Assembly (NCBI GenBank): GCA_041639695.1
Contig: JBEQBQ010000002.1
Coordinates: forward strand, 869-64,868
DNA from: Candidatus Nanohaloarchaea archaeon
GTDB lineage: Archaea; Nanohalarchaeota; Nanosalinia; Nanosalinales; Nanosalinaceae
Direction of reading: 5' to 3'
Length of the DNA stretch: 64,000 nucleotides
The position numbers were made by a program, and so were the translations under genes. Of the stretch, positions 1 through 64,000 are shown in pieces (positions within the stretch are counted from its first letter, which is position 1; every line of letters starts with the position of its first letter). Under the pieces are notes generated by a model that had not been told where the DNA came from, did not search any database, and saw only the letters and a program-made list of their open reading frames with translations.

Positions 1-1789
1 CACGTCCCAGGCCGTACCTCCAAGACGTTAATACCGGGCTTCCTGAGCTCGAGGTCGCAAGCAAGTCCGCCCCGTTCTTAGGTTTCACCGGATCAAATCC
101 TGTAATCGTGCCTTTAGGGTTAAGGCCTTCGGTAATCATATGGTTTGGATCAGTAATCACTATGCTTTCGGCTTCCTTGGAGGCTCCGCCAGCTTTGAAA
201 CGTGTAGTTAGCCGGTTATTGTTTTCTGCGTTAAACGGCATGTACTGGTCTCCAGACCTTGTAAGACTCTCTAAGAAGTCATCGTTAGGGTTTCCTGTGC
301 CGATAATTATCAGCCGGGAATCCAGATTTTGTACAGCTCTTCTTGTCTTGCCTGGCACGCCCTCGTTCCTTTCCTTGGGACTTAGCTCTCCTGGAGTGAT
401 CCAGATTATGTTTCCTTCTCCGTCCATAACCCTATCTGCGTATTTTAAGCCATAGTGGTGAGGAGCCCAGCCGCGGATCGAGTAGTCTGATTCAAGCTGT
501 CTCTTCAGGTTTGAACGGTGGGAGGAGTCAAGTGCTTTAGGCCGACTGAACTTCACCAGCTGCGGACCATCAAAGTTACCTTTGTAAGCTACCGCTCCGA
601 CCTTGTTGTTTGATGGAAGCCCGACTGGAGGGCGGTGAATTAGAGAATAGGCGATTCTAAGCGCTTTCTGCGTCGAGTTCTGTGAGCTTACCTCAACGCC
701 TGAACCAAGGTCGCCCTGTCTCTGTGCGTATTGGGAACCGCAGATCGCGCCAGAACAGTCTGAAGAAGTATGGGATATATCAAAAACGATCATTATCTTT
801 GAGCCTTCTGACTCCTTGGCTTCCTCAGAGTACCTTGCAGGCAGCACAGAGTTTTGTTCTTCGTAGGCTCCTGTATATACTAGGCCGTTTCCTTCTGCTA
901 GGTAACTGTTTAGCTTGGATTCATCAAACTGTCTCTTTGCGATAACCGCATAGTATTCTTCCATGTCTTCAGGTATGCTTGAACGGTACTCGAGCTCGTA
1001 AAATCTATCAAGTTCATCGGACATAGAGCCTTCATCGCCCAGAACCATTACCTTAGGTTTCTCAACCACTTTAACCGTCTTGTAGAAAACGTTGTTCGAA
1101 CTGAACTCGTCGTCAACGCTGATTGAAGCCTTAATTCTGTGTGAACCTTTCTCATCAAAACTCTTCGTAAACCTCCATGAACCATTCTTTACCTTTTCTA
1201 GATCAGTCTTCTTCCCGTCCACAAGCACTTCCGGTCTCTGAGGGTTAGAGGTCGAACTGACTTCTACGGTAAAACTGTTTTCGGCTCCCGGCACGGTAGA
1301 GCTAGGGCCTTTAACTGATACAGCGGATTCGTCTTCTGTGTCTGTCTTAAGCAGGTTTAGACTGGCGTTTCGCTGCCGTATTTTTCCAGCAATATCTTGA
1401 AGTGGTGAGGAAGATTGGAGGTCGCTGACAAGAAGGTAAGCCTGATTCTCACCTATATTACGGCTTAAACCGCTTTTCAGGTCAGAGTTGTTGCCTGAAG
1501 CGATGACTTTTCTGTTTACTTTCACTTCCTCGAAGCTCAGGTTTGCCTCATCCATTACCGACATAGAAGTTGAACCGTCCTCGAGTATGGTCAGCTGTGG
1601 CTGTTTGGAAAGCTCTTCTTCGCCAGTAACAAACGGGGAGGCTGCTGCAACAGCCAGTAAGAGAATGGTGAGTGTTTTCGTGATGCCGACTATTTTCTTG
1701 AATCGGCCCTTAGCTCTTATGGTGGTAATTAATGCGGGAACCGCTAAAACTCCTAAAACAAGGAATAGCGGGTTTTGAATTCCTACCAT
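1..1789 (-). CDS. BatA-type N-terminal TM / vWA-like membrane protein, 3' end lies beyond the window edge
   Basis: Manual minus-strand translation from ATG at 1789 (MVGIQNPLFLVLGVLAVPALI...) stays open to position 1. The start overlaps the upstream stop as ATGGTAG. BatA-like N-terminal TM motif; ...VLTSWRYGLGR at the edge. Not in the ORF track because it is truncated. Confidence 0.55.
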   Translation of the reverse strand, partial: MVGIQNPLFLVLGVLAVPALITTIRAKGRFKKIVGITKTLTILLLAVAAASPFVTGEEELSKQPQLTILEDGSTSMSVMDEANLSFEEVKVNRKVIASGNNSDLKSGLSRNIGENQAYLLVSDLQSSSPLQDIAGKIRQRNASLNLLKTDTEDESAVSVKGPSSTVPGAENSFTVEVSSTSNPQRPEVLVDGKKTDLEKVKNGSWRFTKSFDEKGSHRIKASISVDDEFSSNNVFYKTVKVVEKPKVMVLGDEGSMSDELDRFYELEYRSSIPEDMEEYYAVIAKRQFDESKLNSYLAEGNGLVYTGAYEEQNSVLPARYSEEAKESEGSKIMIVFDISHTSSDCSGAICGSQYAQRQGDLGSGVEVSSQNSTQKALRIAYSLIHRPPVGLPSNNKVGAVAYKGNFDGPQLVKFSRPKALDSSHRSNLKRQLESDYSIRGWAPHHYGLKYADRVMDGEGNIIWITPGELSPKERNEGVPGKTRRAVQNLDSRLIIIGTGNPNDDFLESLTRSGDQYMPFNAENNNRLTTRFKAGGASKEAESIVITDPNHMITEGLNPKGTITGFDPVKPKNGADLLATSSSGSPVLTSWRYGLGR

Positions 1790-3477
1790 TCTAGCTCACC
1801 TATTCGGTAAAGATATGCCATTTCCAAAACGACTAACAAGGCCAAAAGCGTTGCTACAAGGTTTTGAATATTTCTTTGTTCAGTTCCTTCATCAATATTA
1901 CTTTTAGTGGTTGTGCGAACTGTTTCTTCTGATGATTCGTCCTCACTTTCAAGGTTAGCGGCATAAGTCTTTCCTGAGCTATTGTAGAAGCCTGCCTCGT
2001 TTAAGTCCTGCAGTTCTCCATTAACCTCAAGTTGTTCGCCTGTTTCAAGATTAAGCTGGCTGGTAGAAGGCCGGTCAACAAGTTCTCGGGTAATCTGCTT
2101 CCAGAAAACCGGGTAAAGAAAGTCCTTGTTGAAGTCGTCATCATCTATGTTGTAAACTAGGATTTCGCCTTCTCCTAGGCTGGCACGGACGAGAGCATTT
2201 GAACTCGCTGTTAAACTTTCTCCTCTTGTCCGGTTCACCTTGATTACACTGGTCTCGCCTATATCTATTCGTCTAGGTCTCCGTATCTCAACTGCTATAT
2301 CTCTTGATTCGCCTGTTTTTTCAATTGGAAGCGATTCAATACCTAGTTTCAGGCCGGTTTCCGCATAACTAATCATGGCTTTTCCGTTCTTAGTCTGTGA
2401 TTCTATCTCCGAAACTGTTTCAGATAATATGTTATTTGAGTCGCCGAGAATATAGACGTCGGAGTTCAGTTCTTGCTCGATCGGAGGCTGCAGCCTTTCA
2501 AAATCCGTGAATTTGATTAGATCGAAGGTCTTTCTCATGTAAGGATTCTCCTCATCCGAAATCAGGGTAACCTGGTAGTTCTCCTGGCTGGGGTAGAAGA
2601 AAAAGGCCTTGTTATCCGCTTCAAGATCATCTCCGGGAAGAGAAAATCTGTTTTTGCCTTGTTTCAGCTCAAAATTCACTGTGCCTACAGCTCCCGGCTC
2701 TATCCTAACCTCTTTCGTAATATTATCGCTTTCTACTGGCAGCTCTCTTGTCGAGTTCTCAAAGTTTTTGACGTCAATTGAAACGTTTTTCCCGTTGTCC
2801 TCGATTCCTGTGATGCCCCACGAGTTTGAATCGCTGGCTTCAAATACTTTCACGGTTCTTCCGCTATCTCTTAGCTGCTCAACTACTTCCGAAGCATCCT
2901 GACTGTTCACAGTCTGATCGAGATCGCTTGCGACTATTATAGGGCCGGCATATCTTGAAGCTATTTCGAGGGCGTTGGCAATATCTGTTTCAGTATCTCC
3001 AGAACTTATCTGATCTATTTCAGAACTTGTGCTGGAGCTTGGAGCTTTTTCTAAAGGTATGTCGGCTGATTCTGCTACCTTGATCAAAGTGTTTTTAGGC
3101 CCTAGGTTCGATTTGGCAAAGCTCTTCGCAGCTTCTAAATCGTCTTCCATGCTGGCTGAACTGTCAAACACTATAACAGCTCTGTCAGAATTCGCTGGGG
3201 CGTTCAAAAATGGGTCTGCGATCGCTGCAGCCATCCCCAAAATTAAAAGTATGTGAAAGAGCAGCAGGAGGTTTCTGAGGAATGTTCTGAGAGCTGTTCT
3301 TGCTTTTCCTGACTTTCTGTCCTTCATGAAGAACATTATTGACGGCATTACCTCCTCATCTGGTTTCTTCTTCACCAGATAGAAGATTATCAGTGGTATT
3401 AGTGCCAGAGCTGCCAGGAACCCTTCGGGCTGAAGAAAGTAATTGCTCAAGAATTGCTGTCCTGGTACTGCCATCAA
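1783..3477 (-). CDS. BatA-type N-terminal TM + von Willebrand factor A domain membrane protein
   Basis: 564-aa ORF. N-terminal FLQPEGFLAALALIPLIIFYLVKKKP (BatA_N-like), MIDAS-like VIVFDSSASM, C-terminal TM helix. Confidence 0.6.
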   Translation of the reverse strand: MMAVPGQQFLSNYFLQPEGFLAALALIPLIIFYLVKKKPDEEVMPSIMFFMKDRKSGKARTALRTFLRNLLLLFHILLILGMAAAIADPFLNAPANSDRAVIVFDSSASMEDDLEAAKSFAKSNLGPKNTLIKVAESADIPLEKAPSSSTSSEIDQISSGDTETDIANALEIASRYAGPIIVASDLDQTVNSQDASEVVEQLRDSGRTVKVFEASDSNSWGITGIEDNGKNVSIDVKNFENSTRELPVESDNITKEVRIEPGAVGTVNFELKQGKNRFSLPGDDLEADNKAFFFYPSQENYQVTLISDEENPYMRKTFDLIKFTDFERLQPPIEQELNSDVYILGDSNNILSETVSEIESQTKNGKAMISYAETGLKLGIESLPIEKTGESRDIAVEIRRPRRIDIGETSVIKVNRTRGESLTASSNALVRASLGEGEILVYNIDDDDFNKDFLYPVFWKQITRELVDRPSTSQLNLETGEQLEVNGELQDLNEAGFYNSSGKTYAANLESEDESSEETVRTTTKSNIDEGTEQRNIQNLVATLLALLVVLEMAYLYRIGELEW

Positions 3478-3523
3478 CTAATAATTGAGCAGGGGGTTAT
3501 AAACAAGTTTTACCAGTCCAGCG

Positions 3524-6235
3524 TTACTTTTCCTCTATCCTTTCCATCACCTGTTCGTGCAGGTTCTGCAACCGCTCCTTCTTATCCTCCATCTTAACCA
3601 CGTCAGTTGAACCCTGGAGCAGGAGGTTGTGTGAAAACGGCGAAGGAATGTCGGAGTCGATTACCTCAAAGCTTATCTCCCCATCATCGATCTTACCGAC
3701 AACTTCTTCCGTATGTTTGATGTCCATCGCATCCTCCATAATCTCTCTATAGGTTTCTTTGACCATCGGAAAGTCTTCTGAATGCTCGTTCCTGATAGCG
3801 GAGAGGAGGAAATGTCCTTTCATCTGCTGCTGTCCCACGGTCTTCGAGTTGCCTCCGTAGTTCCTTAAAATCATTAGAGATCTTCCTGCTACATGTCTAA
3901 ATCTTCTTTTCATCAGCTCGGTTTTACCAACTGCATCCTTCAGTTCTTCTTCTAGATCGCAGTTAGCCAGTTCCTCCATCAACTTATCTATGTCGATAGG
4001 TCTTCTCGGAGTGATCAGGATAAAACCGTTGTCGTCTATAACCATTCCGATGTTCGAGCTTACGCGTTTCTGGAGTAGATGTGCCATGATACGGGCCATC
4101 GCATCGTGAGTTCTTCTGCCGTAGATGGTGTGGAAGATAAAGTTCTGCCTGTTATCCTCGTCAATATGCTTCTCGACTGTGATATCCTCATGTGTAGATA
4201 CTTTGCCGAGGAACTGTTTCTGTTGTTTGATGTAGCTGTAGATTGCCTCGGCAGTGTTCTCGTCGAGATAGTAGTTGTGCATTATCCACTGGATGATGTC
4301 ATTATCTCCAGCACCGAGCTCAAGCTGCTCAGCCACCTGTTTCCTGAATTCGCCTATCTTGACACCCAGATCATATGATAGAGGCAGTCTTTCCGAGTAC
4401 CAGGAGGGAACTGTGGGAGAGGCGTTCGGCTTGGGGTCAACGAAAACTTTCATTCCTTTTGCATAGCTGAACTTGTAGGTCGATCCTCCAAGCGTGAATA
4501 TGTCGCCTTTGGTTAATCTGTCAAGGAACTCCTCATCTAAAGTACCGACATAGCTTCCTTCGCCTCTTGTCTTAACGTCGTAACCGGTTTCATCCGGGAT
4601 CGTACCTATGTTTGTCATGTAGATTACTCTAGTCATCTTTCCGGAACGCCCAAGCAGGTTTTCCTCACGGTCTATCCAGATCTTTCTGTAGACGTTTTGG
4701 TCCTCCAGTTCGTATTCGCCGCCCAAGTACTTCAGAACGTCATTATAGTTGTCTCTAGAAAGGCTTCTGTAGCAGTAGGATTTCCTGATAACGTTGAATG
4801 CGTGGTCTAGATCCCATTTGTGGTTGCACGCCATGCCGACCATGTGCTGTGCTAAAACGTCGAGGGCGTTTTCTGGTATCTGTATCCTGTCAAGTTCATC
4901 TTCTTTCGCACACTTCGTAAGTACTGAGCATTCTAAGGCGTCGTCTCTATCGTTTACAATCATCTTGCCTTTTGCTTTCTCTCCTATCTGGTGGCCTGAA
5001 CGTCCAACGCGTTGAATGCCTCTGGCAACACCTTTAGGAGAGCCTATCTGGATTACCAGGTCGACGGAGCCGATGTCAACTCCGAGCTCAAGAGAAGTAG
5101 ATGTTACGCCTACTTTCATCTCTCCTTTCTTCAACTTTTCTTCAACTTCTAGTCTTTTCTCCCTTGACATCGAGGAGTGGTGGGCTCCTATGTTCTCGTC
5201 GTAATACTCCGGAAACCTGTCCTTTAGGTTGTTAACAACTCTTTCTGTCGCGCTCCTCGTGTTTGTAAATATTATTGTGGATTCGTGGTCCTGCGCCAAG
5301 TTGTGAATCTTGTCGTACATCGCCTCATTCACGATACCAGGGTCTTCGTTGATCAGATCCCTTACAGGCGAGACAGTTTCCAGATCTATCTCCTTTGATG
5401 CAGCTACATCAACAATATTACAGCCTCTGGTCTCGTATTCGTCTTCTCCGGCTTCCTCGGCCGCAGTAACTTCTTCATCGTACTCAGTTATTGTGGTGGA
5501 CGTGTTTTCTTCTACTTCGTAGCCAACAAGGTATTTCGCGATCTCGTCTATCGGTGCCTGTGTTGCAGATAGACCTATACGAGTAAAATCGTTGTTCGCC
5601 ATCTCCTGCAAACGTTCCATAGAAAGAGAAAGGTGGACGCCTCTCTTATTCTCCGAAATAGAGTGAATCTCGTCGATAATTGTGTACTTAACGTTCTTCA
5701 GCTTCTCCTTGAATTTAGGTGAATTAATCAGTATGCCCAGTGTCTCAGGCGTGGTAATCAGGATGTGAGGCGGTTTATCAAGCATCTTAGACTTTTCTGC
5801 ATCTGTCGTGTCTCCAGTCCTTACAGCTGAACGCACTTCAGGAACATCGTAACCCATCTCCTCCGCCTTTTGCTTTATACCGTCGAGAGGTTCCTCCAGA
5901 TTACGTTCGATATCGTTTCCAAGAGCTCTAAGTGGAGATATATAGAGAACATAGACCTCATCATTCAGTTCTCCTTCATCCCCCATCATGAAAAGCTCGT
6001 TCAGGCCGGACATGAAAGCGCTTAACGTTTTACCGGATCCTGTAGGTGCACAGATCAGGGAGTTCTTGTTTTCGTGTATAAGATTGAAAGAGAACTTTTG
6101 GGGAGGGCTTAAAGATTCAAACTTTGAGTTAAACCATTCCTTGACGTAGGGTTCAAAGTCTTCCGGCAGTGTTTCTGAAGCGTCCCCCTGATCTACAAAT
6201 TTTATCTGGCTCATATCCCAACGTGTGGAATACAA
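3524..6235 (-). CDS. lhr: Lhr-type ATP-dependent DEAD/DEAH-box helicase
   Basis: 903 aa. APTGSGKT Walker A, DEIH, LSATQ, VGRSGH motif VI, long C-terminal DEAD-associated region. Confidence 0.85.
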   Translation of the reverse strand: MYSTRWDMSQIKFVDQGDASETLPEDFEPYVKEWFNSKFESLSPPQKFSFNLIHENKNSLICAPTGSGKTLSAFMSGLNELFMMGDEGELNDEVYVLYISPLRALGNDIERNLEEPLDGIKQKAEEMGYDVPEVRSAVRTGDTTDAEKSKMLDKPPHILITTPETLGILINSPKFKEKLKNVKYTIIDEIHSISENKRGVHLSLSMERLQEMANNDFTRIGLSATQAPIDEIAKYLVGYEVEENTSTTITEYDEEVTAAEEAGEDEYETRGCNIVDVAASKEIDLETVSPVRDLINEDPGIVNEAMYDKIHNLAQDHESTIIFTNTRSATERVVNNLKDRFPEYYDENIGAHHSSMSREKRLEVEEKLKKGEMKVGVTSTSLELGVDIGSVDLVIQIGSPKGVARGIQRVGRSGHQIGEKAKGKMIVNDRDDALECSVLTKCAKEDELDRIQIPENALDVLAQHMVGMACNHKWDLDHAFNVIRKSYCYRSLSRDNYNDVLKYLGGEYELEDQNVYRKIWIDREENLLGRSGKMTRVIYMTNIGTIPDETGYDVKTRGEGSYVGTLDEEFLDRLTKGDIFTLGGSTYKFSYAKGMKVFVDPKPNASPTVPSWYSERLPLSYDLGVKIGEFRKQVAEQLELGAGDNDIIQWIMHNYYLDENTAEAIYSYIKQQKQFLGKVSTHEDITVEKHIDEDNRQNFIFHTIYGRRTHDAMARIMAHLLQKRVSSNIGMVIDDNGFILITPRRPIDIDKLMEELANCDLEEELKDAVGKTELMKRRFRHVAGRSLMILRNYGGNSKTVGQQQMKGHFLLSAIRNEHSEDFPMVKETYREIMEDAMDIKHTEEVVGKIDDGEISFEVIDSDIPSPFSHNLLLQGSTDVVKMEDKKERLQNLHEQVMERIEEK

Positions 6236-6238
6236 TCT

Positions 6239-7087
6239 TTAAGACTCTGGGGCGGCAAACTTACCTGCTAGTAACCGGAAAATCACGGCAGAGAGCGCTG
6301 TAAAGACGCCTACTAGAGGGTGGAGTGAATAGAATCCTAGGGCGATTACAGGTACGAGTAGAACCAAGTTGTCTGTGAGGAAGCCACTCAAGTTCCTGGA
6401 AACATCCTCAACCATCTTATCCGTGTCAACTTCAGTTCTCGAACGGTTTGTCAGTCTTTCAGGTACTTCTTCCTTAGCTTTAGAGAAGGCGTCGAAAAGA
6501 GTGATATTTGCGTCCCGGGAGAAATCGCCTGATGCATTTCTTACATACTGCTCGGTAAGGCCGATAGAGGCTCTACTTGTCTGCTGAATTGCTTTATTAC
6601 CGGCATCTCTTTGTGTCTGCATTATGCCTGAAGCATCCAGAACCTTGGATGTCTGATCCGACATAAAACCGGTTATCGAAGATTCAACCTTGTTCTCGAA
6701 AGAAGGCTGTGTCGAAGCCCCTACAAATATGCCTGCGCCAAGTAAGACGCCTATTGTAAGCATCGGAAGGCTTACGGCTCCATAATAGTCCTTGAAACTG
6801 TTTCCGCTGGCGAAAATGGACGTAAATATGTTGCCTAGAATTATGATGATGGCTATTGGCGCTAGTTTTTCTATAAGTAGGAAAGGAATTGCGAAGACTG
6901 CAAGAAGCGAAGAAAAGTGAAAGCTCTCGCTAGATATGAAGGCGGTATAGCCGAAGAGGAACGCCACAGGTACTAGAAATACTGCTGTTACAATTTTTGA
7001 TGGATTGAATAGGTATGCGGATGAAAGGGCCAGCATAACAAGGCTGAATTCTGCAACATACTCTAGGTAGTCGTCCTCTAGTCCCAT
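6239..7087 (-). CDS. multi-pass membrane protein, function unknown
   Basis: 282-aa ORF with several hydrophobic helices flanking a polar central segment; packed 4 nt downstream of the helicase gene. Confidence 0.5.
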   Translation of the reverse strand: MGLEDDYLEYVAEFSLVMLALSSAYLFNPSKIVTAVFLVPVAFLFGYTAFISSESFHFSSLLAVFAIPFLLIEKLAPIAIIIILGNIFTSIFASGNSFKDYYGAVSLPMLTIGVLLGAGIFVGASTQPSFENKVESSITGFMSDQTSKVLDASGIMQTQRDAGNKAIQQTSRASIGLTEQYVRNASGDFSRDANITLFDAFSKAKEEVPERLTNRSRTEVDTDKMVEDVSRNLSGFLTDNLVLLVPVIALGFYSLHPLVGVFTALSAVIFRLLAGKFAAPES

Positions 7088-7116
7088 TACTGTACATAAA
7101 TTTTAAAGGTTCAAAT

Positions 7117-8052
7117 TTAAACCCCGATGGTCTCCGAGATAAACGATTCGGCGTGCCCTGGATCCTCTGCTTCCACTATAGCTCTTCCAGAACGAAAGAT
7201 TGTTAGCTCTCGACCTTTAATCTCTGCCCTAATAAGGTAGTCGTTCTCTGCCAGCACTTTTCCAGAATTCTTGACTTTTTCAAATGCTTCTTCCCCGAAG
7301 TCTTTCCTAACTTGGTACTTGTTCTGGCCGCAGACTGTTGAAACGTTCTGCTTTGAATTTATTTGTTCAAATTCGTTATCGTCACAGACTTTGCATCCCT
7401 GGCTTTCTATCTCGTACTCTGATCCATCAACGGTCTCCAAAGTTTCAGCCGGCGACAGGCCTGAAAGAAACCTAACGGCTTTCATCGTGCTCATAGATGC
7501 GGCTATCGTCGAGATCTCTCTGAGGATCCCTGCTGATTCACAAGTGTCAAGAGTTCCCGGTCTTACCTTTTCGAAGATGCAGTTAAAGCAGTTTGAATCT
7601 AGGAACATGGAGTAACCTTTTTCCCCTATTGCGGAGGTGTAAATCCAAGGTGTCCCGGTCTTTTTCGAGTACTCGTCTATTAAGAACCTTGTCTCCATGT
7701 TGTCCGTTCCATCTACTATGATATCAACTTCTTCAAGTTCACCGATATTTTCTGAGTTGAGGGATTCGTTGAACATCTGGACTTCCGTAAACTTTTCGAG
7801 GTATTTTCTGGCGGCAACTGCCTTTGGAAGTGATTTTTCGCAATCTTTAGGTGTGTAAATGTTTGATGAGTAGACATCATTTTCTTCGAGGTAGTCTCTG
7901 TCGAAAATAACCAGGTTGACTCCATGTCTTGCTAAATGTTCGGCTATGACAGAGCCGGTGGCGCCTAGCCCTATAACTGCGGCCTTCGAATTCTGCAGTT
8001 TTTCGAGTTCTTCTTCCCTGAAATTTTGAAGCGCCTTGAAACGGCTGTACAT
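7117..8052 (-). CDS. ThiF/MoeB/HesA-family E1-like adenylyltransferase
   Basis: 311 aa. AAVIGLGATGS nucleotide-binding loop near the N-terminus and two CxxC pairs (CFNC, CKVC), typical of E1-like enzymes. Confidence 0.7.
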   Translation of the reverse strand: MYSRFKALQNFREEELEKLQNSKAAVIGLGATGSVIAEHLARHGVNLVIFDRDYLEENDVYSSNIYTPKDCEKSLPKAVAARKYLEKFTEVQMFNESLNSENIGELEEVDIIVDGTDNMETRFLIDEYSKKTGTPWIYTSAIGEKGYSMFLDSNCFNCIFEKVRPGTLDTCESAGILREISTIAASMSTMKAVRFLSGLSPAETLETVDGSEYEIESQGCKVCDDNEFEQINSKQNVSTVCGQNKYQVRKDFGEEAFEKVKNSGKVLAENDYLIRAEIKGRELTIFRSGRAIVEAEDPGHAESFISETIGV

Positions 8053-8118
8053 ACGGTTTCAACAGCTTTGGAAGCTTTATTAAGCTGGCGGAGACATCAA
8101 TACTCTAGTGGTTTAACG

Positions 8119-8946
8119 ATGTTATCTCTTCCCGCACAACTCACAGGAAGCTATGCCTTACTAGGCTTCTCTATATCTCCCCAAATCATACTTGTAGCGC
8201 TCCTCGTGATATTCTCCGGATGGGTCGTCAACAAGATATCCAACGTACTGATTCAGAGAGCTGTAAAGAGAAGGGGCGGTGACGTGCATGCCGCGGTAAC
8301 CGGTAAGAAAATATCTGCCTATGTAATCTATTCACTTACTTTCGTGGCGGTCCTAGGCGTTTTTGGCGTCCCACTGACATCTCTAGGCGCAGTAGTCGGG
8401 CTAATAGGATTAGGACTGTCTTTCGCCTTGAAAGACATGATCGCCAACTTCATATCCGGCGTGCTAATCCTGGCGAACGGCGAGTTCAAGATAGGAGACC
8501 AGATAGAGGTTGCAGGAGAGGAAGGAACAATTAGAGACATTAAAATTCGTGCAACAGACATGAAGACATACGATGGACGAAAAGTAATTGTTCCGAACTC
8601 TCATCTGTACAGTAACGTAGTAATTAACAACACAGCCTACGACGAGAGAAGATTTGAGGTAATTGTAGGTATAGGTTATGATGACGATATCGACAAGGCG
8701 AAAGAGCTTGCACTTGAATCATTAGAGGAAGCTGAAGGTGTAGAAGCCGATCCAGAACCACAAGTCCTAGTGAATGAGCTTGGAGGTTCCTCTGTAAACC
8801 TTAAGCTGAGAGGATGGACAAAGCCAACTAGAGCCAACCAGGTAAAATCCTCTTCGGAAGTAACCAAGATCGTGAAGGAGAAGTATGACGAAGCCGGAAT
8901 CGACATTCCTTACCCCATCAGAACGGTCTACATGAACGAGGAATAA
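8119..8946 (+). CDS. small-conductance mechanosensitive channel (MscS family)
   Basis: MscS core FISGVLILANGEFKIGDQIEVAGEEGTIRDIKIRATDMKTYDGRKVIVPNSHL. The ORF is open from 8026, but ATG 8119 avoids overlap with the divergent ThiF start. Confidence 0.8.
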   Translation: MLSLPAQLTGSYALLGFSISPQIILVALLVIFSGWVVNKISNVLIQRAVKRRGGDVHAAVTGKKISAYVIYSLTFVAVLGVFGVPLTSLGAVVGLIGLGLSFALKDMIANFISGVLILANGEFKIGDQIEVAGEEGTIRDIKIRATDMKTYDGRKVIVPNSHLYSNVVINNTAYDERRFEVIVGIGYDDDIDKAKELALESLEEAEGVEADPEPQVLVNELGGSSVNLKLRGWTKPTRANQVKSSSEVTKIVKEKYDEAGIDIPYPIRTVYMNEE

Positions 8947-8969
8947 AGCGGAGTCAGGTCTCCTCAACT

Positions 8970-9272
8970 CTATTTTGTTTCTTTCTTAATCCATTTCTCA
9001 AATTCCTGATTTGCATCAGCCTCAATAGCAGCAATACAAGGTATCTCATATGGGTGTAGTTCTTGGATTCGACTCTTTAGGTTCTCTACAGTTTCTTCTC
9101 TGGTCTTGAATATCGCGGCCTCCTCCGCTTCTTCGTTTAGTTCTCCCTGCCACCAAAATATTGAGTTGATCTTAGAGAAATTAACTCCTGCCGCAAGCCT
9201 TTCTGAAACTACCTTCTGAGATATTTCTCTGCATGAATCCTCATCAGGGAAAGTCACATAAACAATATTCAT
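8970..9272 (-). CDS. cutA: divalent-cation tolerance protein CutA
   Basis: 100 aa. CutA1 pattern ...RLAAGVNF..INSIFWWQGEL...EEAAIFKT...HPYEIPCI. Confidence 0.8.
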   Translation of the reverse strand: MNIVYVTFPDEDSCREISQKVVSERLAAGVNFSKINSIFWWQGELNEEAEEAAIFKTREETVENLKSRIQELHPYEIPCIAAIEADANQEFEKWIKKETK

Positions 9273-9359
9273 AGGTAGAAAAGAAGTGTCTACATGTTTA
9301 ATGTTGTCTTACTGGGCGGTTACCGGGTTTTTCTTAAGCCTTCTATCTAAACCAGTTGT

Positions 9360-9671
9360 ATGCCAACAGATATTGATTCTGAGAAGATGGAGAATATCAA
9401 AAATTCCGGAGATACGTGGGTAGTTGATTTCTGGGCTGAATGGTGTGGACCATGCAAGAAACTGGCTCCGCGCTATGAAGAAGCGTCCGAAGAGATCGAA
9501 TCAGTTAACTTCGGAAAAGTTGACATGGAGGAGAACCAGCAGATCGGAACCTCCGAGGGCGTAAGAGCTCTACCAACACTCGTGATTTACAGGGATGGTG
9601 AAGAGGTTGCGAGGAAAAGCGGCTTGATGAAGAAAGATGAACTTAAGAACTGGATAACGGAGAACGCCTAA
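9360..9671 (+). CDS. trxA: thioredoxin
   Basis: 103 aa. WAEWCGPCK active site and ALPTL cis-Pro loop. Confidence 0.85.
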   Translation: MPTDIDSEKMENIKNSGDTWVVDFWAEWCGPCKKLAPRYEEASEEIESVNFGKVDMEENQQIGTSEGVRALPTLVIYRDGEEVARKSGLMKKDELKNWITENA

Positions 9672-10168
9672 AGATAATCCGTCCAGTCAACGTCTCCAAA
9701 ACCTGTTTCCCCGCTTTCTATCTTATCTATTATCTCGTCTGCGACTCTTACCGCATTTTTATTCGTGGTCTCGATCTCTACAACGTTTTTCTGTTTTCCA
9801 ACGGCCTCTGAAAGAACAACATCAAGTATTTCTGATTCAACGTTCTCCTCGATCTTCTGCTCAGAATAATCGCGTTCAGAAAGCCTTTTTCTAAGCTCTT
9901 CTGGATTGCATCTCAGGACTATGCAGAAGTCTGCTTTAAAATGGTGTGCTAGATGGCCTTCAACCACTACATCTTTCTGCATGTCAACCTCTTGCTCTAG
10001 TGTTTTGACCATCTCGGGTATATCGACTTCGAACTCTTCCCCTGGCTCTCCTAGCCCTCTTTCTTTCACGAACTCCGTGAGATCAATTATCTCAAAACCT
10101 TTGTCCCCCAGGCTCTCTGCAATAGTTGTTTTGCCTGTTCCGGGGGTTCCGGTTAAAGCTATAATCAT
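9668..10168 (-). CDS. Fap7/AK6-type adenylate kinase-like nucleotide kinase
   Basis: 166 aa. MIIALTGTPGTGKTT P-loop at the extreme N-terminus, with size and layout of archaeal Fap7-like kinases. Confidence 0.7.
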   Translation of the reverse strand: MIIALTGTPGTGKTTIAESLGDKGFEIIDLTEFVKERGLGEPGEEFEVDIPEMVKTLEQEVDMQKDVVVEGHLAHHFKADFCIVLRCNPEELRKRLSERDYSEQKIEENVESEILDVVLSEAVGKQKNVVEIETTNKNAVRVADEIIDKIESGETGFGDVDWTDYL

Positions 10169-10221
10169 AGTTTCAAGGAGGGATTGGAAAGAATAAAAGG
10201 TTGGTTTCCGGATCTTTAGGT

Positions 10222-11169
10222 ATGATTGAAGTTTGGACCGAAAAGTACAGGCCCGACACCCTTTCGGAAGTTGTTGGACAGGAAAAAATAGTTGACAGGC
10301 TTTCAGCCTTTGAGGACAGAGGATCGATCCCTCACCTAATGTTTTCCGGCCCTGCAGGCACCGGAAAAACTACATGTGCGATCGCTCTAGCAAAAGATCT
10401 GTACGGCGATACATGGAAGCAAAACTTCATGGAGACTAACGCATCGGATGAAAGAGGTATCGATGTAGTAAGAGAAAAGATCAAGGATTTCGCACGAACA
10501 AAGGCTGTTAATGCAGAATTCAAGATTATCTTCTTAGATGAGGCTGACGCGCTTACACAGGACGCACAGCAAGCTTTGAGAAGAACGATGGAACAGTTCT
10601 CAGAGAACTGCCGCTTTATTCTTTCATGCAACTACTCCTCCAAAATTATCGATCCTATCCAGTCCCGCTGCTCAGTCTTCAGATTCAACAGACTGGAAGA
10701 GGAGAAAGTCAAGGAGTACATCAAGAGAATCGCTGAAAACGAAGGATTCAAAGTCTCGGAAGAAGCTGTTAATGCGGTTCTCCGTGTTTCCGATGGCGAC
10801 CTGAGAAGAGTGACAAATGTACTTCAGACAGCTTCCATGGAGAACGAGAAGGTAGAGGAAGACGATATATACGGTGCGGCAGCATCATTAAGGCCTGAAG
10901 AGATTAATGAAGTTCTTGAGCAGGCTTTGGATGGCGAATTCATGGATGCAAGAGATCAACTGTCCGAGCTTATGATAGACAGAGGTCTTGACGGTCAGGA
11001 TGTAATTAACGCAATCCACAGAGAGGTTCTAGACCTTGATATTTCGGATAAAGGAAAGCTTCAGATTATTGACAATCTTGGGGAGTTTGAGTTCAGGATT
11101 GCGGAAGGCGGTTCAAGCGATATTCAGATCGAAGCGCTTCTAGCTAAAATCGCAGACCTCGATGAGTAG
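10222..11169 (+). CDS. rfcS: replication factor C small subunit
   Basis: MIEVWTEKYRP..., GPAGTGKTT, FLDEADALT, SRC motif (QSRCSVFRF). The ORF is open from TTG 10201; ATG 10222 fits the conserved N-terminus. Confidence 0.9.
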   Translation: MIEVWTEKYRPDTLSEVVGQEKIVDRLSAFEDRGSIPHLMFSGPAGTGKTTCAIALAKDLYGDTWKQNFMETNASDERGIDVVREKIKDFARTKAVNAEFKIIFLDEADALTQDAQQALRRTMEQFSENCRFILSCNYSSKIIDPIQSRCSVFRFNRLEEEKVKEYIKRIAENEGFKVSEEAVNAVLRVSDGDLRRVTNVLQTASMENEKVEEDDIYGAAASLRPEEINEVLEQALDGEFMDARDQLSELMIDRGLDGQDVINAIHREVLDLDISDKGKLQIIDNLGEFEFRIAEGGSSDIQIEALLAKIADLDE

Positions 11170-11178
11170 AAAAGAGCC

Positions 11179-12363
11179 ATGTGGGTAGAAAAATACAGGC
11201 CGGAAAGCCTCGACGACTATCGGGGAGCGAAGAAAGAGAAAAAGAAGCTGAAGGAGTGGGCCGAGGACTGGGAGAAAGGTGATGGCCCTGCGATGCTTCA
11301 CGGCCCTGCAGGCACAGGAAAAACCTCGCTTGTAGAAGCCTTGGCGAATGATTTAGATCTTGAACTTGTCGAGACAAATGCTTCAGATGTCAGGACGAAA
11401 AAGAAGTTGAAGAGCGAACTGAAGGAGGCAACAAGACAGCAATCATTCTTCGGCGGACAGAAACTGATCCTGATTGATGAGGTCGATGGCATGGGGTCAA
11501 CAGATAGAGGTGGAACTCAGGAGCTTAACCGGATAGTTGATGGAACAAGATTTCCGGTTGTAATGACAGCAAATGATGCCTATGATTCGAAAATCCGTTC
11601 TCTGAAGAATAAATCAGAACTAATTGAGATAGGTAAAGTACACACGAACTCGATAAATGCACACCTAAAGAAGATTCTCGAAAATGAGGATATAGAATAT
11701 GAAGACGGTGCTGTAAAACGTATCGCAAGGCAGGCAAACGGCCAGATGCGTTCAGCCATCAACGACTTAGAGGCCGCGGCCACAGGACAAGATAAAGTTA
11801 CTAAAGACGATCTAGAGGCCATAGGAGTTAGGGATAACGAGCAAGAAATCTTTGACGCTTTGAAAATGGTTTTCAAGACGGATAATGCTTCTACTGCAAA
11901 AAGAGCGACAGATAACTTGGATGAAGATGCGGATACGTTCATGCAGTGGATAAGAGAAAACGTGCCTCGAGAATATGAAAGAAAGGAAGATGTTTCTAAT
12001 GCTTATAACTGGGTTTCGAAGGCTGACCTGTTTAATGGGAGAATTCATAAGCATCAGAACTGGAAACTGTTGAAATATGTTTATCTTTACTCGACAGTCG
12101 GCGTAGCTCTTTCGAAGCGTCAGAAATACAAGGGATGGACTAAGTATCAGTATCCTTCGAAGATCCGTAAAATGGGGAGTTCAAAGGCCGCTAGAAACCA
12201 GATGAATTCAGTCTCAAAGAAGATTGGTGAAAAGCTTCATATCTCGATGAGGGAGTCAAAGTCGACGATACCGTTTTTGGCCAAGTTGGTTGAGCATGAG
12301 CCTGAAGTTATAGAACAGCTTGAACTTGACGAGGATGATGTCGAGTTCATCAAAGAATTTTAG
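11179..12363 (+). CDS. rfcL: replication factor C large subunit
   Basis: MWVEKYRPESL, GPAGTGKTS, LIDEVDGM; lies immediately after rfcS. Confidence 0.85.
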   Translation: MWVEKYRPESLDDYRGAKKEKKKLKEWAEDWEKGDGPAMLHGPAGTGKTSLVEALANDLDLELVETNASDVRTKKKLKSELKEATRQQSFFGGQKLILIDEVDGMGSTDRGGTQELNRIVDGTRFPVVMTANDAYDSKIRSLKNKSELIEIGKVHTNSINAHLKKILENEDIEYEDGAVKRIARQANGQMRSAINDLEAAATGQDKVTKDDLEAIGVRDNEQEIFDALKMVFKTDNASTAKRATDNLDEDADTFMQWIRENVPREYERKEDVSNAYNWVSKADLFNGRIHKHQNWKLLKYVYLYSTVGVALSKRQKYKGWTKYQYPSKIRKMGSSKAARNQMNSVSKKIGEKLHISMRESKSTIPFLAKLVEHEPEVIEQLELDEDDVEFIKEF

Positions 12364-12674
12364 CCTATACACGTCATTTCTAAGCGTTTATCAACTTTGA
12401 ACATAGTGACGTTATAGCAGCTCTTCTCGTCCCAGTATTCTACTGTTGTGCTGTAGGACTCGAAGAACTCGACAGCTTTTCTAAAGTTTTTCCTTGCCTT
12501 AGGAGAGGTACCTGCTTTAGCTGCCTCAGTTTTAACCGATGAAACTACGTATGCCGTATCATCAACACTGTACTGTTGCTTATTTACTTCTGTGATGGTT
12601 GATGCAACACCAATAACCACTAGACCTATGACAATTGAGGAAATAAGCATAAACTGGCCTTTCATCTTTTCCAC
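12360..12674 (-). CDS. prepilin-like protein (class III signal peptide)
   Basis: N-terminus MEKMKG|QFMLISSIVIGLVVIGVA, i.e. KGQ followed by a hydrophobic helix; last gene of the pilus operon. Confidence 0.65.
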   Translation of the reverse strand: MEKMKGQFMLISSIVIGLVVIGVASTITEVNKQQYSVDDTAYVVSSVKTEAAKAGTSPKARKNFRKAVEFFESYSTTVEYWDEKSCYNVTMFKVDKRLEMTCIG

Positions 12675-14440
12675 CTCAGAGAGGCCTTGTAAGGTATATA
12701 GGTCGTGCCTGAGGTACCTCCCACTACTTTGGTTCCAATTGAAGAGGATAGTTCAGGTCCGAACTGTTTATTATCGCCCTCAAGCCAGTAAATTAGCGAA
12801 GAGATAAGTTTATAATCGGTCTTACTGTAATCCTGATAGTCTAATCTAACAATCTGTCCGTTTTGATCTTCTAAACTGGATCTGTAGTTCACGAGCTCTG
12901 CTCGGCCATCGCCCATGAAGTCAAAGATCGCCACATCCCCGTCCTCTAGACTTTCCGTATCAGGGTAGAAAGCTCTATAACTCTTGTTCTCCACTACAAG
13001 AGTCTCGCCGTTGAGGTAAGGGCCTTCTCTTTCATCTCCGTAATTTCCATCTCTGTCAAAGTCAATACTTAAAGCTCTAGCGTCCTCGCTGGCACAGACT
13101 GAAGGCGAGCTCCCCATTTCAGTATTTATAACATTATAGCTTACTGTTCCGGGTTGTTGGTGGAGAGGAAACTCAAATGTTCCTTTCGTGAATGCTTCTG
13201 GGTTACCGCTGTAACAAGCTGATTCTGGGTGGCCTGGATGGTTTGCGGGGTTTGCTGGTTGCATGTTCCAGTTTGTAGCGTTCCATTCATCTGTGTCGTA
13301 TATTTTGTCGCTAGATTTGAGTAGCTGTCTTTGGTCGAAAACCGTCTGTGAGTTGGATGAAACTACTTTGCCGCCGGTACCGATTGAAATATCACTTGTT
13401 TTGCCGTTAACTCCGTTGAAGTAGGTCTCTATCTTTTCAGAGTTTCTCGAACCGGTAAAGACGGCAGAGTTTACGTTTTTCTCTTTAGTCATATCTGCCC
13501 ATTTCAATCCTGAATCATCTAGGAAACCTGAATTGAGTTCGGAGCGGTCGATATCCATTAAAAGTACTATGTGACCTCCATTCTGTAAGTATTCCTTTAG
13601 TTTATTCCTGTACATGTTAAGATAGTCTTCTGATTCTCTGCTGAAAACCAGAACGTCGTAGATGCTTAGATCAGTGTTTAGTTTGGTTGTATCCAATTTT
13701 TGAGCTGTTTTGATTCCATTAACGTCGTTATCTAGTATTTTCTTAAGGTCTGCAGCTATATCTGCCCGATGAAGCGTCATCTGGTTTTGGCCTAGCTTCT
13801 TTATGTCGAAGGATCGATTGGTGGAGCCTGTCCATTTGAACATTTCGTCTAGATAGTAAGGGCCTTCCGAATCTGAGAACTGGCATGTAGATCTGTTGTC
13901 GATCCAGAGACTGTCATAATCCAAAGTTGTGTCAAAACCTCCGGTAACGTCCGGATCCGTATCAGCCACATATATCCTTTCTCCATACTTTCCTGAGTTT
14001 TCTTGTACTGTTCTCAGTATAGTTTCATCTGTTTCAATCTCTTCGAGGTCGCCGGAACACTGGTCGCCAGGTTCAACTTCCTCAAGATCAAAGTTCTGAG
14101 ATCCCGGAACGTTTGAACTAGTGTTAAAGCCTATGGTTGATTCTTTTATTGGAAGATTTTCTATTGTTCCTGCAACGCTCAATTGGTCGGAGCTTAGTTC
14201 CTTTGCAGCGTACTGGAGCGATGCTGTGTCGTCACGTTTCATGAAGCTTTGCATGTCGCCGGTGATTTTCAGTGTCTGTCCGAGGTCATTAGCCGTAGTT
14301 TCAATCTGGAAGTTCGACCAGTCCTGTGCTGGGGCCGGGGCAGTATTTCCGAGGGCGAAGATGAATAGGGTGATTATCGCTATCATAGCCTCAATAATAT
14401 GGCCTACACCTTTACGCTTCTTTCCTATCACCAGGTCCAC
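12662..14440 (-). CDS. large prepilin-like / adhesin-like protein
   Basis: 592 aa. KKRKGVG|HIIEAMIAIITLFIFALG N-terminus; Ca-binding-like DFDRDGNYGD and FDFMGDGRAE motifs near the C-terminus. Confidence 0.6.
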   Translation of the reverse strand: MDLVIGKKRKGVGHIIEAMIAIITLFIFALGNTAPAPAQDWSNFQIETTANDLGQTLKITGDMQSFMKRDDTASLQYAAKELSSDQLSVAGTIENLPIKESTIGFNTSSNVPGSQNFDLEEVEPGDQCSGDLEEIETDETILRTVQENSGKYGERIYVADTDPDVTGGFDTTLDYDSLWIDNRSTCQFSDSEGPYYLDEMFKWTGSTNRSFDIKKLGQNQMTLHRADIAADLKKILDNDVNGIKTAQKLDTTKLNTDLSIYDVLVFSRESEDYLNMYRNKLKEYLQNGGHIVLLMDIDRSELNSGFLDDSGLKWADMTKEKNVNSAVFTGSRNSEKIETYFNGVNGKTSDISIGTGGKVVSSNSQTVFDQRQLLKSSDKIYDTDEWNATNWNMQPANPANHPGHPESACYSGNPEAFTKGTFEFPLHQQPGTVSYNVINTEMGSSPSVCASEDARALSIDFDRDGNYGDEREGPYLNGETLVVENKSYRAFYPDTESLEDGDVAIFDFMGDGRAELVNYRSSLEDQNGQIVRLDYQDYSKTDYKLISSLIYWLEGDNKQFGPELSSSIGTKVVGGTSGTTYIPYKASLRWKR

Positions 14441-15264
14441 ACCTCTATTCTTATCGGTTCTTCTTCAAGGGATGCAAATCTCTGGAGCTTTACAACTGTG
14501 GAGCTTGTGTCGATTCGGGCGCCAAATGTTTTTAGATGATCTTTAAGAAGAACAAGTGATCCTTGGTTCTCGGCCCGGTTCTGAAAGCTTTCTACAATAT
14601 AACCTGTGCTGTAGATTTCCTGTCCTCTTTCAAATCTTCCTGCGGTATTAAAATCCCAGTTACCAATACTCACATATATGGCGTTATAGGCGCCGTCATG
14701 AGAGGTTACTAGGAAGTTGTAGTTGGTTCCTTCTAGGTCTGCTGAACCGTATTGAACTGTATTGTCGGCGTTAGAGTATACTGGTTGGTTTGGTTCATCT
14801 ATATTGGGGCTTGAGGGGGGATCGCCTCTAGTAAAACTTTTGTTTGTGTCGATCGTAGGTCTCCACGTGAATTTGAATCTGAACTGGTTCGTTATACCCA
14901 TTAAATCTCGGAATTTGGAGTAATTAAGCCTTTTATCGGTGAAGTTAACTGAGGATAATCTTCTGATCTTCTCCCTTTCTAACTCGAGGAAGTCTTTAGC
15001 GAGCCCAAAGCTTTCTATGTTTCTTATAGTGTTCTGATTTTTCTGCCAGTCTGCCCCACCTGATCCGAACGTGTGACTTCCCGGAGCTGAAAGCATTACA
15101 TCTGTAACGCTTTTTGCTTCGAGGTTGAGACTTGATTTGTCTGCTTGATCGCTGTAAGAAGGTAGAAGATTTGATGCTGAGGTCATTAGAACCCCTACGG
15201 CAAGGATGTAAAGTAGTGCGGAAGCCAGAAATTCTATGTTTATCTGACCTTTCATCTTAGACAC
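14428..15264 (-). CDS. prepilin-like protein (class III signal peptide)
   Basis: MSKMKG|QINIEFLASALLYILAVGVLM; overlaps both neighbours. Confidence 0.65.
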   Translation of the reverse strand: MSKMKGQINIEFLASALLYILAVGVLMTSASNLLPSYSDQADKSSLNLEAKSVTDVMLSAPGSHTFGSGGADWQKNQNTIRNIESFGLAKDFLELEREKIRRLSSVNFTDKRLNYSKFRDLMGITNQFRFKFTWRPTIDTNKSFTRGDPPSSPNIDEPNQPVYSNADNTVQYGSADLEGTNYNFLVTSHDGAYNAIYVSIGNWDFNTAGRFERGQEIYSTGYIVESFQNRAENQGSLVLLKDHLKTFGARIDTSSTVVKLQRFASLEEEPIRIEVWTW

Positions 15265-16279
15265 CCGATAGACCTACCATGTACATGAAGACCAGGAATG
15301 CTATAGGCATCATGACTAGGGCGTGTTTCACGCCAGCTGAAGGGCTGCCTTCACCGATTTGCCCGGCTACAGCTCCTGTACAGATTCCTTGGACCATTAG
15401 CATGGAGAAAAGTAGGGACTTGTAGTATGCCATAGCGCCGTATTTGAATTTTTGAGCTGTCTGATTGGTGAAGGACTCAAGTCCGCTAGGGATAAAACCG
15501 AATATTCTTGCCAGTTCGCATAGAGGTTGGGCGAAGGGGATACTTCCGTCACAGTAGTTGGGGGACCCTCCTGAGCCTCCCAGGAATTCAGTGTTTTGGA
15601 GTGCTCCGGCACCAGGATCACCTAGTCCTAGGAGTTGTGAAAGCATGTAGTAGATTCCTACCGTGATTCCGATGAACAAGAAGTAGATAACGTACATTAT
15701 GAAGATCTGCTGCTTGATTTTCGAGTTTTTTTCCTGTATAACTTCCTTGAGCTGGGCTGAGTCTTCAGCGATGGATTCGATAGTTTTTGTGATGTTTCCT
15801 CCGCTTCGAAAGCTCTGTAAAAGGATAGAAACTGACTCCTGTATAACTGCTGATTCGTCCATTCTTTTGGAAAAACGTTCCATCACTTCTGGGAATGGGA
15901 TACCCCATGTAAGTTCGTTATGTATCTGTTCAATCTCCTTGTTGAGTCTTCCGTAATCTGTTTCTTTGGCTGATTCAAAGGACTGTATAATCGTCATACC
16001 GCCTCTCTTCGATTCTGCTAGGTCTTTGAGGAATGAAGGGAATTGATCTTCTACTTCTCTAATAGCACGGTTCTTGAGGAATGAAATTATTCCATATGGT
16101 AGAATTGATACTATTAGCCCTAGGATCAGTATAGAGCCGCCCATCTGCTGAAGTCCAGATACGTAAGAAAGAATGCCTATTAATATAAGGAAGGCTCCTG
16201 CACTTATTGCACTGAGAATTATTTTGTCTTCGGTTGAACGTCCTTTCTGGAGCTTTTCCTCTTTGAAGAATTCGAACAT
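15257..16279 (-). CDS. type IV pilus platform protein, single T2SSF domain (TadC/FlaJ-like half)
   Basis: 340 aa. One cytoplasmic T2SSF-like helical domain (FPSFLKDLAESKRGGMTIIQSFE...SGGNITKTIESIA) flanked by TM helices. Confidence 0.75.
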   Translation of the reverse strand: MFEFFKEEKLQKGRSTEDKIILSAISAGAFLILIGILSYVSGLQQMGGSILILGLIVSILPYGIISFLKNRAIREVEDQFPSFLKDLAESKRGGMTIIQSFESAKETDYGRLNKEIEQIHNELTWGIPFPEVMERFSKRMDESAVIQESVSILLQSFRSGGNITKTIESIAEDSAQLKEVIQEKNSKIKQQIFIMYVIYFLFIGITVGIYYMLSQLLGLGDPGAGALQNTEFLGGSGGSPNYCDGSIPFAQPLCELARIFGFIPSGLESFTNQTAQKFKYGAMAYYKSLLFSMLMVQGICTGAVAGQIGEGSPSAGVKHALVMMPIAFLVFMYMVGLSGV

Positions 16280-16283
16280 GGTA

Positions 16284-17156
16284 TCACCTGATACCTCCTG
16301 GAGCCATTCCCTTGACCATTAGAATAAACATGCCTGAGATCAGAGGAAGCCCGACAAATATGGCAGCCATCTGGATTAGGACGATCTTGGATCCTCCGAT
16401 ATTTGTGAATGAACTCATCACGACGCTCATCGAGGTAAATACAATTGAACCAACAATAACGACAGTAATATACATTTCAACCACAAGAGAAAGCTGCTCG
16501 GCGAAGGATTCTACCCTACGCTGGTAATCGTTCATTAGGGTTTTTGAACGCTCCTGTAGGAAAGCTCTTAGAGATCCTCCGGAAGTAAGAGCGTGATTTA
16601 TTCCCCAAAGTAGTTCCTCAAAGTCTTTGCTCGGAGTTCTTTCCGCTGCTCTTTCCAGTGCCTCCGAAACATCCATTCCAAAGTTGTCTATATCTCTGCT
16701 TATTTTTTCAGCTTCTTTTGATACTTCTCCATACTCTGTTGTAGAGGAGAGGATTTTGAACAGCTCGGATATGTCTGTTCCTGTGCCTGCAAGCGTTGAC
16801 ATGTACATGGTTGCGAATGGGAGTGTGTCTCTGATCTTTGATGCCCTCTGTTTCTTCAACACCGAAGGATATAGATAGAAGAAGAGCAGGCTGCCTGCTG
16901 AAACCAGAATTGAAATAATCAAGCCAATAATTATGCCTGAAGGCCCTGAAATAAGGGTAAGCGGGATTCCCAGTACGAAAAGGCTAAAGATAAAGCTCAT
17001 GATGGTTGAGAAAAACATCATGCTCAAGTATTCTGGCAGCGATATCTCTATATTCGCCTTGGCCAGTTGAGGCCTTAGTTCCTCGAACGTCTCAACATAG
17101 TCCAGAGTATATGTACCTATCTGGTCATAGCAGAAGTTTGCGTACTTCTCTAGCAT
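16284..17156 (-). CDS. type IV pilus platform protein, single T2SSF domain (TadB/FlaJ-like half)
   Basis: 290 aa. LPFATMYMSTLAGTGTDISELFK...SGGSLRAFLQERS with flanking TM helices. Confidence 0.75.
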   Translation of the reverse strand: MLEKYANFCYDQIGTYTLDYVETFEELRPQLAKANIEISLPEYLSMMFFSTIMSFIFSLFVLGIPLTLISGPSGIIIGLIISILVSAGSLLFFYLYPSVLKKQRASKIRDTLPFATMYMSTLAGTGTDISELFKILSSTTEYGEVSKEAEKISRDIDNFGMDVSEALERAAERTPSKDFEELLWGINHALTSGGSLRAFLQERSKTLMNDYQRRVESFAEQLSLVVEMYITVVIVGSIVFTSMSVVMSSFTNIGGSKIVLIQMAAIFVGLPLISGMFILMVKGMAPGGIR

Positions 17157-18865
17157 CAGTCTCCAATTCCTATTTCGGTATGCTCGGAATTTAAGCTTTC
17201 CCCGACTTCTTCTAGAATAGACTCTGGATCGGAGTAGTAACGTGAAATAATATCTCCGACCTTACGGTAATGCTTTTTCTGCTCTTTCTGCATCCAATTA
17301 AGAACGTGTTGTCTTCTTTGCAGCTCTTCTTGAATTTTTTGTTCGTCTCCTCCTGTTTCCTCGACGATTTCCTCTAGTAGAAGAGAGTTATTTTCTATCT
17401 TATAGGTATCATTTTTTGAATCCCATCCGAATACTTTGTTGGCATCTATACCAGTTCTCTTGTTGTATTCCTCAACCTCGTAGATTCCGGTAATCCTTCT
17501 GATGTACTTATTCCCTCTTCTGATTCTCTTAATCAGCATTATTGCGTCTAGAGTCTCGATTAGTGAAGGTGACAGGTTAATCGGGTTAGTTGTCAGACGG
17601 TCCATAAGCATGTCAAGGGAGTCTGCGTGGATCGTGCTGAGGCCTGTGTGTCCTGTTGCCATCTGCTGGAACAGAATGTATGCCTCTTCACCACGGACCT
17701 CGCCAACGATAATATATTCCGGTCTCTGACGAAGAGACTCCTTCAATAGATCATCCATGGATACCTCTCCGCCCTCTTCAACGCTTGAACCGAAGCCCGA
17801 ACGTGCTACCTCCGGAACCCAGTGGTCGTGTGGGAGCCTTAGCTCGGGGGTGTCCTCGATAGACACGATTTTCTTCTCAGGCCGGATGAAAAGGGAGAGA
17901 GCGTTGAGCTGAGAGGTTTTCCCTGCACCCGTTGTTCCACACACAAGAACAGACTTTTCGTGCTCGATCAAGGTCCACAGGTAGGAGAGCATTCTAGCGT
18001 TTTCGGTCTCGAAGTCCATCATGTGGATAGGAGTTAATGGATCCTCTGTGAACCTTCTGATCGTGAAGTTCGAACCTTTTCTGGCAATATCGGTTGCAAG
18101 AGTGGCCTGGACACGTGAACCATCAGGCAGAGAACCGTCGAGTAATGGCTGGGAAACAGAGATAGACCTGCCGCATCTCTGTGCAAGCTTCATGACGAAT
18201 GAGTCGAGTTTATCGGTATCTTCCCAGACGATATCGGTCTTGACAGATCCAAACTTAGGGTTTCTGTGGTATGCGTATACAGGAATATTGGTTCCGTCAC
18301 AGGAAATATCCTCTACTTCTGTATCGTTCATGAGAGGTTGAAGTTTTCCTAGGCCTGCGAAGTCTCTTTTCGCATAGTATCTGATAACTTCTCTCTGTTT
18401 ATCGCTTAATGATATTTCGTATTTATCAACGATCTGGTTCATCCGTTCCTCAAGGTATTCCTCTGCTTCTTCTGTTTCTAAGTCGGTGAAATCAAGGTCG
18501 AAGCTTCTTTCAAGTATTTCTTTTATTTTTCCTAGAATTCTCTCGGTTTCAGGGGTTAACTCAGGCTCTATAACTCTATAAATCAGCTCTCCGGCATCGT
18601 CATCCCAAGTGATATGTGCCCATGCATAGACCATTTCGCCCTCATCAGGATCTTCAGGTACTAGAGGGTAAGTAATATTCACATCGGAAAGACCTTCTTC
18701 CGTACCCTCTTCGTCCTCTTCCATAGATTCCCTGAATCTGCCTGGGGTAGGGACCTCTATCCCTCTGCTTGGTCCTGTGTCCTCTTCTTCTTCCTCGTCC
18801 TCGAACATCTCAGGGTGTTTAATCTTCCTGAGCTTCTCCGCCAGGCTGAGGAACTTGTAGCTCAT
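17156..18865 (-). CDS. type II/IV secretion-family ATPase (archaeal pilus assembly ATPase, FlaI/PilB/TadA-like)
   Basis: 569 aa. Walker A GTTGAGKTS, Walker B/Asp box PEYIIVGEVRGEEA, His box GHTGLSTIHA. Confidence 0.85.
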   Translation of the reverse strand: MSYKFLSLAEKLRKIKHPEMFEDEEEEEDTGPSRGIEVPTPGRFRESMEEDEEGTEEGLSDVNITYPLVPEDPDEGEMVYAWAHITWDDDAGELIYRVIEPELTPETERILGKIKEILERSFDLDFTDLETEEAEEYLEERMNQIVDKYEISLSDKQREVIRYYAKRDFAGLGKLQPLMNDTEVEDISCDGTNIPVYAYHRNPKFGSVKTDIVWEDTDKLDSFVMKLAQRCGRSISVSQPLLDGSLPDGSRVQATLATDIARKGSNFTIRRFTEDPLTPIHMMDFETENARMLSYLWTLIEHEKSVLVCGTTGAGKTSQLNALSLFIRPEKKIVSIEDTPELRLPHDHWVPEVARSGFGSSVEEGGEVSMDDLLKESLRQRPEYIIVGEVRGEEAYILFQQMATGHTGLSTIHADSLDMLMDRLTTNPINLSPSLIETLDAIMLIKRIRRGNKYIRRITGIYEVEEYNKRTGIDANKVFGWDSKNDTYKIENNSLLLEEIVEETGGDEQKIQEELQRRQHVLNWMQKEQKKHYRKVGDIISRYYSDPESILEEVGESLNSEHTEIGIGD

Positions 18866-19206
18866 TAGTTAGGCCTCAAAGAAATTTGGTTTCCCCTTTT
18901 GAAGATTTTTACGTTTCCGCCTGCGGAAGAGCCATCGAGGTTGTACATAGCGTCTAAGCTCTCTATACCTATCGAATAATTTCTGAAATTGGTAAAGATA
19001 TAGAGTTGATCATCTATTCCTATTCTGTAAGTGCTTCCTGCGATAGTTTCAGGAAGTTCAACTGTTTTAGATCCGTTAGTGTTTTGTAAACTTATCATGG
19101 TTCTCTTTACGTTATTTGCGATATTGATGGATTGTTTTTCTCTTGTTGTGTCGTAGGCGTCTTCCTTGTATTGATTTATTAGTGTAATACTTCCAACTGC
19201 TATCAT
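18865..19206 (-). CDS. prepilin-like protein; the ATG-defined ORF lacks its signal peptide, and the true start is probably at ATA 19263 or ATT 19260
   Basis: In-frame sequence between the upstream TGA (19267-19269) and ATG 19206 encodes E-I-I-KGQYLAVESVLTFGLGV, a complete class III signal motif. Confidence 0.55.
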   Translation of the reverse strand: MIAVGSITLINQYKEDAYDTTREKQSINIANNVKRTMISLQNTNGSKTVELPETIAGSTYRIGIDDQLYIFTNFRNYSIGIESLDAMYNLDGSSAGGNVKIFKRGNQISLRPN

Positions 19207-19266
19207 AACTCCGAGTCCGAACGTTAGGACCGACTCGACCGCCAGGTATTGTCCTTTAATTATCTC

Positions 19267-19941
19267 TCACCTGAAGCTAATCCTGACGTTAGTGTTTTTA
19301 CGTCTCAGCTTCTCTCCGGAAGGTAGTTCGACTCTCTCATCTCCCTCTTCCCAGACGGTTCCCTGGTTCGAAATCCTCAAAGTAACTTCTCCAGCGGAAA
19401 AGCTTTGTCCCTGTGACGTTATGTTTACTCTTTCCAGTATTGTTGATGTAGTCGTTTCAGCTCTCAAATTCCTGAATTCAATTCTGTACTCCATCACCGC
19501 ACTTCCAGGCCCTCCAGCAGGTTTAACTCCTATAACGCCAAGTTTCTCACTTCCCTTGAGTCCGAAAGGTCCTGAACCGAAGCTTAATGCCTGAAGGCTT
19601 TTACCCTCAAGTAAAGTCCAGGTATCAAGTGCGTAAGGCGGGTTTTCAGCATTTGTTGTTATCTGGATGAAGTTTTCTGTTTCATTAACGGAGATTCTGA
19701 AGTTCCGGGAGTTGGAGATGGACTCTCCGATTGTTAGTACTTCTGCGGTCCCTGTTCCTTCGTTACTTACTCTGTTGATCTCTCTGTATAAATCTACTAT
19801 CTCGTTTTCTATGTTGTTGAGTTCTGATTCGCTCTGCGATTTCTCTAGAATCGGTGTTCCCCAGACATATGCGGAGGCAACTGAACCTATCACCACGGAT
19901 GTTATCAGGACTGCAGTTACTGCCTGAGTCTGTCCCTTCAT
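19267..19941 (-). CDS. prepilin-like protein (class III signal peptide)
   Basis: MKG|QTQAVTAVLITSVVIGSVASAYVWG. Confidence 0.65.
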   Translation of the reverse strand: MKGQTQAVTAVLITSVVIGSVASAYVWGTPILEKSQSESELNNIENEIVDLYREINRVSNEGTGTAEVLTIGESISNSRNFRISVNETENFIQITTNAENPPYALDTWTLLEGKSLQALSFGSGPFGLKGSEKLGVIGVKPAGGPGSAVMEYRIEFRNLRAETTTSTILERVNITSQGQSFSAGEVTLRISNQGTVWEEGDERVELPSGEKLRRKNTNVRISFR

Positions 19942-19996
19942 AACTTACTATGCTGAGAACTTAGAATATAAAGGAAATGGAAAAGAGAGAACCTGG

Positions 19997-20560
19997 TTAG
20001 CAGGTTGAAGATCCTGAGCTCTGAGGCGAGCAAGTGTGTTCCCAAGTGAAGCCACTTACGTCATCGTAATTGATCTGGATGGTCAACTGGCTTGTGGGGT
20101 CAGGGAACTTAAATCCTGTATCGCACGTGTAGGTGGCTGACTCGTTCAATACACCTTTCGTGAGATCGTCTGAACCCATCTGGAAGCAACCGGTATCCTC
20201 TGAGCTTCCTGCCGCCCAGAATTGACTGTAGCCCGAGTCATCTCTGATCACATCCCATGGAAGAGCGCTCTGTTCTCCCGCGGGTATCGCGTAAAGTGAT
20301 ACCTCGCTCGTAAGATTCACTGCTCTTGAACCAGTGTTAGCTACGTTTATCTTGATACTCTGGTCGTCTGAGTCTTGATAGACGGATCTGTATGTTAAAC
20401 CGGTGTTGCTGGCCTTCTGTCTAGCCTCAAGCTGCTCAACGTTATCTTGTCCTTGGCCGGCAAGTTGCTGGTAAAGTCCCCATGCGGATGCTACAGCACC
20501 AACCGTGATTAAGAGTAGTAGTACGACTGCAATTACAGGTGTGATACCTTTTCGTTTCAT
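19997..20560 (-). CDS. archaeal type IV pilin (Pilin_N/DUF1628-type N-terminus)
   Basis: MKRKG|ITPVIAVVLLLLITVGAVASAW, the canonical haloarchaeal PilA-type motif. Confidence 0.75.
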   Translation of the reverse strand: MKRKGITPVIAVVLLLLITVGAVASAWGLYQQLAGQGQDNVEQLEARQKASNTGLTYRSVYQDSDDQSIKINVANTGSRAVNLTSEVSLYAIPAGEQSALPWDVIRDDSGYSQFWAAGSSEDTGCFQMGSDDLTKGVLNESATYTCDTGFKFPDPTSQLTIQINYDDVSGFTWEHTCSPQSSGSSTC

Positions 20561-20608
20561 GATTATTATCCTCTTATCTTGACTGTTTGACTGTCTTGTT
20601 TAAATAAT

Positions 20609-21106
20609 TCAGCAGAAGTTACCTCCCGAATTGAAGCAGTTAATGGTGTCGGATGTCTCGTAGGTTCCGGTCAATCTCACCAGCTTCGAATCGCTGTTAG
20701 AGGGGAAAGGCTCAGTTGTGTTTATAGGAATCATATCTTGTGGGTCAATATATACCTGATCAGATCTCGAGTTTAAGAACTCCCAGCTGGTTGAACCGTC
20801 CGATAATGGCCGTCCCTCAATATAAATATTCCAAAGCCTGTTTTCTTCAGGGTCTTGGATTTCAAGGCTTCTTTCTCCAGTATTCCTCACGTTAATAATT
20901 ATATGGCCGTTGGAGCCTTTGTAGCCGTTTTCTATATTCATGGAGGACTGTATTTTTCTCTGGTTTTCGGAAACCCGGTCTGCTGAATTGTCCTGAACGT
21001 TTTCCTGTATGCTCTGTAGAAATACGAAAGCTGAACCTGTTGCTGCAACACTTATACCAAGAAGCAGAACTGCTCCGATTACGGGTGTGAGTCCTTTCCT
21101 ATTCAT
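20609..21106 (-). CDS. archaeal type IV pilin (Pilin_N/DUF1628-type N-terminus)
   Basis: MNRKG|LTPVIGAVLLLGISVAATGSAF; paralog of 19997..20560. Confidence 0.75.
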   Translation of the reverse strand: MNRKGLTPVIGAVLLLGISVAATGSAFVFLQSIQENVQDNSADRVSENQRKIQSSMNIENGYKGSNGHIIINVRNTGERSLEIQDPEENRLWNIYIEGRPLSDGSTSWEFLNSRSDQVYIDPQDMIPINTTEPFPSNSDSKLVRLTGTYETSDTINCFNSGGNFC

Positions 21107-21824
21107 CGTTCATTTTGTCAAACTTCTTTCTGAGCTTCCTGATGTTGTCGTTGCCTGAGTTCCCTCTGTTATTCTTTGGCTGGTGGTTCTGTCGATTACC
21201 TTGTGCTTGATTGCCTTGTCGTTGCTGGTTCTGATTCTGGCTCTGCTGACTATTTCGGCCTGATTGTTGTCTTTGATTGCCTCTGTTTACATTTAGATCT
21301 GGTCCGGACCTCTGTTTCTGTCTCTTATTGTCCAACGTTTGATCCTTGTTTTGGGAGGTGTAGGATCTCTTAATGCTCTTGTTAAGTTGTTCGAGATTAT
21401 TGATTACCTGTTCGTTAGAATCTTTGATGTCATCGGCAACCCCTTGCATCTCGTTTCCTACGGCTTCTGCAACCCGGTTATGTACATCGCTGATAACTTC
21501 TCCTTCAAGGTCTGTCTCGGAAGCTTCGTTCAGAAGATCCATGAATGAGTTCATGTTGTCCACAACTTCCTCCATTCTGTGCGTGAGGTCTTCCACGGAG
21601 TTCTTCAGTTCGTGTGTCGACTCGGTCATGTCGTTGACGATTTTCTGGTTCGACTTCATGATGTCTAGAACATCGCGCACGAGCTCATCGTTTCGTCCGC
21701 CTGACTCGGTTTTCTGGGCCTCCATCTCATCTATTCTTCTTTCAAGCTTTCTGATTGGTCCTACAGGAACGACCTCGTAGTCGTCCTCATCTCCGCCGCC
21801 GAGTTCCACTTCGTCCTTTGACAT
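21099..21824 (-). CDS. coiled-coil protein with basic Q/N/R-rich C-terminal tail, first gene of the pilus operon
   Basis: 241 aa. Acidic helical N-terminal two thirds, then ...QRQQSGRNSQQSQNQNQQRQGNQAQGNRQNHQPKNNRGNSGN. Overlaps the next gene by 8 nt. Confidence 0.55.
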   Translation of the reverse strand: MSKDEVELGGGDEDDYEVVPVGPIRKLERRIDEMEAQKTESGGRNDELVRDVLDIMKSNQKIVNDMTESTHELKNSVEDLTHRMEEVVDNMNSFMDLLNEASETDLEGEVISDVHNRVAEAVGNEMQGVADDIKDSNEQVINNLEQLNKSIKRSYTSQNKDQTLDNKRQKQRSGPDLNVNRGNQRQQSGRNSQQSQNQNQQRQGNQAQGNRQNHQPKNNRGNSGNDNIRKLRKKFDKMNDE

Positions 21825-21938
21825 GTTTAGAATCCTCTGTTATACACCACAGAATTCCTCTTCCCTGTATTTATAACCCATGTAACAGTCCGGCAAAATT
21901 TAAGGAAAGTAGTACAGTTCATCCATACACTGGGGGTG

Positions 21939-22976
21939 CTAACGAATCATCGACTTGCTGATAGTACAAAACGTTTTACGCGGTGCTCCAACGATGTTAT
22001 CGTCTGAATTAAGGTTTAAGTATTGTATTTCATAGCTCTTTGATGAGTCTAATTTTCGCTCTCCGGTTAGCACTATGGAGTGGGTTTCGGTATTGCTCGC
22101 GCCTTGTTCGACGTTTATGAAATCTTTATTGTCGGTAACATTCCTAAAAACTCCAATAAGGCGGTCTCCGTCCGAGAAACTATTCACAGTAATCTCGGCA
22201 CTGATTCGGTAGTGCCCTGTCTCTGGCGGAGAAAATTGGTTATTTGCTAGGTCAAAGTCACTGGTAACGTCTGTCACTTTGTTATCCCAGGTAACGGTCA
22301 CGCGACCGTTAGCCGTATTATAAGACTGGCTACTGGTTTTTTCAACTTCGATGAGAACTTCATCAGTAACATCTAAATTGGCTGTACTGAGTGAGCCAAA
22401 CTCTCCTTCGGTTGAGGCGTCCCAGTTACTGCCATCTGATATGAATGACAGCGACCATCCTGCGTTCGCGACGGCTTTCGAGGCTTCCCCGCCAGGGTCG
22501 ATCGTTTCAGAGCCTTCGGTGTCAACGGTGACGCTGTTCGCACCGCTTATGTTGACGATGTCGATTTTGTTGCCTTGGGTGGTGTCGGTAGTTCCAAGCG
22601 TGACTGTGACTGGACCGTTGCTAGTGTCAGCGTAGATGGCGTCTTCGCCGTTCGTTGTATAGCTTGTTCTGTTGGCTGAGTCGATTACTTCCGTATTTTT
22701 ACTGACTTCTTTATCATTTTGGAATATTCCGTTCTTGGTTAGTTTTAGTCCGGATGCGGAGGCTAAGCCTATTGCTCCGAGGCCTGCGCTAGCTACTCCG
22801 GCTTTCTTCAGAAAACTTCTTCGTGATATTTCTTTCTGTTCTCTGACCTTTCCAGTTATCTTTTTTTCTTTAATTATTTTCTTTTTCTTATTCTCGTCAT
22901 TTAGTCTTTCTTCGAGCCTCTCCTCTACCTTTTTCTCCACAAGTTTCTCTAACTTTTCATCGTCTACAGAGGTCAT
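21939..22976 (-). CDS. coiled-coil-leader / twin-arginine-signal secreted protein with C1q/TNF-like C-terminal head (family member 1)
   Basis: 345 aa. EKLEKLVEKKVEERLEERL..., RR at residues 52-53 (ISRRSFLKKAGVASAGLGAIGLASASG|LKL). Confidence 0.7.
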   Translation of the reverse strand: MTSVDDEKLEKLVEKKVEERLEERLNDENKKKKIIKEKKITGKVREQKEISRRSFLKKAGVASAGLGAIGLASASGLKLTKNGIFQNDKEVSKNTEVIDSANRTSYTTNGEDAIYADTSNGPVTVTLGTTDTTQGNKIDIVNISGANSVTVDTEGSETIDPGGEASKAVANAGWSLSFISDGSNWDASTEGEFGSLSTANLDVTDEVLIEVEKTSSQSYNTANGRVTVTWDNKVTDVTSDFDLANNQFSPPETGHYRISAEITVNSFSDGDRLIGVFRNVTDNKDFINVEQGASNTETHSIVLTGERKLDSSKSYEIQYLNLNSDDNIVGAPRKTFCTISKSMIR

Positions 22977-23075
22977 AGATGAATCTGGAAACTTTTCGAA
23001 TTAAAAGTTAACTAGGCTCATAGTAAAAAAGGGTTAGAGAAAGATTTTACGGAAAGTGGGGGGAAGATGTTTTCC

Positions 23076-24737
23076 TTACATCATTCCTCCCATTCCGCCG
23101 CCCGGCATTCCTCCTCCAGGTCCGCCAGGAGGTCCTCCGGCTTCGTCGTCTCCATCAAAGCCTGAAGCAGAGATAACATCGTCGATTCTGAGAATCATCT
23201 CTGATGCCTCCGAAGCGCTTTGAACTGCCTGTGTCTTCGTCTGCTTCGGTTCGACAACTCCTTGATCGAACAGTTTCTGGGATTCTCCAGAGGTTACGTC
23301 GATTCCGGCCCAAGTCTCTCCGTCATCATGCTTGTTTCTGAGGTCGACTAACGTGTCGATCGGGTCGTAACCCGCGTTCTCAGCAAGTGTTCTCGGAATT
23401 ACTTCCATGGCGTCTGCGAAAGCGTTGATCGCTAGCTGTTCTCTTCCTCCTACAGAATCTGCATAGTCTCGAAGTTCTTTTGCTAGTTCGACTTCGGTTG
23501 CTCCGCCTCCGCCGACAACTCTTCCGTTTCTTAGAGCTGAGGAAACGCCGCCGATCGCGTCTTCCATAGCTCTTTCAATCTCGTCTACGACATGCTCTGT
23601 TCCGCCTCTGATAAGTAGGGAGACGGATTTGGCTTCCGGACAGTCGTTGATGAATGTCATGGCGTCGCCTCCAACACGTTTCTGCTCAACTGTTCCTGCG
23701 TTACCAAGATCTGAAGCTTCGATGTCTTCGATCGAGGTAACGATGTTTGCGTTTGTTGCTTTCGATAGCTTGTCCATATCGGTAGAGCTTACTCTTCTAA
23801 CCGCAAGGATTCCTTTCTTAGCTAGGTAATGCTGTGCGATATCGTCGATTCCTTTCTGGCAGAGAACTACATTTGCTCCTGAGTCTGCGATTGAGTTGAC
23901 CATTTCTTTGAGCTGATCTTCCTCCTGTTCTACGAAGCTCTGCATCTGTGAAGGATCAGAGATGTTGATTTCTGCATCAGTTTCTGTTTCTTTAACTTCG
24001 ATTGCGGAGTCAAGGAGTGCGATCTTCGCATCTGAAATGCTGTCGGGCATTCCTGAGTGCGTCTTCTCTTTGTCAAGGATTACGCCTTCTACAAGCTCAG
24101 TTTCCTCGATAGATCCTCCTTGGCTTTTTTCTACCTTGATCATGTCTCTGTCGATTACGAAACCGTCTTCTGTCTCTTCGGCAACGTCTTTGACCGCATC
24201 AACTGCTAGAGTGCCAAGGTATTCGCGTGATGCTTCTGCGCTTTTTCCGGTCATGGCTGTCATAGCGACTTTTCTTAGTGTTTCATCGTCGCTGAGTTCA
24301 ACTTCTTCTGCAATATCGTCTAGAACCTGTGTTGATCTCTGTCGGGCCATCCTGTATCCTTTTGTGATAACTGTTGGATGGATTTCCTGGTCTAGCAGCT
24401 CTTCTGCCTGCTTTAGAAGTTCGCCTGCCAGGACCACGGCGGTTGTTGTACCATCGCCAACTTCTTCTTCCTGTGTCTGTGCGACCTCGACCATCATCTT
24501 TGCTGCAGGATGGTCAAGATCCATTTCTTCAAGTATTGTTACGCCGTCGTTCGTTACCACGAGGTCTCCTACGGAATCGACCATCATTTTGTCCATTCCT
24601 TTTGGCCCTAAAGTAGTTCTTACGGCTTTTGAAACGCTTTTACATGCTGCTATATTGTTTTCTTGAGCATCTTCTCCTGTTGTTCTTTCCGCGTCTTCAG
24701 ACATTATGAAGACTGGTTGTCCACCTAGTCCTGGCAT
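23076..24737 (-). CDS. thsA: thermosome subunit (group II chaperonin)
   Basis: 553 aa. [25 protein letters not shown]-terminal GGMGGMM tail. Confidence 0.95.
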
Positions 24738-24817
24738 AGAAATCTAATCACCTATTTTTGTAGACGTATGTTAAAATTTTAAAGATATCTCTTCGAAAAT
24801 TCTCCGGACATACTTTT

Positions 24818-25948
24818 CTAGGATGTCTTTGTTCTTGTTTTAAGCGAGCCGTTCTGGAATCTTGCGTATGGCAAATCGATCCATGCATCTAAATCTCCGT
24901 TTAAACCTCCCCATGCGCCGCTTGTACCTCCATGGGTTAAGCCAACTCTTCCAATATCGTTTGTACTATGTGCGTTTAAGGATCTCCCTGAGAGCGAACT
25001 GTTGCTTGTGGATCCCCCGACATCCTTCCAAATTACATCATAAGTTAACGTGCTCCAGTCAATATAGAACTCCATCTTCCTCCAAACGCCATAATTAGGG
25101 CTAGGTGATGAAACCATTTCGGTAGATCCATCGCCGTCCTCTATAGTTACTTGAGGGTTGTCTGTGCCTGCGTAGAAAAGATTGGAGCCGTTCGAGGTTG
25201 AAGGTGAATAAGCAGTTACTCTGTTGTTTGAGGTTTCATAGTAGTAGAACTCCAAATAATCATATTTGGCTGCATCGAAGTCGATATAGGCATGTGCCTC
25301 TCCGGCGTTAGCGGTATCGTTTAAGTGAAGAGATTTACTGCCTTCGTATGCATACGTTTCGCTGACTGAAGGAGATTTATTACAAGTCCATGGTGAGGGA
25401 GGTTGAGATCCAGAAGTGTATGATTCCCAGGTCTCCGCAGATAGATCAAGTCTAACCTTGTTTGAGGGGTGATTTACGTTATTTTCGGATTGAGAGTTGT
25501 TCCAGTCAGAGGAGGAAGCCCATTTTCCTACATTACTCAAATCCGCACTATTTGCCTCAGGACTCTTGTTAATTTCCTGATTATTTAATTGCCATTCAAT
25601 CCAATAAGTGTTCCCTGAACTCCCATCCAGGTTTGATAGAGTGTATGTATTAACTCCGTCAGCGACAGATATTGTTTCAGTGTTATCGGCTGTTCCATCG
25701 CCGGTTGTATCCTCATACACTGTTAAGCTCATCGAAGTTCCCGATGAAACTGTTGCATCAGTTTCTATCTGATTGACATCAACGTTACTCCATACAGTAC
25801 TCCCATCGACAGTAATCTCTTGGACTTGTTCGCCATCAATAGTTACATCTGTAACACCTGTGCCGTCAAGATTTATAGCTAGAGAATTCCAGATAACCGG
25901 GCAGGAGAACAGGAATAAGTTCCTTAAGTTTTTCAGTTTCAGTAACAT
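24818..25948 (-). CDS. LamG/concanavalin-like jelly-roll protein, partner of family member 2
   Basis: 376 aa. N-terminal INLDGTGVTDVTIDGEQVQEITVDGSTVWS motif shared with 26591..27319. Starts 7 nt after the upstream stop. Confidence 0.5.
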   Translation of the reverse strand: MLLKLKNLRNLFLFSCPVIWNSLAINLDGTGVTDVTIDGEQVQEITVDGSTVWSNVDVNQIETDATVSSGTSMSLTVYEDTTGDGTADNTETISVADGVNTYTLSNLDGSSGNTYWIEWQLNNQEINKSPEANSADLSNVGKWASSSDWNNSQSENNVNHPSNKVRLDLSAETWESYTSGSQPPSPWTCNKSPSVSETYAYEGSKSLHLNDTANAGEAHAYIDFDAAKYDYLEFYYYETSNNRVTAYSPSTSNGSNLFYAGTDNPQVTIEDGDGSTEMVSSPSPNYGVWRKMEFYIDWSTLTYDVIWKDVGGSTSNSSLSGRSLNAHSTNDIGRVGLTHGGTSGAWGGLNGDLDAWIDLPYARFQNGSLKTRTKTS

Positions 25949-25954
25949 GGTTTT

Positions 25955-26377
25955 TTACGTTTTGAAGTTGATTACGCCGCTGCCGTCAGTCCCGTTCTTC
26001 TGTATTTCATAACCATCTACAGAATCTGCATCCAGACCTGTTGTATCGGTACTTGACCAGTCGATATTGTCGGGCGTAAGGTTGCTTATTCCGGAATTCC
26101 AGAAACTGTTTCCGTTTTGAGTGATACCTGAATCAGTAAGTTTTAGTTTTGAAGCAGCTGGAACAAGTCCTACTGCACCTAAACCTAATGCTCCTGCACC
26201 TATTTTCTTCATAAATGAGCGGCGTGAAAACTGCTGTTTTGGCGTTGCTTGATTCTCATCCTCCAAGTCTATCTCATCGTCAATAACTGTGTCTAAGAGG
26301 CCTTTTAATCTCTGATTTTGTTTTTCCAGTTCTTTGACTTTGTTCTCCAGTTTTTCAATCCGTTCAGGATTTGCCAT
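25955..26377 (-). CDS. coiled-coil-leader / twin-arginine-signal small secreted protein (family member 2)
   Basis: 140 aa. IEKLENKVKELEKQNQRL..., RR at 52-53 (FSRRSFMKKIGAGALGLGAVGLVPAAS|KLKL), TGLDADSVDG motif. Confidence 0.7.
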   Translation of the reverse strand: MANPERIEKLENKVKELEKQNQRLKGLLDTVIDDEIDLEDENQATPKQQFSRRSFMKKIGAGALGLGAVGLVPAASKLKLTDSGITQNGNSFWNSGISNLTPDNIDWSSTDTTGLDADSVDGYEIQKNGTDGSGVINFKT

Positions 26378-26590
26378 AGTAAAACTATTCCTAACTTGGC
26401 TATAAAATGTTTCCTGCTTGCAGTCTAAAGTCTTCTATGGTTTCAGCTCCAAGTATTATCTTATCTAGACGTTCTTCTATTCAGATTCGTTCCTTATTAT
26501 GGTGAAAATGTGGGTGACTAAACTTTCTAACGGGTACTTAAGTTTTCTACAAAGGGTTTGATGTTGGAGTTAATCAATTTCGAAGTTTTT

Positions 26591-27319
26591 TTAGTGGATG
26601 TAGAATTTATCCCAGTAAGGATCTGCTTTATGGTCGGCTCTGAAACCGATGCCCCCGCTGTCATGCGAACTGTCCGTGTAGGAGGTCGAGGCTACTTCAG
26701 TTCCATTATCGAAAACTTTCACGGTTATGGTGTCAAATCCCCAATTACACTGTAGCCGGTACCATTTTCCAGTAATCCAGGTTATTGAGTCTGTTGACTG
26801 AACATTATTTCCGTCTAGAAGACCGATATTTCCATCTCTGAAGTCTGCGTGAAATCCGTAGCCGCTGTGTATATCGGTGACATCCTGCAGTCCAAAGCAG
26901 GTTCTAGGTTGTGAATCTGATTGACCTCCTCTAATCCAGACAGAGAAAGTATCTCCTCTGGAAGGATAATTTGAAAGTCCGCTGGAAGAAGTAATCCATT
27001 TGTTCGAGCCGCTTCCTCCGCCTTTCAAAGCATTACTTCCTTCGTAAACCGGAGAAGATACTGTGCTGAAATAAGATGTATATCCGCCGTCGTAATCATT
27101 AAGATTGCCGCTCTCGAAGTCATCAACTATTTTCGTTGAGTTCCAAACTGTGTTTCCATCTAACGTTACTTCTTTTACATTCTCTCCATCTATGGTTAAG
27201 CCCTGTATCTCAGAACCATCAATATTTATACCAAGCAGGCTGTAAGGTATATGGAATTGTTTTGGTTGGTTAAATGAAGTTTCAAGTGTTTTGAACAGCT
27301 TTTTCCTAAAATTTTTCAT
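26591..27319 (-). CDS. LamG/concanavalin-like jelly-roll protein
   Basis: 242 aa. GINIDGSEIQGLTIDGENVKEVTLDGNTVWNS, then DDFESGNLNDYDGGY...YEGSNALKGGG..., typical of a LamG-like fold. Confidence 0.5.
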   Translation of the reverse strand: MKNFRKKLFKTLETSFNQPKQFHIPYSLLGINIDGSEIQGLTIDGENVKEVTLDGNTVWNSTKIVDDFESGNLNDYDGGYTSYFSTVSSPVYEGSNALKGGGSGSNKWITSSSGLSNYPSRGDTFSVWIRGGQSDSQPRTCFGLQDVTDIHSGYGFHADFRDGNIGLLDGNNVQSTDSITWITGKWYRLQCNWGFDTITVKVFDNGTEVASTSYTDSSHDSGGIGFRADHKADPYWDKFYIH

Positions 27320-27430
27320 CCCTGACTCCCTTTAGGCTAGTACTGTTTTCCGATAGCATGATGGCTGTACCTGTATAAGCTTCTTTCCGTTAAAAAATGG
27401 TAAGTCGACAGCATCTATCCGAACATAAAG

Positions 27431-29290
27431 TCATTTATTGGCGAGGTCATCTATTTCTTCTCTTAAGATCCTTGAGATTGTGGCTCCGTCAGCGTCAACT
27501 CTCTGCTGCATTTCTCCCATCAGTGGTCCCTGCGCACGCATACCCTGCTCTTCCACCATCTCTCTGTTTTCTTCTATCACCGTTCTGACCGCTTCACGGA
27601 TCTCTTCCTCGCCGGCTTTTCCTTCTTCGACCTCTTCAACCACTTTCTGCGGTTTTTTCTCGGACTTTTCGATCATCGATCTAAGAACTTCTTCTACATC
27701 CCCTTTCTTGATCTTCTCCGATTCTAGGGCAGAGAAAAGAGCGTTGTAATGGGTTCTTTCAAGTTTTCCGGTCTCAAAACCGTCTGATTCGATACCTGCC
27801 TCGATATTGGTGAATATGTTGGCGGCAAGTCTGGTATCAACTCTCTCCTTAAACTCTTCGAACATCTCAAGCTTCCTAGACTTTACTATCTGGCTAGCGA
27901 GTTCCTCGCCGATCTCTTCCTCGTAAATTTCCCTTCTTTCTTCCAGAGTCTTTGGAAGGTTCTGGTCGATCTCTTCAACCTCTTCTTCTTTAACTCTGAT
28001 TGCAGGGATGTCGGTTTCCGGATACATTCTTGCGGCACCAGGTAAAGGTCGAGAGTAACTTGTTGTAAAGTCCTGTTCGGCCGCTCTTGTCTCTTCAGGT
28101 ACTGTGCCTGAGTAGAGCATTTCCGCTCTTCTTTTGACTTCTTCTGCGGCGTTCTTTGCCTGTTTTTTTGGTGCGGCAATAATGGCCAGAACGTCCTCTT
28201 CTTCTCTGTCAAGTATTTCTTCTAGTTCATCGAACTCTTCTTTTAGGCCGTAGCCTTTGATGTCCTCATCCGTATGAATAATTCCTCGTGGGCCTTGCTG
28301 TCTTGCGTAGTCGACAAGTTCTTTAGCTACATAGCGATCGCCGGAAATATTCTCTTTCATCTTTCCGGTCATTCCAGGCATTTTAATCGCGTATACAGCA
28401 CCATCGTTTTGTAGAACTGTGGAGACGATTTCGTTCTCTGTCTCTTCAAAGATATGGGTTACGTTGTCTCCTAAAACTTCTTCCTCAGGTAGTTCTTCTC
28501 CAAGCCTGACGAGGTTTTTCTGTCTCTCTACCTCTAGCTCGATCAGTTTATCAATATTCTTTACATCTTGGAATCCTTTGATCTCGACCCGTGAACCTTC
28601 TTCAATTGATACGTTTACGTCCTGTCTTATGGTACCTAGACCTCTTCTAGCTTTTCCGGTAGACCTTAGTAGCATACCTATCTTTTCTGCAACTTCTCTG
28701 GCATGTTCAGGATTTTTGATTGAGGCATCTGTCCCTACCTCTACTAAAGGTACGCCCAGACGGTTCAGGTCGTAAACTGCTTTTTCCTGATCTCTTTCGT
28801 GGATGCCTGCTGATTCCTCCTCAAGTTCTATATCATCAATATTTACACTGCCGGACTCGGTCTCTAACTTTCCGTCCAATCCGATCATAGCTGTTCGCTG
28901 GAAACCACTTGTGTTAGATCCGTCGACAACGATCTTCCTCATGACTTGGATCTCATCAGGGATATCGGCATCTACCATTCTGGCAAAGGTCAAAGCAGTA
29001 TCAAGAGCTTCTTCATCCATCGAATGTGGGGGTTCTTCATCCAGTTCAACTAGGCAGTTGTTTCTTTTGTAGTATTTGTAGATGAACTTGGTAGATTTTT
29101 GGGCTTCCTTTTCAGCAGCTTCATCAGACTCACCGCTCTCTCCTTTGACTGCTCTCAAACGTCTTTCAACTCTGGCGTCGGCGTTCTCATCTACCAAGTC
29201 TACAGGGCAGCTGCAGAAAAGTTTTTCATCTGTTTTAAGCTGCTGGTGGATTTCAATACCGCATTTGAAGCCTAGTTCTTCGTAATTCAT
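27431..29290 (-). CDS. gatE: Glu-tRNA(Gln) amidotransferase subunit E
   Basis: 619 aa. MNYEELGFKCGIEIHQQL..., archaea-specific GatE layout. Confidence 0.9.
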   Translation of the reverse strand: MNYEELGFKCGIEIHQQLKTDEKLFCSCPVDLVDENADARVERRLRAVKGESGESDEAAEKEAQKSTKFIYKYYKRNNCLVELDEEPPHSMDEEALDTALTFARMVDADIPDEIQVMRKIVVDGSNTSGFQRTAMIGLDGKLETESGSVNIDDIELEEESAGIHERDQEKAVYDLNRLGVPLVEVGTDASIKNPEHAREVAEKIGMLLRSTGKARRGLGTIRQDVNVSIEEGSRVEIKGFQDVKNIDKLIELEVERQKNLVRLGEELPEEEVLGDNVTHIFEETENEIVSTVLQNDGAVYAIKMPGMTGKMKENISGDRYVAKELVDYARQQGPRGIIHTDEDIKGYGLKEEFDELEEILDREEEDVLAIIAAPKKQAKNAAEEVKRRAEMLYSGTVPEETRAAEQDFTTSYSRPLPGAARMYPETDIPAIRVKEEEVEEIDQNLPKTLEERREIYEEEIGEELASQIVKSRKLEMFEEFKERVDTRLAANIFTNIEAGIESDGFETGKLERTHYNALFSALESEKIKKGDVEEVLRSMIEKSEKKPQKVVEEVEEGKAGEEEIREAVRTVIEENREMVEEQGMRAQGPLMGEMQQRVDADGATISRILREEIDDLANK

Positions 29291-29338
29291 TTTTCTATTA
29301 CCTCTAGAGTCCTGTTTTTTATCCCTGTAAGAGATGTG

Positions 29339-29887
29339 CTAACTCTGGCTTTCGACAACGTTCTTCACCTCTCTTTCAAGTTCTTCAAGACTTATGTCTT
29401 CATTCTTGATTAGTTCACTACTTAAGGCTATGAGTTTTCCAACGCCGTTCTCTATCTCTCTTATATCACGTTCTTCGAAGCCGGCACCTTTTTGGTCGTC
29501 TTCTCTCTGTCTTTCCTCACGTCTCTTTTTCCTTGTCTCTCTGGAGGTCCAGACCCCGATCATAACTATTTTTTTATTCAGTTCCTTCTCAAATCTCTGT
29601 TTCTCGTTCCAGCCCCTCATACCGGTAATCACAATTCTGTCTTTCTCTTCAGCCATCTCTTTCAGGTAAGGTATTGATAGCTGCGCGATTGCGTCTCCGC
29701 CGTGCTCTTCCCGCATTCTGTTCACAAATTCTCCGGTTTTCTCTGCAGGAATGTTCCGTTTATCCATCTCTATTCTAACTACTTCTCCCATATCAAGGAC
29801 GGTGTATCCAAGTTTCTCTTCCATTATTTCGGCTACTGTGGTCTTTCCGGAAAGAGGCATCCCTGTAACTCCAAGTATCTCTGTCAT
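29339..29887 (-). CDS. P-loop nucleotide kinase (UPF0200 / CoaE-like)
   Basis: 182 aa. GVTGMPLSGKTT P-loop at the N-terminus. Confidence 0.6.
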   Translation of the reverse strand: MTEILGVTGMPLSGKTTVAEIMEEKLGYTVLDMGEVVRIEMDKRNIPAEKTGEFVNRMREEHGGDAIAQLSIPYLKEMAEEKDRIVITGMRGWNEKQRFEKELNKKIVMIGVWTSRETRKKRREERQREDDQKGAGFEERDIREIENGVGKLIALSSELIKNEDISLEELEREVKNVVESQS

Positions 29888-30093
29888 TCCTCCATCAACT
29901 CGTCTATCTCATCACTGAGTTGTTTGCAGTAGTCGAAAAACTCGGTTTCGTCCTCAACCCTATCTGGATACGCATCAAGATCCCATGGATTGAATTCGAA
30001 GGTTTCACGAGTATTTTCTTCTACAGTGTCTATGTAGAGGTTGGTAAATTCGTATACTTGGTGTCCCCAGTCTCCGCCCGGTATTTCAACCAT
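29884..30093 (-). CDS. small acidic hypothetical protein
   Basis: 69-aa ORF overlapping both neighbours (ATGA-type overlaps) inside the gatD-gatE operon. Confidence 0.45.
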   Translation of the reverse strand: MVEIPGGDWGHQVYEFTNLYIDTVEENTRETFEFNPWDLDAYPDRVEDETEFFDYCKQLSDEIDELMEE

Positions 30094-31384
30094 TATAGAC
30101 CGACCTCTTGTTGATCTCCCCGTTAACGTCAGTTTGGAAAACTTCTTTTGCTTCCTCCATGGATTCAGAGTTAGCTAGGCTCCACATCATTTTGACGTAG
30201 GCAAGTTCGGGATGCATGTCTTCTGCCTCGATCACTCCGGCCTCCTGTATCTTTATCCCGGGGCCGTACACGTTCATATTGGTTCTTCCGTTAATACACT
30301 GGGAGCTCATAGCCGGTACGGTATTTTCAGAAATGTTCCTAACTTTTTCTACTATCTCATCGTGGTGCTCCGTATGTTCATCGAAGGATGTGGCAGGTAG
30401 ATGCCCAAGTCCTGTTCCCTCAATAATCAAGCCTTCATAATCCTTTTCTTCTATAAATTCAAGCTCCTCCAGGTCTAGGCCGGGTCTTACTTTCAGGAAT
30501 CCGACATTTTTGTTAAGGTCGGGTTCGAAACTGTATTCTCCGGATTGTTCCTCGAAGTTTTCTGTTATTTTATCGTTGTCGTAGTCGACGGTTCCAAGAG
30601 GTTCTGCATTAATAGGTTCAAATGCATCCCTCCGAGATGTGTGCATCTTTCTTGCCTTCGCAGCAGGTATTACAGCGCATTTCGTGTCGTCCGGATCTCT
30701 GTGCATGCAGACCCCTATTCCTGTGAAGTCGGTTTCTGTCAGGAACTTTGTAGCGCAGTAAAGGTTCATAGCTGCATCGCTGCTTGGTCTGTCGCTACTT
30801 CGCTGGGCTCCAACAATCATTACACCTGTATCAAGGTTCTGCAGCATCAAGGTTAGCGCAGGGCCGGTGTATTGGATAGTGTCTGTCCCGTGGCCGACAA
30901 TTATTCCATCATAGTCGTCTTTCACTTCGTCAATCTTTTTTGCGATCTGTTGCCAGTGTTCTGGTTCCATATCCTCTGAAACCATCTGAGAAATGACTTC
31001 TGAATGGAGATTGCATTCCTCTGCCAGTTCTGGGTACATTTCAACTAGGTCTTCGGGATCGAAAGCCGGTTTTACTCCGCCTTCTTCGTATGAAACCCTT
31101 GAAGCAATTGTGCCGCCAGTGTGAAGTACCATTATGTCCGGATTCTCGTTATCATGAGGTACTTCCGGTTTCTCTAGGTCTTTTGTTTCTTTTTTCTCTA
31201 CTAACTCAAGTTCTTCGGGTTCCAGGCCTATGTTGTAGCCGGATTCTAGTTTGAGGACGATCGAGTTGGGGTCGCCGCTTTCCGGCTTCGGCATAAGCCT
31301 ACCTTTTCTATCGTTTACTTCCACGAGGTCGCCTTTCTCTATGTTTTTTTCATCGAGAAGACTGCGGATTTCGTCCGAATACAT
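30086..31384 (-). CDS. gatD: Glu-tRNA(Gln) amidotransferase subunit D
   Basis: 432 aa. Asparaginase-type VLHTGGTIAS and HGTDT motifs. Confidence 0.9.
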   Translation of the reverse strand: MYSDEIRSLLDEKNIEKGDLVEVNDRKGRLMPKPESGDPNSIVLKLESGYNIGLEPEELELVEKKETKDLEKPEVPHDNENPDIMVLHTGGTIASRVSYEEGGVKPAFDPEDLVEMYPELAEECNLHSEVISQMVSEDMEPEHWQQIAKKIDEVKDDYDGIIVGHGTDTIQYTGPALTLMLQNLDTGVMIVGAQRSSDRPSSDAAMNLYCATKFLTETDFTGIGVCMHRDPDDTKCAVIPAAKARKMHTSRRDAFEPINAEPLGTVDYDNDKITENFEEQSGEYSFEPDLNKNVGFLKVRPGLDLEELEFIEEKDYEGLIIEGTGLGHLPATSFDEHTEHHDEIVEKVRNISENTVPAMSSQCINGRTNMNVYGPGIKIQEAGVIEAEDMHPELAYVKMMWSLANSESMEEAKEVFQTDVNGEINKRSVYNG

Positions 31385-31486
31385 AATTTTGCTGGGTTAT
31401 CTAAACCTTAATAAATCGACCCGTGACACCAAAATGTAATACGAAAACGGCTAAAATATCGAAATAAATTCGATTTGTAATACATT

Positions 31487-32224
31487 CTATCTGAAGTTCT
31501 GTACATCGACTTTCAGGAAGTCGGCGCCCGTAGGCAGCTGGTAAAGAACATCATACTTGAAACCGTACTCGCTTGAGATCGTAGCCTTAATCCTGCCCGT
31601 TCCAATATAATCTCCTAGTTGTTCGGCTTCTGTATAACCTGTTCCGTAGCTTGTAGATGGCTCGGCATTAAGTTTTACGGTAATATTGCCGTCCAGGTTT
31701 TTGTTCGGGCCTTCAGGGTTTTTGAACTCGTAGAGGGCGACTAGCTTTGAGGTATTGATACTTTGAGGAGAGCTGCTTGAACCCACATTTTTAATACAGG
31801 CCTTAATATGGTCGTTCTCCATAAGGTAGCACGAGGTTCCGTCTATAGTAGTTTTGTTTACCTCCACATTTGCAGAGGAACTTAAGACTATGTTGCCGCT
31901 TTTCTTCGAGGTCTGTGGCGATATTACGTTTGAATCAGTACGTAACTCATATATTAAGGATTTGGTGTCGTTGTTGAAATAGAGTTCTCCCCGGCTAAAA
32001 CTTATATCCATAGTTCTTGTAGAGCCTTTCCCTTCGGAGACGACTTCTTGGACGTTGGAGTCTACAGTCTGCATGAAGTTCTGGGCCTTCCTGATCGAGT
32101 TGGCGTCCTGCATGTTTTCAAGTGCGGGGGCGCCAACTGTAAGGGCTGCAGAGACCGCGGTCACAGTCACTCCTACGTATATTGCCATCGTCGCGATCTC
32201 AGAAACTCCTTTCGACATAACCAA
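31487..32224 (-). CDS. prepilin-like protein (class III signal peptide)
   Basis: MVMSKG|VSEIATMAIYVGVTVTAVSAAL. Confidence 0.6.
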   Translation of the reverse strand: MVMSKGVSEIATMAIYVGVTVTAVSAALTVGAPALENMQDANSIRKAQNFMQTVDSNVQEVVSEGKGSTRTMDISFSRGELYFNNDTKSLIYELRTDSNVISPQTSKKSGNIVLSSSANVEVNKTTIDGTSCYLMENDHIKACIKNVGSSSSPQSINTSKLVALYEFKNPEGPNKNLDGNITVKLNAEPSTSYGTGYTEAEQLGDYIGTGRIKATISSEYGFKYDVLYQLPTGADFLKVDVQNFR

Positions 32225-32248
32225 TCCTACTTTCTGGTGGCTTAAATA

Positions 32249-32797
32249 TTAATGGAGCCGGGTATTTACCCAGGTCTCACTATCATCTTCCATCTTGGAC
32301 CAGACAAACATACGGGAGTTAGAAACGTTAAACTCTCTGTCTATTCCGAGCGATTTCACCTTAATACGGGATTCAAACTTTCCTTCAGGAAGCGAAATCT
32401 GTTTGCTCTGCATGGATTCTAGAGTTAAGTTGGACCAAGATCCGTCTACTTGTATATCTGTATTGATTAGGGAATCGCCGTAATTAATTACGAGCCCTTT
32501 ACCCGAATAAGGAAGTAAGATATAATTTAGGCCTCTATAATCTATACCTTTTCTCTGAGACTGCCTGTCTATGAATCTGTGAGAGTTGTAAACCCTTCTT
32601 TCGATATATGTTGATGAGAGATTTTTCTGAAGGGCTTCGTCAAAAGATTCAACTGGTACATCCATCGAATCCGAGAAGTACTGCCTAAAATAGGTTTCTT
32701 CTCCGCCTTCTACAAAGTCGCCGTAAGAATAGACTGTTAGGAGAATGAAGCTTGAGAATACGATAGCTGAAAGTATGAAGACTTGGCCCTTTCTCAT
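32249..32797 (-). CDS. prepilin-like protein (class III signal peptide)
   Basis: MRKG|QVFILSAIVFSSFILLTVY. Confidence 0.6.
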   Translation of the reverse strand: MRKGQVFILSAIVFSSFILLTVYSYGDFVEGGEETYFRQYFSDSMDVPVESFDEALQKNLSSTYIERRVYNSHRFIDRQSQRKGIDYRGLNYILLPYSGKGLVINYGDSLINTDIQVDGSWSNLTLESMQSKQISLPEGKFESRIKVKSLGIDREFNVSNSRMFVWSKMEDDSETWVNTRLH

Positions 32798-33369
32798 TTG
32801 TATATCGCCGCCCGTATCTCGTAGCTCGAGTTTTCATATCCGGGATAGTTTACTGTATATACGTCGTCTTTCTCAGGCAGATTACCTTTCGAAATATATG
32901 AGTTAAATGAAACAGTAAGCTTTCCGGTTCCAGTAATATTGAACCATCTTTGGCCCGAATCAACGCTCTCAAAGTGGTAACCGTCTTTACTGATGTTGTC
33001 AAGCACCTTTGAATCCCCAAAACTTGCGTTGAGGTTGTCTGCGTTCTTCACCCATAGCTGCATGCCTGAAAGATTCGAGCTACTGAAATATGTCTGATCC
33101 GGGGACTGGAGACTTCTGTAAGTTGAGTTCATTTGGATTATTCTGACTGAATGATTGTAGCTCTCAGGTATAGTTGAATCAATTTTGTTCTTGACTAAAG
33201 AGGGGTCAAGCGGTAGTTTATCTCTTTGTTCTAGAGTTTTAAGTTCCTGCAGAACGCTGTCAAACTCGATATCTGCCTGCTGTGAAGTCTGGGGTAGAAC
33301 AACAAGTACCATAGTCAGAATTAGTGTCGATGCTATGACTGCCTCTAAAGTATGTATGAAACCCTTCAC
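32794..33369 (-). CDS. prepilin-like protein (class III signal peptide)
   Basis: MKG|FIHTLEAVIASTLILTMVLVVL; the N-terminus resembles that of 12662..14440 (GHIIEAMIAII). Confidence 0.6.
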   Translation of the reverse strand: MKGFIHTLEAVIASTLILTMVLVVLPQTSQQADIEFDSVLQELKTLEQRDKLPLDPSLVKNKIDSTIPESYNHSVRIIQMNSTYRSLQSPDQTYFSSSNLSGMQLWVKNADNLNASFGDSKVLDNISKDGYHFESVDSGQRWFNITGTGKLTVSFNSYISKGNLPEKDDVYTVNYPGYENSSYEIRAAIYK

Positions 33370-34532
33370 CAGACGGTCACCCTTGTACTTAGCTCAGTTA
33401 AGCTACCGTTCCTGTAAAAACCGGTAAGAAAGCCTTCTCTCGACACAGCCTGTTGCAAAGGTATCTGGCTGCCTATGGAGGTAATTTTCTTAGTTTGGTT
33501 CGATACTGAAATGTTAAACCTGTCCGGAGAACGTTCTAAGAGGTTTTGAAGCTCTTGATCTGATTTATTGTTAAGTTCTTCTATCCTCGCTATAGGGGCT
33601 GCTGGGAAACTGTTTAGGGGTCCGAAAACGGTTTTACCTTCGCTGTAGCTCTTTATCCTCTTCCAGCCTGCTTTGTAGTCTTTATCGTGAAGTCTTATCC
33701 GGACTCTGCTTGCGTTTATCTCCGCCAACACCGTCGAGCTATCGGGCTTGGATACATCAGCCTCCATATTACCTATAAAGCTTATGCCGTAGTTTGATGC
33801 TACGGTAAAACCTTTTGTGGTTCCCTGTTTGAAGGATCCGCTTCCTACAAGTTCGGTTGTAGAGTTGTCTGCTTCCCAGTACAGAGTTGAAAGGTTTTTG
33901 AGTTGGAAGGATATATCGGAGGCGTTTTCAAGAATCAGTTCCGTTGAACCGTTGTAAATATTTAGATCGACCGGCCTCATCTCTGCAAATAACCGATATT
34001 CCTCTATATTAAAGGTTGAAGTATTTAGATCCGCGGAGGATGAGAGAAGCTGTTTGTCATTAATTTTTAGCGACTGAAGCCCATTCCCGCCTGGTTTTAC
34101 TGAAATATCGGAGTTGTTCATCCATGTTCCTGTATCAATATCCTGGTAGACGTCCCCTGTAATATTTCTCGGGAAGAGATTCAGAGTTCTAGTAGCATTC
34201 GATTTCTCTATTACTGTAACTGTTCTGTTCTTGTAGAGCTCAACATTTTCATTCCCTAGGCTCGCGTTAACATAGAATTTGTCAAAAAAATGTTTTCGAT
34301 CCACAGGAACGCTTGAGATTGTAAACGGCGACCTTGTTACCAGTTTTTTCTGGCCGAGAGAATCAGTAAACTGGCTCTCCAAACGTTCGCCGACCTGGGT
34401 TGCCAGATTTTCTAGATTGCTTGAGTTTTCTCCTGTCTGGTAGCCGGCTAGGAAGATAATGCTGGAGAGTAATGTGATTATCATTAGACCCAGTCCTATA
34501 GACCAGTCGATGTTGACGGACTGACCTTTCAA
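33366..34532 (-). CDS. prepilin-like protein (class III signal peptide)
   Basis: MKG|QSVNIDWSIGLGLMIITLLSSIIFLAG; 388 aa. Confidence 0.6.
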   Translation of the reverse strand: MKGQSVNIDWSIGLGLMIITLLSSIIFLAGYQTGENSSNLENLATQVGERLESQFTDSLGQKKLVTRSPFTISSVPVDRKHFFDKFYVNASLGNENVELYKNRTVTVIEKSNATRTLNLFPRNITGDVYQDIDTGTWMNNSDISVKPGGNGLQSLKINDKQLLSSSADLNTSTFNIEEYRLFAEMRPVDLNIYNGSTELILENASDISFQLKNLSTLYWEADNSTTELVGSGSFKQGTTKGFTVASNYGISFIGNMEADVSKPDSSTVLAEINASRVRIRLHDKDYKAGWKRIKSYSEGKTVFGPLNSFPAAPIARIEELNNKSDQELQNLLERSPDRFNISVSNQTKKITSIGSQIPLQQAVSREGFLTGFYRNGSLTELSTRVTVW

Positions 34533-35440
34533 CTGATATCAACCTCGTTGGAACCAGTTTTCCTCACCGAGATTGAGTAGCCGCCTGACGAAAGATCAAG
34601 CTCAGAGTTCAGACTGATCTCTGGTTCATAACTAACTCTGACTAGGGGTTCTTGATGGATGATGAAGCCGAAGCTAGGTTTCAGTTTGTCTAGAAAGCTT
34701 CTGCCTGTTATAGTTTGTTTTCTACCCTCTATAGCTCCTTTGTTTCCTTGGGTTAAAGGCAGAATAAAGTTAGCTCTATTTGATTCTTTGGTGATACTCA
34801 ATAAATTTTTATCTTCCAAATTTCTCTCAGCTTTGAGAAAACTTGATGTTACTAAACCTGATACGTAATCATCTGAATCTGAAACTAAATAAGGAAATTC
34901 GGCAGGAGGGCTAAAATCTCTCTCAGTCTGAACCCTCTGGCCATCAAAGTAAATCTTATCTGAACTACTTAGGTTAAACTCCATCTCTACTGTAACGTTT
35001 TCAGGAGACTGATAGGTTCCACAGACCTTAGTATCGAAAACAGAAGGCTTTGAGACGTGAGCGTCATCTTTGGAGGAAGCGGAGAAAAGGACTGTTGAGT
35101 TTGAGGGACAAGAGCCTGTCGACGTGGTTACGGCCATTCTTCCGGTACATACGTGAAGGTTGTAGGAGTCAAAGATTGAGAAATGAGCGTTTTCCTCCCT
35201 AGATGACAGATAAAAACCTGAATTCGATTTACAGCTTGTTGAGATACTAGAACTTTCGATCCCTGAGACGCATACGTTATTTGAATAGTAGTTAGGCTCT
35301 GCCGGATGGCTATATGTTTCGTTGCTGTCGAAAGATATTAATGGTTCATAGCTCCCGCATTCATCTGCATATTTGACCTCCAGCGCGGCTGAAGCCGGAA
35401 TAATTAGAGCGATAACTAGCAGAATTTTCAGCAGCTTCAT
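34529..35440 (-). CDS. Sec-signal secreted protein with three Cys/His repeats (module copy A)
   Basis: 303 aa. MKLLKILLVIALIIPASAA signal. Paralog of 35947..36861 (shared SPENVT, PPxEFPY, PSFG, PLVRVxY). 4-nt overlap with the prepilin-like operon. Confidence 0.6.
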   Translation of the reverse strand: MKLLKILLVIALIIPASAALEVKYADECGSYEPLISFDSNETYSHPAEPNYYSNNVCVSGIESSSISTSCKSNSGFYLSSREENAHFSIFDSYNLHVCTGRMAVTTSTGSCPSNSTVLFSASSKDDAHVSKPSVFDTKVCGTYQSPENVTVEMEFNLSSSDKIYFDGQRVQTERDFSPPAEFPYLVSDSDDYVSGLVTSSFLKAERNLEDKNLLSITKESNRANFILPLTQGNKGAIEGRKQTITGRSFLDKLKPSFGFIIHQEPLVRVSYEPEISLNSELDLSSGGYSISVRKTGSNEVDIS

Positions 35441-35499
35441 GGTTTCAAAATTGTCTGCTTTCGGTTATTAAACCTGCACGCACTTGGGTCATCGAACGA

Positions 35500-35507
35500 T
35501 TTAAATT
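35500..35507 (+). promoter_or_regulatory. TATA-box-like element for 35531..35863
   Basis: TTTAAATT centred about 28 nt upstream of the ATG. The same element sits at the same distance in duplicate copy B. Confidence 0.35.
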
Positions 35508-35530
35508 CTGGAAAGCTGCTTAAACATTAT

Positions 35531-35863
35531 ATGGAGTCCAAAATTCTGATGACGCTACTGGGTATTTCTTTAGTAGCGGTAGCGGCTGCACCTGCCTCAG
35601 AGCCTAACCATCCGTTCTCTCAGATTTACCCGGTAGATGTTGACCTCAACATGTCAGAAAAGGATATCTTCAACGTTACAGAAGTCGATTTAGCTGGAGG
35701 CCTAATTTTCTCAGGTGACTGGATAAAGACTCCTGGTGGTGCTAGCCTTTTAGGCTGGAACTCTTCTTCAACAGAACTTGAATTGAATAATGGAAATCTG
35801 GACACAAATGGGAATAGTATAGTTTCCTCGGGTTCTGAGCTATGTCTAGGCGATGAATGCTAG
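35531..35863 (+). CDS. small Sec-signal secreted protein ending in a CxxxxC motif (module copy A)
   Basis: 110 aa. Signal peptide, HPFSQIYPVDVDLN, NGNLDTNGNSIVSS, C-terminal ELCLGDEC. Paralog of 36928..37266. Confidence 0.6.
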   Translation: MESKILMTLLGISLVAVAAAPASEPNHPFSQIYPVDVDLNMSEKDIFNVTEVDLAGGLIFSGDWIKTPGGASLLGWNSSSTELELNNGNLDTNGNSIVSSGSELCLGDEC

Positions 35864-35946
35864 AACCAAGAGACTATAACAATTTCAGATTAAGGAGATA
35901 CGTAAGTGGTTTGCAAATGTTTTAATGGAATTAGGAGGGATTAGAG

Positions 35947-36861
35947 TTAATCTAACGTGATTCTCACTGAATCTTCTATTATTCCGGAGTTACTGATTGT
36001 CAGGTCTCCACGTTCCCTGATATTTGAGTTATCGTTTCCAATTGTCAGATTAGGTCTATAAATTACTCTTACAAGCGGCATGCTCTGTAATGGTTCTCCG
36101 AAGCTCGGTTCAATCTGCTCGATTAAGACTCTTTCGTTGATTTCTTTCTGTCTTTTCTCAATCTCTGTCTGACCTCCATCAGAGAATGGTACTAAGAATG
36201 AAGATTGGCCTGCTGAAGTCATCGATACAGTATCAGAGGTAGGTCTAGAAAGTTTTAGGAAATCTCCGTAATTAACAATACCTAGAGGTTGCTCTGAAAC
36301 AATATACGGGAACTCGACAGGGGGATAGAGCTCTTCTCCGGTAGTTATCTCTTGTTGGCTTGCATATGTTGTCCCGGACACTCCATTCAACTCTAAGGTA
36401 ACGTTTTCCGGGCTTTTTGTCGTTAAACAGAGGCTCTTGTTGTATGGATCTGCGTTATAGCTTGGAGCAGCTGCGTGTGTGTTGGTCTTATCTGTTACGG
36501 ACAGAGTTTTCGTTCCGTTTACACAGCTATCTTTCACTGAGGCTCGTAAACTTCCTGAACATAGGCTGTAGCTGTACTGGTTCTCGAAAATACTGAGATG
36601 GGAGTTTGTCTTGTTAGCCATGGAGAAAAGGGTTTCGTCCCCTGAACTGCAGCTTAAACCAATTCCAAGGTTTTCAGCGTCATCCACACATACCTGATTG
36701 GGGTAATAACCGGGTTCTGCAACGTGACCTCCATCCGTTTTGTTGAGAGAGACTAAAGGCTCAGTTCCATCAGGACAGCTGGTTCCAACCGAAACATCTA
36801 CTGCTGTCACGCCTTGTGTGATTAAGATAAGGGCTCCAATTAGGAATATCTTTTTTCTCAC
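35947..36861 (-). CDS. Sec-signal secreted protein with three Cys/His repeats (module copy B)
   Basis: 304 aa, GTG start. MRKKIFLIGALILITQGVTA signal. Paralog of 34529..35440. Confidence 0.6.
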   Translation of the reverse strand: MRKKIFLIGALILITQGVTAVDVSVGTSCPDGTEPLVSLNKTDGGHVAEPGYYPNQVCVDDAENLGIGLSCSSGDETLFSMANKTNSHLSIFENQYSYSLCSGSLRASVKDSCVNGTKTLSVTDKTNTHAAAPSYNADPYNKSLCLTTKSPENVTLELNGVSGTTYASQQEITTGEELYPPVEFPYIVSEQPLGIVNYGDFLKLSRPTSDTVSMTSAGQSSFLVPFSDGGQTEIEKRQKEINERVLIEQIEPSFGEPLQSMPLVRVIYRPNLTIGNDNSNIRERGDLTISNSGIIEDSVRITLD

Positions 36862-36897
36862 GTCTAAAACTTGTTTAAACCCGAATATAAGATCAAC

Positions 36898-36904
36898 TTT
36901 AAAT
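36898..36904 (+). promoter_or_regulatory. TATA-box-like element for 36928..37266
   Basis: TTTAAAT centred about 27 nt upstream of the ATG; mirrors 35500..35507. Confidence 0.35.
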
Positions 36905-36927
36905 CCTGCGTTCTCTAAATTGCTGAT

Positions 36928-37266
36928 ATGAATAGCTGGAGAGCCGGAGGTATCGCCTTATTAGCCATATTTCTAGCTGCTCTAGCTACCGCTCCCACCG
37001 TACAACACCATCCGTTCTCACAGATTTTTCCGTCAGACCAGGATCTCAACTTTGGAGAATACGATGCGTTTAATATGACAGAAGTTAACCTGGCGAACGG
37101 AGCTATTTTCACAGGCAACGTGGTCAGAAACGCTGGAAGATCGATTGATATTATTAGATACCTAAATACTGGAAATGTAGAGATACCTAACGGCAATCTA
37201 GATCTGAAAGGCAACAACATTACTTCTTCATCTGGAGGTGAGATATGTGTCGGAGAATATTGTTGA
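36928..37266 (+). CDS. small Sec-signal secreted protein ending in a CxxxxC motif (module copy B)
   Basis: 112 aa. HPFSQIFPSDQDLN, NGNLDLKGNNITSS, C-terminal EICVGEYC. Confidence 0.6.
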   Translation: MNSWRAGGIALLAIFLAALATAPTVQHHPFSQIFPSDQDLNFGEYDAFNMTEVNLANGAIFTGNVVRNAGRSIDIIRYLNTGNVEIPNGNLDLKGNNITSSSGGEICVGEYC

Positions 37267-38155
37267 AATTGATAAAGAAGAATTAGAGGGACTGATTGAG
37301 AGTAAAGTTGAAGAAAGAGTAGAGGAGAGAGTACAGAAAGAGCTTGAGAAAGGAAAAAGTACTAAGAAAGAGTCCGAAAGCGGTATGTCGAGAAGAGGTT
37401 TTTTAAAGAAGCTTGGAGCTGGAGCAGTAGGTTTAGGCGCTCTTTCGCTGTCAGCCTCGGCATTAAACGTTAGAAGTGACGACCTGACATTCTACGGAGC
37501 TGATTCATCTCAGGAGTTAGAGGTGCTTGATGGAGGTCCTGTGAACATCAAAAACGCCAATTTGCAGTTAAATGGAAATAGTATTGAAGGGGTAGAATAT
37601 CTGAAGTTAAATAACATAGAGTTTGGAAGCTTGCCGACTGAGGAGTTCGTAATAGGTATAGATAACAGCGAGTCCCCGAAATATTATCATAATGGTTCTT
37701 GGAGGAAATTCTGGACCTCAAAAAACGATGGAGACGGAAGCGGGCTAAACGCTGACATGGTGGATGGCGAGGAACCGCCTTTTGGTCAGATGCCGTCGGG
37801 AGCTATTGTCATGTGGTCTGGCTCTATCTCGAACATTCCCTCAGGATGGGTTCTCTGTGACGGCAATAATGGCACGCCTGACCTCCGAGATCGTTTCGTG
37901 GTGGGTGCAGGCAACTCCTATAATGTTGGAAATACGGGAGGGGAAGCCTCACATAATCTTACGGAAAGCGAGATGCCTTCACATAATCATGGCATAAAGG
38001 AGGTAAGTAATGTTAACGATTCAAATATAGGGGAAGGATTTACGCACAACGACGGCGATACAAGCTATATCAATTTCTCGCAGGATGCTGGAGGCGATAG
38101 CGCTCACGAAAACCGACCGCCTTACCATGCGCTAGCCTATATTCAGAAGGTGTAA
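37247..38155 (+). CDS. coiled-coil-leader / twin-arginine-signal secreted protein with phage tail-collar-like C-terminal domain (family member 3)
   Basis: GTG 37247 gives MSENIVEIDKEELEGLIESKVEERVEERV, which aligns with member 4 (the ORF is open from 37238). RR at 49-50 (MSRRGFLKKLGAGAVGLGALSLSASA|L). GDGSGLNADMVDG. GAIVMWSGSISNIPSGWVLCDGNNGTPDLRDRFVVGAG...MPSHNH. Confidence 0.75.
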   Translation: MSENIVEIDKEELEGLIESKVEERVEERVQKELEKGKSTKKESESGMSRRGFLKKLGAGAVGLGALSLSASALNVRSDDLTFYGADSSQELEVLDGGPVNIKNANLQLNGNSIEGVEYLKLNNIEFGSLPTEEFVIGIDNSESPKYYHNGSWRKFWTSKNDGDGSGLNADMVDGEEPPFGQMPSGAIVMWSGSISNIPSGWVLCDGNNGTPDLRDRFVVGAGNSYNVGNTGGEASHNLTESEMPSHNHGIKEVSNVNDSNIGEGFTHNDGDTSYINFSQDAGGDSAHENRPPYHALAYIQKV

Positions 38156-38158
38156 ATT

Positions 38159-38578
38159 ATGACTCATAAATGCTCAAGATGTGGTGAAGAACTAGGCCGG
38201 GGGAAGGAAGTCAAAGATAAAGCTCGTTACATCGAATCTCACGACATGGAAACTGAGACTGAAAGAGAGCAGATTATTGCTTTAAGGCATACTGACAAGA
38301 CAAGGCAAATCCGGGACATATTGGTAGATGAGCAGGGTTTGAATGTTGTTCAGGCAAACAGAGTGATGGCAAGGAAAGACAAGTCCTATCTAGATAAGAT
38401 CGACAAGTCATTCACTGAATCGGATTTTAAGCAAGAAGAAGTCTCTAACCCGGTTTCTCCAGAGGAGGATCCAGAGGTCGTCCAAGTTGATACAAAACTG
38501 ATTACAGAAAAGGAGGCTGAGAAAGCTCTTGTATGTAAGCAAGAATGTGTTAAGGAGCAGGATGAAATCATATGGTAA
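38159..38578 (+). CDS. hypothetical protein with N-terminal CxxC
   Basis: 139-aa acidic ORF starting 4 nt after the previous stop; MTHKCSRCGEEL. Confidence 0.45.
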   Translation: MTHKCSRCGEELGRGKEVKDKARYIESHDMETETEREQIIALRHTDKTRQIRDILVDEQGLNVVQANRVMARKDKSYLDKIDKSFTESDFKQEEVSNPVSPEEDPEVVQVDTKLITEKEAEKALVCKQECVKEQDEIIW

Positions 38579-38692
38579 GTCGTGTTTTCTAAGGATATTG
38601 GGATATTTGCTGCATATGGAAGGTCTTGAAAGGATATCTCCAGTAAAAACGACAATTTTAAACCCCAGAAAACTAAATTTTTTCTATAATTA

Positions 38693-39549
38693 ATGTCGGG
38701 CAAAATTGAGGTAGATCCTGAAGAACTTGAAAAGTTGGTTGAACGTAAGGTTGAGGAAAGACTAAAAGAACGGCTTGAGCAGGAAACTGTCGAAAACAGT
38801 AAAAATTCTGAAGACGGGATTTCGAGGCGAGGATTTCTGAAGAAACTTGGTGCTGGCGCCATGGGTTTAGGCGCGGTAAGTTTTTCATCCGTTAGTGCCT
38901 TAACTTTGTCAAAGAACTCTATCAGAAATAATGGTCAGTCCATCTCTTCTGGAGGTCTATTTGATTTGAATAGCTACCTCTCGCGGTCCGGCGGTAATCT
39001 ATCTGGTCCACTAACACTTGGAGGGGACTTGAAAGCAAATGATGGCGAGTTGATTTGGGATGAGTCTAATTCCTTTGTACCGGCTTCCGTCTTAGAACAG
39101 TCTGGGATCGACCATGACAATCTGTCCAGTATTTCTGCTGATGATCATCATCCGGAGGTTTCTGCCGGAACGAATATTTCCGTTGATTCAAGTAACACGG
39201 TTGGTGTTTCTCCTCAGGGCCATACAAGCGTTTAAATGCGGATATGGTTGATGGAAATCATGCAGATGAGTTAAAGGGTATTACTGTATCTGATATTAAA
39301 CACGAGTCCGGAAGTACAGGTGTATCCGTTGGAGGAGGTTCCTACACTATCAACCTTTCGAATAATTATAGGACTCTTACCGGGTTGAGTACTGATATTC
39401 AGAACTCTAATTGGGATACAAACAACAATAATGCAGATGCTGCATGGATTAGTGATATTGATCTTTCAAACAACCAAGTAACTATCAGCTATACGAATGA
39501 TGAGAACAATACCGGTACTTTGTATTGGGATGTTTGGGGAATCGTATAA
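38693..39549 (+). pseudogene. coiled-coil-leader / twin-arginine-signal fibre-like gene split by a 1-nt frameshift (family member 4)
   Basis: ORFs 38693..39235 and 39244..39549 are in different frames. The second frame reads ...RLNADMVDG upstream of its ATG. Restoring one G at about 39229-39231 gives ...PQGHTSGLNADMVDGNHADEL, matching GSGLNADMVDG of member 3. Confidence 0.65.
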
Positions 39550-39637
39550 TGCCTTTTGAATTCTTGAGCCTATTAATAATCTGATTTCAGACTCATCCGG
39601 CATAAAGTATTTACATTAGAATATTGTATCTTCTACC

Positions 39638-39865
39638 ATGGGATTAATTGGTTTACAGGAAGCAGTTCTGATAGGTGCTGCAGCGATCGCTCTAATCATG
39701 GGTCCAAAGAAACTTCCACAGCTAGCACGTTCTCTAGGTGAATCAAAGAAAGAGTACAAGGAATCTATGAAGGAGGCTGAGGAGGCGGTTGATGAAGCGG
39801 CTCCTGATGTTGACGAGGAGATGGAGGAAGTAGAGAAAGAAGTAAAGGATGTAAAGGAAGAATAG
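39638..39865 (+). CDS. tatA: Sec-independent (Tat) translocase protein TatA/E
   Basis: 75 aa. MGLIGLQEAVLIGAAAIALIMGPKKLPQLARSLGES followed by an acidic tail. Confidence 0.85.
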   Translation: MGLIGLQEAVLIGAAAIALIMGPKKLPQLARSLGESKKEYKESMKEAEEAVDEAAPDVDEEMEEVEKEVKDVKEE

Positions 39866-39873
39866 GATAAGTT

Positions 39874-40560
39874 ATGCAGACCCTACAGGATCACGTCAGG
39901 GAACTCCGGAAACGATTAAAGGTTGCAGGAGCTTTCTTTCTTCTAGCTGTCGGAGTATGTTTCTATTTTTCCTCCCAAGTTCTTAACTGGCTTCAATCAG
40001 ATCTAGGCTTCGCACTACACGCTTTAACAGCTTATGAAGTACTTTACACGGAGTTAATGATTGCTTTCCTTGGAGGATTTCTATTCAGTCTTCCAATAGT
40101 TCTATATGAAATAATTGCGTTTATGCGTCCGGGTTTAAAGGAGAAAGAGTATCTAGTGATGAGAAATTATTTGCCGTTCTCGGTAATACTTTTCGTAGGT
40201 GGGGCTGTGTTTGCATACAGTTACATAGTCAAAGCCAGTCTCGCGTTCTTCAACTCGACAACCGAATCTGCGAACGTCGCCGCGGTCTGGGGCCTCCAGA
40301 ACACGGTAGGTTTCGCCTTAAGGATCTCAGCTTTCACCGGCATAATATTCCAACTTCCCATCGTCTCGGTACTCCTAGCTAGGGCAGGGCTCCTGAACGT
40401 TGATATGATGAAAAGATACAGGTCGTACTTCATAGTGTCGATTCTCGTAATCTCAGCTTTGGCAACACCGCCAGACCTTATATCTCAGGCACTGGTAACT
40501 GGACCCGTTATCGGTCTTTATCAGATCAGTATTTTACTGGTGTCTCGGTTCGAGGACTAA
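39874..40560 (+). CDS. tatC: Tat translocase protein TatC
   Basis: 228 aa. HVRELRKRL N-terminus and six predicted TM helices; immediately downstream of tatA. Confidence 0.85.
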   Translation: MQTLQDHVRELRKRLKVAGAFFLLAVGVCFYFSSQVLNWLQSDLGFALHALTAYEVLYTELMIAFLGGFLFSLPIVLYEIIAFMRPGLKEKEYLVMRNYLPFSVILFVGGAVFAYSYIVKASLAFFNSTTESANVAAVWGLQNTVGFALRISAFTGIIFQLPIVSVLLARAGLLNVDMMKRYRSYFIVSILVISALATPPDLISQALVTGPVIGLYQISILLVSRFED

Positions 40561-40662
40561 AACTTGTTAAATAGAGCGAGCAAGAATAAATGTATGAACG
40601 GGTTGAAGTAGTTTATCCTTCGAAGGTTCCCGGCTTTCTGGCGTGGTTCCGGCTCAGAAAGC

Positions 40663-41313
40663 TTGGCGAAGGAATCATATTCGGGGACAAATATTTCCCG
40701 TAGATCGTTCCTCAGAAAGCTAGGTGCGGGCGCCATAAGTGTAGGTGCTCTAGGTTTAACTCCTGCTTATTCGGGCCTCAAATTAAGTTCTGGCGGGATT
40801 ACAAAGGACGGTACAAGTTCTTTCTGGCATGAGGGAACATTCAGCAAATCAAACTATCTCCCTGTTGATGGTTCACAGGATATGGCGGGAGATCTATCTA
40901 TCTATCGCCGGAGATCTAAAAACTGATGGCAGTACCACTATATGGGATAGCTCTAATGCTCAAATCCCTGCTTCGATTATAGAGCAGGGGGATGGAAGCC
41001 AGCTTGATGCTGATACCGTCGATGGTTCGGAGCCGGGCGAAATAGGGTTGCAGGTTTATTCGGATAGTTTTACAGTTCCTGCAGGACAGCCCTATCGTGA
41101 GAACACGGGTCTAACTCCTTCCGAGTGGTTTCTGTAGAAGTGATACCTATTACAGGGGATGTAGCGGTTGAACAGGTTAAATCGACTAGCAGCCCTGCAG
41201 AAGTGGGTTATTACATCGTCTATGACTCTGCAAATGGGATGGAAATAGATCTTTCTATCCAGAATAATACTTCGCAAGACGTGGATCTTTATGTGAAAGT
41301 TATTCATAACTAA
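40663..41313 (+). pseudogene. twin-arginine-signal fibre-like gene with two frameshifts and no coiled-coil leader (family member 5)
   Basis: Three ORF pieces in frames 1/2/1: 40663..40926, 40829..41137, 41125..41313. TTG start; ISRRSFLRKLGAGAISVGALGLTPAYS|GLKL. The middle piece carries GDLKTDGSTTIWDSSNAQIPASIIEQGDGSQLDADTVDG. Confidence 0.65.
40892..40906 (+). repeat. (ATCT)3ATC tetranucleotide tract at the first frameshift of member 5
   Basis: gATCTATCTATCTATCg read directly. Removing one 4-nt unit joins ...DMAGDLSI to AGDLKTDGS... in frame. Confidence 0.8.
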
Positions 41314-41425
41314 AAGGATTGGGATGTTTTCCTAGCAATATGTTTAAGGGTGCTTCTAGGTAGTCGAGGGGCGGGTAGGACGCCAAACCACAAGATAGTT
41401 AAACAACCTATTGAATTAGGGTGTT

Positions 41426-42152
41426 ATGACGGGCGATGTTAAAGAGGTCAAAAAAGAGAAAAAATCCTCTGAAATTGGCCGACGTTCTTTCCTTAGGAAA
41501 TTAGGAGCTGGTGCTATAGGTATTGGGATCTTTTCACTCCCTTCAGTGTCTGCTCTGGATATTAAAAGTAGTACGGGCCTTGAGGTCTTCAGCGGTAACA
41601 AGAAATACCTGGATGTAGAGTCCGGAGGGCCTGTAAGCGTCAATAATACAGGACTCAACGTTAGTGGAGGTCTGGATGTGGGGGTCAGGAAAGTTTTACA
41701 CTGATCTGGGTATATTGTCTGATGTTTTTCTGGCTGCGGATAGCGCATGGTTTACAGCGAACGCGAAGGATGTCTCTGGAAGCGGAGGAGTAAAAATGCA
41801 GGATGGTGGAACGACTAAAATGGCTGTGGAATGGTCTAACGGTTATCAGTACGGAAGAATAACGGATGAAGGTGCCGGAGAGGACTGGATGGTTTTCAAT
41901 CCTGGTGGTCCTGTAGATGTAAAACGTAGTCTGAACGTGAACGGCAACAAGGTCTGGCACGCCGGAAACGACGGTTCCGGAAGCGGTTTGGTGGCCAACA
42001 AAGTTACAGGGACGAACGGTGGCAATAGGTTAGGAGGCCAGATGCCTGTTTATCAGACTAAGACCGATGCCCAAAACGACTCAGATGTCGTCGAGGGAAC
42101 TATAGTGTACGTAAAAGAGGATAACACTTTCTACTACGAGGACGGTACGTGA
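41426..42152 (+). pseudogene. twin-arginine-signal fibre-like gene split at a G5 tract (family member 6)
   Basis: ORFs 41426..41704 and 41664..42152. EIGRRSFLRKLGAGAIGIGIFSLPSVSA|L. Removing one G from GGGGG (41680-41684) gives ...GGLDVGSGKFYTDLGILSD... in one frame. Confidence 0.65.
41680..41684 (+). repeat. G5 homopolymer at the frameshift of member 6
   Basis: gatgtGGGGGtcagg read directly. Confidence 0.8.
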
Positions 42153-42991
42153 TGGCTTTAGTACCGATAGGAGGTGGTTCGGACAAGGCCCTGGGTTTCG
42201 ATAATCCTTACGGTGATGGAAGCGACGGTTCACTCACATGGGGCTCCAACTCCACGAAAGGAGGCATTTTCCAGACAACAGATCTTACCATAACGTCAGG
42301 CACCACGATTACAATCAGTTCCTCTAATACGGTATTAGTGGTTATGGCGCAGAACAGTATTACTGTTGAAGCAAATGTTACTATAAATGGTTCAGGCGCG
42401 GGAGGTGCCGGGGGTAGCGGCGGAAACGGAGACTCAAACAGAGATTATAGAATGGGTAATCCTGGTGAGGACGGTATGATAACAGGGCCCGGAGCGGCGG
42501 GAGGTGGTGCTTACGATACTGCATCTGGTGGTTTATCAGTTCCATCAAGTTTGAAAGCACCAACAATATACGGCACAGCTATGGAGATAGCGACCCAGAG
42601 TTCCCTTGATGTCTCTGCCGGGGGTACAGGTGGGAGCGGTAGCTACTACTACGCAAATGGCGGGAACGGCGGTTCAGGTGGAGGAGGTCTTATACTGATC
42701 GCTCCGGACATATCAGTAGACTCCTCTATGTCTATTGACCTTTCAGGGACGGATGGTCAGAAAGGTGATAATGGATCTGACTATGATGGTGATAACGGTG
42801 CTGGCGGTGGAGGCGGCGGTGCTGGAGGGGTTTTCCTTGCCTTAGGGCAGAACGTAAACGCAGATCTCTCGAATGTAGATATTTCGGGGGGTGCTGGAGG
42901 TGCCGGAGGGACGGGCGGAGGCTACAACTCTCCAGGAGATCCTGGTGAGGACGGTGTTAATGGGATCAAGGCAGTTCGGAGTCTGAATTAG
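42149..42991 (+). CDS. glycine-rich beta-helix-like protein, translationally coupled to member 6
   Basis: 280 aa. Start overlaps the upstream stop (GTGATGG). ...LTITSGTTITISSSNTVLVV...ITVEANVTINGSGAGGAGGSGGNG..., repeated GGxGG blocks. Confidence 0.6.
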   Translation: MMALVPIGGGSDKALGFDNPYGDGSDGSLTWGSNSTKGGIFQTTDLTITSGTTITISSSNTVLVVMAQNSITVEANVTINGSGAGGAGGSGGNGDSNRDYRMGNPGEDGMITGPGAAGGGAYDTASGGLSVPSSLKAPTIYGTAMEIATQSSLDVSAGGTGGSGSYYYANGGNGGSGGGGLILIAPDISVDSSMSIDLSGTDGQKGDNGSDYDGDNGAGGGGGGAGGVFLALGQNVNADLSNVDISGGAGGAGGTGGGYNSPGDPGEDGVNGIKAVRSLN

Positions 42992-43051
42992 ATTCTCGAA
43001 AGTTTCGAACCTCTTTTAAAAAGTTAGGGTTTCCATTTCTGAATATGCAAC

Positions 43052-44380
43052 GTGATAAACACTATGAAAGTATACACTATAGGCGGTTACGAGGAAGTCG
43101 GCCGCAACATGACAGCAGTGGAAGTTGACGGAGAAGCCGTCATCTTCGACATGGGATTCGAAATGGAAGAAGTAATTAACGCAGACGGGGAAGTGGATCA
43201 AATGACCACCAACCAGACTTTAGAGACCGGCGCAATCCCGATCGACGAAGTTCTCTACGAAAACGACGTAGAAGTAAAAGCAATCATCATCGGACACGGA
43301 CACCTTGACCATGTCGGAGCGATTCCAAAGCTCGCAGGAGCTTACGACGCACCGATCGTCTGTACGCCTTACACCAAGAAAATTGTTGAAAACAATATCG
43401 ATGGCGACAGGAAGAACATCGACAACGATGTAATCGGAGTCGAGAAAGGAGACGAGTACGAGATTTCAGATGATCTTGAACTCGAATTCATGCACGTCAA
43501 CCACTCCATCCCTCAGGCAACACTATCACTTCTCAAAACACCTGAAGGCGGAGTAGTCTACGGAAACGACATGAAAATCGACTACAGCCCGGTAATCGAA
43601 GAAACAACAGACATCGAAAGACTCAAATCTGCGGGAGAAGAAGGCATCAAACTGATGATTCCCGGAACCACAAACGTATGTGACGAAGGAAGATGCCGTT
43701 CCGAAAGATCGGTTGAGCAGGAACTCGAAGACGTAATGAACTCGTGCTACGCCAACGGCGGCGCAGTAGTAATGAGTACTTTCTCAAGCCAGATCTCCAG
43801 ACTCAACTCGATTATCGACGCCAACAACGGCAGGAGAAAGATCGCATTTGTTGGAAGAAGCCTCAAGGAGTACACACAGGCAGCAGAAGAGCTAGGGTTG
43901 ATCGATCTTTCAGATGTAAAGGTTGTTTCCTACTTCGATGAGGTACAGGACTTGATGAACCGTGTCTCCGGAAACAAGGAAGACTGGTTGATCGTTGCTA
44001 CAGGAAACCAGGGAGAGCCAGGAGCACAGATGGACAAGCTGGCGACAGGACAGTACCCGTTCGACTTCGAGAAAGGAGACCACGTAATCTTCTCCTCGAG
44101 AACAATCCCGACACCTCCAACAGAGGCAAACAGGTACAACCTAGAGAAGAAACTGAAAGAACAGGGAGTAAGAGTTTACCCTGGAGTCCACACCTCAGGA
44201 CACGCCAAGAAAGAAGATCACAGAGACTTCATCAACTACCTCCAGCCTGAAAACATCGTTCCTTCGCATGGAACAATCCAGAAGCTTGGAGACTACGTTG
44301 AACTAGCAAGACAGGAAGGCTACACTCTAGAAGAGGACGTCTTTATCGGAGAGAACGGAAGAGTCATCGAAATAGAGTAA
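43052..44380 (+). CDS. rnj: ribonuclease J (beta-CASP metallo-beta-lactamase)
   Basis: 442 aa. IIGHGHLDHVGAIP (HxHxDH); size and layout of archaeal RNase J. Confidence 0.85.
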   Translation: MINTMKVYTIGGYEEVGRNMTAVEVDGEAVIFDMGFEMEEVINADGEVDQMTTNQTLETGAIPIDEVLYENDVEVKAIIIGHGHLDHVGAIPKLAGAYDAPIVCTPYTKKIVENNIDGDRKNIDNDVIGVEKGDEYEISDDLELEFMHVNHSIPQATLSLLKTPEGGVVYGNDMKIDYSPVIEETTDIERLKSAGEEGIKLMIPGTTNVCDEGRCRSERSVEQELEDVMNSCYANGGAVVMSTFSSQISRLNSIIDANNGRRKIAFVGRSLKEYTQAAEELGLIDLSDVKVVSYFDEVQDLMNRVSGNKEDWLIVATGNQGEPGAQMDKLATGQYPFDFEKGDHVIFSSRTIPTPPTEANRYNLEKKLKEQGVRVYPGVHTSGHAKKEDHRDFINYLQPENIVPSHGTIQKLGDYVELARQEGYTLEEDVFIGENGRVIEIE

Positions 44381-44400
44381 ACCTTCTTCCTCTCCACTTT

Positions 44401-44877
44401 TTATTTCTCTATTCTAAGTCTATCTCCCTTACTGATTGAATGATTTTCTGCGAAGTCCTGGTTTAATTCCACTACGTACTGGGCCGGCTCCTCGCTCCTG
44501 TAAGATGCAAGCTCGTCCTCCGGGGTGTTAGGTTCCGGATCGGCTTGTTCAATATTGAGTACAGTGTAGTTCGAGTCGAGGAAGATAATATCGAGCGGTA
44601 TGTATGTGTTTTTCATCCAGAACCATCTATTTCCCTCAGATTCGTACTTGAAAAGCATTCCATGATTCTTTTCCAGTTTGGTTCGGTTCATCAGGCCTTC
44701 TCGGCGCTCGGATGAGGTATCAGCGACCTCCAAGTTTACCTCGGCTAAAGTTTCGTTTCCAGAGATAAAGTTAGCCTTAACATTTTGGTCGTCTAGCAGA
44801 TGATTTGTTGCTCCCATGCCAACCAAGGCTGCTACAGAGCCAACTAGAAGTAATCTATAGATTTTTGACATTTCCAT
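44401..44877 (-). CDS. DUF192 domain protein with N-terminal signal/anchor
   Basis: 158 aa. REGLMNRTKLEKNHGMLFKYE...WMKNTYIPLDIIFLD, the DUF192 signature. Confidence 0.7.
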   Translation of the reverse strand: MEMSKIYRLLLVGSVAALVGMGATNHLLDDQNVKANFISGNETLAEVNLEVADTSSERREGLMNRTKLEKNHGMLFKYESEGNRWFWMKNTYIPLDIIFLDSNYTVLNIEQADPEPNTPEDELASYRSEEPAQYVVELNQDFAENHSISKGDRLRIEK

Positions 44878-45043
44878 GAAGATTACCTAGCTTAGAAGAT
44901 AACTTTGGAAGGATTTGTGGTGTGAAGAATAGTGTCAAAGCAACAGATAATAGAATGGCTTCCCCAATACCAAGACTGAAAGGGAGAGGTATGAAAAACA
45001 TACTATAATATTGGTTAAGTTAAGTCTTAAGCATTAACCAGAT

Positions 45044-45050
45044 TTTTATT
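45044..45050 (+). promoter_or_regulatory. TATA-box-like element upstream of family member 7
   Basis: TTTTATT centred about 26 nt upstream of the in-frame ATA at 45073. Confidence 0.3.
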
Positions 45051-45063
45051 CAGTTCTGTATAA

Positions 45064-45552
45064 TACTTTAGTATAGTTAGTTTAAAGGAAGAGGTTCAAG
45101 AACTCAAGGAACGTGTCTCTGAGCTTGAAGAAGAGAATAAAAGGCTTAGGAAAGACTCTATTGAAGAAAAAAATGTTTCTAGGAGGTCATTCCTGAAAAA
45201 ACTTGGTGCAGGGGTGATAGGTTTAGGCGCTCTTTCCGTTCCTACTTCCGCATTAAACATCAAAAGCAGTAAAGGGCTCGAAGTTTTTGCCAACAACTCA
45301 AACTACTTCAGTGTTGAAACAGGGGGCCCTGTGAAAGTGAAAAATACTGATTTAGAAATCGGTAAGGATCTGCTGGCTAAAGACGGTGAGCTGATATGGG
45401 ATGAATCAAACTCGCAGATACCTGCTAATAGGATAGAGCAAGGTGAGGGGAGCCAGTTAAATGCGGATACTGTTGACGGTGTTGAGGCAAATTCTCTCGG
45501 GGCTTCTGCATTAAATATTGAAGGCTTTGCTCCCAACTTTGGTGGAAAATAA
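45064..45552 (+). pseudogene. coiled-coil-leader / twin-arginine-signal fibre-like gene lacking any ATG/GTG/TTG before the signal (family member 7)
   Basis: Frame open from 45064: ..I-VSLKEEVQELKERVSELEEENKRLRKDSIEEKNVSRRSFLKKLGAGVIGLGALSVPTSA|LNIK... The first canonical start is GTG 45214, inside the signal h-region. Later DGELIWDESNSQIPANRIEQGEGSQLNADTVDG. Confidence 0.6.
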
Positions 45553-45965
45553 TGACTATTAGTTCTAAAATGTACAGGCATACGGACTCAGGATCCTATA
45601 ATACAGATGGAGAAATAATAGTGTCTTCCTCCAGTTTCACAGTCTCTTCAGGAAATATGATATACCTGGATAAGTGTGGTGTATAGGCCACATTAAAGAC
45701 TACGGATTCCGGTAATGAGGCTTATGCTGAGTGTAGAATGTTAAAGAGAGATGTAAATACAGGTGTTCTGGTTCAGAAAAGTGGGGTTGTGGCCTCAACT
45801 GCTTCAACGTCCTATAGTACTGTTAAAGCACAGGGAAGCTTTGGAGGTTATCTGACTGACTCTATGGAGCTGGTACTACAATATATTCTTTATATATACG
45901 GTAATAATCCTTCTGCCTATTCTAATGATTTTAATGCTGCTCTTTCAGGCAGGCAAGTGGTTTGA
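45552..45965 (+). pseudogene. partner ORF of member 7, interrupted by an in-frame TAG
   Basis: ATG 45552 overlaps the upstream stop (TAATG). A 44-codon ORF ends at TAG 45684-45686. ORF 45738..45965 is in the same frame with no other stop between. Confidence 0.5.
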
Positions 45966-46137
45966 CCAAGGTATTAACATTTTATCGCTAGGCGCCGTGT
46001 GAACTTCTAGGGGAATCCTTTTACTGGTTAAAAAGGTTCTCTAGGAGAAAGATAAGGTGGATTGAAAATTGTCAAGAAACCCGGAAATCCGATCCTTGTT
46101 CACAGCATATAAAGAGGTTTTTCTCGATGTTCTGGTT

Positions 46138-47820
46138 ATGGAACTTGAAGAACTCGCCCGCAAATACGCCTTGAAGAATGCCTCCGAGTACGGAGGAGAA
46201 TGCAATCCTGGAGCCGTTATAGGACAGATCATGAGTGAGGAGGACTTTAACCCTCAGAAGGTTCAGCAGGTTGCAGGAAAGGTCTGTGGTGAGGTAAACC
46301 AGCTCTCAATAGAAGAGATCGAGGAAGAGCTTGAAAATTACGAATACGAAGAAAAGACGCACGAACACGATCCAATCCCCGATCTTGATGTCGATGAGGA
46401 TGAAGAGGTTGTTGTACGGTTCGCTCCTAACCCGAACGGCCCGCCGCACATCGGACACGCAAGAGGCATGGTGATCAACGGCGAACTAAAGCAAAAGTAC
46501 GACGGAAAGCTTATACTGCGCTTCGATGATACTGATCCTAGAAAGAAACGGCCTCTGAAAACGGAAGATGCTGATGCGTATGAGATGTACCAGAAGGACT
46601 ATGACTGGCTAGGATACGAGGTTGATGAGGTACGATACAGTTCGAAGAACTTTGACAAGTATATTGAGTATGCTGAAAAATTGATTGAGAAAGAGAGGGC
46701 ATATGTCTGCTTCTGTTCTCCTGAGGAAGGTAGTGAATACCGTAGAGAAGGCGAAGCATGTCCGCACAGAGATAAATCAGTTGAGGAGAACATGGAGGGC
46801 TGGGAAAAGATGAAGAACGGCGGAATTAGTGAAGGAGAGGCAGTTCTGAAAGTTAAGACTGATCTTGATCACAAGAATCCGGCGGTTAGAGACTTCGCGG
46901 CTTTCCGTGTAATTGAGGACGCAGATCATCCGATCACAGGTAACAAGTACAGGGTATGGCCTATGCTTGACCTGGCAGGAGCCTTAGAAGACCATTTCAT
47001 GGGGACCACGCACATCGTTCGTGGAAAGGATTTGAGAGCCTCTACGAAGAGGCAGAAATACATCTACGAGTACTTCGACTGGGAGTACCCTGATATTCAG
47101 TACTGGGGTAATATCCAGATCTCCGGCTTTGATGCGCCTGTTTCAGGTTCCACATTAGGAAACATGATTCAGGAAGGAGAGCTTGATGGATGGGATGATC
47201 CACGCGCTCCGACTTTGAGGGCTTTGAGAAAGAGAGGTTTCCAGCCCGGAGCTATTCAGGAGTTCTTTATCGACCTAGGTGTGACGGAGAAAGATATCGA
47301 AGCCTCTGCTGAAACCTTAGAGTCAGAAAACAGGGATATAATAGATGAGGAGGCACCTAGATACTTCTTCGTTGAAGAGTCTGTAGAGTTAACTGTCGAA
47401 GGTGTTCCCATGGATGTAGAACCTGAGCTACAGGTTCACCCGGACTTTCCTGAGAGAGGAACCAGAAACCCTGAGATCGAAAGGAAAGAAGATGAAGTCA
47501 AACTAGTTATTGAGAAGAGCGATCTGGAGGAAGGTTTCCTCAGATTGAAAGGCTTGTGCAATATCGAGATCACGGATGTTGATGAAGGCAGAGCTGTCTA
47601 TCAGGAAGGCGATCATAAAGTCGCTCTTGAAAAGGATGCGGATATCGTCCACTGGTGTCCAACGGGTTCGGAGGAATCTACTGTGTTCATGCCGGATGGT
47701 GATGTTGCTGAAGGTGTTCTGGAACCCTCGGATATCGCTAATGGTGAGGTAGTACAGTTCGAGAGGTTTGGCTTCGTCCGGCACGACGGAGGTTCAAGGT
47801 TCTACTTCGCTCATCAATAA
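46138..47820 (+). CDS. gltX: glutamyl-tRNA synthetase (archaeal type)
   Basis: FAPNPNGPPHIGHARG (HIGH). N-terminus MELEELARKYALKNA fits archaeal GluRS. The ORF is open from TTG 46069. Confidence 0.9.
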   Translation: MELEELARKYALKNASEYGGECNPGAVIGQIMSEEDFNPQKVQQVAGKVCGEVNQLSIEEIEEELENYEYEEKTHEHDPIPDLDVDEDEEVVVRFAPNPNGPPHIGHARGMVINGELKQKYDGKLILRFDDTDPRKKRPLKTEDADAYEMYQKDYDWLGYEVDEVRYSSKNFDKYIEYAEKLIEKERAYVCFCSPEEGSEYRREGEACPHRDKSVEENMEGWEKMKNGGISEGEAVLKVKTDLDHKNPAVRDFAAFRVIEDADHPITGNKYRVWPMLDLAGALEDHFMGTTHIVRGKDLRASTKRQKYIYEYFDWEYPDIQYWGNIQISGFDAPVSGSTLGNMIQEGELDGWDDPRAPTLRALRKRGFQPGAIQEFFIDLGVTEKDIEASAETLESENRDIIDEEAPRYFFVEESVELTVEGVPMDVEPELQVHPDFPERGTRNPEIERKEDEVKLVIEKSDLEEGFLRLKGLCNIEITDVDEGRAVYQEGDHKVALEKDADIVHWCPTGSEESTVFMPDGDVAEGVLEPSDIANGEVVQFERFGFVRHDGGSRFYFAHQ

Positions 47821-47917
47821 CCTTCCACTTCTTCCCATTATTGGGTTTTCTTTCAATCGTCCGTTTGTATCAGTGTTTAAGTGGTGGCGCGGTCAGTGTA
47901 ATCCACGGTGAGCGCCC

Positions 47918-48079
47918 ATGAAGCCCGAGAACACCGAAGAGAGCAGGTCTAGATCGATCGTTAGAAAAGCAGAAAAGCTTGGTCGTGACGTTATAACCGG
48001 TGAAAGAATCTTTACAAACGATTCATATGTCAAGACTAATGAAGGATACTGTCTAAGAAAGAATCTTGCCGGTATTTAG
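47918..48079 (+). CDS. possible small protein (53 aa)
   Basis: Manual ORF MKPENTEESRSRSIVRKAEKLGRDV...; below the track threshold, no recognisable motif. Confidence 0.25.
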   Translation: MKPENTEESRSRSIVRKAEKLGRDVITGERIFTNDSYVKTNEGYCLRKNLAGI

Positions 48080-48161
48080 GTCCTTTAACCCCTTCTTCCT
48101 TTATTTCTTCAATCGGCCTTAGAATGTCAGTTGAAATATATCTATTGTACAGGAGAGGAGT

Positions 48162-48317
48162 TGGGAAAGCCGGGATTCGAACCCGGGACCTCTGCGTATC
48201 TCACATCTTCTGGAAACCTAGTTAATCATCGGAACCTGGCTATCCAGAATCACCAAGTTCCTCATCGCTCATAAAGTTGTTATGAGCGCAGCGCTCTAAC
48301 CTCTGAGCCACTTTCCC
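48162..48317 (-). tRNA. tRNA-Met (CAU; elongator-type, or Ile2 type if C34 is modified) with an 83-nt intron at 37/38
   Basis: Reverse complement folds as GGGAAAG/TG/GCTC-AGAGGTTA-GAGC/G/CTGCG-CTCATA[intron 48198-48280]A-CGCAG/AGGTC/CCGGG-TTCGAAT-CCCGG/CTTTCCC/A. Intron TTATGAGCG pairs with the anticodon arm. Confidence 0.85.
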
Positions 48318-48366
48318 TTCTAAGTAAAACAGTACACTTAACCTTTTTTAATTCCAATAGGGGTTT

Positions 48367-48678
48367 TCAGAGATCCTTTGCCTGTCTATAGATATCCCAG
48401 TCTATCCGGCTTAAATCGGATTTCTCATATCTGGTCATAATCCCACATTCTTCACAGCCAACGTAATTCGGAGCGTCCTCAGGATAGGAGTCTTCGGATT
48501 CCCAGACAAGTACAACAGGGTAGTCTTCGCTCGCCCAGTCACAATTATAGTGGGAAACCGGTTCATCCAGAACCAGTTTATCTACCTTGTTCAGTGTTTC
48601 AACTGAAGCTTCTTCATCCTCTAGAATATGCTTTGCGATCATCTGTTCCTCAGTTGGACGCGAACTCTCGGCAGACAT
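48367..48678 (-). CDS. hypothetical acidic protein
   Basis: 103-aa ORF with acidic composition consistent with the rest of the proteome. Confidence 0.5.
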   Translation of the reverse strand: MSAESSRPTEEQMIAKHILEDEEASVETLNKVDKLVLDEPVSHYNCDWASEDYPVVLVWESEDSYPEDAPNYVGCEECGIMTRYEKSDLSRIDWDIYRQAKDL

Positions 48679-48902
48679 GCTATTTGTTTAGAGAACAAAT
48701 TATAACATGGTTAAGGAAGTAGGTTCTTCAGAATTCAGATCTAAAAAGTCAACTAATTTCGCAGCAAGAATTCTAAAGTTATCGAATATCTGAAACTATT
48801 GGGGCTTTGTTTATAAGGCAGATTATTTTATTCGTGTATTCGGCCGAAAGCGGATTTTTCCAAAATATGCGAGAGAAGATTTTTATTTAAGAAAATGATT
48901 TT

Positions 48903-49148
48903 GTGTTTATGGGGAAAGAAACTTCTATTGAACCTATGTTGGCTATGTGTGCGGGACTACTATCTATTATAGCAGGCTTTGTTGTAGCTATAGGCGGTTT
49001 CTTGATCAGTAATGTTTCTGGACTTGTACTGTTTGTAAATCATGGATTACTTTCCTTTATACTCATAAACACAGGGTTAGCTGTTGTAGTCTTTTCAATT
49101 TTATACTATGGGCTTCTAAAATATCTCTTCAACCTACTGCGGGATTAG
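48903..49148 (+). CDS. small membrane protein
   Basis: 81 aa, two to three hydrophobic helices. Confidence 0.45.
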   Translation: MFMGKETSIEPMLAMCAGLLSIIAGFVVAIGGFLISNVSGLVLFVNHGLLSFILINTGLAVVVFSILYYGLLKYLFNLLRD

Positions 49149-49342
49149 AAAGTAGTAGAATACTATTTGAAACTTGCTGCTATTTCTAGTTTCATCATTT
49201 CGTGGGTTATAAGAAAAACTAATCGGACTTTTCAACATTAAACAGATTAACTAAGTAGGCTGATGAAGAGGTTACTTAATCAAAAAATCATTTAACGGAA
49301 AAGATATTAAATATTGTAGTTCGAACTTAGTAACAACAAAAG

Positions 49343-49840
49343 GTGAAAAATATGGCTCAAATGAGGATGCAGGATAAGGAAGAGAATGATGAGAATGATC
49401 GAGAATATTTTCTAGGAACAGATAAAGATAACGATATTGTATTAAATTATCATACCTCTCTTGATGAAGTCACTCTATACTCTAATGGGAGGAATGGAAA
49501 GTTCAGCCCAGTAGGCACATTTACCATAAACGAAGTATCGCGTTGTTTCTTTGAAGATGATGAGAAAGACCTGAATGAGGTAGCCAACTATTTTAGAGGG
49601 TCTGAAAAACAGCCTAACACCGTAGAGGATGTTATTGATGCTGTCCTAGAAATTGACTCAGCTTCTGTACTGGAAGAGCTTGAAGCGGAAGGGATCCCGA
49701 GATACGATCAAATTAGATTGGTCAGTGAGGAAACCGGGGAAGGTTCGACTTACCGGCCTCCAAGTGATGATAAAGCAAGAGGCGGAGTTGACACAGGTCC
49801 GAGAGAAAGAGAAGAAAGATTCCCAAATTATGGTATTTAG
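49343..49840 (+). CDS. hypothetical acidic protein
   Basis: 165-aa ORF (GTG 49343, or ATG 49352). Confidence 0.5.
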   Translation: MKNMAQMRMQDKEENDENDREYFLGTDKDNDIVLNYHTSLDEVTLYSNGRNGKFSPVGTFTINEVSRCFFEDDEKDLNEVANYFRGSEKQPNTVEDVIDAVLEIDSASVLEELEAEGIPRYDQIRLVSEETGEGSTYRPPSDDKARGGVDTGPREREERFPNYGI

Positions 49841-49851
49841 ATAATTTTGGT

Positions 49852-49925
49852 TGGGTTCGCCCGGATTCGAACCGGGGATCTCCGCCATGTCAAGGCGGTG
49901 TCATAACCAACTAGACCACGAACCC
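49852..49925 (-). tRNA. tRNA-Val (GAC)
   Basis: Reverse complement GGGTTCG/TG/GTCT-AGTTGGTTA-TGAC/A/CCGCC-TTGACAT-GGCGG/AGATC/CCCGG-TTCGAAT-CCGGG/CGAACCC/A; 74 nt, no intron. Confidence 0.9.
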
Positions 49926-50017
49926 CTTACTTAACTGGTACTTAACTTACTTTTTTGTACCTTGTAGTACCTATGTTTCCGGTTGGTCAGGTTACGCTTA
50001 AATAACTCGGAGAATAC

Positions 50018-50191
50018 ATGTACATAGAGTGTGTGGGGAAAATGGTAAAATGCGACAACTGTGAACGAGACCTTAATGTTGATCCCGTAGACAAACCCGA
50101 AGTGGACTGGGTAAAGGTAGTGTGCAGCGAATGCGGAGAAGTCAAAGACATTTCGATGATAAGGCTTTCCGCCACCACCTCACGGAAGTAG
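50018..50191 (+). CDS. small zinc-ribbon protein (57 aa)
   Basis: Manual ORF MYIECVGKMVKCDNCERDLNVDPVDKPEVDWVKVVCSECGEVKD... with a CxxC...CxxC pair. Preferred over antisense ORF 49987..50256. Confidence 0.45.
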   Translation: MYIECVGKMVKCDNCERDLNVDPVDKPEVDWVKVVCSECGEVKDISMIRLSATTSRK

Positions 50192-50245
50192 CTCCGGCGA
50201 TGGAGAACGGTTTTAAGCTTCTCACCCAAACCTTTCTTTGATAAT

Positions 50246-50779
50246 ATGGTTAACAAGTGGCAGGACTACGAAACAGGTCCGGATGCACCGGACGTAATTA
50301 ACGCAGTAATAGAAAACCCTTCCGGAGAGCAAAACAAGTACGAGTACGACAAGGAAAAAGAGTCAGTCGTTCTTGACCGTGTACTTTACTCTTCAATCCA
50401 GTACCCTGGAGACTACGGCTTCATCCCACAAGCTTACTACGAAGACGAAGACCCGATGGACATCCTTGTACTTACAACACATTCAACATTCCCAGGATGC
50501 GTCATCGAGGTAAGACCTGTAGGAATTCTTTACATGGACGACGGCGGAGAACAGGACGACAACATTATCGCCGTACCTGTAGAAGATCCGAGATGGAAAA
50601 ACGTCACAGATCTTGAAGACGTTAACGAACACAAGAAGAAGGAGATCAAGGAGTTCTTCAAGACTTACAAGAATCTTGAACCTAAGAAGGAGGTCAAGAT
50701 CGAAGGCTGGGGTGGAAAAGAAGAAGCCAAAGAAGCCATCGAAAGAAGTCAGGAGCTTTACTCGGAGAAATTCGAGTAA
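50246..50779 (+). CDS. ppa: inorganic pyrophosphatase
   Basis: 177 aa. NKYEYDKE, YPGDYGFIPQ, DPMDILVL family I PPase motifs. Confidence 0.9.
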   Translation: MVNKWQDYETGPDAPDVINAVIENPSGEQNKYEYDKEKESVVLDRVLYSSIQYPGDYGFIPQAYYEDEDPMDILVLTTHSTFPGCVIEVRPVGILYMDDGGEQDDNIIAVPVEDPRWKNVTDLEDVNEHKKKEIKEFFKTYKNLEPKKEVKIEGWGGKEEAKEAIERSQELYSEKFE

Positions 50780-50803
50780 GTTCGATCCTTATTTTTTCTT
50801 TAA

Positions 50804-51148
50804 CTAATTCAGGTATCTATCTATTTCTTCCATTTTGAATTCCTGTGAACTCTCTAGGATTCCGTCGTTTCTGAGAGCTCTTTCTACAATTCCGCTCGCT
50901 TCCGATACTTCGTCATCAACCTCAGCGTATTCCCATCCCTTACTGTCTTTCTTCATCTCGTAGAGCGTCCAGTCGCCGGTCGTGTGGGAGTACCTTACAG
51001 CTTTTCCCGAGTATTCGTTCAAATCGAGGAAGTATTCGGAGTTGTTCCAGTAGTGCTGGGCTTCTGGAAGTTCATTAATCCCAAACTCTGATACTCCGAT
51101 CTGTGATCCGGGGGTGGTGTGGAAGTTCAGGTGTTTATCTACGCTCAC
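50804..51148 (-). CDS. hypothetical protein
   Basis: 114-aa ORF, convergent with ppa. Confidence 0.45.
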   Translation of the reverse strand: MSVDKHLNFHTTPGSQIGVSEFGINELPEAQHYWNNSEYFLDLNEYSGKAVRYSHTTGDWTLYEMKKDSKGWEYAEVDDEVSEASGIVERALRNDGILESSQEFKMEEIDRYLN

Positions 51149-51195
51149 GGCTACCTGAAGGCATGTGAATTCAAACTATTTGTTTCTTTCGATCC

Positions 51196-51999
51196 TTAGC
51201 TACCTGTGCTCGAGTAACGGGTTATGCCAAACTTCCAGAAACGGTACGCTATCAAGTAAAACACAGGGCCTGCTACGAGTGAAAGAAGCTGCATCTTTCC
51301 CCAAGAACCCTTCTCGAGGAAAACAGTTGCCGGGAAGAACGTTGCAAACGCGAACGGTATCAGCGTGACGAGCAAGATCTGGATTCCCGAGCTGTAGATG
51401 CCGTAGGGGTATTTTCTGAAATCGCTCAGGTTGAACAGTACCCAGATAATCTGCTGACTTTTCCCGAGCCAGAAGGCCCCGGTTGATGCAGCAAGGTAGA
51501 TTGCGCCGAAGATGAGTATGCCGGAGATAATTGCTGGAACTGCGTAGACAAGCTTGAAAACTGTGATTTCTATTCCAAGTTGTGTTCCGGAGTAAATCAC
51601 CATGGCTATGCTTCCTATCAATTTGGCTATGTTGCTGTCGTTCACTCCGTCAGCGTAGAGCTGGAACAACGGATTCAAAGGTCTTACCAAGAAACGGTCG
51701 AAGTCTCCGGTAATCACGTAGTTTTCTCCGAACTTGTAGGTGTTCAGGAAAAATATGTGGTGCAGGTTCATGACTATGCCTCCGAAGCCTGCGAGGAAAA
51801 GCATCTCATTAAACGTCCAGCCGTAAATTGTCTCTACCTGCGTGAACAAAAGTCCAAGGAACGCGATTGATATCCCTACCTCGATAAACCGTCCGAGAAG
51901 ACCTAGGTAAGTGTCACTGTGGTAGATAAGCCGGGTCTTCAAGTACTGTTTGAAGTAAAGAGCATAGATTCTCAAATACCGCTTTAATGTTTCTTTCAT
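51196..51999 (-). CDS. ABC-2-type transporter permease
   Basis: 267 aa, six hydrophobic helices; overlaps the upstream permease gene by 4 nt. Confidence 0.65.
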   Translation of the reverse strand: MKETLKRYLRIYALYFKQYLKTRLIYHSDTYLGLLGRFIEVGISIAFLGLLFTQVETIYGWTFNEMLFLAGFGGIVMNLHHIFFLNTYKFGENYVITGDFDRFLVRPLNPLFQLYADGVNDSNIAKLIGSIAMVIYSGTQLGIEITVFKLVYAVPAIISGILIFGAIYLAASTGAFWLGKSQQIIWVLFNLSDFRKYPYGIYSSGIQILLVTLIPFAFATFFPATVFLEKGSWGKMQLLSLVAGPVFYLIAYRFWKFGITRYSSTGS

Positions 52000-52784
52000 C
52001 CGCCTTGCACCGTTAATTGGTTCCTAGCTTTACGCCACAAGTAGGCGCCTATCACTAGGAAGATTATTGTCCATGTGATTTGGTGTAGCATGAGTTTTAG
52101 GGCTTCCATTCCTGTAGCAGAGCCCATGAAGAGTCTGACCGGTGTATCAGTCATTCCCCTGAAAGGCAGGATGTTGAAAATCGGGGCGAGGGAGGCCGGT
52201 AACAGGTAGAGAGGAAACATTCTGCCAGAGAAAAGGCTTATCGCAAGGTTCCTCATCATCCTGATACTCCATCCTACTTTGGTCCAGAAAACCATTACAG
52301 ATGTGATAAAAGCCAGACTGAACACTAGGTTGAACGCTAGGAAAGTGCTTGCTAAGAAGAGCACAATCTGTGAGAGTGAAGGGATTGTAACGTTGAAGAA
52401 AAGCATTCCGGCAGTTAGTATAGGTACTGCAATTACTAACGATTCAAAGATCTTCCAGCCTGCCTCATGTGTATAGGTATAACCTCTTACGGACATAGGC
52501 CGTTTTAACTCGTTTGTAATCGACCCGTCTCTTATTTTCTGGCCGAGAAACATTTCAGTTTGTAAATTAGTAGCTCTTCCAACAGCCTGTCCTATAGCTA
52601 GATAGCTTATTACTTGAGCTAGACCTCCTTCAATACTTCCAGATGATGCGATAGCGCTCCAGATCGCATAGTAAAGCACCAACGTAAGCAGAGAATTTAT
52701 TACGTTGACGAAAGCTACTGTTTTGTATGCTGCAGCTTCTTTAAAGAAGATTTTTAACGACTGGAAGTACTTTCTCCAGTACAT
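51996..52784 (-). CDS. ABC-2-type transporter permease
   Basis: 262 aa multi-pass membrane protein directly downstream of the ATPase gene. Confidence 0.65.
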   Translation of the reverse strand: MYWRKYFQSLKIFFKEAAAYKTVAFVNVINSLLTLVLYYAIWSAIASSGSIEGGLAQVISYLAIGQAVGRATNLQTEMFLGQKIRDGSITNELKRPMSVRGYTYTHEAGWKIFESLVIAVPILTAGMLFFNVTIPSLSQIVLFLASTFLAFNLVFSLAFITSVMVFWTKVGWSIRMMRNLAISLFSGRMFPLYLLPASLAPIFNILPFRGMTDTPVRLFMGSATGMEALKLMLHQITWTIIFLVIGAYLWRKARNQLTVQGG

Positions 52785-52787
52785 CTC

Positions 52788-53768
52788 TCAAAGACCCTCG
52801 TTATAGATCTTTTTGACAACAGAGTCGATATCAGGTTCTTTTATCTTGAAGTCGATTATCTCATAGTCTTGAAGTATTTTCGACATCAAATCGGCTGCAG
52901 AAACTTTTTCTCTGTTAAAAACTACTTCTGTCTCGCCGTTCTCTTTCTCTACTCTTTCAACTCCTTCAATATCTAGTTCAAAGTTTTCAGGGTTCTTTAC
53001 ATCCATAACGAGCCTTCTTGAAGTAAAGCGGTTGATTAAGGAGTCTAATTGGCCGTCGTAGATCTTTTTGCCTTCATCCAGAACCACAACTCTTTCACAT
53101 AAGTCCTCAATATCGTCCATGTCGTGGGTTGTCAGCATAACGGTCGTGTCCTTCTCCCTGTTCATCTTCCGGATGAAATCGCGGATACGTTCCTTGACTG
53201 CTATATCTAGTCCGATAGTTGGTTCATCTAGGTACACGATTTTGGGGTGGTGAAGGAAGGCAGCTGCTAACTCGCAACGCATCTTCTGTCCAAGACTTAG
53301 CTTTCTGACAGGTTGTTCCCAGAACTCTGAGAGCTGTAGAACTTCGTCGAATTCGTCGATCCGTTCATCGTAGTCATCGTCAGATACCTCGTAGATCTCT
53401 TTTAACAGCCGGAAGGATTCCTTGACCGGTAGATCCCACCATAACTGACTTTTCTGGCCGAAAACCACTCCTATATCCATCGCATTCTTCTTTCGCTGCT
53501 TGTATGGGTCGCGGCCGTTGACCTCTATATGGCCTGAGGAAGGCTTCAGTATTCCTGTCAGCATTTTTACTGTGGTGGATTTCCCGGCGCCGTTCGAACC
53601 GATATAGCCTATGATTTCTCCTTCATCGATCTCAAGGTTCAGGTTCTCTATTGCTTCAACTTCTTCGTATTCCCGGCTGAAGAAGTTTTTGAGGTAGCCT
53701 TTGACTCCTTCTCCTTGTTTGTAGATCTTGAAGGTCTTCGAAAGGTTCTCGGCTTTGATTAAGGTCAT
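52788..53768 (-). CDS. ABC transporter ATP-binding protein
   Basis: 326 aa. GSNGAGKST Walker A, LSLGQKMR signature, VYLDEPT Walker B. Confidence 0.85.
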   Translation of the reverse strand: MTLIKAENLSKTFKIYKQGEGVKGYLKNFFSREYEEVEAIENLNLEIDEGEIIGYIGSNGAGKSTTVKMLTGILKPSSGHIEVNGRDPYKQRKKNAMDIGVVFGQKSQLWWDLPVKESFRLLKEIYEVSDDDYDERIDEFDEVLQLSEFWEQPVRKLSLGQKMRCELAAAFLHHPKIVYLDEPTIGLDIAVKERIRDFIRKMNREKDTTVMLTTHDMDDIEDLCERVVVLDEGKKIYDGQLDSLINRFTSRRLVMDVKNPENFELDIEGVERVEKENGETEVVFNREKVSAADLMSKILQDYEIIDFKIKEPDIDSVVKKIYNEGL

Positions 53769-53849
53769 AACTTTTTCTTTTCGGAGATGTTTTTTAATCG
53801 CTTCTAAGACTCCAAAAAGCTTTTATGTTGCTATTGTAAAATAACAAAT

Positions 53850-54761
53850 ATGTCGGCTTTCGACCCCCGTTCCCCTGAAGAAGCTCAAAAGAGGCTTTAC
53901 CTTGACCTAGCTTACAACGCTAGCGGCGAATTTTACGATTGTGAAGTTGATGACAATTTCGAAGACGTAGGTGAAGAGCTTATCGCCAACTGGGATTCCT
54001 ACACTAATGAATTCTACCATGGAACCCAGCTAGAGAACTTCTCTGATATCCTTAGAGATGGTGCCATTCGTCCTGGAGAACAAAATAATGCTGACTCCGG
54101 AGAGGTCTCAAACCAATCAGCAGTTTACTTTACTCGATTAGAGCCTGTTGCGGTTCACTATGCAGAAGAAGCCCAGCCTATCCGAGAAGACATCTTTCAG
54201 GCCGTCGTTAACGATTTAGAGGAAGAACTTTCGGATGAGGAATGGGCCGATCTTGAACTTAACTACAGAATGATTCATGATGTTATCCCGGCCGCACTTC
54301 ATAGCGATGAGCTTGATGATGATATAAAGCAGAGATACGAAGCACTTCAGGACCGTCTGTTCGATATTCCGGAAGATGAAAGAGATCCGATGGTTGTCGG
54401 GTTCAGTAAACAAAACGCGGATGTTTATGAAGTTCCTCCTCAAGTAGACCACGAGTTTGAGGCGGCGGAAATAAATGAACATCTGGCGCAAGGAATTGCA
54501 AAATCGGTGGAGATAGATAACAAGGCTAGTTTCTACGTTTCCCATGAAGAAGTCGGGCCGATGAGAGACCAGTACGAAAACCTGGAAAGCGACATACTTT
54601 CTCTAGATGCACTTAAACTCCGGCACAGGCTAAAGATGGATCCGGTTTACGAGAAGGAAGGTGTGGTTGATATGGTGCCCTTCTGGAAAGGACAGGAAAG
54701 AGGGATAGAGTGGAACATGAAGTCGAAGGAACCTGGCCTCAACTTTGAGATATCTAGTTAA
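53850..54761 (+). CDS. hypothetical acidic protein with an ADP-ribosyltransferase-fold-like N-terminal motif
   Basis: 303 aa. FYHGTQLENFSDILRDGAIRPG ... SAVYFTRLEPVAVHYA resembles the HGT...IL..G / second-strand motifs of Tpt1/DarT/DT-type ART folds. Confidence 0.5.
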   Translation: MSAFDPRSPEEAQKRLYLDLAYNASGEFYDCEVDDNFEDVGEELIANWDSYTNEFYHGTQLENFSDILRDGAIRPGEQNNADSGEVSNQSAVYFTRLEPVAVHYAEEAQPIREDIFQAVVNDLEEELSDEEWADLELNYRMIHDVIPAALHSDELDDDIKQRYEALQDRLFDIPEDERDPMVVGFSKQNADVYEVPPQVDHEFEAAEINEHLAQGIAKSVEIDNKASFYVSHEEVGPMRDQYENLESDILSLDALKLRHRLKMDPVYEKEGVVDMVPFWKGQERGIEWNMKSKEPGLNFEISS

Positions 54762-54764
54762 TAA

Positions 54765-55091
54765 TTAGTAAAGGGAAGGCATATTTTCAGGCAGGTTGAT
54801 GTCGATCATGGCCTTGTTACCAATCAGATCAATACCTTTTGGCCGGTCAAAGACATATACTGCCACGTTATCCGTATTGAACTTCTGTAACGGTTCGATT
54901 ATGTAATCGCCTTCGAAGCATTCTTCAGGTACCTTAATCTGCTCATCTTGCTCTATAAACTCTCTGTTAATATGTCTCTGTGAATCAGAGTACTCTGAAA
55001 GATTCCTCAGAATCTCAGAAACAATAGTTCCATAGCCACCTACATCTTCAGTAAAAGTGTGGGTGTTTTCGGTATAAGAGTAAGTTTCCAC
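54765..55091 (-). CDS. hypothetical protein downstream of XPB
   Basis: 108-aa ORF; its start shares 1 nt with the XPB stop. Confidence 0.45.
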   Translation of the reverse strand: METYSYTENTHTFTEDVGGYGTIVSEILRNLSEYSDSQRHINREFIEQDEQIKVPEECFEGDYIIEPLQKFNTDNVAVYVFDRPKGIDLIGNKAMIDINLPENMPSLY

Positions 55092-56761
55092 TACTCTTCC
55101 ACCGTTACCGGAACACCCTTCTCCTTCAAGTGCTCCACTTGTCTCTTAACGAAGTCTTCCTCGTTCGAACCCTTTGTTGCGATGATGTAGACCTGGGCAT
55201 CTCCGAAAGGACGCATAACTCTTCCAGCACGCTGTGTCGCCTGTCTTCTGGAACCGCCTTGACCTGAAGCGATAATTCCGACCTCTGCATCAGGAAGGTC
55301 TAATCCCTCGTCGCCGATCCTGGAAACAATCACGGTATCGATCTCGTCGTTCCTGAACTTCTCGAAGTAATCCTCTCTATCCTCGAAGTCGGTTTCTCCC
55401 GAAATAAATGGGATGTCGAACTCTTCAGACAGTTCTTCGCCCTGCTCGATCCAGTCACAGAAGAGAATGGTCTTATCTTCTTCATGTTTCTCTAGTAGAT
55501 CTTCAATATGCTGAGTCTTTCTCGGGTTCTTCGAGGCGATAATCGCTTTCTTGAAGCCGCTTGCTTGGTTGTACTTGTTCCTGTAGAAATCAGATTCCCA
55601 TTCAACCAACTGTATTTCGACATCCGGCCTCAAAACATAGTTGTCTTGGAAGAACCGGGCCCAGTCGCCACCAATCTCTCTTCCAATCAGTGCAAAGATC
55701 TCTTTCTCCTTTGAATCTTCTCTAACCGGTGAAGCACTCAGTCCAATTCTTCTTGTTGACTGAAGGGATGCAGTCTTCCTAAACAGTTTGGAAGGGATGT
55801 GGTGGACTTCGTCGAAGATAATTAAGCCCCAGTCGTTTCTGAACAGGGAGGTTTTTTCGCCGGCCATATGGTAGGTCGCGATAGTTACATCGTTCATCTG
55901 CTTCTCATCGCCGTGGTACTCGCCGATCTGATCCTCTGTTAACGTAGTTTTGTCAAGGAGTTCGCGTTTCCACTGTCCTACCAGCGAACGCTGTGGAACT
56001 AATACGAGTGTAGGGGCATCGATCTTTGCCATCAAACCGATAGAAGTTACTGTCTTTCCCGAGCCGGCAGGGTTTGCAAGAACAGCTGCCTTCTTCTCAT
56101 AAGCTCTTTCAACGTATTCTTCTTGGTAATCTCTGAGTTCGATTCCATCGAGGTCTGCCCCGATTTTTTCGTCGACTTCTCTGAACTTTGAGTTGTCCTC
56201 AACAGGATAGCCTTTCTTAAGTAGAACTTCCTTGATTTCAGCTCTGCTTTTGGCGCCCATCGCAATCCTGGAAGCCTCATCTGTCAAGTCTACTACGAGG
56301 TTATCCCTTACATCCTCTATCGAACGCGCCCACTCCATTCTCTCCTTGTTTGATGCTTCTAAGGTGTGGTAGGTTCCTCTGTGTTCGATGGAAAAGACTT
56401 CCTGTCTTTCGTATGTTCTTTCAAGCCAGGAGAGGAAGTTAGGGTAGCTTCCAAGAAGTCTAGTATATTTCTCCTTCATCTCTTCGAGGGATAGATCGGA
56501 GTTCCAGATATCCATCTGTTTTACTTTGTACTTGTAATGATCTCCACTCGAAGTATCCATATGCGCTATCTCAGACATTTCGTTCAGAGTTCCGTCGTCA
56601 GGGTTTGATAAAATTATTTCTCTCTGAGGTTCGAAGAATACAACGTTTTCCTCTGATCCTTCTTCCGAAACAGTCTCTTCGTCTTTATCGGATCTTAGCT
56701 GTTGGATTTCGTCGATAAGTTCTTCTCGCGAAAGGTCTTCAAGCGCCTTTTCGTCGGTCAT
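55091..56761 (-). CDS. xpb: XPB/Rad25-type SF2 DNA repair helicase
   Basis: 556 aa. NPAGSGKT, FDEVHH, GLSASP, SRIGDEGLDLPDA, QRAGRVMR. Confidence 0.8.
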   Translation of the reverse strand: MTDEKALEDLSREELIDEIQQLRSDKDEETVSEEGSEENVVFFEPQREIILSNPDDGTLNEMSEIAHMDTSSGDHYKYKVKQMDIWNSDLSLEEMKEKYTRLLGSYPNFLSWLERTYERQEVFSIEHRGTYHTLEASNKERMEWARSIEDVRDNLVVDLTDEASRIAMGAKSRAEIKEVLLKKGYPVEDNSKFREVDEKIGADLDGIELRDYQEEYVERAYEKKAAVLANPAGSGKTVTSIGLMAKIDAPTLVLVPQRSLVGQWKRELLDKTTLTEDQIGEYHGDEKQMNDVTIATYHMAGEKTSLFRNDWGLIIFDEVHHIPSKLFRKTASLQSTRRIGLSASPVREDSKEKEIFALIGREIGGDWARFFQDNYVLRPDVEIQLVEWESDFYRNKYNQASGFKKAIIASKNPRKTQHIEDLLEKHEEDKTILFCDWIEQGEELSEEFDIPFISGETDFEDREDYFEKFRNDEIDTVIVSRIGDEGLDLPDAEVGIIASGQGGSRRQATQRAGRVMRPFGDAQVYIIATKGSNEEDFVKRQVEHLKEKGVPVTVEE

Positions 56762-56868
56762 GCCTCACAGTCTGTAACACAAACCTTAAATCCTTGATCT
56801 TGGGAGAATTCTTGGTTTGTTGAAAAGCTGTCCGATCCGGTTTAAATCTGGTGTAGAATTGTTTCTGT

Positions 56869-57465
56869 ATGAAGTCGGAGCTTATCCGAAAACTCTCTAG
56901 AGTAGAAGACTTCGAAGAGCCGAAAGTATCCCTCGAACAGTACTTGACTCCGCCGCAGCTAGCCGCAGATATTCTGCACACAGCTTTCATGCAGCAGGAT
57001 ATTGAGGGCAAAAAGGTTCTTGACCTTGGTGCAGGTACCGGTATGTTGGGTATTGGGGCTGCTTTGCTTGGTGCCGATGTTAATGCTGTAGACAAGGATG
57101 AAGAGGCTCTAGAAATTGCGGAGCAGAATGCTGAGGAACTTGAAATCTCGGAGTTCATAGAATTTAAACACTCGGATATCGAGGAAGTTGAAGGAACTTT
57201 CGATACTGTCGTGATGAATCCTCCTTTCTCCGTACATTCTGAAATCGGTATCGACTTTCTAAAGAAGGCTGTTGAGGTCTCTGACGCGGTTTACACTGTT
57301 TCTCATCCGGGCCGCAGAAAGGCTATAAAAGGTTTTCTCGAGAACTCAAACCATAGTTTGGAAGCGCTAGAGCAGTACAAAGTTAAACTGCCGGCGACAT
57401 ACGGCTTCCATACGGAGGAAGCCCGCGAAACCGAAATTGACGTAATCATAACGAGGCAAAAATAA
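56869..57465 (+). CDS. class I SAM-dependent methyltransferase (COG2263/METTL5-like, NPPF motif)
   Basis: 198 aa. VLDLGAGTGMLG SAM loop and VVMNPPF motif IV. Confidence 0.75.
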   Translation: MKSELIRKLSRVEDFEEPKVSLEQYLTPPQLAADILHTAFMQQDIEGKKVLDLGAGTGMLGIGAALLGADVNAVDKDEEALEIAEQNAEELEISEFIEFKHSDIEEVEGTFDTVVMNPPFSVHSEIGIDFLKKAVEVSDAVYTVSHPGRRKAIKGFLENSNHSLEALEQYKVKLPATYGFHTEEARETEIDVIITRQK

Positions 57466-57707
57466 TGGAAATTTCGACAATCGAGAAGGAAGGACGACTT
57501 ATAGTTGACATGCAGCAAAACCATACCCTAGGCAACCTTATCAGGAAAGCTGTATGGGCGCAGGACGATGAAGCGGCCTACGACAAAGGCCACCCATTAG
57601 GAGATGAATCCAATTTGATCATCGAATCTGATGAACCGGAACAGGTTCTCGAAGATGCGATCGACCAGGCAAGAGAGTGGATGGACGAAGTAGAGTCCCC
57701 CTTCTAA
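57465..57707 (+). CDS. rpoL: DNA-directed RNA polymerase subunit L (Rpo11)
   Basis: 80 aa. QNHTLGNLIRKAVW...AAYDKGHPL. Confidence 0.8.
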   Translation: MEISTIEKEGRLIVDMQQNHTLGNLIRKAVWAQDDEAAYDKGHPLGDESNLIIESDEPEQVLEDAIDQAREWMDEVESPF

Positions 57708-57714
57708 TATCTCT

Positions 57715-58260
57715 ATGAAAGAAGGCATCAGAATCCTTGGGGTAGACGATGCCGCACACAATCGTAAGGATGAACAATCATTTCTAACCGGAGTTGTTTA
57801 CAGAGGAACTGAGTTTATTGAAGCGATTGAAACCGTTCCTGTCAAGGTAGACAGTTATGAAGCAACAGAAAAATTAATTGACCTTTTCGATCAATTGGAT
57901 AATCAGATTCAGATTAAAGCGATTCTTACAGATGGAATATCCTTTGCAGGCTTCAACATTAAAGATATAGAAAAAGTTTCTAGAGAAACGGGGAAGCCGG
58001 TAATAGCTGTAACATCCAATAGGCCCAGAAAGAAAGAGTTCAGGCGGGCGATGAAAGAATCAGGTAATTACGATGATCGTTTTGAGAAGTTAGATGATTA
58101 CGAGGAGGTTGAACTTGATGATGGATTAGCTTATATCCAGTTCTCAGGTATCGATCTTCCGGAGGCCAAGGCCATCGTCAGAAAGTCTACAACTAACGGT
58201 TTGACGCCTGAAGCTGTCAGAGTAGCACACCTGATCGGTGGAGCGTTCAAAGAAGATTGA
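57715..58260 (+). CDS. DUF99/UPF0215 family protein (endonuclease V-like fold)
   Basis: 181 aa. MKEGIRILGVDDA... N-terminus characteristic of DUF99. Confidence 0.7.
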   Translation: MKEGIRILGVDDAAHNRKDEQSFLTGVVYRGTEFIEAIETVPVKVDSYEATEKLIDLFDQLDNQIQIKAILTDGISFAGFNIKDIEKVSRETGKPVIAVTSNRPRKKEFRRAMKESGNYDDRFEKLDDYEEVELDDGLAYIQFSGIDLPEAKAIVRKSTTNGLTPEAVRVAHLIGGAFKED

Positions 58261-58287
58261 AAAGGCATCCTATCCAATTTCGGTTTA

Positions 58288-59010
58288 GTGGACTCGGATA
58301 AGATAATCGGTAAGCTTTCAGCAGTAAAGAACAGCAGAGAGTTCAAGGAGTATTACTTCTTTGCGATCGCTTTAATTCTGGCTTTCGGAACCTTGCAGAC
58401 AACTGGCTCAGTTATGAACACGGATAGGCCGGTTGTCACAGTTGTCTCCTGCTCTATGTACCCTGACTACGACGTGGGAGATATCATCGGTGTGCAGGGA
58501 ACAGGTTACGAAAACATAGAAGTGGGTGACGTGATTGTGTACGAAGTGCCGAATAAGGTCGAGTTTTCTGTTGCAGGAGAAAAGCACGTTCTTAACGAGT
58601 CTAACGCTGCTGATTATACTGAGGCCGGTGCTGTCAAACTGGTACAGGTTGACGGAGACAGCAAAGCCGCGATAGTAAGTATAGATGGTCGGAATGCCAA
58701 GATGGTTGAAGGAAAGACCTTTGATTACAACGGACAGACTTTTGAGGTAAACAGCGTTTCAGGGATGGATATACCGGTTATTCACAGGGTTATACGGAAG
58801 AACTCTGACCACTTGGAGACACAGGGTGATAATACAATCGGACAGCACGAGTTCGAGAAACATATTGAACCTAATCAGATCCACGGTGAAGCAGTTTTCA
58901 AGATCCCGCGCATAGGCTTGGTGAAGATACTGGCGATCGATATTCTAGGGCTTGGGAATAATGCGCCTTTAGCGCTTGACTCAACTCCGAACTGTCAGGT
59001 CAGAAATTGA
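58288..59010 (+). CDS. signal peptidase I (archaeal Sec11/S26B type) with a large insertion
   Basis: 240 aa. TM anchor, Ser box VVSCSMYP, GDII box, His box PVIHRV, GDN box. About 70 extra residues between the GD and His boxes. Confidence 0.7.
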   Translation: MDSDKIIGKLSAVKNSREFKEYYFFAIALILAFGTLQTTGSVMNTDRPVVTVVSCSMYPDYDVGDIIGVQGTGYENIEVGDVIVYEVPNKVEFSVAGEKHVLNESNAADYTEAGAVKLVQVDGDSKAAIVSIDGRNAKMVEGKTFDYNGQTFEVNSVSGMDIPVIHRVIRKNSDHLETQGDNTIGQHEFEKHIEPNQIHGEAVFKIPRIGLVKILAIDILGLGNNAPLALDSTPNCQVRN

Positions 59011-59050
59011 CCCATACTATTTAAAGTTAAAGCCGGTAAACCCTACAGAT

Positions 59051-59398
59051 ATGGAATTTTGTGACGAATGCGGAGGAATGCTTGTATCTAAAGGTGATGA
59101 AGAAAACTCCTCTATGAAATGTAGGAACTGCGGTGAAGCCCAGTCAGTAGATGGCGAGGAAATGAAGGTCACAGAGGAAAAAGAAGAAGACCCTATGGAC
59201 CGATTGAACGTTGCTTCTGAAGAGGATCAGGAAACAACAAGGCCAACCACTATGAAAGAATGTCCTTCCTGCTCAGACAATAAGCAGGACGAGAAAGAAC
59301 ACGAATGGTGGATGGAACAGACAAGAGCTTCAGACGAACCAGCAACAAGGTTCTACGAATGTACTGAATGCGGTAACGTCCACAAAGAGTACGACTAG
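59051..59398 (+). CDS. tfs: transcription factor S / RNA polymerase subunit M-like
   Basis: MEFCDECGGML N-terminal Zn ribbon. C-terminal CPSC...TRASDEPATRFYECTECGNVH TFIIS-type ribbon. The ORF is open from 58976. Confidence 0.8.
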   Translation: MEFCDECGGMLVSKGDEENSSMKCRNCGEAQSVDGEEMKVTEEKEEDPMDRLNVASEEDQETTRPTTMKECPSCSDNKQDEKEHEWWMEQTRASDEPATRFYECTECGNVHKEYD

Positions 59399-59400
59399 AG

Positions 59401-59982
59401 CTACTCTATCTCTATCTCATCCTTTTTGTCCAGTTGCTCCGCCAAGAAATTGACTGAAGCCCTCAAGTTCTTGATCTGGCGCTGCATATCCTTCTTCTCC
59501 TCGTTAAAATCACGCTTGTTCAACTTCTTATCGAAATCGAACTCGATATTGTTCTCCTTGACTATCATCCGGTTCTCAAGATCATCGATCTGTTCCTCGA
59601 GTTTCTTGATTCTTTTATTAGCGGAACTCATGAACTTTCTAGTTCCCTTAATATCTTTGACAAGTTCCTCGATGTTTGTCTCAAGATCCGAGTTCAGGAA
59701 GTTTTCAAGCTCCTTCTGCTTCTTCTCAACACGTCTTAAACGGTCATCGAGTTTTTCTATCTCTGAATCGTTCGACTCCTCCTCGATAAGATTTCTTTTC
59801 AACTGTTGGATCTCGTGCTCCTGGTAATCAAGCTCGTCCTCAAGAAACCTGGAGTAGTTGTCGACGAAGTCCTGTAACGCAGAATCTACAGCGTTAACAT
59901 GTGATTCTATTTGATCTAGTCGCTGTTCAACAGTAGTCAGTTCTTCAACAGCTTTCTCTCCTTTCTCCCCGAACAGGTCCAT
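59401..59982 (-). CDS. coiled-coil protein
   Basis: 193 aa, heptad-rich and highly charged throughout. Confidence 0.5.
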   Translation of the reverse strand: MDLFGEKGEKAVEELTTVEQRLDQIESHVNAVDSALQDFVDNYSRFLEDELDYQEHEIQQLKRNLIEEESNDSEIEKLDDRLRRVEKKQKELENFLNSDLETNIEELVKDIKGTRKFMSSANKRIKKLEEQIDDLENRMIVKENNIEFDFDKKLNKRDFNEEKKDMQRQIKNLRASVNFLAEQLDKKDEIEIE

Positions 59983-60083
59983 GGGAAGTTTTTGGCACGG
60001 CCTGTATTTGAAACCACCTTGACCCGGTTTTCGTGTCGCATAATATAGGTATAGTTAAAACATTTAGACCGGAAAAACGGTGT

Positions 60084-60416
60084 ATGCCAGATCAACAGCA
60101 GAGAAGAGCCGCAGCGAAGCCTAAAAACATAGAGGATGTCGACTCGCAGAGAGATATCCGTGTAAGAATTACGGGAACAGTTATCGACTTAGACGAAGAG
60201 TCGGTTACTCTGGATGATGGAACGGGTTCCGTTGAAGTCTTTATGCAGGAAGATGATATTGAAGATATCGAGGATAATCAGAAAGTGCGTGTTCTAGGAA
60301 GGGTTCTTCCGACGCCTGACGGCTTCGAGGTACAGGCAGAAGTAGTGCACGATCTGGAGGATGTTGACTTTGAAAAATTCAGTAAGGTTAAAAAAATTGT
60401 TAACACTTCCGAATAA
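60084..60416 (+). CDS. OB-fold nucleic-acid-binding protein
   Basis: IRVRITGTVIDLDEESVTLDDGTGSVEVFM is typical of tRNA_anti/RPA-like OB folds. ATG 60084 lies about 25 nt downstream of an AT-rich TATA-like stretch. The ORF is open from GTG 60033. Confidence 0.6.
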   Translation: MPDQQQRRAAAKPKNIEDVDSQRDIRVRITGTVIDLDEESVTLDDGTGSVEVFMQEDDIEDIEDNQKVRVLGRVLPTPDGFEVQAEVVHDLEDVDFEKFSKVKKIVNTSE

Positions 60417-60433
60417 CAAGGTGCAGTAAAATT

Positions 60434-61189
60434 ATGTTTAAAGCAGAGCTAGAGGAAGTAGGCTTGATCCAGGACTCCATGAAAACCATCTCCGACCTGA
60501 TCAGCGAAGGACTATTCCAGCTGACAGAAGACGGATTAAAACTTGTTGCGGCAGACCCAGCGATGGTCGCGCTTGTTGACTTCAAGATAGAGAAGGACGT
60601 ATTCGAAACATACGAACTCGATGAAGAAGATAAAGTCGGACTTAACCTCGAGAACCTTTACTCAATTCTCAGAAGAGCTAACTCCGGAGATACTATTACA
60701 CTGGAGCTAGAAGAAGACGAGTCCAAGTTCCACATCAAGATGGAGAATGGAAGCACCAGAAACTTCTCACTCCCAATCCTCAACCTGTCAGAGGACGATA
60801 TTCCGGACACAGAAAGTCTTAACCAGTTTAATGTAGACGCAGATCTTGAAACCGCTGTACTTGAATCTGCTATCAAGGACGCGATGGTTGTCGGCGACTC
60901 AGTAACTGTTTCCGCGGACGATTCAAGCATCAAGATTGTCGCGGAGGGAGACCAGTCAAACGTAGACTTCACTATAACAGAGGACTCGGAAGGGGTCATG
61001 GAGATTGATGGTTCAGAAGCCAGCTCCATGTTTTCGCTAGACTACCTTTCATCCATGGTCAAGGCAAAGAAGCTTTCAGACACCGTAGAGCTAAGGCTGG
61101 GAGATGACTTCCCTATGAGGCTCAACTTCGAAGTACCTGAAAAGGCGAGACTAAGCTTCGTACTGGCTCCAAGAATCGAAGAAGAATGA
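60434..61189 (+). CDS. pcn: DNA polymerase sliding clamp (PCNA)
   Basis: 251 aa. MFKAEL...; two-domain PCNA layout with an acidic C-terminus. Confidence 0.9.
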   Translation: MFKAELEEVGLIQDSMKTISDLISEGLFQLTEDGLKLVAADPAMVALVDFKIEKDVFETYELDEEDKVGLNLENLYSILRRANSGDTITLELEEDESKFHIKMENGSTRNFSLPILNLSEDDIPDTESLNQFNVDADLETAVLESAIKDAMVVGDSVTVSADDSSIKIVAEGDQSNVDFTITEDSEGVMEIDGSEASSMFSLDYLSSMVKAKKLSDTVELRLGDDFPMRLNFEVPEKARLSFVLAPRIEEE

Positions 61190-61458
61190 CTCAGCGGATC
61201 ACATGGGCCAGCGTAGTAGAGCTTATTGTGGCTGACGACAGCGTGGACGAGCAATACTTTGGAAAGAATGATATAGAGTCCGAAGCTGTCGACTTAGAGG
61301 CTAATTCCGTTGCCAACACTCTGGAAGACCTAGAGAAAGAAGGAATCCTAGAGAAGGTAGATACGCATCCTGCTAAATATTCTCTTGAGGACAAGGATGC
61401 ATTAGGTCAAGTGCGTGAACATATTTCTCTTGGAGGTTCCTACCGTGAAAAATACTGA
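61186..61458 (+). CDS. hypothetical small acidic protein
   Basis: 90-aa ORF overlapping the pcn stop by 4 nt. Confidence 0.45.
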   Translation: MTQRITWASVVELIVADDSVDEQYFGKNDIESEAVDLEANSVANTLEDLEKEGILEKVDTHPAKYSLEDKDALGQVREHISLGGSYREKY

Positions 61459-61831
61459 CTTTGACCATCTATCTGAAAAGGAGAGGGAAGTCCTTAGAAA
61501 TCGGGGGACGGAGCCGGCAGGAACCGGCAAATACCTTGGAAAGGACGGTGAAGGTGTTTACCGGTGTAAAGCCTGTGGGAACAAAATCTTTTCCAGTGAC
61601 ACAAAGTTTGACTCGGGTTCTGGCTGGCCTTCTTTCTATGATGCGGTCGAGGATTCGGTTGAATTCCGGCAGGATGAACGACATGGGATGGACAGAACCG
61701 AGGTAGTCTGCGCGGAATGCGATTCTCACCTGGGTCATGTGTTTGAGGATGGTCCGGAACCTACAGGAAAACGTTACTGTATAAACTCTGTGGCGTTGGA
61801 CTTCGAAGAAAACAAAAGTAAGAATGATTAA
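61415..61831 (+). CDS. msrB: peptide-methionine (R)-S-oxide reductase MsrB
   Basis: RGTEPAGTGKY, CKACGNKIFSS, GWPSF, CAECDSHLGHVFEDGP, RYCINS. In-frame GTG 61445 is a likelier start. Confidence 0.85.
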   Translation: MNIFLLEVPTVKNTDFDHLSEKEREVLRNRGTEPAGTGKYLGKDGEGVYRCKACGNKIFSSDTKFDSGSGWPSFYDAVEDSVEFRQDERHGMDRTEVVCAECDSHLGHVFEDGPEPTGKRYCINSVALDFEENKSKND

Positions 61832-61834
61832 TAA

Positions 61835-62263
61835 TTGCCTATGACGGAATACGCTGTTCCGGCGACAGGCGCTCTAATTCTGAACGATAAAGACGAAATC
61901 TTCCTGATGAAATCTCCTAAATGGGAGAATCAGTGGCTTGTACCTGGCGGAAAAGTCGAGAAAGGCGATTCAATAAAGGAAACCGTAAAGAAGGAAGTGA
62001 AGGAAGAAACTAATCTCGAACTGAAGAAAGTGAAGTTCTTAGAGGCTGTCGATGGAGGAAATCCTGATGATTTTGAAAGAGATACGCATTTCATCTTTCT
62101 CAACTACATATGCAGGGCCACATCAACTGAGGTTGAACTTGATCAGAGGGAAGCTGTGGAGTATGTCTGGATAGAACCGGAAAAGGCCTTAGAGAAGCTC
62201 GACCTGAATGATGGAACAGAGGATTTTATAGAGACATTTCTTGAAGTGAACCCAGACTTTTAG
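61835..62263 (+). CDS. NUDIX hydrolase
   Basis: 142 aa. Nudix box GGKVEKGDSIKETVKKEVKEETNL. Confidence 0.85.
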   Translation: MPMTEYAVPATGALILNDKDEIFLMKSPKWENQWLVPGGKVEKGDSIKETVKKEVKEETNLELKKVKFLEAVDGGNPDDFERDTHFIFLNYICRATSTEVELDQREAVEYVWIEPEKALEKLDLNDGTEDFIETFLEVNPDF

Positions 62264-62286
62264 CTTTTCCTTTCCCACAATTCCGT

Positions 62287-63669
62287 ATGGGGGATGAGGG
62301 GGAAAAGCCGCAGGACTGGAAAATAAGACAGTACTACGAGCAGGAAGAGCTTATCGAACATATTGTCGAACTGGCGGAATATAGAGAGGTCGCGCCAACT
62401 TACCCGCACGGCTACGGCAAAAGACCTGACGCAGTCAATTTTCCGGGCGACTTCGAACATTTTGTGGACCAGGGGGCTGTTGCATTCCATTTTTCGGTAG
62501 AGAAATGGCGGAACCCACTTCTAATTGACAAAGTCGACGACCAAGACAACCTTAGAAATGGCTGGGATCTGGTAATAGATATCGACTGCGATCACTCTTT
62601 TGAATTAGCTAAAGATACCGCAGAACTGGTTGTTGAGGAACTAAAACAGCATGGTATAGAAAATATCGGTGTTAAGTTCTCAGGTAACCGCGGTTTCCAT
62701 ATAGGAGTCAGAGGAGAGTCATTCCCAAGAAAGCTGGATGAGAAGGATATATCCGAGCTTTATCCACGGCTTCCACGGGGTATGGTGAACTACATAAGAA
62801 ACAATCTTCAGGATGAGCTCAAAACCAAGGTTAGGGAGCACGGATATGCCGAGGAAATGACTACGGAGGACGGAGATCAAAACCCTTTCCTCGTAGCTGA
62901 TATTGAGAATGACTGGGGTTCCCGACACCTTTTCAGGATGCCTTACTCTTTACATGACGGCTCCTGGCTTGTCTCCCTTCCTATAGAGCCTGATAAAATC
63001 CAGGAGTTCGAGAAACAGGATGCAGAGATGGAAAACGTCGAGTTCGACACCGAGTTCCTCGGAGAATACGAGGAAGGTGAGGCCACAAATCTTGCAGTAC
63101 AGGCTATGGATTTCCTGGCTGAAAGAGAGAGCGAACGTGAAAAGGAAAAGAGGGAAAGAAAGGAGAGAGACTTTGACAGGCCTGATGAGGCTATACCTGA
63201 AGAATACTTTCCGCCGACGATCGAAAATGTTCTCGAAGGTTTGAAGGATGGTAGGAAGAGAGGACTATTTATCTTGATCAACTTTTTCCACTGCCTGGGT
63301 TATTCGTGGGAGCAGATAGAGACAAAGATCTGGAACTGGAACGATGAGAATCATGAGCCCTTGAGGGACAGTTATGTGAAGACTCAGTTGAGGTGGCACC
63401 GGCAGAGAAATGAGGAAGTTCCGCCGCCGAACTACGACTCGAACGGGTACTACAAAGATATGCAGGTCTACGAGGGGGATAACCTTGAGCAAAAGGTTTC
63501 AAACCCTGTAAGTTATGCTTTCCGAAAGTATAACGGCGGAGAAGCCGAGGAAACTGATGAAGAAGATGAGAAATTTGAGTGTCCTTACTGCGGTAAAGAG
63601 TACAAGCAGGAGGGCTACTTCAAGAAACATGTTCAGAAGTGTCAGGGCGAGGAAGTGAAGAAGCTCTAA
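62287..63669 (+). CDS. priS: DNA primase: AEP catalytic (PriS) domain fused to a PriL-CTD-like helical domain and a C-terminal zinc finger
   Basis: 460 aa. LVIDIDCDH and FSGNRGFHIG catalytic motifs. C-terminal half has FPPTIENVLEGLKDGRKRGLFILINFFHCLGYS (PriL FPPC-type motif). Ends with CPYCGKEYKQEGYFKKHVQKC. Confidence 0.8.
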   Translation: MGDEGEKPQDWKIRQYYEQEELIEHIVELAEYREVAPTYPHGYGKRPDAVNFPGDFEHFVDQGAVAFHFSVEKWRNPLLIDKVDDQDNLRNGWDLVIDIDCDHSFELAKDTAELVVEELKQHGIENIGVKFSGNRGFHIGVRGESFPRKLDEKDISELYPRLPRGMVNYIRNNLQDELKTKVREHGYAEEMTTEDGDQNPFLVADIENDWGSRHLFRMPYSLHDGSWLVSLPIEPDKIQEFEKQDAEMENVEFDTEFLGEYEEGEATNLAVQAMDFLAERESEREKEKRERKERDFDRPDEAIPEEYFPPTIENVLEGLKDGRKRGLFILINFFHCLGYSWEQIETKIWNWNDENHEPLRDSYVKTQLRWHRQRNEEVPPPNYDSNGYYKDMQVYEGDNLEQKVSNPVSYAFRKYNGGEAEETDEEDEKFECPYCGKEYKQEGYFKKHVQKCQGEEVKKL

Positions 63670-63709
63670 AAGAACAATAAAAAGTTTTGAGCTAGAAGTT
63701 TCTAATAGG

Positions 63710-64000
63710 ATGTCGGAGGACGCATTAACATTTAGTGAGTTACGGAAGATAGAGAAAAAAGAAAAACGACAGGAGGAACTCTCCGAACTAGATGATAGCT
63801 TCTTTCTGAAGGTTTCACAGTACCTTGATTTGAAGGATGGAGCAGATCAACGCGAATACAGGAATGCGAAGAGAGTATTCGATAAAATAGTCGGTCTTCG
63901 ACAGGAAAAGATAGTGAAAAATGCTAGGATATCCGTAAAAACAGGAGTAAAAGCTTCTGAACTCAACCTTCTTCCGCGCGAACAATCCCTTTTCCTGGAC
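63710..64000 (+). CDS. GINS subunit (Gins51/Sld5-like), 3' end beyond the window
   Basis: Manual translation MSEDALTFSELRKIEKKEKRQEELSELDDSFFLKVSQYL...REYRNAKRVFDKIVGLRQEKIV..., typical GINS A-domain pattern. Primase-GINS adjacency is common in archaea. Confidence 0.65.
   Translation, partial: MSEDALTFSELRKIEKKEKRQEELSELDDSFFLKVSQYLDLKDGADQREYRNAKRVFDKIVGLRQEKIVKNARISVKTGVKASELNLLPREQSLFLD

What the first reader, a model, noticed from the sequence alone, without database searches (positions are those of the whole stretch)
37784..38155. Phage tail-collar-type receptor-binding domain on a Tat-exported archaeal protein
The C-terminus of member 3 reads GQMPSGAIVMWSGSISNIPSGWVLCDGNNGTPDLRDRFVVGAGNSYNVGNTGGEASHNLTESEMPSHNHG. 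This matches the hallmark of the phage tail-collar domain family: G-x-I-x-x-[WF]-x-G...P-x-GW-x-x-CDG ... PDLR-[GD]-RF ... GG...H-x-L-x-x-x-[EQ]-MP-x-H-x-H. No capsid, portal, terminase or integrase gene is nearby, so it appears to be a cellular, domesticated fibre head.
Basis: partly seen in the sequence, partly recalled or inferred. Interest (0 to 1): 0.62.

Follow-up and report, generated by a model that had tools for sequence, protein, structure and literature searches.

The report
Virus tail-fibre tip on nanohaloarchaeal surface protein
A tiny salt-lake symbiotic archaeon carries an intact cellular gene that joins an export signal for folded proteins to the receptor-binding tip of a virus tail fibre, together with a previously undescribed helper gene, which makes it a testable candidate for how such cells grip their hosts.

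Summary
Residues 183-305 of ORF 37238-38155 (likely start 37247) are a tail-fibre "collar plus head" tip. Support: PHROG tail-fibre families at E 4e-29, and solved tail fibres 9NXK, 9QGO and 6OV6 at E about 1e-16 by profile. Pfam PF07484 scores just below its threshold (20.7 against 24 bits).

The protein has a canonical twin-arginine signal (TIGR01409 above its cut-off). tatA and tatC lie 1.5 kb downstream. The chromosome is cellular and nanohaloarchaeal, with no viral hallmark gene.

New here:
- Viral homology starts earlier, at the linker W-x-S-x-NDG-x-GSGL[ND]AD-x-VDG (nt 37712).
- The next gene (38159-38578) belongs to an undescribed four-cysteine family. In 11 of 11 intact other loci it lies directly after a collar head, mostly in viral tail modules.
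- Its nearest relatives lie on contigs whose only annotated relatives are tailed viruses of Halorubrum and Haloarcula.
- A sister strain has, at the same locus, the same N-terminal module with a different head and a different downstream gene.

So this is a swappable, virus-derived head-plus-partner cassette on a Tat-targeted surface fibre. It is probably an adhesin, but the function is inferred. Cellular collar-domain proteins are common, so this is a new variant of a known kind.

The parts
37234..37241 (+). Shine-Dalgarno-like GGAGGTGA, 5 nt upstream of the in-frame GTG at 37247
   Evidence: Read directly. The database copy of the protein (P0001, 302 aa) starts at 37247.
37247..38155 (+). Fibre gene ('member 3'), 302 aa. 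The longest ORF starts at GTG 37238 (305 aa), and residue numbers in this report use the 305-aa frame.
   Evidence: It is intact, and it is a singleton at 90% identity.
37274..37357 (+). Long charged helix (residues 13-40, EELEGLIESKVEERVEERVQKELEK) that lies in front of the twin-arginine motif
   Evidence: AlphaFold2 helix 13-40 with block pLDDT 85-93. Comparable 40-60-residue charged leaders occur in all architecture-sharing relatives: P0009, P0012, P0015, P0023, P0033, P0062, P0080, P0154.
37388..37462 (+). Twin-arginine signal: S51-RRGFLKK, a Gly/Ala-rich h-region, and ASA75 with predicted cleavage before L76
   Evidence: TIGR01409 scores 20.7 bits against a cut-off of 16.7. The motif scan finds 7 such signals in 64 kb, all in this family.
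37463..37711 (+). Short shaft shared with the paralogues (N-module). It is poorly modelled as a monomer.
   Evidence: tblastn finds the N-module at 7 places in the window. pLDDT is below 50.
37712..37768 (+). Linker W159-TSKNDGDGSGLNADMVDG177, the point where homology with viral fibres begins and the likely recombination joint
   Evidence: Viral-contig matches begin at residues 165-166, and P0016 aligns from residue 158. In sister-strain locus L115 the same motif GSGSGLDADTIDG precedes a different head.
37784..38152 (+). Tail-fibre collar/head (receptor-binding tip) domain, residues 183-305
   Evidence: Model pLDDT is mostly 80-93.
37982..37990 (+). H249-N-H251 'HxH' motif, the predicted metal site on the three-fold axis
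   Evidence: H249 and H251 are invariant in 83 homologues. The motif aligns with the HxH of 9NXK (AHTH). HxH pairs bind Fe2+ in T4 and JUB59 (6OV6) fibres according to PMC9509320.
38159..38578 (+). Partner gene: a 139-aa acidic protein with no signal peptide. It has invariant C5, C8, C126 and C130 and ends in DEIIW. It is a candidate assembly factor or tip partner of the head.
   Evidence: The family has 86 database proteins with no Pfam, PHROG or PDB sequence match. It lies directly downstream of a collar head in 11 other loci. The AlphaFold2 model has pLDDT 93.1 and no significant PDB fold match.
39638..39865 (+). tatA
   Evidence: PF02416 E 1.4e-11. NCBIfam TatA models match at about 1e-11, all below their cut-offs.
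39874..40560 (+). tatC
   Evidence: PF00902 E 3e-54. TIGR00945 scores 166.7 bits against a cut-off of 132.7.

Best explanation
Gene 37247-38155 is a cellular gene of a nanohaloarchaeon (a DPANN ectosymbiont of haloarchaea) for a short surface fibre. In order it has:
- a charged helix;
- a canonical twin-arginine signal;
- a short shaft shared with six paralogues;
- a conserved linker (W-x-S-x-NDG-x-GSGL[ND]AD-x-VDG);
- the collar/head receptor-binding tip of tailed-virus tail fibres, with an invariant HxH metal motif.

The head came as a two-gene cassette with the next gene (38159-38578). That gene encodes a four-cysteine protein without a signal peptide, from an undescribed family that always follows collar heads in viral tail modules. 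Its closest relatives lie on contigs whose only annotated relatives are tailed viruses of Halorubrum and Haloarcula. In a sister strain the same N-module at the same locus carries another head and another downstream gene. Heads are therefore exchanged at the linker, as in phage host-range modules.

Shown:
- domain identity;
- the Tat signal and the neighbouring tatA/tatC;
- the cellular context;
- the linkage of head and partner;
- the cassette replacement;
- the affinity of the partner to halovirus-related contigs.

Inferred:
- The chains fold, bind metal and trimerise in the high-salt cytoplasm, possibly with the partner's help.
- The folded fibre is exported by TatAC. The partner either stays behind or hitch-hikes.
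- The signal is cleaved at ASA|L.
- The displayed tip binds a surface glycan or protein of a haloarchaeal host cell, that is, it serves as an adhesin and host-recognition device.
For: - Head identity: PHROG tail-fibre families at 4e-29, 1e-21 and 4e-21. PDB tail fibres match by single sequence and by profile. Foldseek finds 6OV6 and 9NXK at about 5e-5 and BFVD 'tail collar' proteins down to 8e-11. 337 phage records match, annotated as tail fibre or tail collar.
- Tat: TIGR01409 is above its cut-off in this protein and five paralogues. All 7 RR signals in the window belong to the family. tatA and tatC are adjacent.
- Cellular context and organism.
- Synteny: proteins of the same architecture lie beside tatA-tatC in L107-L109 and in a Ca. 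Nanohalobium MAG, L018.
- Partner linkage: 5 loci found through the head and 6 of 6 loci found through the partner alone have a collar head ending no more than about 40 nt before the partner. Several of these lie beside a tape measure or Baseplate_J gene.
- Halovirus affinity: in the partner tree the window groups with L051 and L106 at 98/83 support. The neighbour gene in L051 matches only Halorubrum and Haloarcula tailed viruses. The upstream gene in L106 is a homologue of HRTV-25 gp34, which sits in the tail-fibre slot.
- Cassette swap: L115 has flanks 80-93% identical in nucleotides and an N-module 57% identical in protein, but a different head and partner.
- Assembly: the junction is confirmed by an independent assembly.
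Against: - There are no expression, localisation or binding data. Only DNA metagenome runs hold the sequence.
- Strict Pfam membership fails.
- The head tree is an unresolved polytomy. Identity to dozens of proteins from many phyla is 55-63%, so the donor of the head itself is not established.
- The halovirus affinity rests on the partner gene. Its branches are long, and the shared acidic composition could attract them.
- Most collar heads, including the nanohaloarchaeal P0012 and P0015, lack the partner, so it is not a general folding requirement.
- Four of the seven paralogues appear as split ORFs, so the family may be partly dispensable.
- The monomer model superposes poorly on solved trimers, with TM 0.15-0.2.
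- Reva et al. 2023 judged Tat probably inactive in two cultivated nanohaloarchaea (PMC10266531).
Confidence: 0.6

Rival explanations
1. The protein is a secreted or surface lectin-like protein with a role other than host recognition. Examples are binding polysaccharide substrates, the cell's own S-layer or pili, or a role like the functionally obscure bacterial COG4675 (MdpB/RhiB/MrpB) proteins.
For: The domain is extremely common in cellular genomes of many phyla. Homologues at 54-62% identity are labelled 'microcystin-dependent protein'. The gene lies among archaeal type IV pilin operons, so it could decorate or cooperate with pili.
Against: The cassette swap between sister strains and the fast-evolving N-module (57% protein identity against 80-93% nucleotide identity in the flanks) fit a partner-recognition surface under diversifying pressure better than a housekeeping lectin. 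The partner gene's relatives are in viral tail modules.
Confidence: 0.2
2. The gene is a recently acquired, dispensable passenger on its way to decay, with no maintained function.
For: The homologous head in the Ca. Nanohalobium MAG is truncated after about 35 residues and fused to the last residues of the partner. The protein is a singleton at 90% identity.
Against: The ORF, its Tat signal, the invariant residues of the head (22 of 22 invariant columns kept) and the four cysteines of the partner are all intact. The same architecture is kept in at least eight other proteins from separate samples.
Confidence: 0.1
3. The protein is a shed receptor-blocking decoy. The symbiont would release a copy of a halovirus receptor-binding tip that occupies the virus receptor on its host and so protects the host (and itself) from infection.
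For: The signal has a plausible signal-peptidase site (ASA|L) and no obvious anchor. The partner gene's closest relatives lie on halovirus-related contigs.
Against: This is purely speculative. No precedent was found in the literature searches. A 7-member family with varied heads suits attachment as well.
Confidence: 0.06
4. The region is a remnant of a provirus, or part of a tailocin or contractile injection system, not a cellular surface protein.
For: The head and partner are of viral tail-module type.
Against: No capsid, portal, terminase, sheath, tube, baseplate or integrase gene was found between 12.6 and 64 kb. The neighbours are GatD/E, RNase J, GluRS, thermosome, PCNA and tatAC. The fibre carries a Tat signal shared by six paralogues spread over 24 kb. 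The locus is syntenic in other nanohaloarchaea.
Confidence: 0.04

Closest known systems
Receptor-binding tips of tailed-virus tail fibres with a collar/head fold: T4 gp12/gp10 type, Bizionia JUB59 prophage RBP 'C24' (PDB 6OV6), Pseudomonas phage Pa223 fibre (9NXK), tail fibre 9QGO
   Same: The C-terminal 120-150 residues are homologous, including the G-x-I-x-x-W-x-G...GW-x-L-CDG...PDLR-x-RF core, the HxH motif and the C-terminal ENRPPY-x-ALAYI strand. A conserved linker precedes the head. A small gene follows the fibre gene, as fibre chaperone genes do in phages.
   Different: It is not in a virion gene module. The N-terminus is a Tat signal with a charged leader, not a baseplate-attachment domain. 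The shaft is very short. The downstream partner is unrelated to any chaperone in Pfam, PHROGs or the PDB.
Cellular 'microcystin-dependent protein' / COG4675 family (MdpB; RhiB of Rhizobium, MrpB of Microcystis), which are phage-free tail-collar proteins of bacteria
   Same: The domain is the same and the genomic context is cellular and non-viral. Many homologues at 54-62% identity carry this name. The function is likewise untested.
   Different: Those proteins are mostly small bacterial ones, often tandem paralogues without a signal or with Sec signals. This one is archaeal and Tat-targeted, belongs to a family with interchangeable heads, and is paired with the four-cysteine partner. Membership in COG4675 itself could not be tested because that profile is not on hand.
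Surface proteins proposed for host interaction in cultivated nanohaloarchaea (Reva et al. 2023, PMC10266531): LamG/PKD proteins, a trimeric-autotransporter-like adhesin, and SVXNc_0798 with an R-pyocin knob domain, close in gene number to tatC SVXNc_0793
   Same: The lineage is the same, and the idea of borrowed adhesion or tail-fibre-type domains on symbiont surface proteins is the same. By locus-tag numbering, tatC there also sits close to surface-protein genes.
   Different: The domain differs (collar/head, not pyocin knob). Here both tatA and tatC are present with seven RR-signal substrates around them, whereas that paper judged Tat probably inactive. Head-plus-partner cassette exchange is not described there.
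Phage tail-fibre plus cognate chaperone host-range cassettes exchanged between unrelated phages (e.g. Alteromonas phages, PMC10579305; Pam3 fibre and chaperone, PMC9608196)
   Same: The head and the adjacent small gene travel together and are replaced together at a conserved joint.
   Different: Here the recipient is a cellular gene family, not another phage. Chaperone activity of the partner is not shown. I took only the titles and abstracts of these two papers.

Membership tests
Pfam PF07484 Phage Tail Collar domain | Score at or above the gathering threshold (24 bits) | tested here: not met
   The score is 20.7 bits, E 4.2e-4, covering only profile positions 1-24 of 57. 46 of 83 close homologues match at E<=1e-3, best 1.3e-5. 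This subfamily sits at the edge of the model.
Pfam PF21939 Gp10_C (baseplate Gp10 C-terminal/head domain) | Score at or above the gathering threshold (27 bits) | tested here: not met
   The score is 19.5 bits, E 0.002, residues 219-296 on profile positions 36-130 of 139.
Tail-fibre collar/head superfamily (PHROG tail-fibre families; solved fibres 9NXK, 9QGO, 6OV6) | Significant sequence and profile homology over the whole tip domain | tested here: met
   phrog_8469 3.9e-29, phrog_1800 1.1e-21 (residues 183-304 on profile 388-544 of 545), phrog_5795 4.3e-21. The profile against PDB gives 3e-17, 3e-16 and 7e-16.
Tail-fibre collar/head superfamily | HxH motif that coordinates a metal on the trimer axis | tested here: met
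   H249-N-H251 is invariant in 83 homologues and aligns to the HxH of 9NXK. The role of HxH in T4 and JUB59 fibres is taken from PMC9509320. Actual metal binding could not be tested.
Tail-fibre collar/head superfamily | Intertwined homotrimer | not testable with these tools
   Only monomer AlphaFold2 was available. The head has pLDDT 80-93 but TM 0.15-0.2 to chains of solved trimers.
Tailed-virus tail fibre (as a virion component) | Encoded within a tail or baseplate gene module of a virus or provirus | tested here: not met
   The neighbourhood is cellular and no viral hallmark was found from 12.6 to 64 kb.
Twin-arginine (Tat) substrate | S/T-R-R-x-F-L-K motif plus h-region; TIGR01409 above its cut-off | tested here: met
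   The motif is SRRGFLKK. TIGR01409 scores 20.7 bits against a cut-off of 16.7. Pfam PF10518 gave no hit at E<=0.1.
Twin-arginine (Tat) substrate | A Tat translocase in the same genome, and actual Tat-dependent export | tested here: inconclusive
   tatA and tatC are present 1.5 kb downstream. Export itself cannot be tested in silico.
COG4675 / MdpB 'microcystin-dependent protein' | Match to the COG/arCOG profile | not testable with these tools
   The profile is not on hand. The only evidence is JGI's name on homologues of 54-62% identity.
Phage fibre plus chaperone cassette | A small gene immediately downstream that co-occurs with the head type | tested here: met
   In 11 of 11 intact other loci the partner lies directly after a collar head, including 6 of 6 loci retrieved through the partner alone. 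L018 holds only a remnant.
Phage fibre plus chaperone cassette | The partner is required for folding or trimerisation of the fibre | not testable with these tools
   There is no similarity to known chaperones. Most collar heads lack this partner.

The most novel reading that the evidence does not exclude
Nanohaloarchaea recognise their haloarchaeal hosts with receptor-binding tips captured from the tailed viruses of those same hosts. The tips are captured as head-plus-partner cassettes, plugged onto a constant Tat-leader/shaft module at a conserved linker, folded in the cytoplasm and exported by a Tat system kept largely for this purpose. Swapping the cassette would change the symbiont's host range in the way a phage changes its own. 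The four-cysteine partner would be a new class of fibre assembly factor or tip protein with a fold not seen in the PDB.
Probability: 0.3. Interest if true: 0.8.

Novelty: new variant of a known kind. Interest (0 to 1): 0.58.

Why it matters
How DPANN archaea find and hold their hosts is an open question. Published candidates in nanohaloarchaea are giant 'SPEARE' proteins and LamG/PKD proteins (PMC10266531).

This locus offers something small and tractable:
- a 30-kDa fibre with a well-understood viral fold;
- an obvious export route;
- a natural experiment in a sister strain, which has the same scaffold with a different head.

It also gives the patchily retained Tat system of nanohaloarchaea a plausible set of substrates. 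It defines an uncharacterised viral and cellular protein family (the four-cysteine partner) that is strictly linked to collar-type fibre heads and is predicted with high confidence to have a fold without a PDB match. If the head binds haloarchaeal envelopes, it would show a symbiont re-using its host's virus's receptor-binding device.

Tried and rejected
2. A phylogeny of the head (279 rows with FastTree, 77 rows with IQ-TREE) is an unresolved polytomy. Nanohaloarchaeal heads are neither monophyletic nor clearly separate, and identity is flat at 55-63% to dozens of proteins. No donor can be named from the head.
3. No halovirus appeared among the 40 best-listed of 337 annotated phage records that match the head. 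The best was a Methanosarcinales virus at 43%.
4. The monomer AlphaFold2 model of the full protein has a confident head and N-helix but a disordered shaft, and TM scores to trimer chains are low. No multimer prediction was available.
5. The partner as a single sequence found nothing in the phage records, in IMG/VR or in the 5.8-billion-protein index. The six-sequence alignment was too divergent for the locus scan. The alignment search found 86 proteins.
6. The partner has no match in Pfam, PHROGs or PDB sequences, and none by PDB Foldseek.
7. Provirus and tailocin readings are rejected on context.
8. Assembly chimera is rejected.
9. The alternative start at M50, just before RR, is rejected. 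The charged leader is conserved in relatives that have no Met there.
11. No RNA runs hold the sequence.
12. Literature searches for tail-collar or tail-fibre proteins in Nanohaloarchaeota or DPANN found no description of this.
Full report
**Observation.** ORF 37238-38155(+) encodes 305 aa. A GGAGGTGA element lies 5 nt before the in-frame GTG at 37247, and the public copy of the protein (302 aa) starts there. An independent assembly of the same sequencing run spans 36500-39700 without a single difference, so the gene is not a chimera of the deposited contig.

**Domain identity.**
- The C-terminal 123 residues match PHROG tail-fibre families strongly. phrog_8469 gives E 3.9e-29. phrog_1800 'tail collar fiber protein' gives E 1.1e-21, end to end with the profile's C-terminus. 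phrog_5795 gives 4.3e-21.
- The single sequence finds solved tail fibres: 9QGO at 1.9e-10 and 6OV6 at 1.7e-8.
- A profile of 83 homologues finds 9NXK, 9QGO and 6OV6 at 3e-17 to 7e-16 over the whole domain.
- 6OV6 is the receptor-binding protein of a temperate phage of Bizionia JUB59 (PMC9509320).
- The AlphaFold2 model is confident in the head (pLDDT mostly 80-93). Foldseek returns 6OV6 and 9NXK at about 5e-5 and BFVD 'phage tail collar domain' proteins down to 8e-11. TM scores are low, as expected when one chain of an intertwined trimer is modelled alone.
- Pfam's own models fall short of their thresholds: PF07484 scores 20.7 against 24 bits and PF21939 scores 19.5 against 27 bits. Of the 83 homologues, 46 touch PF07484 only weakly. 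Strict Pfam membership is therefore not met, but superfamily membership is secure.
- The domain is very common: 25,974 50%-identity clusters at E<=1e-3, 337 annotated phage records, and many cellular genomes of diverse phyla.
- Invariant residues include H249 and H251, an HxH motif that aligns with the HxH of 9NXK. Such pairs bind Fe2+ on the fibre axis in T4 and JUB59 (PMC9509320).

**Anatomy of the rest of the protein.**
- Residues 13-40 form a confidently predicted charged helix.
- Residues 51-75 are a textbook twin-arginine signal, SRRGFLKK-LGAGAVGLGALSLSASA, followed by L76. TIGR01409 is above its curated cut-off.
- The charged leader is unusual in lying in front of the RR motif. It is conserved in kind in eight architecture-sharing proteins from other samples, most of which have no Met next to RR, so it is translated.
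- Homology with viral fibres begins at W159-TSKNDGDGSGLNADMVDG177, not at residue 183. Viral contigs align from residues 165-166 and P0016 aligns from residue 158.

**Context.**
- The window is a cellular archaeal chromosome. It holds GatD and GatE, RNase J, GluRS, pyrophosphatase, thermosome, PCNA, primase, Lhr and XPB helicases, a PilB-type ATPase with two PilC-like proteins, and pilins.
- None of the 46 proteins scanned with Pfam, mostly ORFs of at least 150 aa between 12.6 and 64 kb, matches a capsid, portal, terminase, sheath, baseplate or integrase family.
- GluRS clusters at >=90% identity with a protein named 'Nanohaloarchaea archaeon'. The DNA comes from a hypersaline lake metagenome.
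- tatA (39638-39865) and tatC (39874-40560) lie 1.5 kb downstream.
- The N-terminal module recurs at seven places between 21.9 and 45.5 kb, while the head occurs once. A motif scan finds exactly seven RR signals in the window, all in this family.

**The partner gene.**
- The next gene (38159-38578, 139 aa, acidic, no hydrophobic segment) has a homologue directly downstream of the closest head relative, P0016 (33% identity, E 3e-22).
- Searching all fetched loci showed the same arrangement in IMG/VR contigs L051, L053 and L070 and in a Dehalococcoidales MAG.
- An alignment search found 86 proteins, all unnamed and without a Pfam domain.
- Six loci were retrieved through the partner alone. In all six a collar head is encoded by the gene that ends just before the partner. 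Some lie beside tape-measure or Baseplate_J genes, integrases or viral-type polymerases.
- The family has four invariant cysteines (C5, C8, C126, C130) and a C-terminal D-x-x-I-W.
- It has no match in Pfam, PHROGs or PDB sequences.
- AlphaFold2 models it at pLDDT 93.1, and Foldseek finds nothing significant in the PDB (best E 1.7).
- It is therefore an undescribed family tied to collar-type fibre heads. It is a candidate assembly factor or tip partner.
- Most collar heads lack it, including the nanohaloarchaeal P0012 and P0015.

**Origin.**
- The head tree is unresolved and identities are flat.
- The partner is more informative. The window's copy groups with L051 and L106 at 98/83 support, inside a 99/99 clade of six. 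The branches are long and all three proteins are acidic, which calls for caution.
- L051 is a 47-kb IMG/VR contig of 63% G+C. Its neighbouring 661-aa protein matches only Halorubrum and Haloarcula tailed viruses.
- The upstream gene in L106 is a homologue of HRTV-25 gp34, which follows baseplate J and the gpI-like protein, that is, the tail-fibre slot.
- A Halorubrum lipolyticum head (P0096) lies in an integrase-flanked block of small co-oriented genes. It groups with the nanohaloarchaeal heads P0015 and P0062 at 97/89.
- The G+C of the head is 48.9%, against 42.5% for the N-module and 44.6% for the window. The partner is 42.1%, so composition is not decisive.

**Conservation and exchange.**
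- In three ENA contigs a protein of the same architecture (P0015) lies immediately after tatA-tatC and before pyrophosphatase.
- A Ca. Nanohalobium MAG has two family members upstream of tatA and tatC. One has a collar head cut off after about 35 residues and probably joined to the last residues of the partner (...CKDCVKDSDEVIW; partner profile E 4e-4 only).
- In a sister MAG (GCA_014297435.1) the flanking genes are 80-93% identical in DNA. The orthologous position there holds a 396-aa protein whose first 111 residues are 57% identical to this one. After its own GSGSGLDADTIDG linker it carries an unrelated head, followed by an unrelated 143-aa gene.
- Head and partner have therefore been replaced together on a constant module.

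**Mechanism.**
- Shown: the domain, the signal, the neighbouring translocase, the cellular setting, the linkage of head and partner, and their joint replacement.
- Inferred, first step: the fibre folds, binds metal and trimerises in the cytoplasm, as it does in a virus-infected cell. The partner may help, and the charged N-helix may bring the chains into register.
- Inferred, second step: the folded fibre is exported by TatAC. Tat is the route that accepts folded, oligomeric, cofactor-bearing proteins. That general property comes from established knowledge of Tat; its use here is my inference.
- Inferred, third step: the displayed tip binds a surface structure of a partner cell.
- Given the obligate association of nanohaloarchaea with haloarchaea (PMC10266531, PMC9765267) and the halovirus affinity of the cassette, a host-recognition adhesin is the best-supported function. 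I put it at under one half on its own. I put the whole explanation (identity plus mechanism in outline) at about 0.6.

**Comparison and novelty.**
- Cellular collar-domain proteins are well known by annotation (COG4675 'microcystin-dependent protein'), and secreted versions exist in bacteria.
- Reva et al. 2023 already noted a pyocin-knob domain on a nanohaloarchaeal surface protein. They judged Tat likely inactive in two cultivated species.
- Literature searches found no description of Tat-leader collar fibres, of the cassette exchange or of the partner family.
- Earlier notes of this scan report similar themes in other genomes. They are leads only.
- I class this as a new variant of a known kind.

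Noticed in passing
window 37274-37357 and the equivalent segments of the six paralogues: A 40-60-residue, highly charged, confidently helical segment lies in front of the twin-arginine motif and is conserved across the family and its relatives in other samples. Ordinary Tat n-regions are much shorter. Its role is unexplained; it could be trimerisation in the cytoplasm, chaperone docking or export proofreading. TIGR04519 (extended Tat variant) hits weakly and below its cut-off.
   Followed up: partly
L115 2041-4239 (GCA_014297435.1, sister strain) against window 36928-38578: At the orthologous locus the sister strain has a 396-aa family member with a different head and a different 143-aa downstream gene. 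Neither has a PHROG match. The small upstream 'HPFSQ...' protein is 194 aa there, against 112 aa here. Phosphodiesterase and PAPS-reductase genes lie upstream of tatA in the sister strain, and blastn aligns nothing from the window to that part of L115.
   Followed up: partly
window 35531-35863, 36928-37266; L115 2041-2625; L107 527-3055: The small secreted proteins next to the fibre gene end in a C-x-G-x-[YE]-C motif (LCLGDEC, ICVGEYC, ICVGRYC). They share the 'NGNLDLKGNNI' type repeat with the fibre shaft. An 842-aa YadA-head-like protein upstream of tatA-tatC in a relative ends the same way (CIGQYCG). They may be short forms of a second fibre type.
   Followed up: no
window 42149-42991: A Gly-rich 280-aa protein is start/stop-coupled to the second piece of member 6. 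It matches the viral family phrog_13336 of unknown function (E 2.4e-8). It may be a second virus-derived partner for a different head.
   Followed up: no
L018 1560-2115 (Ca. Nanohalobium sp. MAG): The collar head is truncated after '...GWVLCDGNNSTPNLQ'. The adjacent frame ends in '...CKDCVKDSDEVIW', which is probably the C-terminus of the partner family (profile E 4e-4). This suggests an internal deletion through head and partner. Two small minus-strand ORFs, unscanned and read by eye as a possible toxin-antitoxin pair, then lie before tatA.
   Followed up: partly
L116 (Halorubrum lipolyticum AOJG01000041.1, 127634-148347): The haloarchaeal collar-head protein P0096 lies in a run of about 30 small co-oriented genes without Pfam hits, bounded by two integrase genes. 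This looks like a provirus or integrated element. Its head groups with the nanohaloarchaeal heads P0015 and P0062 (97/89).
   Followed up: partly
window 39638-40560 and the seven RR-signal genes (21939-45552): All seven twin-arginine signals detected in 64 kb belong to the fibre family that surrounds tatA-tatC. A published analysis considered Tat probably inactive in two cultivated nanohaloarchaea (PMC10266531). The translocase may be retained mainly for these fibres.
   Followed up: partly
L112 4534-6498: One viral-type contig (Baseplate_J, Hjc, family B polymerase) carries three tandem collar-head genes followed by one partner gene. IMG/VR contig L070 likewise has three head matches before one partner.
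   Followed up: no

Follow-up and report, generated by a model that had tools for sequence, protein, structure and literature searches.

Clustered reading-frame lesions in a tatAC-linked family of putative surface fibres from a nanohaloarchaeon

Recent decay of dispensable, redundant copies of a surface-fibre gene family best explains, with a probability of roughly 60%, a group of reading-frame lesions in a nanohaloarchaeal (DPANN) metagenome-assembled genome obtained from a single sample. The lesions lie in a 64-kb stretch of DNA (the window), which contains seven family members, as a first-pass annotation had correctly counted: three intact (21939–22976, 25955–26377 and M1 at 37238–38155) and four disrupted (A, C, D and F). 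Three-frame translation and repair, together with codon-usage scoring of the fragments, verified all six lesions reported in that annotation at their positions in five genes, the four disrupted family members and one partner gene (G). Selection on these copies has probably been relaxed and the broken alleles fixed. The annotation had offered decay, phase variation and a consensus across a hypervariable population without ranking them; decay emerges as the best supported of the three, and phase variation as weakly supported, the gain in (ATCT)3.75 being its only clear slippage product.

The family and its neighborhood

Proteins of the family combine four parts: a charged coiled-coil, a signal of the twin-arginine (Tat) type, a stalk that is rich in beta structure and bears the motif L(N/D)ADxVDG, and a C-terminal head that varies between members. 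A translationally coupled partner gene usually lies 3′ of each family gene, and the cluster is arranged around tatA and tatC (Table 1). Tat export was judged by a twin-arginine motif with a following hydrophobic stretch and a TIGR01409 score above the cut-off of 16.7; six of the seven members score 18.9–21.8, and D, at 15.9, falls under the cut-off. With intact tatA and tatC within the cluster, the family is predicted to belong to the Tat-exported class and, judged from sequence, to comprise exported surface proteins with a phage-tail-fibre-like character. We infer a role as attachment fibres for a haloarchaeal host or other surfaces. No Pfam family exists for these proteins, which number about 175 representatives. 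Paralogues share only 70–76% identity in DNA, and no near-identical tracts between copies were found that would point to gene conversion from silent cassettes. Every protein was a singleton at 90% identity, from one sample only, in a protein-collection search. Paralogous and glycine-rich repeats are present in the region.

Table 1. Features of the window (coordinates in window positions)
Feature	Coordinates	Strand	Description
Family member, intact, 345 aa	21939–22976	-	Coiled-coil N-terminus, predicted Tat signal, variable body; TIGR01409 21.3 (cut-off 16.7)
Partner gene, "INLDG..VTIDG" type, intact	24818–25948	-	Directly downstream of 25955–26377; resembles partner at L040 5723–6619
Short family member, intact, 140 aa	25955–26377	-	Ends ...GLDADSVDGYEIQKNGTDGSGVINFKT; C-terminus matches that of P0013
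Second partner-type gene, "INLDG..VTIDG" kind, intact	26591–27319	-	Recognized by translation; without an upstream family gene of its own
Small signal-peptide protein	35531–35863	+	Ends CLGDEC; such genes accompany fibre genes in other loci
Second small signal-peptide protein	36928–37266	+	Ends CVGEYC; directly 5′ of M1; at 112 aa, shorter than the 194-aa counterpart in L002
M1, intact family member, 305 aa	37238–38155	+	C-terminal half resembles a phage tail-fibre/tail-collar head; TIGR01409 above cut-off
Gene A, putative pseudogene	38693–39549	+	1-nt loss near 39229, non-repetitive; leaves two ORFs, 180 aa and 101 aa long
tatA, intact	39638–39865	+	NCBIfam TatA models
tatC, intact	39874–40560	+	TIGR00945 over 1–215 of 215 positions, 166.7 bits; Pfam TatC
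Gene C, putative pseudogene with two shifts	40663–41313	+	+4 nt gain in (ATCT)3.75 at 40892–40906; -1 shift near 41125
Gene D, putative pseudogene	41426–42152	+	Frame change at 41680–41688: G5 +1 gain or 2-nt loss
Gene E, glycine-rich partner, intact	42152–42991	+	Start overlaps D stop (TGATG); homologues in L005 and L007; PHROG 13336
Gene F, start codon lost	45073–45552	+	Open, coding-like frame from 45064; no ATG/GTG/TTG before 45214
Gene G, small partner ORF	45552–45965	+	Start overlaps F stop (TAATG); one in-frame TAG at 45684–45686

The label "fibre-like" appears, on present matches, to be valid for the head of M1 only. Residues 158–305 of this protein are homologous to phage tail-fibre and tail-collar receptor-binding proteins, with M1 matching PHROG 8469 (E 3.9e-29) and PHROG 1800 (E 1e-21) as well as tail-fibre genes of 255 phage records by tblastn; its Pfam Collar score of 20.7 lies under the cut-off of 24. 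The other six members gave no tail match against tail-collar and tail-fibre profiles (Pfam, PHROGs), and among them only D and the short 140-aa member matched any PHROG, weakly and with unknown function. For the family at large the label would hold only as a resemblance in the shared L(N/D)ADxVDG motif. In modularity the family is like phage tail fibre proteins, combining a conserved junction motif with exchangeable heads. Unlike tail fibres, its genes are cellular, bear Tat signals, and adjoin tatAC and housekeeping genes with no other virus genes present, and no relatives turned up when viral contigs were scanned.

A further likeness is to the targets of diversity-generating retroelements in DPANN archaea, which are also fast-evolving fibre-like surface proteins (PMC5758913). 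This assignment was tried and rejected, as a Pfam scan of 60 window ORFs detected no reverse transcriptase (RVT) domain and the DNA between 21 and 47 kb yielded no template/variable repeat pair.

Six lesions in five genes

In gene A the lost nucleotide falls directly before the family motif, here LNADMVDG, where the window reads AGC-GT TT and the homologous locus L041 reads AGC AGT TT. More than 10 homologues, P0036, P0043, P0055 and P0107 included, align across the lesion (residues 178–186). The lesion in D is likewise spanned by an intact homologue, the 240-aa P0013 (52% identity), which aligns uninterrupted through the site. The first-pass annotation had ascribed the frame change in D to a shift in its G5 tract; the frame change stands, but its cause need not be the tract, since a 2-nt loss fits equally well and yields a gapless alignment with P0013, which has no G tract at the matching site. 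D is also the positional counterpart of intact P0014 of Ca. Nanohalobium constans, adjoining tatC.

The tract in gene C, (ATCT)3.75, is perfect and the sole tetranucleotide repeat in the window, with 0.015 expected by chance, and deletion of 4 nt restores the frame (...DLSIAGDLKTDG...). Homologues of C cover only its N-terminal and middle modules, the former matching P0019. In F, ATA at 45073 or GTT at 45076 occupies the position of the ATG/GTG of the paralogues, and L007 1468–1836 has a start there. The first usable start, GTG at 45214, is 3′ of the twin-arginine (RR) motif, and the segment 45073–45213 outscores every other scored fragment of the family and partner genes in codon usage. No homologue of G was found, nor did profile comparison give a significant match; its continuous frame, codon usage and position suggest that G is a single interrupted gene.

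The best codon-usage frame of each fragment falls exactly where the repairs predict. In the predicted frame, 11 of the 12 fragments have codon scores that are positive or close to zero; the C-terminal fragment of G scores -0.108, yet this is its best frame. The repaired frames contain no further stops. On account of these codon scores and the lack of extra stops, the lesions would be recent.

Programmed recoding, by which frameshifting or stop read-through would still give full-length proteins, finds some footing in the coincidence of the A break with GTTTAAAT and of the D break with a G run. It is nonetheless barely credible: no canonical slippery heptamer was read from the sequence in the incoming frame at the A or D site, homologues do not conserve the sites, TAG serves as a normal stop codon in 20 of 70 genes here, and five different mechanisms would be needed for five genes.

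Another rival is high-frequency on/off switching of the fibre genes by slippage of simple-sequence tracts during replication. In bacterial contingency loci, for example those of Haemophilus, Neisseria and Campylobacter, tetranucleotide and homopolymer tracts underlie phase variation. Surface proteins are the usual targets of such switching, a trait shared with the window, as is the one-unit change in a tetranucleotide repeat inside an ORF (one lesion, the gain in C); the lesion in D, moreover, adjoins the G5 run. Still, at 3.75 units and five G the tracts fall far short of the lengths at which slippage is frequent, and homologues do not conserve them, the G run being absent from that of D. Most of the lesions lie outside repeats: those of A, F and G and the second one in C are not slippage events, which leaves four of six that slippage could not reverse, and restoring the repeat leaves C broken because the shift near 41125 also needs repair. 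Elsewhere in the window, thirty G/C runs of at least 5 nt are undisturbed, as are homopolymers longer than G5 (G6, A7, T7) in other genes. Phase variation is therefore very unlikely. The mixture of lesion kinds, mostly irreversible by slippage and with two in C, favors recent pseudogenization over it.

Confinement of the lesions and a second assembly

Some 67 further genes of the window seem intact, with full-length Pfam domains or full-length matches to relatives, which bears out the earlier claim that no comparable disruption occurs outside the family and its partner. All six lesions fall within 14% of the coding DNA (P ~7e-6), the clustering persists at the level of genes (P 2e-5), and within the same 7.3 kb all six miss tatA, tatC, E, RNase J and DUF192 (P = 0.010). 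Logan contigs, an independent assembly of run SRR27869037, the same sequencing run as that behind the window, are 100% identical to the window over 24681–42102 and 44206–45665. The lesions of A, C (both) and D lie within one unbroken, identical 17.4-kb contig (L001), and the lost start of F in another (L037); five of the six are thus the same in two assemblies, and the TAG of G lies beyond the covered range, the contig ending at 45665, 19 nt before it. This identity across A, C, D and F makes random sequencing or assembly error unlikely, and together with the P values it upholds the view of the first-pass annotation that the pattern is non-random and not uniform sequencing error.

Sequencing, polishing or assembly error could instead be concentrated in a region that is hard to assemble. 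In favor of this, the genome is a single-sample assembly, the region holds paralogous and glycine-rich repeats, and the Logan contigs break up between 42102 and 44206. Against this, two assemblers agree through five of six lesions, two lesions are base substitutions rather than indels, the conserved genes between the broken ones are perfect, and mis-joins are unlikely given the low DNA identity of the paralogues. We consider such error highly improbable.

A population mosaic is an unlikely reading too, albeit one with more in its favor. Intact and broken alleles would be mixed, cells would express different subsets of the fibres, and the assembly would represent the majority "off" state. Among the Logan contig ends, two lie in k-mers common to other Nanohaloarchaeota, whereas for those at 42102 and 45665 no shared or repeated k-mers were found in other loci or the window, which hints at heterogeneity there. 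In an unrelated assembled genome a scaffold gap falls exactly at the module junction that is broken in A, which suggests strain-level variability of head modules. On the other side, the unbroken identical contigs speak against a hypervariable consensus for A, C, D and F, and no intact near-identical allele (≥90% identity) was found in a 5.8-billion-cluster protein collection that includes the Logan assembly of this run. Mixed alleles may nonetheless exist in the population, above all near G and the D/E junction.

Probable decay, turnover and related systems

Under recent decay, the four copies at 38.7–45.6 kb and one partner would each have been inactivated by independent small mutation: a 1-nt deletion in A, a tandem duplication of 4 nt and a further 1-nt shift in C, a 1-nt gain or 2-nt loss in D, a start-codon substitution in F, and a nonsense substitution in G. 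The lesions would be real in the dominant genotype and recent. Consistent with this, intact homologues run uninterrupted across the lesions of A and D, and for A, C, D and F the lesion does not stem from one assembler, both assemblies coming from the same run. The copies would be accessory and redundant and their loss tolerated, given that three paralogues are intact and that neither C/D/E nor F/G is present in MAG_AT22, the closest relative, which marks these genes as dispensable. There, tatC is followed directly by RNase J, and DUF192 directly by GluRS. Such loss would be what birth-and-death turnover ordinarily produces when a surface-protein family evolves fast in a symbiont of small population size.

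The window resembles the fast-evolving, pseudogene-rich birth-and-death adhesin families of host-dependent microbes in its clustered paralogues, conserved export and stalk parts and variable heads, in the independent recent inactivation of several copies next to intact housekeeping genes, and in a copy number that varies between close relatives. It differs in coming from a DPANN symbiont, an archaeon, and in the predicted Tat export of the gene products. Family genes are intact at all seven other Nanohaloarchaeota loci examined, including cultured N. constans. In the latter, P0014 (named a twin-arginine signal domain protein by NCBI) has the same N-terminal module as the family, and the order tatA-tatC-fibre-glycine-rich partner is that of the window, the partner 3′ of P0014 (L042) being comparable to E; four of seven are broken in the window, against none of the N. 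constans genes. Some cultured nanohaloarchaea have a reduced Tat system or have lost it (PMC10266531).

Two features sit less easily with simple drift. That all four copies of this stretch were hit at roughly one time goes beyond the prediction of drift alone; selection for loss, or a population mosaic, may account for it instead. The position of D, moreover, is conserved in other genera, so D is not merely a recent redundant duplicate. A tentative and quite unlikely reading would make the tatAC-linked fibre cluster a contingency-like locus, with cells carrying different on/off combinations of host-attachment fibres. States would arise by short-repeat slippage and other local mutation, hosts or viruses would select among them, and the genome would record the majority state.

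How DPANN nano-archaea recognize and attach to their hosts is largely unknown. The predicted Tat-exported, modular, tail-fibre-like family, with its conserved tatA-tatC-fibre-partner order, constitutes a candidate attachment apparatus, and the pile-up of fresh putative pseudogenes suggests rapid turnover of the apparatus in one lineage or more. Decay alone would be an ordinary evolutionary pattern, gaining importance only if switchable or mosaic alleles appear in reads; if the contingency-like reading were true, the locus would represent the first archaeal population-level switchable adhesin repertoire.

Lesions in the fibre-like genes and a partner

Four members (A, C, D and F) of a seven-gene Tat-signal, tail-fibre-like family, together with G, the partner gene downstream of F, carry frame lesions. 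Decay is, at a probability of roughly 60%, the best of the three explanations offered in the first-pass annotation, the others being slippage-mediated switching and a consensus assembled across a hypervariable population. Frame translation and repair placed every lesion where that annotation had put it, and its interpretation is partly supported.

Coordinates of the broken genes and of small proteins encoded near fibre genes (window coordinates unless a locus is named; L002 and L040 are comparison loci from other genomes)
Feature	Position	Description
A	38693-39549	1-nt loss, non-repetitive: AGC-GT TTA vs AGC AGT TT in homologous L041 DNA
C	40663-41313	Perfect (ATCT)3.75 with one unit too many; second shift, of -1, near 41125
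D	41426-42152	Reading frame switches at 41680-41688
F	45073-45552	Start lost: no ATG, GTG or TTG from the stop at 45061-45063 until GTG 45214
G	45552-45965	One in-frame TAG
HPFSQI proteins	35531-35863, 36928-37266; L040 1583-2119, 4642-4989; L002 4047-4631	Small signal-peptide proteins sharing the N-terminal motif HPFSQI

The lesion in A sits just before LNADMVDG, at a point across which more than 10 homologues align. In a Ca. Nanohalobium sp. assembled genome (L041, JBDGTY010000023.1), a gene encoding a protein with 76% identity to A residues 104-179 carries a 100-N scaffold gap (6527-6627). The gap opens at the very codon preceding L(N/D)ADxVDG, the module junction where A breaks, suggesting between-strain variation in the head modules that disrupts assemblies there. 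In C, deletion of the extra ATCT unit restores DLSIAGDLKTDG; the C-terminal part has no homologue, and its frame is backed by codon usage. The stretch coding for LRKLG (CTCAGAAAGCT[T/A]GG) occurs twice near C (40653-40679 and 40711-40737), with the degenerate copy preceding the genuine Tat motif by 58 nt and lying in a different frame. An equally good score was obtained in only 1 of 500 shuffles, and this copy may be the scar of a small duplication.

For D, the reported shift in a G5 tract was upheld as a frame change, not necessarily as a tract event. An intact 240-aa homologue (P0013, 52% identity) aligns straight through the lesion site, and in the DNA comparison losing 2 nt from an AAC-like codon yields a gapless protein alignment, whereas G5-to-G4 repair leaves a one-residue gap. 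Because of this gapless alignment, and because P0013 has no G run at the matching site, the lesion is not assignable to the G tract. A 14-nt duplication at the site was also rejected, as its units are only 84% alike (TRF) and the homologue alignment requires no insertion. An AlphaFold model of repaired D (mean pLDDT 41.9) was too poor for a fold search.

The GTG that first follows in F lies after the RR motif, and ATA (45073) and GTT (45076) stand where the paralogues start M-S/V-...-EEL. The startless stretch has the top codon score among the family and partner fragments scored. The halves of G on either side of the TAG share one best frame by codon usage, and the G start is coupled to the F stop; G may reasonably be read as one broken gene. 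A homologue search with G came up empty, and a profile comparison against the small partners in the comparison loci L007 and L042 fell short of significance (E = 0.4).

Architecture of the family and its neighborhood

The seven window genes follow a common plan comprising a charged coiled-coil (10-50 residues), a twin-arginine signal (S/T-RR-x-FL-K/R-KLGAGA), a beta-rich stalk and a copy-specific C-terminal part, with the motif G-S-x-L-(N/D)-A-D-x-V-D-G usually present between the last two. The Tat signal model TIGR01409 is passed by six of the seven, and no Pfam family covers the proteins. The highly charged coiled-coil preceding the twin-arginine motif in all seven genes (e.g. 37238-37440) reaches ~50 residues, which is atypical for Tat signal peptides; given this length, the N-terminus may stay cytoplasmic as an anchor. 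A demonstrably phage-like head is found only in the intact member M1 (37238-38155), which matches PHROG tail-fibre families with E values down to 4e-29. Tail-fibre genes from 255 phage records also match M1, a virus of Methanosarcinales giving the top hit.

An exhaustive search placed the family at ~175 representatives, one of which, from Ca. Nanohalobium constans, carries the NCBI name twin-arginine signal domain protein. Scanning metagenomes with the family alignment gave two distant loci and nothing more, scanning viral contigs gave zero relatives, and a literature search found no prior description of the family or its pseudogenes in Nanohaloarchaeota.

A partner gene commonly lies directly 3' of the family gene, its start overlapping the fibre-gene stop by one base (TGATG between D and its glycine-rich partner E, TAATG at F/G, and likewise in the N. 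constans pair). Complete short family genes (120-225 aa) are present at L043 1284-2653, L042 6897-8295 and L007 1468-2216, where the partners that follow are diverse (LamG-like or small ~120-aa proteins); this suggests a stalk-plus-separate-head design. One partner-type gene (26591-27319, minus strand), with the N-terminus INIDGS..LTIDG, has no fibre gene of its own upstream and may be an orphan left after loss of that gene. The HPFSQI proteins recur immediately 5' of fibre genes in three genomes and end in C-x-G-x-x-C in all listed copies except L040 1583-2119; the 36928 copy in the window falls ~80 residues short of its counterpart in MAG_AT22, the assembled genome of the closest relative.

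Elsewhere in the window, an archaeal type IV pilus-like locus (12360-21824, minus strand) encodes two T2SSF proteins, a T2SSE/PilB ATPase, pilin-like proteins (DUF7266, Pilin_N) and large proteins without a Pfam match; the fibre module in L040 likewise adjoins such a locus. An Rfam tRNA match at 48162-48317 (minus strand), not reported by ARAGORN, spans 156 nt and therefore implies a long intron.

Distribution of the lesions

The initial claim that some 70 other genes of the window are free of comparable disruption, and that the lesions are accordingly nonrandom, was borne out. The ~67 remaining ORFs were checked and look intact. In a Pfam scan covering 60 window ORFs, those with a match contain full-length domains (e.g. 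Lhr helicase, RFC, thermosome, GatD/E, GluRS, XPB, PCNA, pyrophosphatase and an ABC transporter); most ORFs in the 17-61 kb interval align with relatives along their entire length, and the ORF crossing the left window edge stays open. All six lesions fall within 14% of the coding DNA (P = 7e-6), and all five broken genes belong to the 11 family and partner genes among 78 in total (P = 2e-5). Inside the same 7.3 kb, tatA, tatC, E, RNase J and DUF192 are missed by all six lesions (P = 0.010), which argues against a locally bad assembly. Intact genes contain thirty G/C runs of at least 5 nt along with several G6, A7 and T7 tracts, which argues against homopolymer error. Position within the window also matters: breakage affects every one of the four copies at 38.7-45.6 kb and none of the three found elsewhere (P = 0.029). 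Selection for loss or a population mosaic may lie behind this pattern.

A second assembly of the same locus bears on the hypervariable-consensus explanation, which is not supported for A, C, D and F. Logan contig SRR27869037_68553 matches window 24681-42102 with zero mismatches and spans the lesions in A, C (both) and D unbroken, and contig _1956035 of that assembly matches 44206-45665, including the 5' end of F that lacks a start. Protein collections, the Logan assembly of SRR27869037 included, yielded no near-identical intact allele for A, C, D or G. At the contig ends 24681 and 44206 the k-mers also occur in other Nanohaloarchaeota, which accounts for assembly-graph breaks there in a mixed community. 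The k-mers at 42102 and 45665 (19 nt before the G TAG) are neither repeated in the window nor shared with other loci; these ends could reflect strain heterogeneity or a coverage dip, and as the sole hint of local heterogeneity they bear on G and the D/E junction but on none of the remaining lesions.

Probable decay in a single lineage

Slippage-mediated switching is weakly supported, the one unambiguous slippage product arising in a tract of fewer than four units. The lesions comprise five different kinds, C is broken twice, and the start-codon change in F, the nonsense change in G and the deletion in A are irreversible by slippage, together a signature of decay rather than of a switch. Other mechanisms were examined and rejected: silent-cassette gene conversion (DNA identity between paralogues is only 70-76%, across stretches of no more than 79 nt), DGR hypermutation (no reverse transcriptase among the 60 window ORFs scanned with Pfam, and no template/variable repeat pair between 21 and 47 kb) and an alternative genetic code or TAG read-through (TAG terminates 20 of 70 genes).

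The decay is recent, because the repaired frames hold no additional stop and codon usage is still gene-like. It is also lineage-specific, since family genes are intact in 7/7 cases from other genomes and broken in 4/7 here (Fisher P = 0.035). The source is a nanohaloarchaeon (DPANN). Its RNase J shares 96% identity with the MAG_AT22 enzyme and 68-83% with the counterparts in other Nanohaloarchaeota. At 90% identity every window protein that was looked up forms a singleton cluster, present only in one NCBI contig (69,786 bp) and the Logan assembly of SRR27869037, so the organism is known from a single sample; exact searches with RNase J (two alternative starts), E and the G C-terminal fragment returned no recorded match.

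The order tatA-tatC-fibre-glycine-rich partner is common to N. constans and the loci L005 and L007, where all fibre copies are intact. In MAG_AT22, RNase J directly follows tatC and GluRS directly follows DUF192; that lineage can therefore do without C/D/E and F/G. Relaxed selection on the broken copies is plausible given their redundancy, their absence from the nearest relative and the Tat system reduction reported in cultured nanohaloarchaea (PMC10266531). The window lesions represent a fresh case of a familiar evolutionary pattern, in a protein family that is interesting though uncharacterised.

What the first reader, a model, noticed from the sequence alone, without database searches (positions are those of the whole stretch)
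40888..40918. Tetranucleotide tract (ATCT)3ATC creates the first frameshift of member 5; loss of one unit restores the conserved protein
The sequence reads ggagATCTATCTATCTATCgccggagatctaaaa. As written, the frame reads DMAGDLSIYRRRSKN* and stops. Deleting one 4-nt unit gives DMAGDLSIAGDLKTDGSTTIWDSSNAQIPASIIEQGDGSQLDADTVDG. That sequence is collinear with members 4 and 7 (GDLKANDGELIWDESNS..., KDLLAKDGELIWDESNS...). Short tandem tetranucleotide tracts are classic slipped-strand switches in bacterial surface genes. An equivalent switch in an archaeal surface-protein gene would be unusual. The copy number is low, at three to four units, so a one-off duplication is equally possible.
Basis: seen in the sequence. 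Interest (0 to 1): 0.62.

Follow-up and report, generated by a model that had tools for sequence, protein, structure and literature searches.

The report
Four-base slippage frameshift in decaying archaeal gene
A 15-base ATCT repeat does knock one copy of a secreted, phage-tail-fibre-like protein gene of a salt-lake nano-archaeon out of frame, but it looks like an ordinary one-off slippage mutation in a gene copy that is decaying, not an evolved on/off switch.

Summary
Window 40892-40906 is a perfect (ATCT)3.75 tract, the only period-4 tract of 12 nt or more in 64 kb (expected about 0.02). It shifts gene 40663-41313 (+) from frame 1 to frame 2. Removing exactly 4 nt gives ...DMAGDLSIAGDLKTDGSTTIWD..., which fits two paralogs and two intact Nanohaloarchaea homologs better than a 1-nt or 22-nt repair.

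The switch reading is not supported:
- The tract has under four units, and the restoring state would be an 11-nt tract of a kind that occurs at the chance rate.
- No other simple repeats occur in the window or in 69 kb of related loci.
- The gene very probably has a second frame break at 41120-41134.
- Paralogs 38693-39549 and 41426-42152 are also frameshifted, one of them not at a repeat, and a partner ORF carries an in-frame TAG.
- About 54 kb of other genes look intact.
- Family members in relatives are intact and lack repeats.

No ortholog of this gene exists in any collection searched. Only one sequencing run holds the organism, at about 10x and as contigs only, so read-level variation could not be tested. 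An independent assembly of that run gives the identical sequence.

Best reading (about 0.7): a one-off slipped-strand duplication in a decaying paralog. Interest is low.

The parts
40892..40906 (+). Perfect tetranucleotide tract (ATCT)3.75. The extra 4-nt unit shifts the gene from frame 1 to frame 2.
40663..40926 (+). Piece 1 of member 5 (frame 1, TTG start, 87 aa). It holds the twin-arginine signal ISRRSFLRKLGAGAISVGALGL (RR motif from 40699), then GITKDGTSSFWHEG...YLPVDGSQDMAGDLSI, then out-of-frame YRRRSKN and TGA at 40924-40926.
   Evidence: codon-usage profile
40907..41137 (+). Piece 2 (frame 2): the conserved core AGDLKTDGSTTIWDSSNAQIPASIIEQGDGSQLDADTVDGSEPGEIGLQVYSDSFTVPAGQPYRENTGLTPSEWFL*, with TAG at 41135-41137.
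   Evidence: the part after the DADTVDG motif is homologous to the member 4 C-domain, p=0.0015
41120..41134 (+). Interval that must hold the second frame break (frame 2 back to frame 1, equivalent to a 1-nt loss). The hard limits are the frame-1 TGA at 41098-41100 and the frame-2 TAG at 41135-41137. Homology of NTGLTP to member 4 narrows it to this interval.
   Evidence: inferred; no homolog spans the site
41101..41313 (+). Piece 3 (frame 1, 70 codons stop to stop): ...VVSVEVIPITGDVAVEQVKSTSSPAEVGYYIVYDSANGMEIDLSIQNNTSQDVDLYVKVIHN*. It has strong coding potential and is the probable C-terminal half of the C-domain. Less likely, it is a separate 62-aa ORF starting at GTG 41125.
   Evidence: no true homologs found
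40881..40918 (+). Two 16-nt near-repeats, TATGGCGGGAGATCTA and TATCGCCGGAGATCTA, 22 nt apart (18 nt before the insertion). They encode the family's AGDLSI / AGDLKT pseudo-repeat and are not a recent 22-nt duplication.
39638..40560 (+). tatA (39638-39865) and tatC (39874-40560) directly upstream. This is context: the export route for the family.
   Evidence: Pfam TatA_B_E 1.4e-11 and TatC 3e-54; same order in L002
38693..39549 (+). Paralog member 4, split by a -1 frameshift near 39230 (agcGtttaaat). The site is not in a simple repeat.
   Evidence: intact 399-aa homolog in L003
41426..42152 (+). Paralog member 6, split by a +1 frameshift at the G5 run 41680-41684.

Best explanation
Member 5 (40663-41313, +) is one paralog of a family found in Nanohaloarchaea. 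Family members carry a twin-arginine (Tat) signal and phage-tail-fibre-like motifs, and they cluster around tatA-tatC.

Its ancestor carried an 11-nt (ATCT)2.75 stretch across the codons CTA TCT ATC (L-S-I), of a kind that arises by chance. During replication the nascent strand slipped back by one 4-nt unit. The unit was copied twice and the tract grew to 15 nt. This puts everything downstream in the +1 frame. Translation from the start now ends after 87 residues at TGA 40924-40926.

The gene also has a second, independent break near 41120-41134. Its neighbours in the family carry further lesions: a -1 in member 4, a +1 in the G5 run of member 6, and an in-frame TAG in the ORF after member 7. 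The tract is therefore best read as one ordinary slippage mutation in a redundant gene copy under relaxed selection, that is, a recent pseudogene. It may still be segregating in the population.

Shown: the tract, the frame change, the best repair, the lesions in paralogs and the intact relatives. Inferred: the slippage mechanism, that the second break is a lesion, and that the gene is non-functional.
For: - The tract and frame change are read directly.
- The -4 repair is best against four relatives, with no gap at the tract itself (A1 and A3).
- The 15-nt tract is unique (0.02 expected), while 11-nt tracts occur at the chance rate, 4 seen against 3.6 expected. That pattern fits a single expansion of a chance tract.
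- No other simple repeats at or above threshold occur in the window or in 69 kb of related Nanohaloarchaea loci.
- The best codon-usage frame goes 1 to 2 at about 40875 and 2 to 1 at about 41090. The frame-1 tail scores +7 to +11.5.
- The frame-2 part after DADTVDG is homologous to the start of the member 4 C-domain (p=0.0015), and that domain runs about 50 aa further.
- Members 4 and 6 show frame transitions by the same method. There is a TAG at 45684-45686 in the partner ORF.
- Outside the family, ORFs cover 95.7% of 1-36900. Excluding the first gene (1-1789), which my script put in the wrong frame, about 0.3% of windows in intact genes show a frame anomaly, nearly all in one Q/N-rich tail.
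- Family members in relatives are uninterrupted ORFs of 145-676 aa.
- An independent Logan assembly of the only run that holds the organism reproduces 38500-42102 with 0 differences and no variant contig.
Against: - No raw reads were available, so a minority of cells with 2.75 or 4.75 units cannot be excluded. Depth is only about 10x.
- No ortholog exists to show the ancestral tract length directly.
- The second frameshift rests on coding potential and domain length, not on a homolog that spans it. Piece 3 could be a separate small ORF that overlaps member 5's stop, since overlapping downstream partner ORFs occur elsewhere in this family (window 42149 and 45552; L005 6330).
- Two of the four frameshifts in the family do lie at short repeats (this tract and a G5 run), which is also what a set of weak switches would look like.
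- The coding signal in all pieces is still strong, so the lesions are recent and the gene is not long dead.
Confidence: 0.7

Rival explanations
1. True contingency (phase-variable) locus. The ATCT tract gains and loses units at a raised rate by slipped-strand mispairing, so the fibre-like surface protein is reversibly switched on and off in the population. The G5 run in member 6 may be a second such switch.
For: The tract is in the coding region of a predicted exported, tail-fibre-like protein, the kind of gene that phase variation usually controls. Loss of one unit restores the conserved core. Lesions are confined to this family, and 2 of 4 frameshifts are at short repeats. Coding potential is intact in all pieces. 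An unchecked note from this scan reports a 4-6 unit tetranucleotide tract that varies in another organism.
Against: There are only 3.75 units, and the ON state would be 2.75 units, a chance-level tract. The criteria reviewed in PMC11868660 need switching in both directions above about 1e-5, and the review warns that short tracts arise by chance. Known tetranucleotide loci have many more units (own knowledge; De Bolle et al. 2000 is listed in that review). Simple repeats are not enriched in the window or in related loci. The second break would keep the gene broken after a switch. The lesions in member 4 and the TAG are not at repeats. No variant contig was found.
Confidence: 0.1
2. Artefact. 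The extra 4 nt, and the other indels in the family, are sequencing or assembly errors, or a chimeric consensus of co-existing strains. The real gene would be intact.
For: Depth is low, about 10x, in a metagenome from a single run. All four frame breaks are small indels, and one is in a homopolymer. Variable surface-gene islands are where strain mixtures confuse assemblers.
Against: An independent k-mer assembly (Logan) of the run gives an identical 17.4-kb contig with 0 differences and 0 gaps over 38500-42102. The reads are therefore accurate and they support the tract. Random errors at the family's rate, about 4 per 4.7 kb, would have broken most of the other roughly 54 kb of genes, but those are intact; the chance of all 4 falling in the family is about 4e-5. 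An in-frame TAG is not an indel error. Depth is flat across the region, so no paralogs were collapsed.
Confidence: 0.07
3. Recoding. The gene is expressed as it stands by programmed +1 and then -1 ribosomal frameshifting, or by transcriptional slippage.
For: The two shifts compensate (frame 1 to 2 to 1). All three pieces keep their coding signal.
Against: All relatives and paralogs that are intact read the homologous region in one frame, with no repeat or slippery site there. No known +1 slippery or hungry-codon context produces the conserved ...SIAGDLK... sequence. Two different programmed shifts in one 215-codon gene would have no precedent. This is inference from sequence only.
Confidence: 0.02
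4. The lesion is a footprint (4-bp target-site duplication) left by an excised mobile element, or part of a 22-nt tandem duplication.
For: A 4-nt direct duplication is what some transposon excisions leave. 16-nt near-repeats lie 22 nt apart.
Against: The duplicated unit extends a pre-existing perfect repeat, which is the signature of slippage. The 22-nt units match at only 15 of 22 positions, and the -22 repair scores worst and removes six conserved residues. The near-repeat encodes the pseudo-repeat G-x-L-x-[IL] / G-D-L shared by the whole family. No mobile-element sequence is nearby.
Confidence: 0.03

Closest known systems
Tetranucleotide contingency loci of Haemophilus influenzae and Neisseria (for example lic1A (CAAT)n and mod (AGTC)n; own knowledge, criteria reviewed in PMC11868660)
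   Same: A perfect tetranucleotide repeat lies inside the coding region of a surface-exposed protein gene. The unit number sets the reading frame, and one unit fewer restores the conserved protein.
   Different: There are 3.75 units here, against typically many more. The in-frame state would be a chance-level 11-nt tract. No length polymorphism could be shown. The genome window has no other such tracts. The gene has a probable second break. The organism is a DPANN archaeon, and my literature searches found no description of SSR phase variation in DPANN archaea.
Ordinary slipped-strand mispairing indels that create pseudogenes (Levinson and Gutman 1987, own knowledge; short repeats as indel hotspots in prokaryotic coding regions, PMC3315296)
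   Same: A one-unit expansion of a short pre-existing repeat gives a frameshift and an early stop. It is accompanied by other small indels in the same gene and in paralogs.
   Different: Nothing essential differs. The only special point is the host gene family and organism.
Decay of redundant surface-protein paralogs in host-dependent, small-genome microbes (for example pseudogene-rich adhesin families; PMC8111173 describes pseudogenised autotransporters in Brucella)
   Same: Lesions are concentrated in a multi-copy family of exported, adhesin-like proteins, while housekeeping genes are intact.
   Different: The family here is archaeal, Tat-targeted and tail-fibre-like. Whether the broken copies serve as a recombination reservoir is unknown, and no sign of gene conversion was seen (nucleotide identity between paralogs is low).

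Membership tests
SSR-mediated phase-variable (contingency) locus | A simple sequence repeat in the ORF or promoter whose unit number sets the reading frame or expression | tested here: met
   (ATCT)3.75 at 40892-40906 shifts frame 1 to frame 2
SSR-mediated phase-variable (contingency) locus | A tract long enough to be hypermutable in both directions (rate above about 1e-5) and clearly beyond chance tracts | tested here: not met
   There are under four units, and the ON state would be 11 nt, which occurs at the chance rate (4 seen, 3.6 expected). Criteria come from PMC11868660. Rates themselves were not measurable.
SSR-mediated phase-variable (contingency) locus | Tract-length polymorphism among cells, reads or close strains | tested here: inconclusive
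   Only run X1 holds the organism, and only as contigs. One contig is identical and there is no variant. No ortholog or near-identical DNA exists elsewhere.
SSR-mediated phase-variable (contingency) locus | A single unit change yields an intact, full-length gene | tested here: not met
   The -4 repair restores the core, but a second frame change at 41120-41134 remains. Caveat: there is roughly a 25% chance that piece 3 is a separate ORF.
SSR-mediated phase-variable (contingency) locus | Simple repeats over-represented in the genome or at the same site in related genes | tested here: not met
   No other simple repeat at or above threshold occurs in the 64-kb window or in 69 kb of related loci. 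Homologs have no repeat at the site.
Frameshift pseudogene | ORF interrupted relative to intact homologs | tested here: met
   Intact homologs include the L002 180-aa gene in the same tatA-tatC-X-RNase J position and the L003 399-aa gene
Frameshift pseudogene | More than one independent disabling lesion | tested here: inconclusive
   The second break is supported by the codon-usage profile, the open frame and the length of the homologous domain. No homolog spans it.
Frameshift pseudogene | Loss of expression or relaxed selection | not testable with these tools
   There are no RNA runs and no orthologs for dN/dS
Tat-signal, tail-fibre-like protein family of Nanohaloarchaea | S/T-R-R-x-F-L-K twin-arginine motif followed by a hydrophobic stretch | tested here: met
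   ISRRSFLRKLGAGAISVGALGL; R13, R14, F16, L17, K19 and G21 are invariant in A1. tatA and tatC are adjacent.
Tat-signal, tail-fibre-like protein family of Nanohaloarchaea | Shared shaft motifs (G-D-L-K-x-D-G-x-x-I-W-D and G-x-G-S-x-L-[DN]-A-D-x-V-D-G) | tested here: met
   Both motifs are present, but only in frame 2
Phage tail collar / tail fibre domain proteins (PF07484, phrog_8469) | A significant profile match | tested here: not met
   Repaired member 5 has no Pfam or PHROG hit. Only paralog 37238-38155 matches (phrog_8469, 3.9e-29; Collar 4.2e-4, below the cut-off).
Programmed ribosomal frameshift gene | A shift site conserved in homologs, with a slippery or stimulatory context | tested here: not met
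   Homologs read straight through in one frame

The most novel reading that the evidence does not exclude
A DPANN ectosymbiont (Nanohaloarchaea) might run a small set of weak mutational switches. These would be a short ATCT tract in member 5 and a G5 run in member 6, possibly with others elsewhere in the genome. They would stochastically vary which Tat-exported, phage-tail-fibre-like proteins are displayed, perhaps to follow host or virus diversity. If so, this would be contingency-locus behaviour in an archaeon, working with tracts shorter than those of bacterial pathogens.
Probability: 0.08. Interest if true: 0.7.

Novelty: already known. Interest (0 to 1): 0.2.

Why it matters
As it stands this is a routine annotation point. 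Member 5 should be marked as a frameshifted pseudogene, and the tract as the site of a one-unit slippage insertion.

It would matter only if read-level data showed that the tract length varies. My literature searches found no description of slipped-strand phase variation of a surface protein in DPANN archaea. Such variation would bear on how these symbionts vary the proteins they use to contact hosts.

The wider pattern may deserve more attention than the tract itself. Lesions are confined to a Tat-linked, tail-fibre-like family that sits around tatA-tatC in a Nanohaloarchaeon.

Tried and rejected
1. 22-nt duplication. The 16-nt near-repeats at 40881 and 40903 suggested it. Rejected: the units match at only 15 of 22 positions, the -22 repair scores lowest, and it removes six residues conserved across the family.
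2. 1-nt insertion instead of 4 nt. It scores lower against all four relatives and needs a gap.
3. Orthologous tract in relatives. None was found by a protein search of 5.8 billion proteins (one 145-aa distant relative), genome contigs (five Nanohaloarchaea loci, best 45% identity), a metagenome DNA pattern (0 hits), a metagenome protein scan (matches covering little beyond the signal region) or viral contigs (0 hits).
4. Read-level variation. Only Logan contigs of one run exist, so this could not be tested.
5. Homologs of piece 3 to prove the second frameshift. An HMMER search of 1.84 billion representatives gave only repeat-protein hits, two Kelch-like and one fibre-like, that share a YDSA.G-like word. 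This was not informative.
6. Piece 3 against the tail of the member 4 C-domain. Not significant (p=0.35).
7. Recent gene conversion from a paralog as the source of the out-of-frame middle segment. Nucleotide identity to paralogs is too low.
8. Alternative genetic code or stop read-through. Frame 1 after the tract has many stops of all three kinds.
9. AlphaFold2 model of the intact L002 homolog. Mean pLDDT was 61 and pTM 0.28, too poor for a fold search, so none was run.
10. An apparent frame anomaly in gene 21099-21824 (-). It turned out to be a Q/N-rich low-complexity tail, not a lesion.
The rest of the genome could therefore not be searched for further simple repeats or family members.

Full report
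**1. The observation**

The window reads ...GAT ATG GCG GGA GAT CTA TCT ATC TAT CGC CGG AGA TCT AAA AAC TGA... from 40879. The perfect period-4 tract ATCTATCTATCTATC is 40892-40906.
- Tandem Repeats Finder reports it as 3.8 copies at 100% match, the only period-4 array in 64 kb.
- Dinucleotide-preserving shuffles give 0.01 matches to this 15-mer.
- A census of my own found that it is the only primitive period-4 tract of 12 nt or more. The expectation for 15 nt or more is 0.02. Tracts of 11 nt occur at the chance rate, 4 seen against 3.6 expected.

The tract is therefore real and longer than chance gives. An 11-nt precursor would be unremarkable.

**2. The gene**

Three-frame translation and ORF lists show member 5 in three pieces.
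- 40663-40926, frame 1, carries the twin-arginine signal ISRRSFLRKLGAGAISVGALGL.
- 40907-41137, frame 2, carries the conserved core AGDLKTDGSTTIWDSSNAQIPASIIEQGDGSQLDADTVDG....
- 41101-41313, frame 1 again, forms the tail.

I trained a codon-usage log-odds profile on long genes of the window. It switches best frame 1 to 2 at about 40875 and 2 to 1 at about 41090. The third piece scores +7 to +11.5.

**3. Which repair is right**

Removing 4 nt gives ...DMAGDLSIAGDLKTDG.... Against paralogs M4 and M7 and the intact homologs in loci L002 and L003, this repair scores 103/145/137/90. Removing 1 nt scores 92/136/130/79, and removing the 22 nt between two near-repeats scores 88/131/122/77. No alignment needs a gap at the tract itself with the -4 repair (alignments A1 and A3).

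The 16-nt near-repeats 22 nt apart encode the pseudo-repeat G-x-L-x-[IL] / G-D-L that every family member has. They are not a recent duplication.

**4. Organism and family**

The only public run that holds the sequence is a hypersaline-lake metagenome. A degenerate-pattern scan of one genome per species found relatives only in Nanohaloarchaea MAGs.

L002 is syntenic. It has tatA, tatC, one intact 180-aa family member and then RNase J. RNase J is 80% identical and TatC 55% identical to the window. In the window, tatA and tatC are confirmed by Pfam.

The intact paralog 37238-38155 matches phage tail-fibre and collar families (phrog_8469 at 3.9e-29). Member 5 itself has no profile hit. Viral contigs hold no relative.

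An AlphaFold2 model of the L002 homolog was too poor to use, with pLDDT 61.

**5. Is it a switch?**

Evidence against:
- (a) The tract has 3.75 units. The in-frame state would be 2.75 units, which is a chance-level tract. The review PMC11868660 requires switching in both directions above about 1e-5 and warns that short tracts arise by chance.
- (b) Simple repeats are not enriched. No mono-, di-, tri-, tetra-, penta- or hexanucleotide tract above modest thresholds occurs elsewhere in the window. The 69 kb of related loci hold only a (GAA)4 and an A8 run. Homologs have no repeat at the equivalent site.
- (c) A second break exists. The frame-2 part after DADTVDG is homologous to the start of the member 4 C-domain (p=0.0015). 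That domain runs on for about 50 residues in member 4. In member 5, frame 2 stops 5 codons later, exactly where a 70-codon frame-1 ORF with strong coding signal takes over. No homolog spans the junction, so I rate this break as real at about 0.75. The alternative is a separate 62-aa ORF that overlaps member 5's stop, and overlapping downstream partner ORFs do occur elsewhere in the family.
- (d) The family is broadly damaged. Member 4 has a -1 near 39230 that is not in a repeat. Member 6 has a +1 in G5 at 41680-41684. The ORF after member 7 has an in-frame TAG at 45684-45686. Member 7 has no ATG, GTG or TTG before its signal.
- (e) All family members in relatives are uninterrupted.

**6. Is it an artefact?**

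- Logan's independent assembly of the run gives one 17.4-kb contig identical to the window over 38500-42102. Depth is flat at about 10 and there is no variant contig at either break.
- Outside the family, ORFs cover 95.7% of 1-36900.
- Excluding the first gene (1-1789), which my script put in the wrong frame, about 0.3% of sliding windows in intact genes show a frame anomaly. Nearly all of them lie in one Q/N-rich tail.
- Four frameshifts in about 4.7 kb of family DNA and none in about 54 kb elsewhere has a chance of about 4e-5 under a uniform rate.

Random error is therefore unlikely. Contigs drop rare variants, so minority alleles remain untested.

**7. Mechanism**

The best reading is a one-unit backward slip of the nascent strand on a chance (ATCT)2.75 stretch. 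This added 4 nt and produced a +1 frame and a stop 6 codons later. It is one of several recent small lesions in a redundant, lineage-specific paralog.

L002 has a single gene where the window has members 5 and 6 plus a Gly-rich partner. The intact coding signal shows that the lesions are young. The allele may still be polymorphic.

**8. Limits**

No raw reads, no second sample and no ortholog were available. The decisive test is to count tract lengths in the raw reads or in amplicons.

**9. Verdict**

The lesion description is right and the switch interpretation is not supported. My odds are 0.7 for an ordinary slippage frameshift in a decaying paralog, 0.1 for a switch, 0.07 for an artefact, and small shares for the other readings. 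Interest is low at 0.2.

Noticed in passing
window 45067-45215: Member 7 (signal motif at 45181; reading frame open from about 45067) has no ATG, GTG or TTG upstream of its twin-arginine signal. The frame begins ...YFSIVSLKEEVQELKERV... with ATA at 45076. This may be a lost start codon or a non-canonical start. An A7 run lies at 45167-45173.
   Followed up: partly
window 45552-45965: The ORF that overlaps member 7's stop (ATG 45552) has an in-frame TAG at 45684-45686. A weak coding signal continues in the same frame on both sides, so this is possibly a nonsense lesion in a partner gene. It shows no BLASTP similarity to the partner ORF in L005.
   Followed up: partly
window 40653-40679 and 40711-40737: A 27-nt direct repeat (20 of 27 identical; 5 of 1000 shuffles reach the score). 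The upstream copy, in a different frame, encodes FRLRKLGEGII, which resembles the signal motif FLRKLGAGAI. It may be a remnant of a partial duplication of the 5' end of member 5.
   Followed up: partly
window 39638-40560; L002 66-984: tatA and tatC sit inside the cluster of their presumed substrates, and this arrangement is conserved in another Nanohaloarchaea MAG. A paper on cultured nanohaloarchaea found only a lone TatC and judged the Tat system probably inactive (PMC10266531). This lineage differs.
   Followed up: partly
window 37238-37400, 38693-38830, 22830-22976 (-); L001-L011: Most family members carry a 40-90 residue acidic coiled-coil-like segment (for example EELEKLVERKVEERLKERLEQE) before the RR motif. 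That is unusually long for the n-region of a Tat signal. Members 5 and 6 lack it.
   Followed up: no
window 36928-37266 vs L003 5301-5885: The small CxxxxC protein upstream of member 3 is 112 aa here and 194 aa in MAG_AT22. The difference looks like an in-frame loss of about 80 residues in the middle.
   Followed up: no
window 21099-21824 (-): The gene downstream of the minus-strand family member (21939-22976) ends in a long Q/N-rich low-complexity tail (...QRQQSGRNSQQSQNQNQQRQGNQAQGNRQNHQPKNNRGN...). This tail mimics a frame change in codon-usage scans.
   Followed up: yes
window 43018-44774 (run X1): Contigs of other, far more abundant populations match RNase J and the next gene at under 95% identity. 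Summed word depth is in the hundreds, against about 10 for this organism. The window's organism is a minor member of a community with many relatives, and none of them carries a member-5-like sequence at 80% identity or more.
   Followed up: no
window 41101-41310 vs P0004: Piece 3 (VGYYIVYDSANGMEIDL) weakly matches (E 2.3e-4) a motif, TGYYLEWDTHNGMQWV, that is repeated many times in a 1021-aa fibre-like repeat protein from a metagenome. This may be a shared short structural motif or a compositional match.
   Followed up: no
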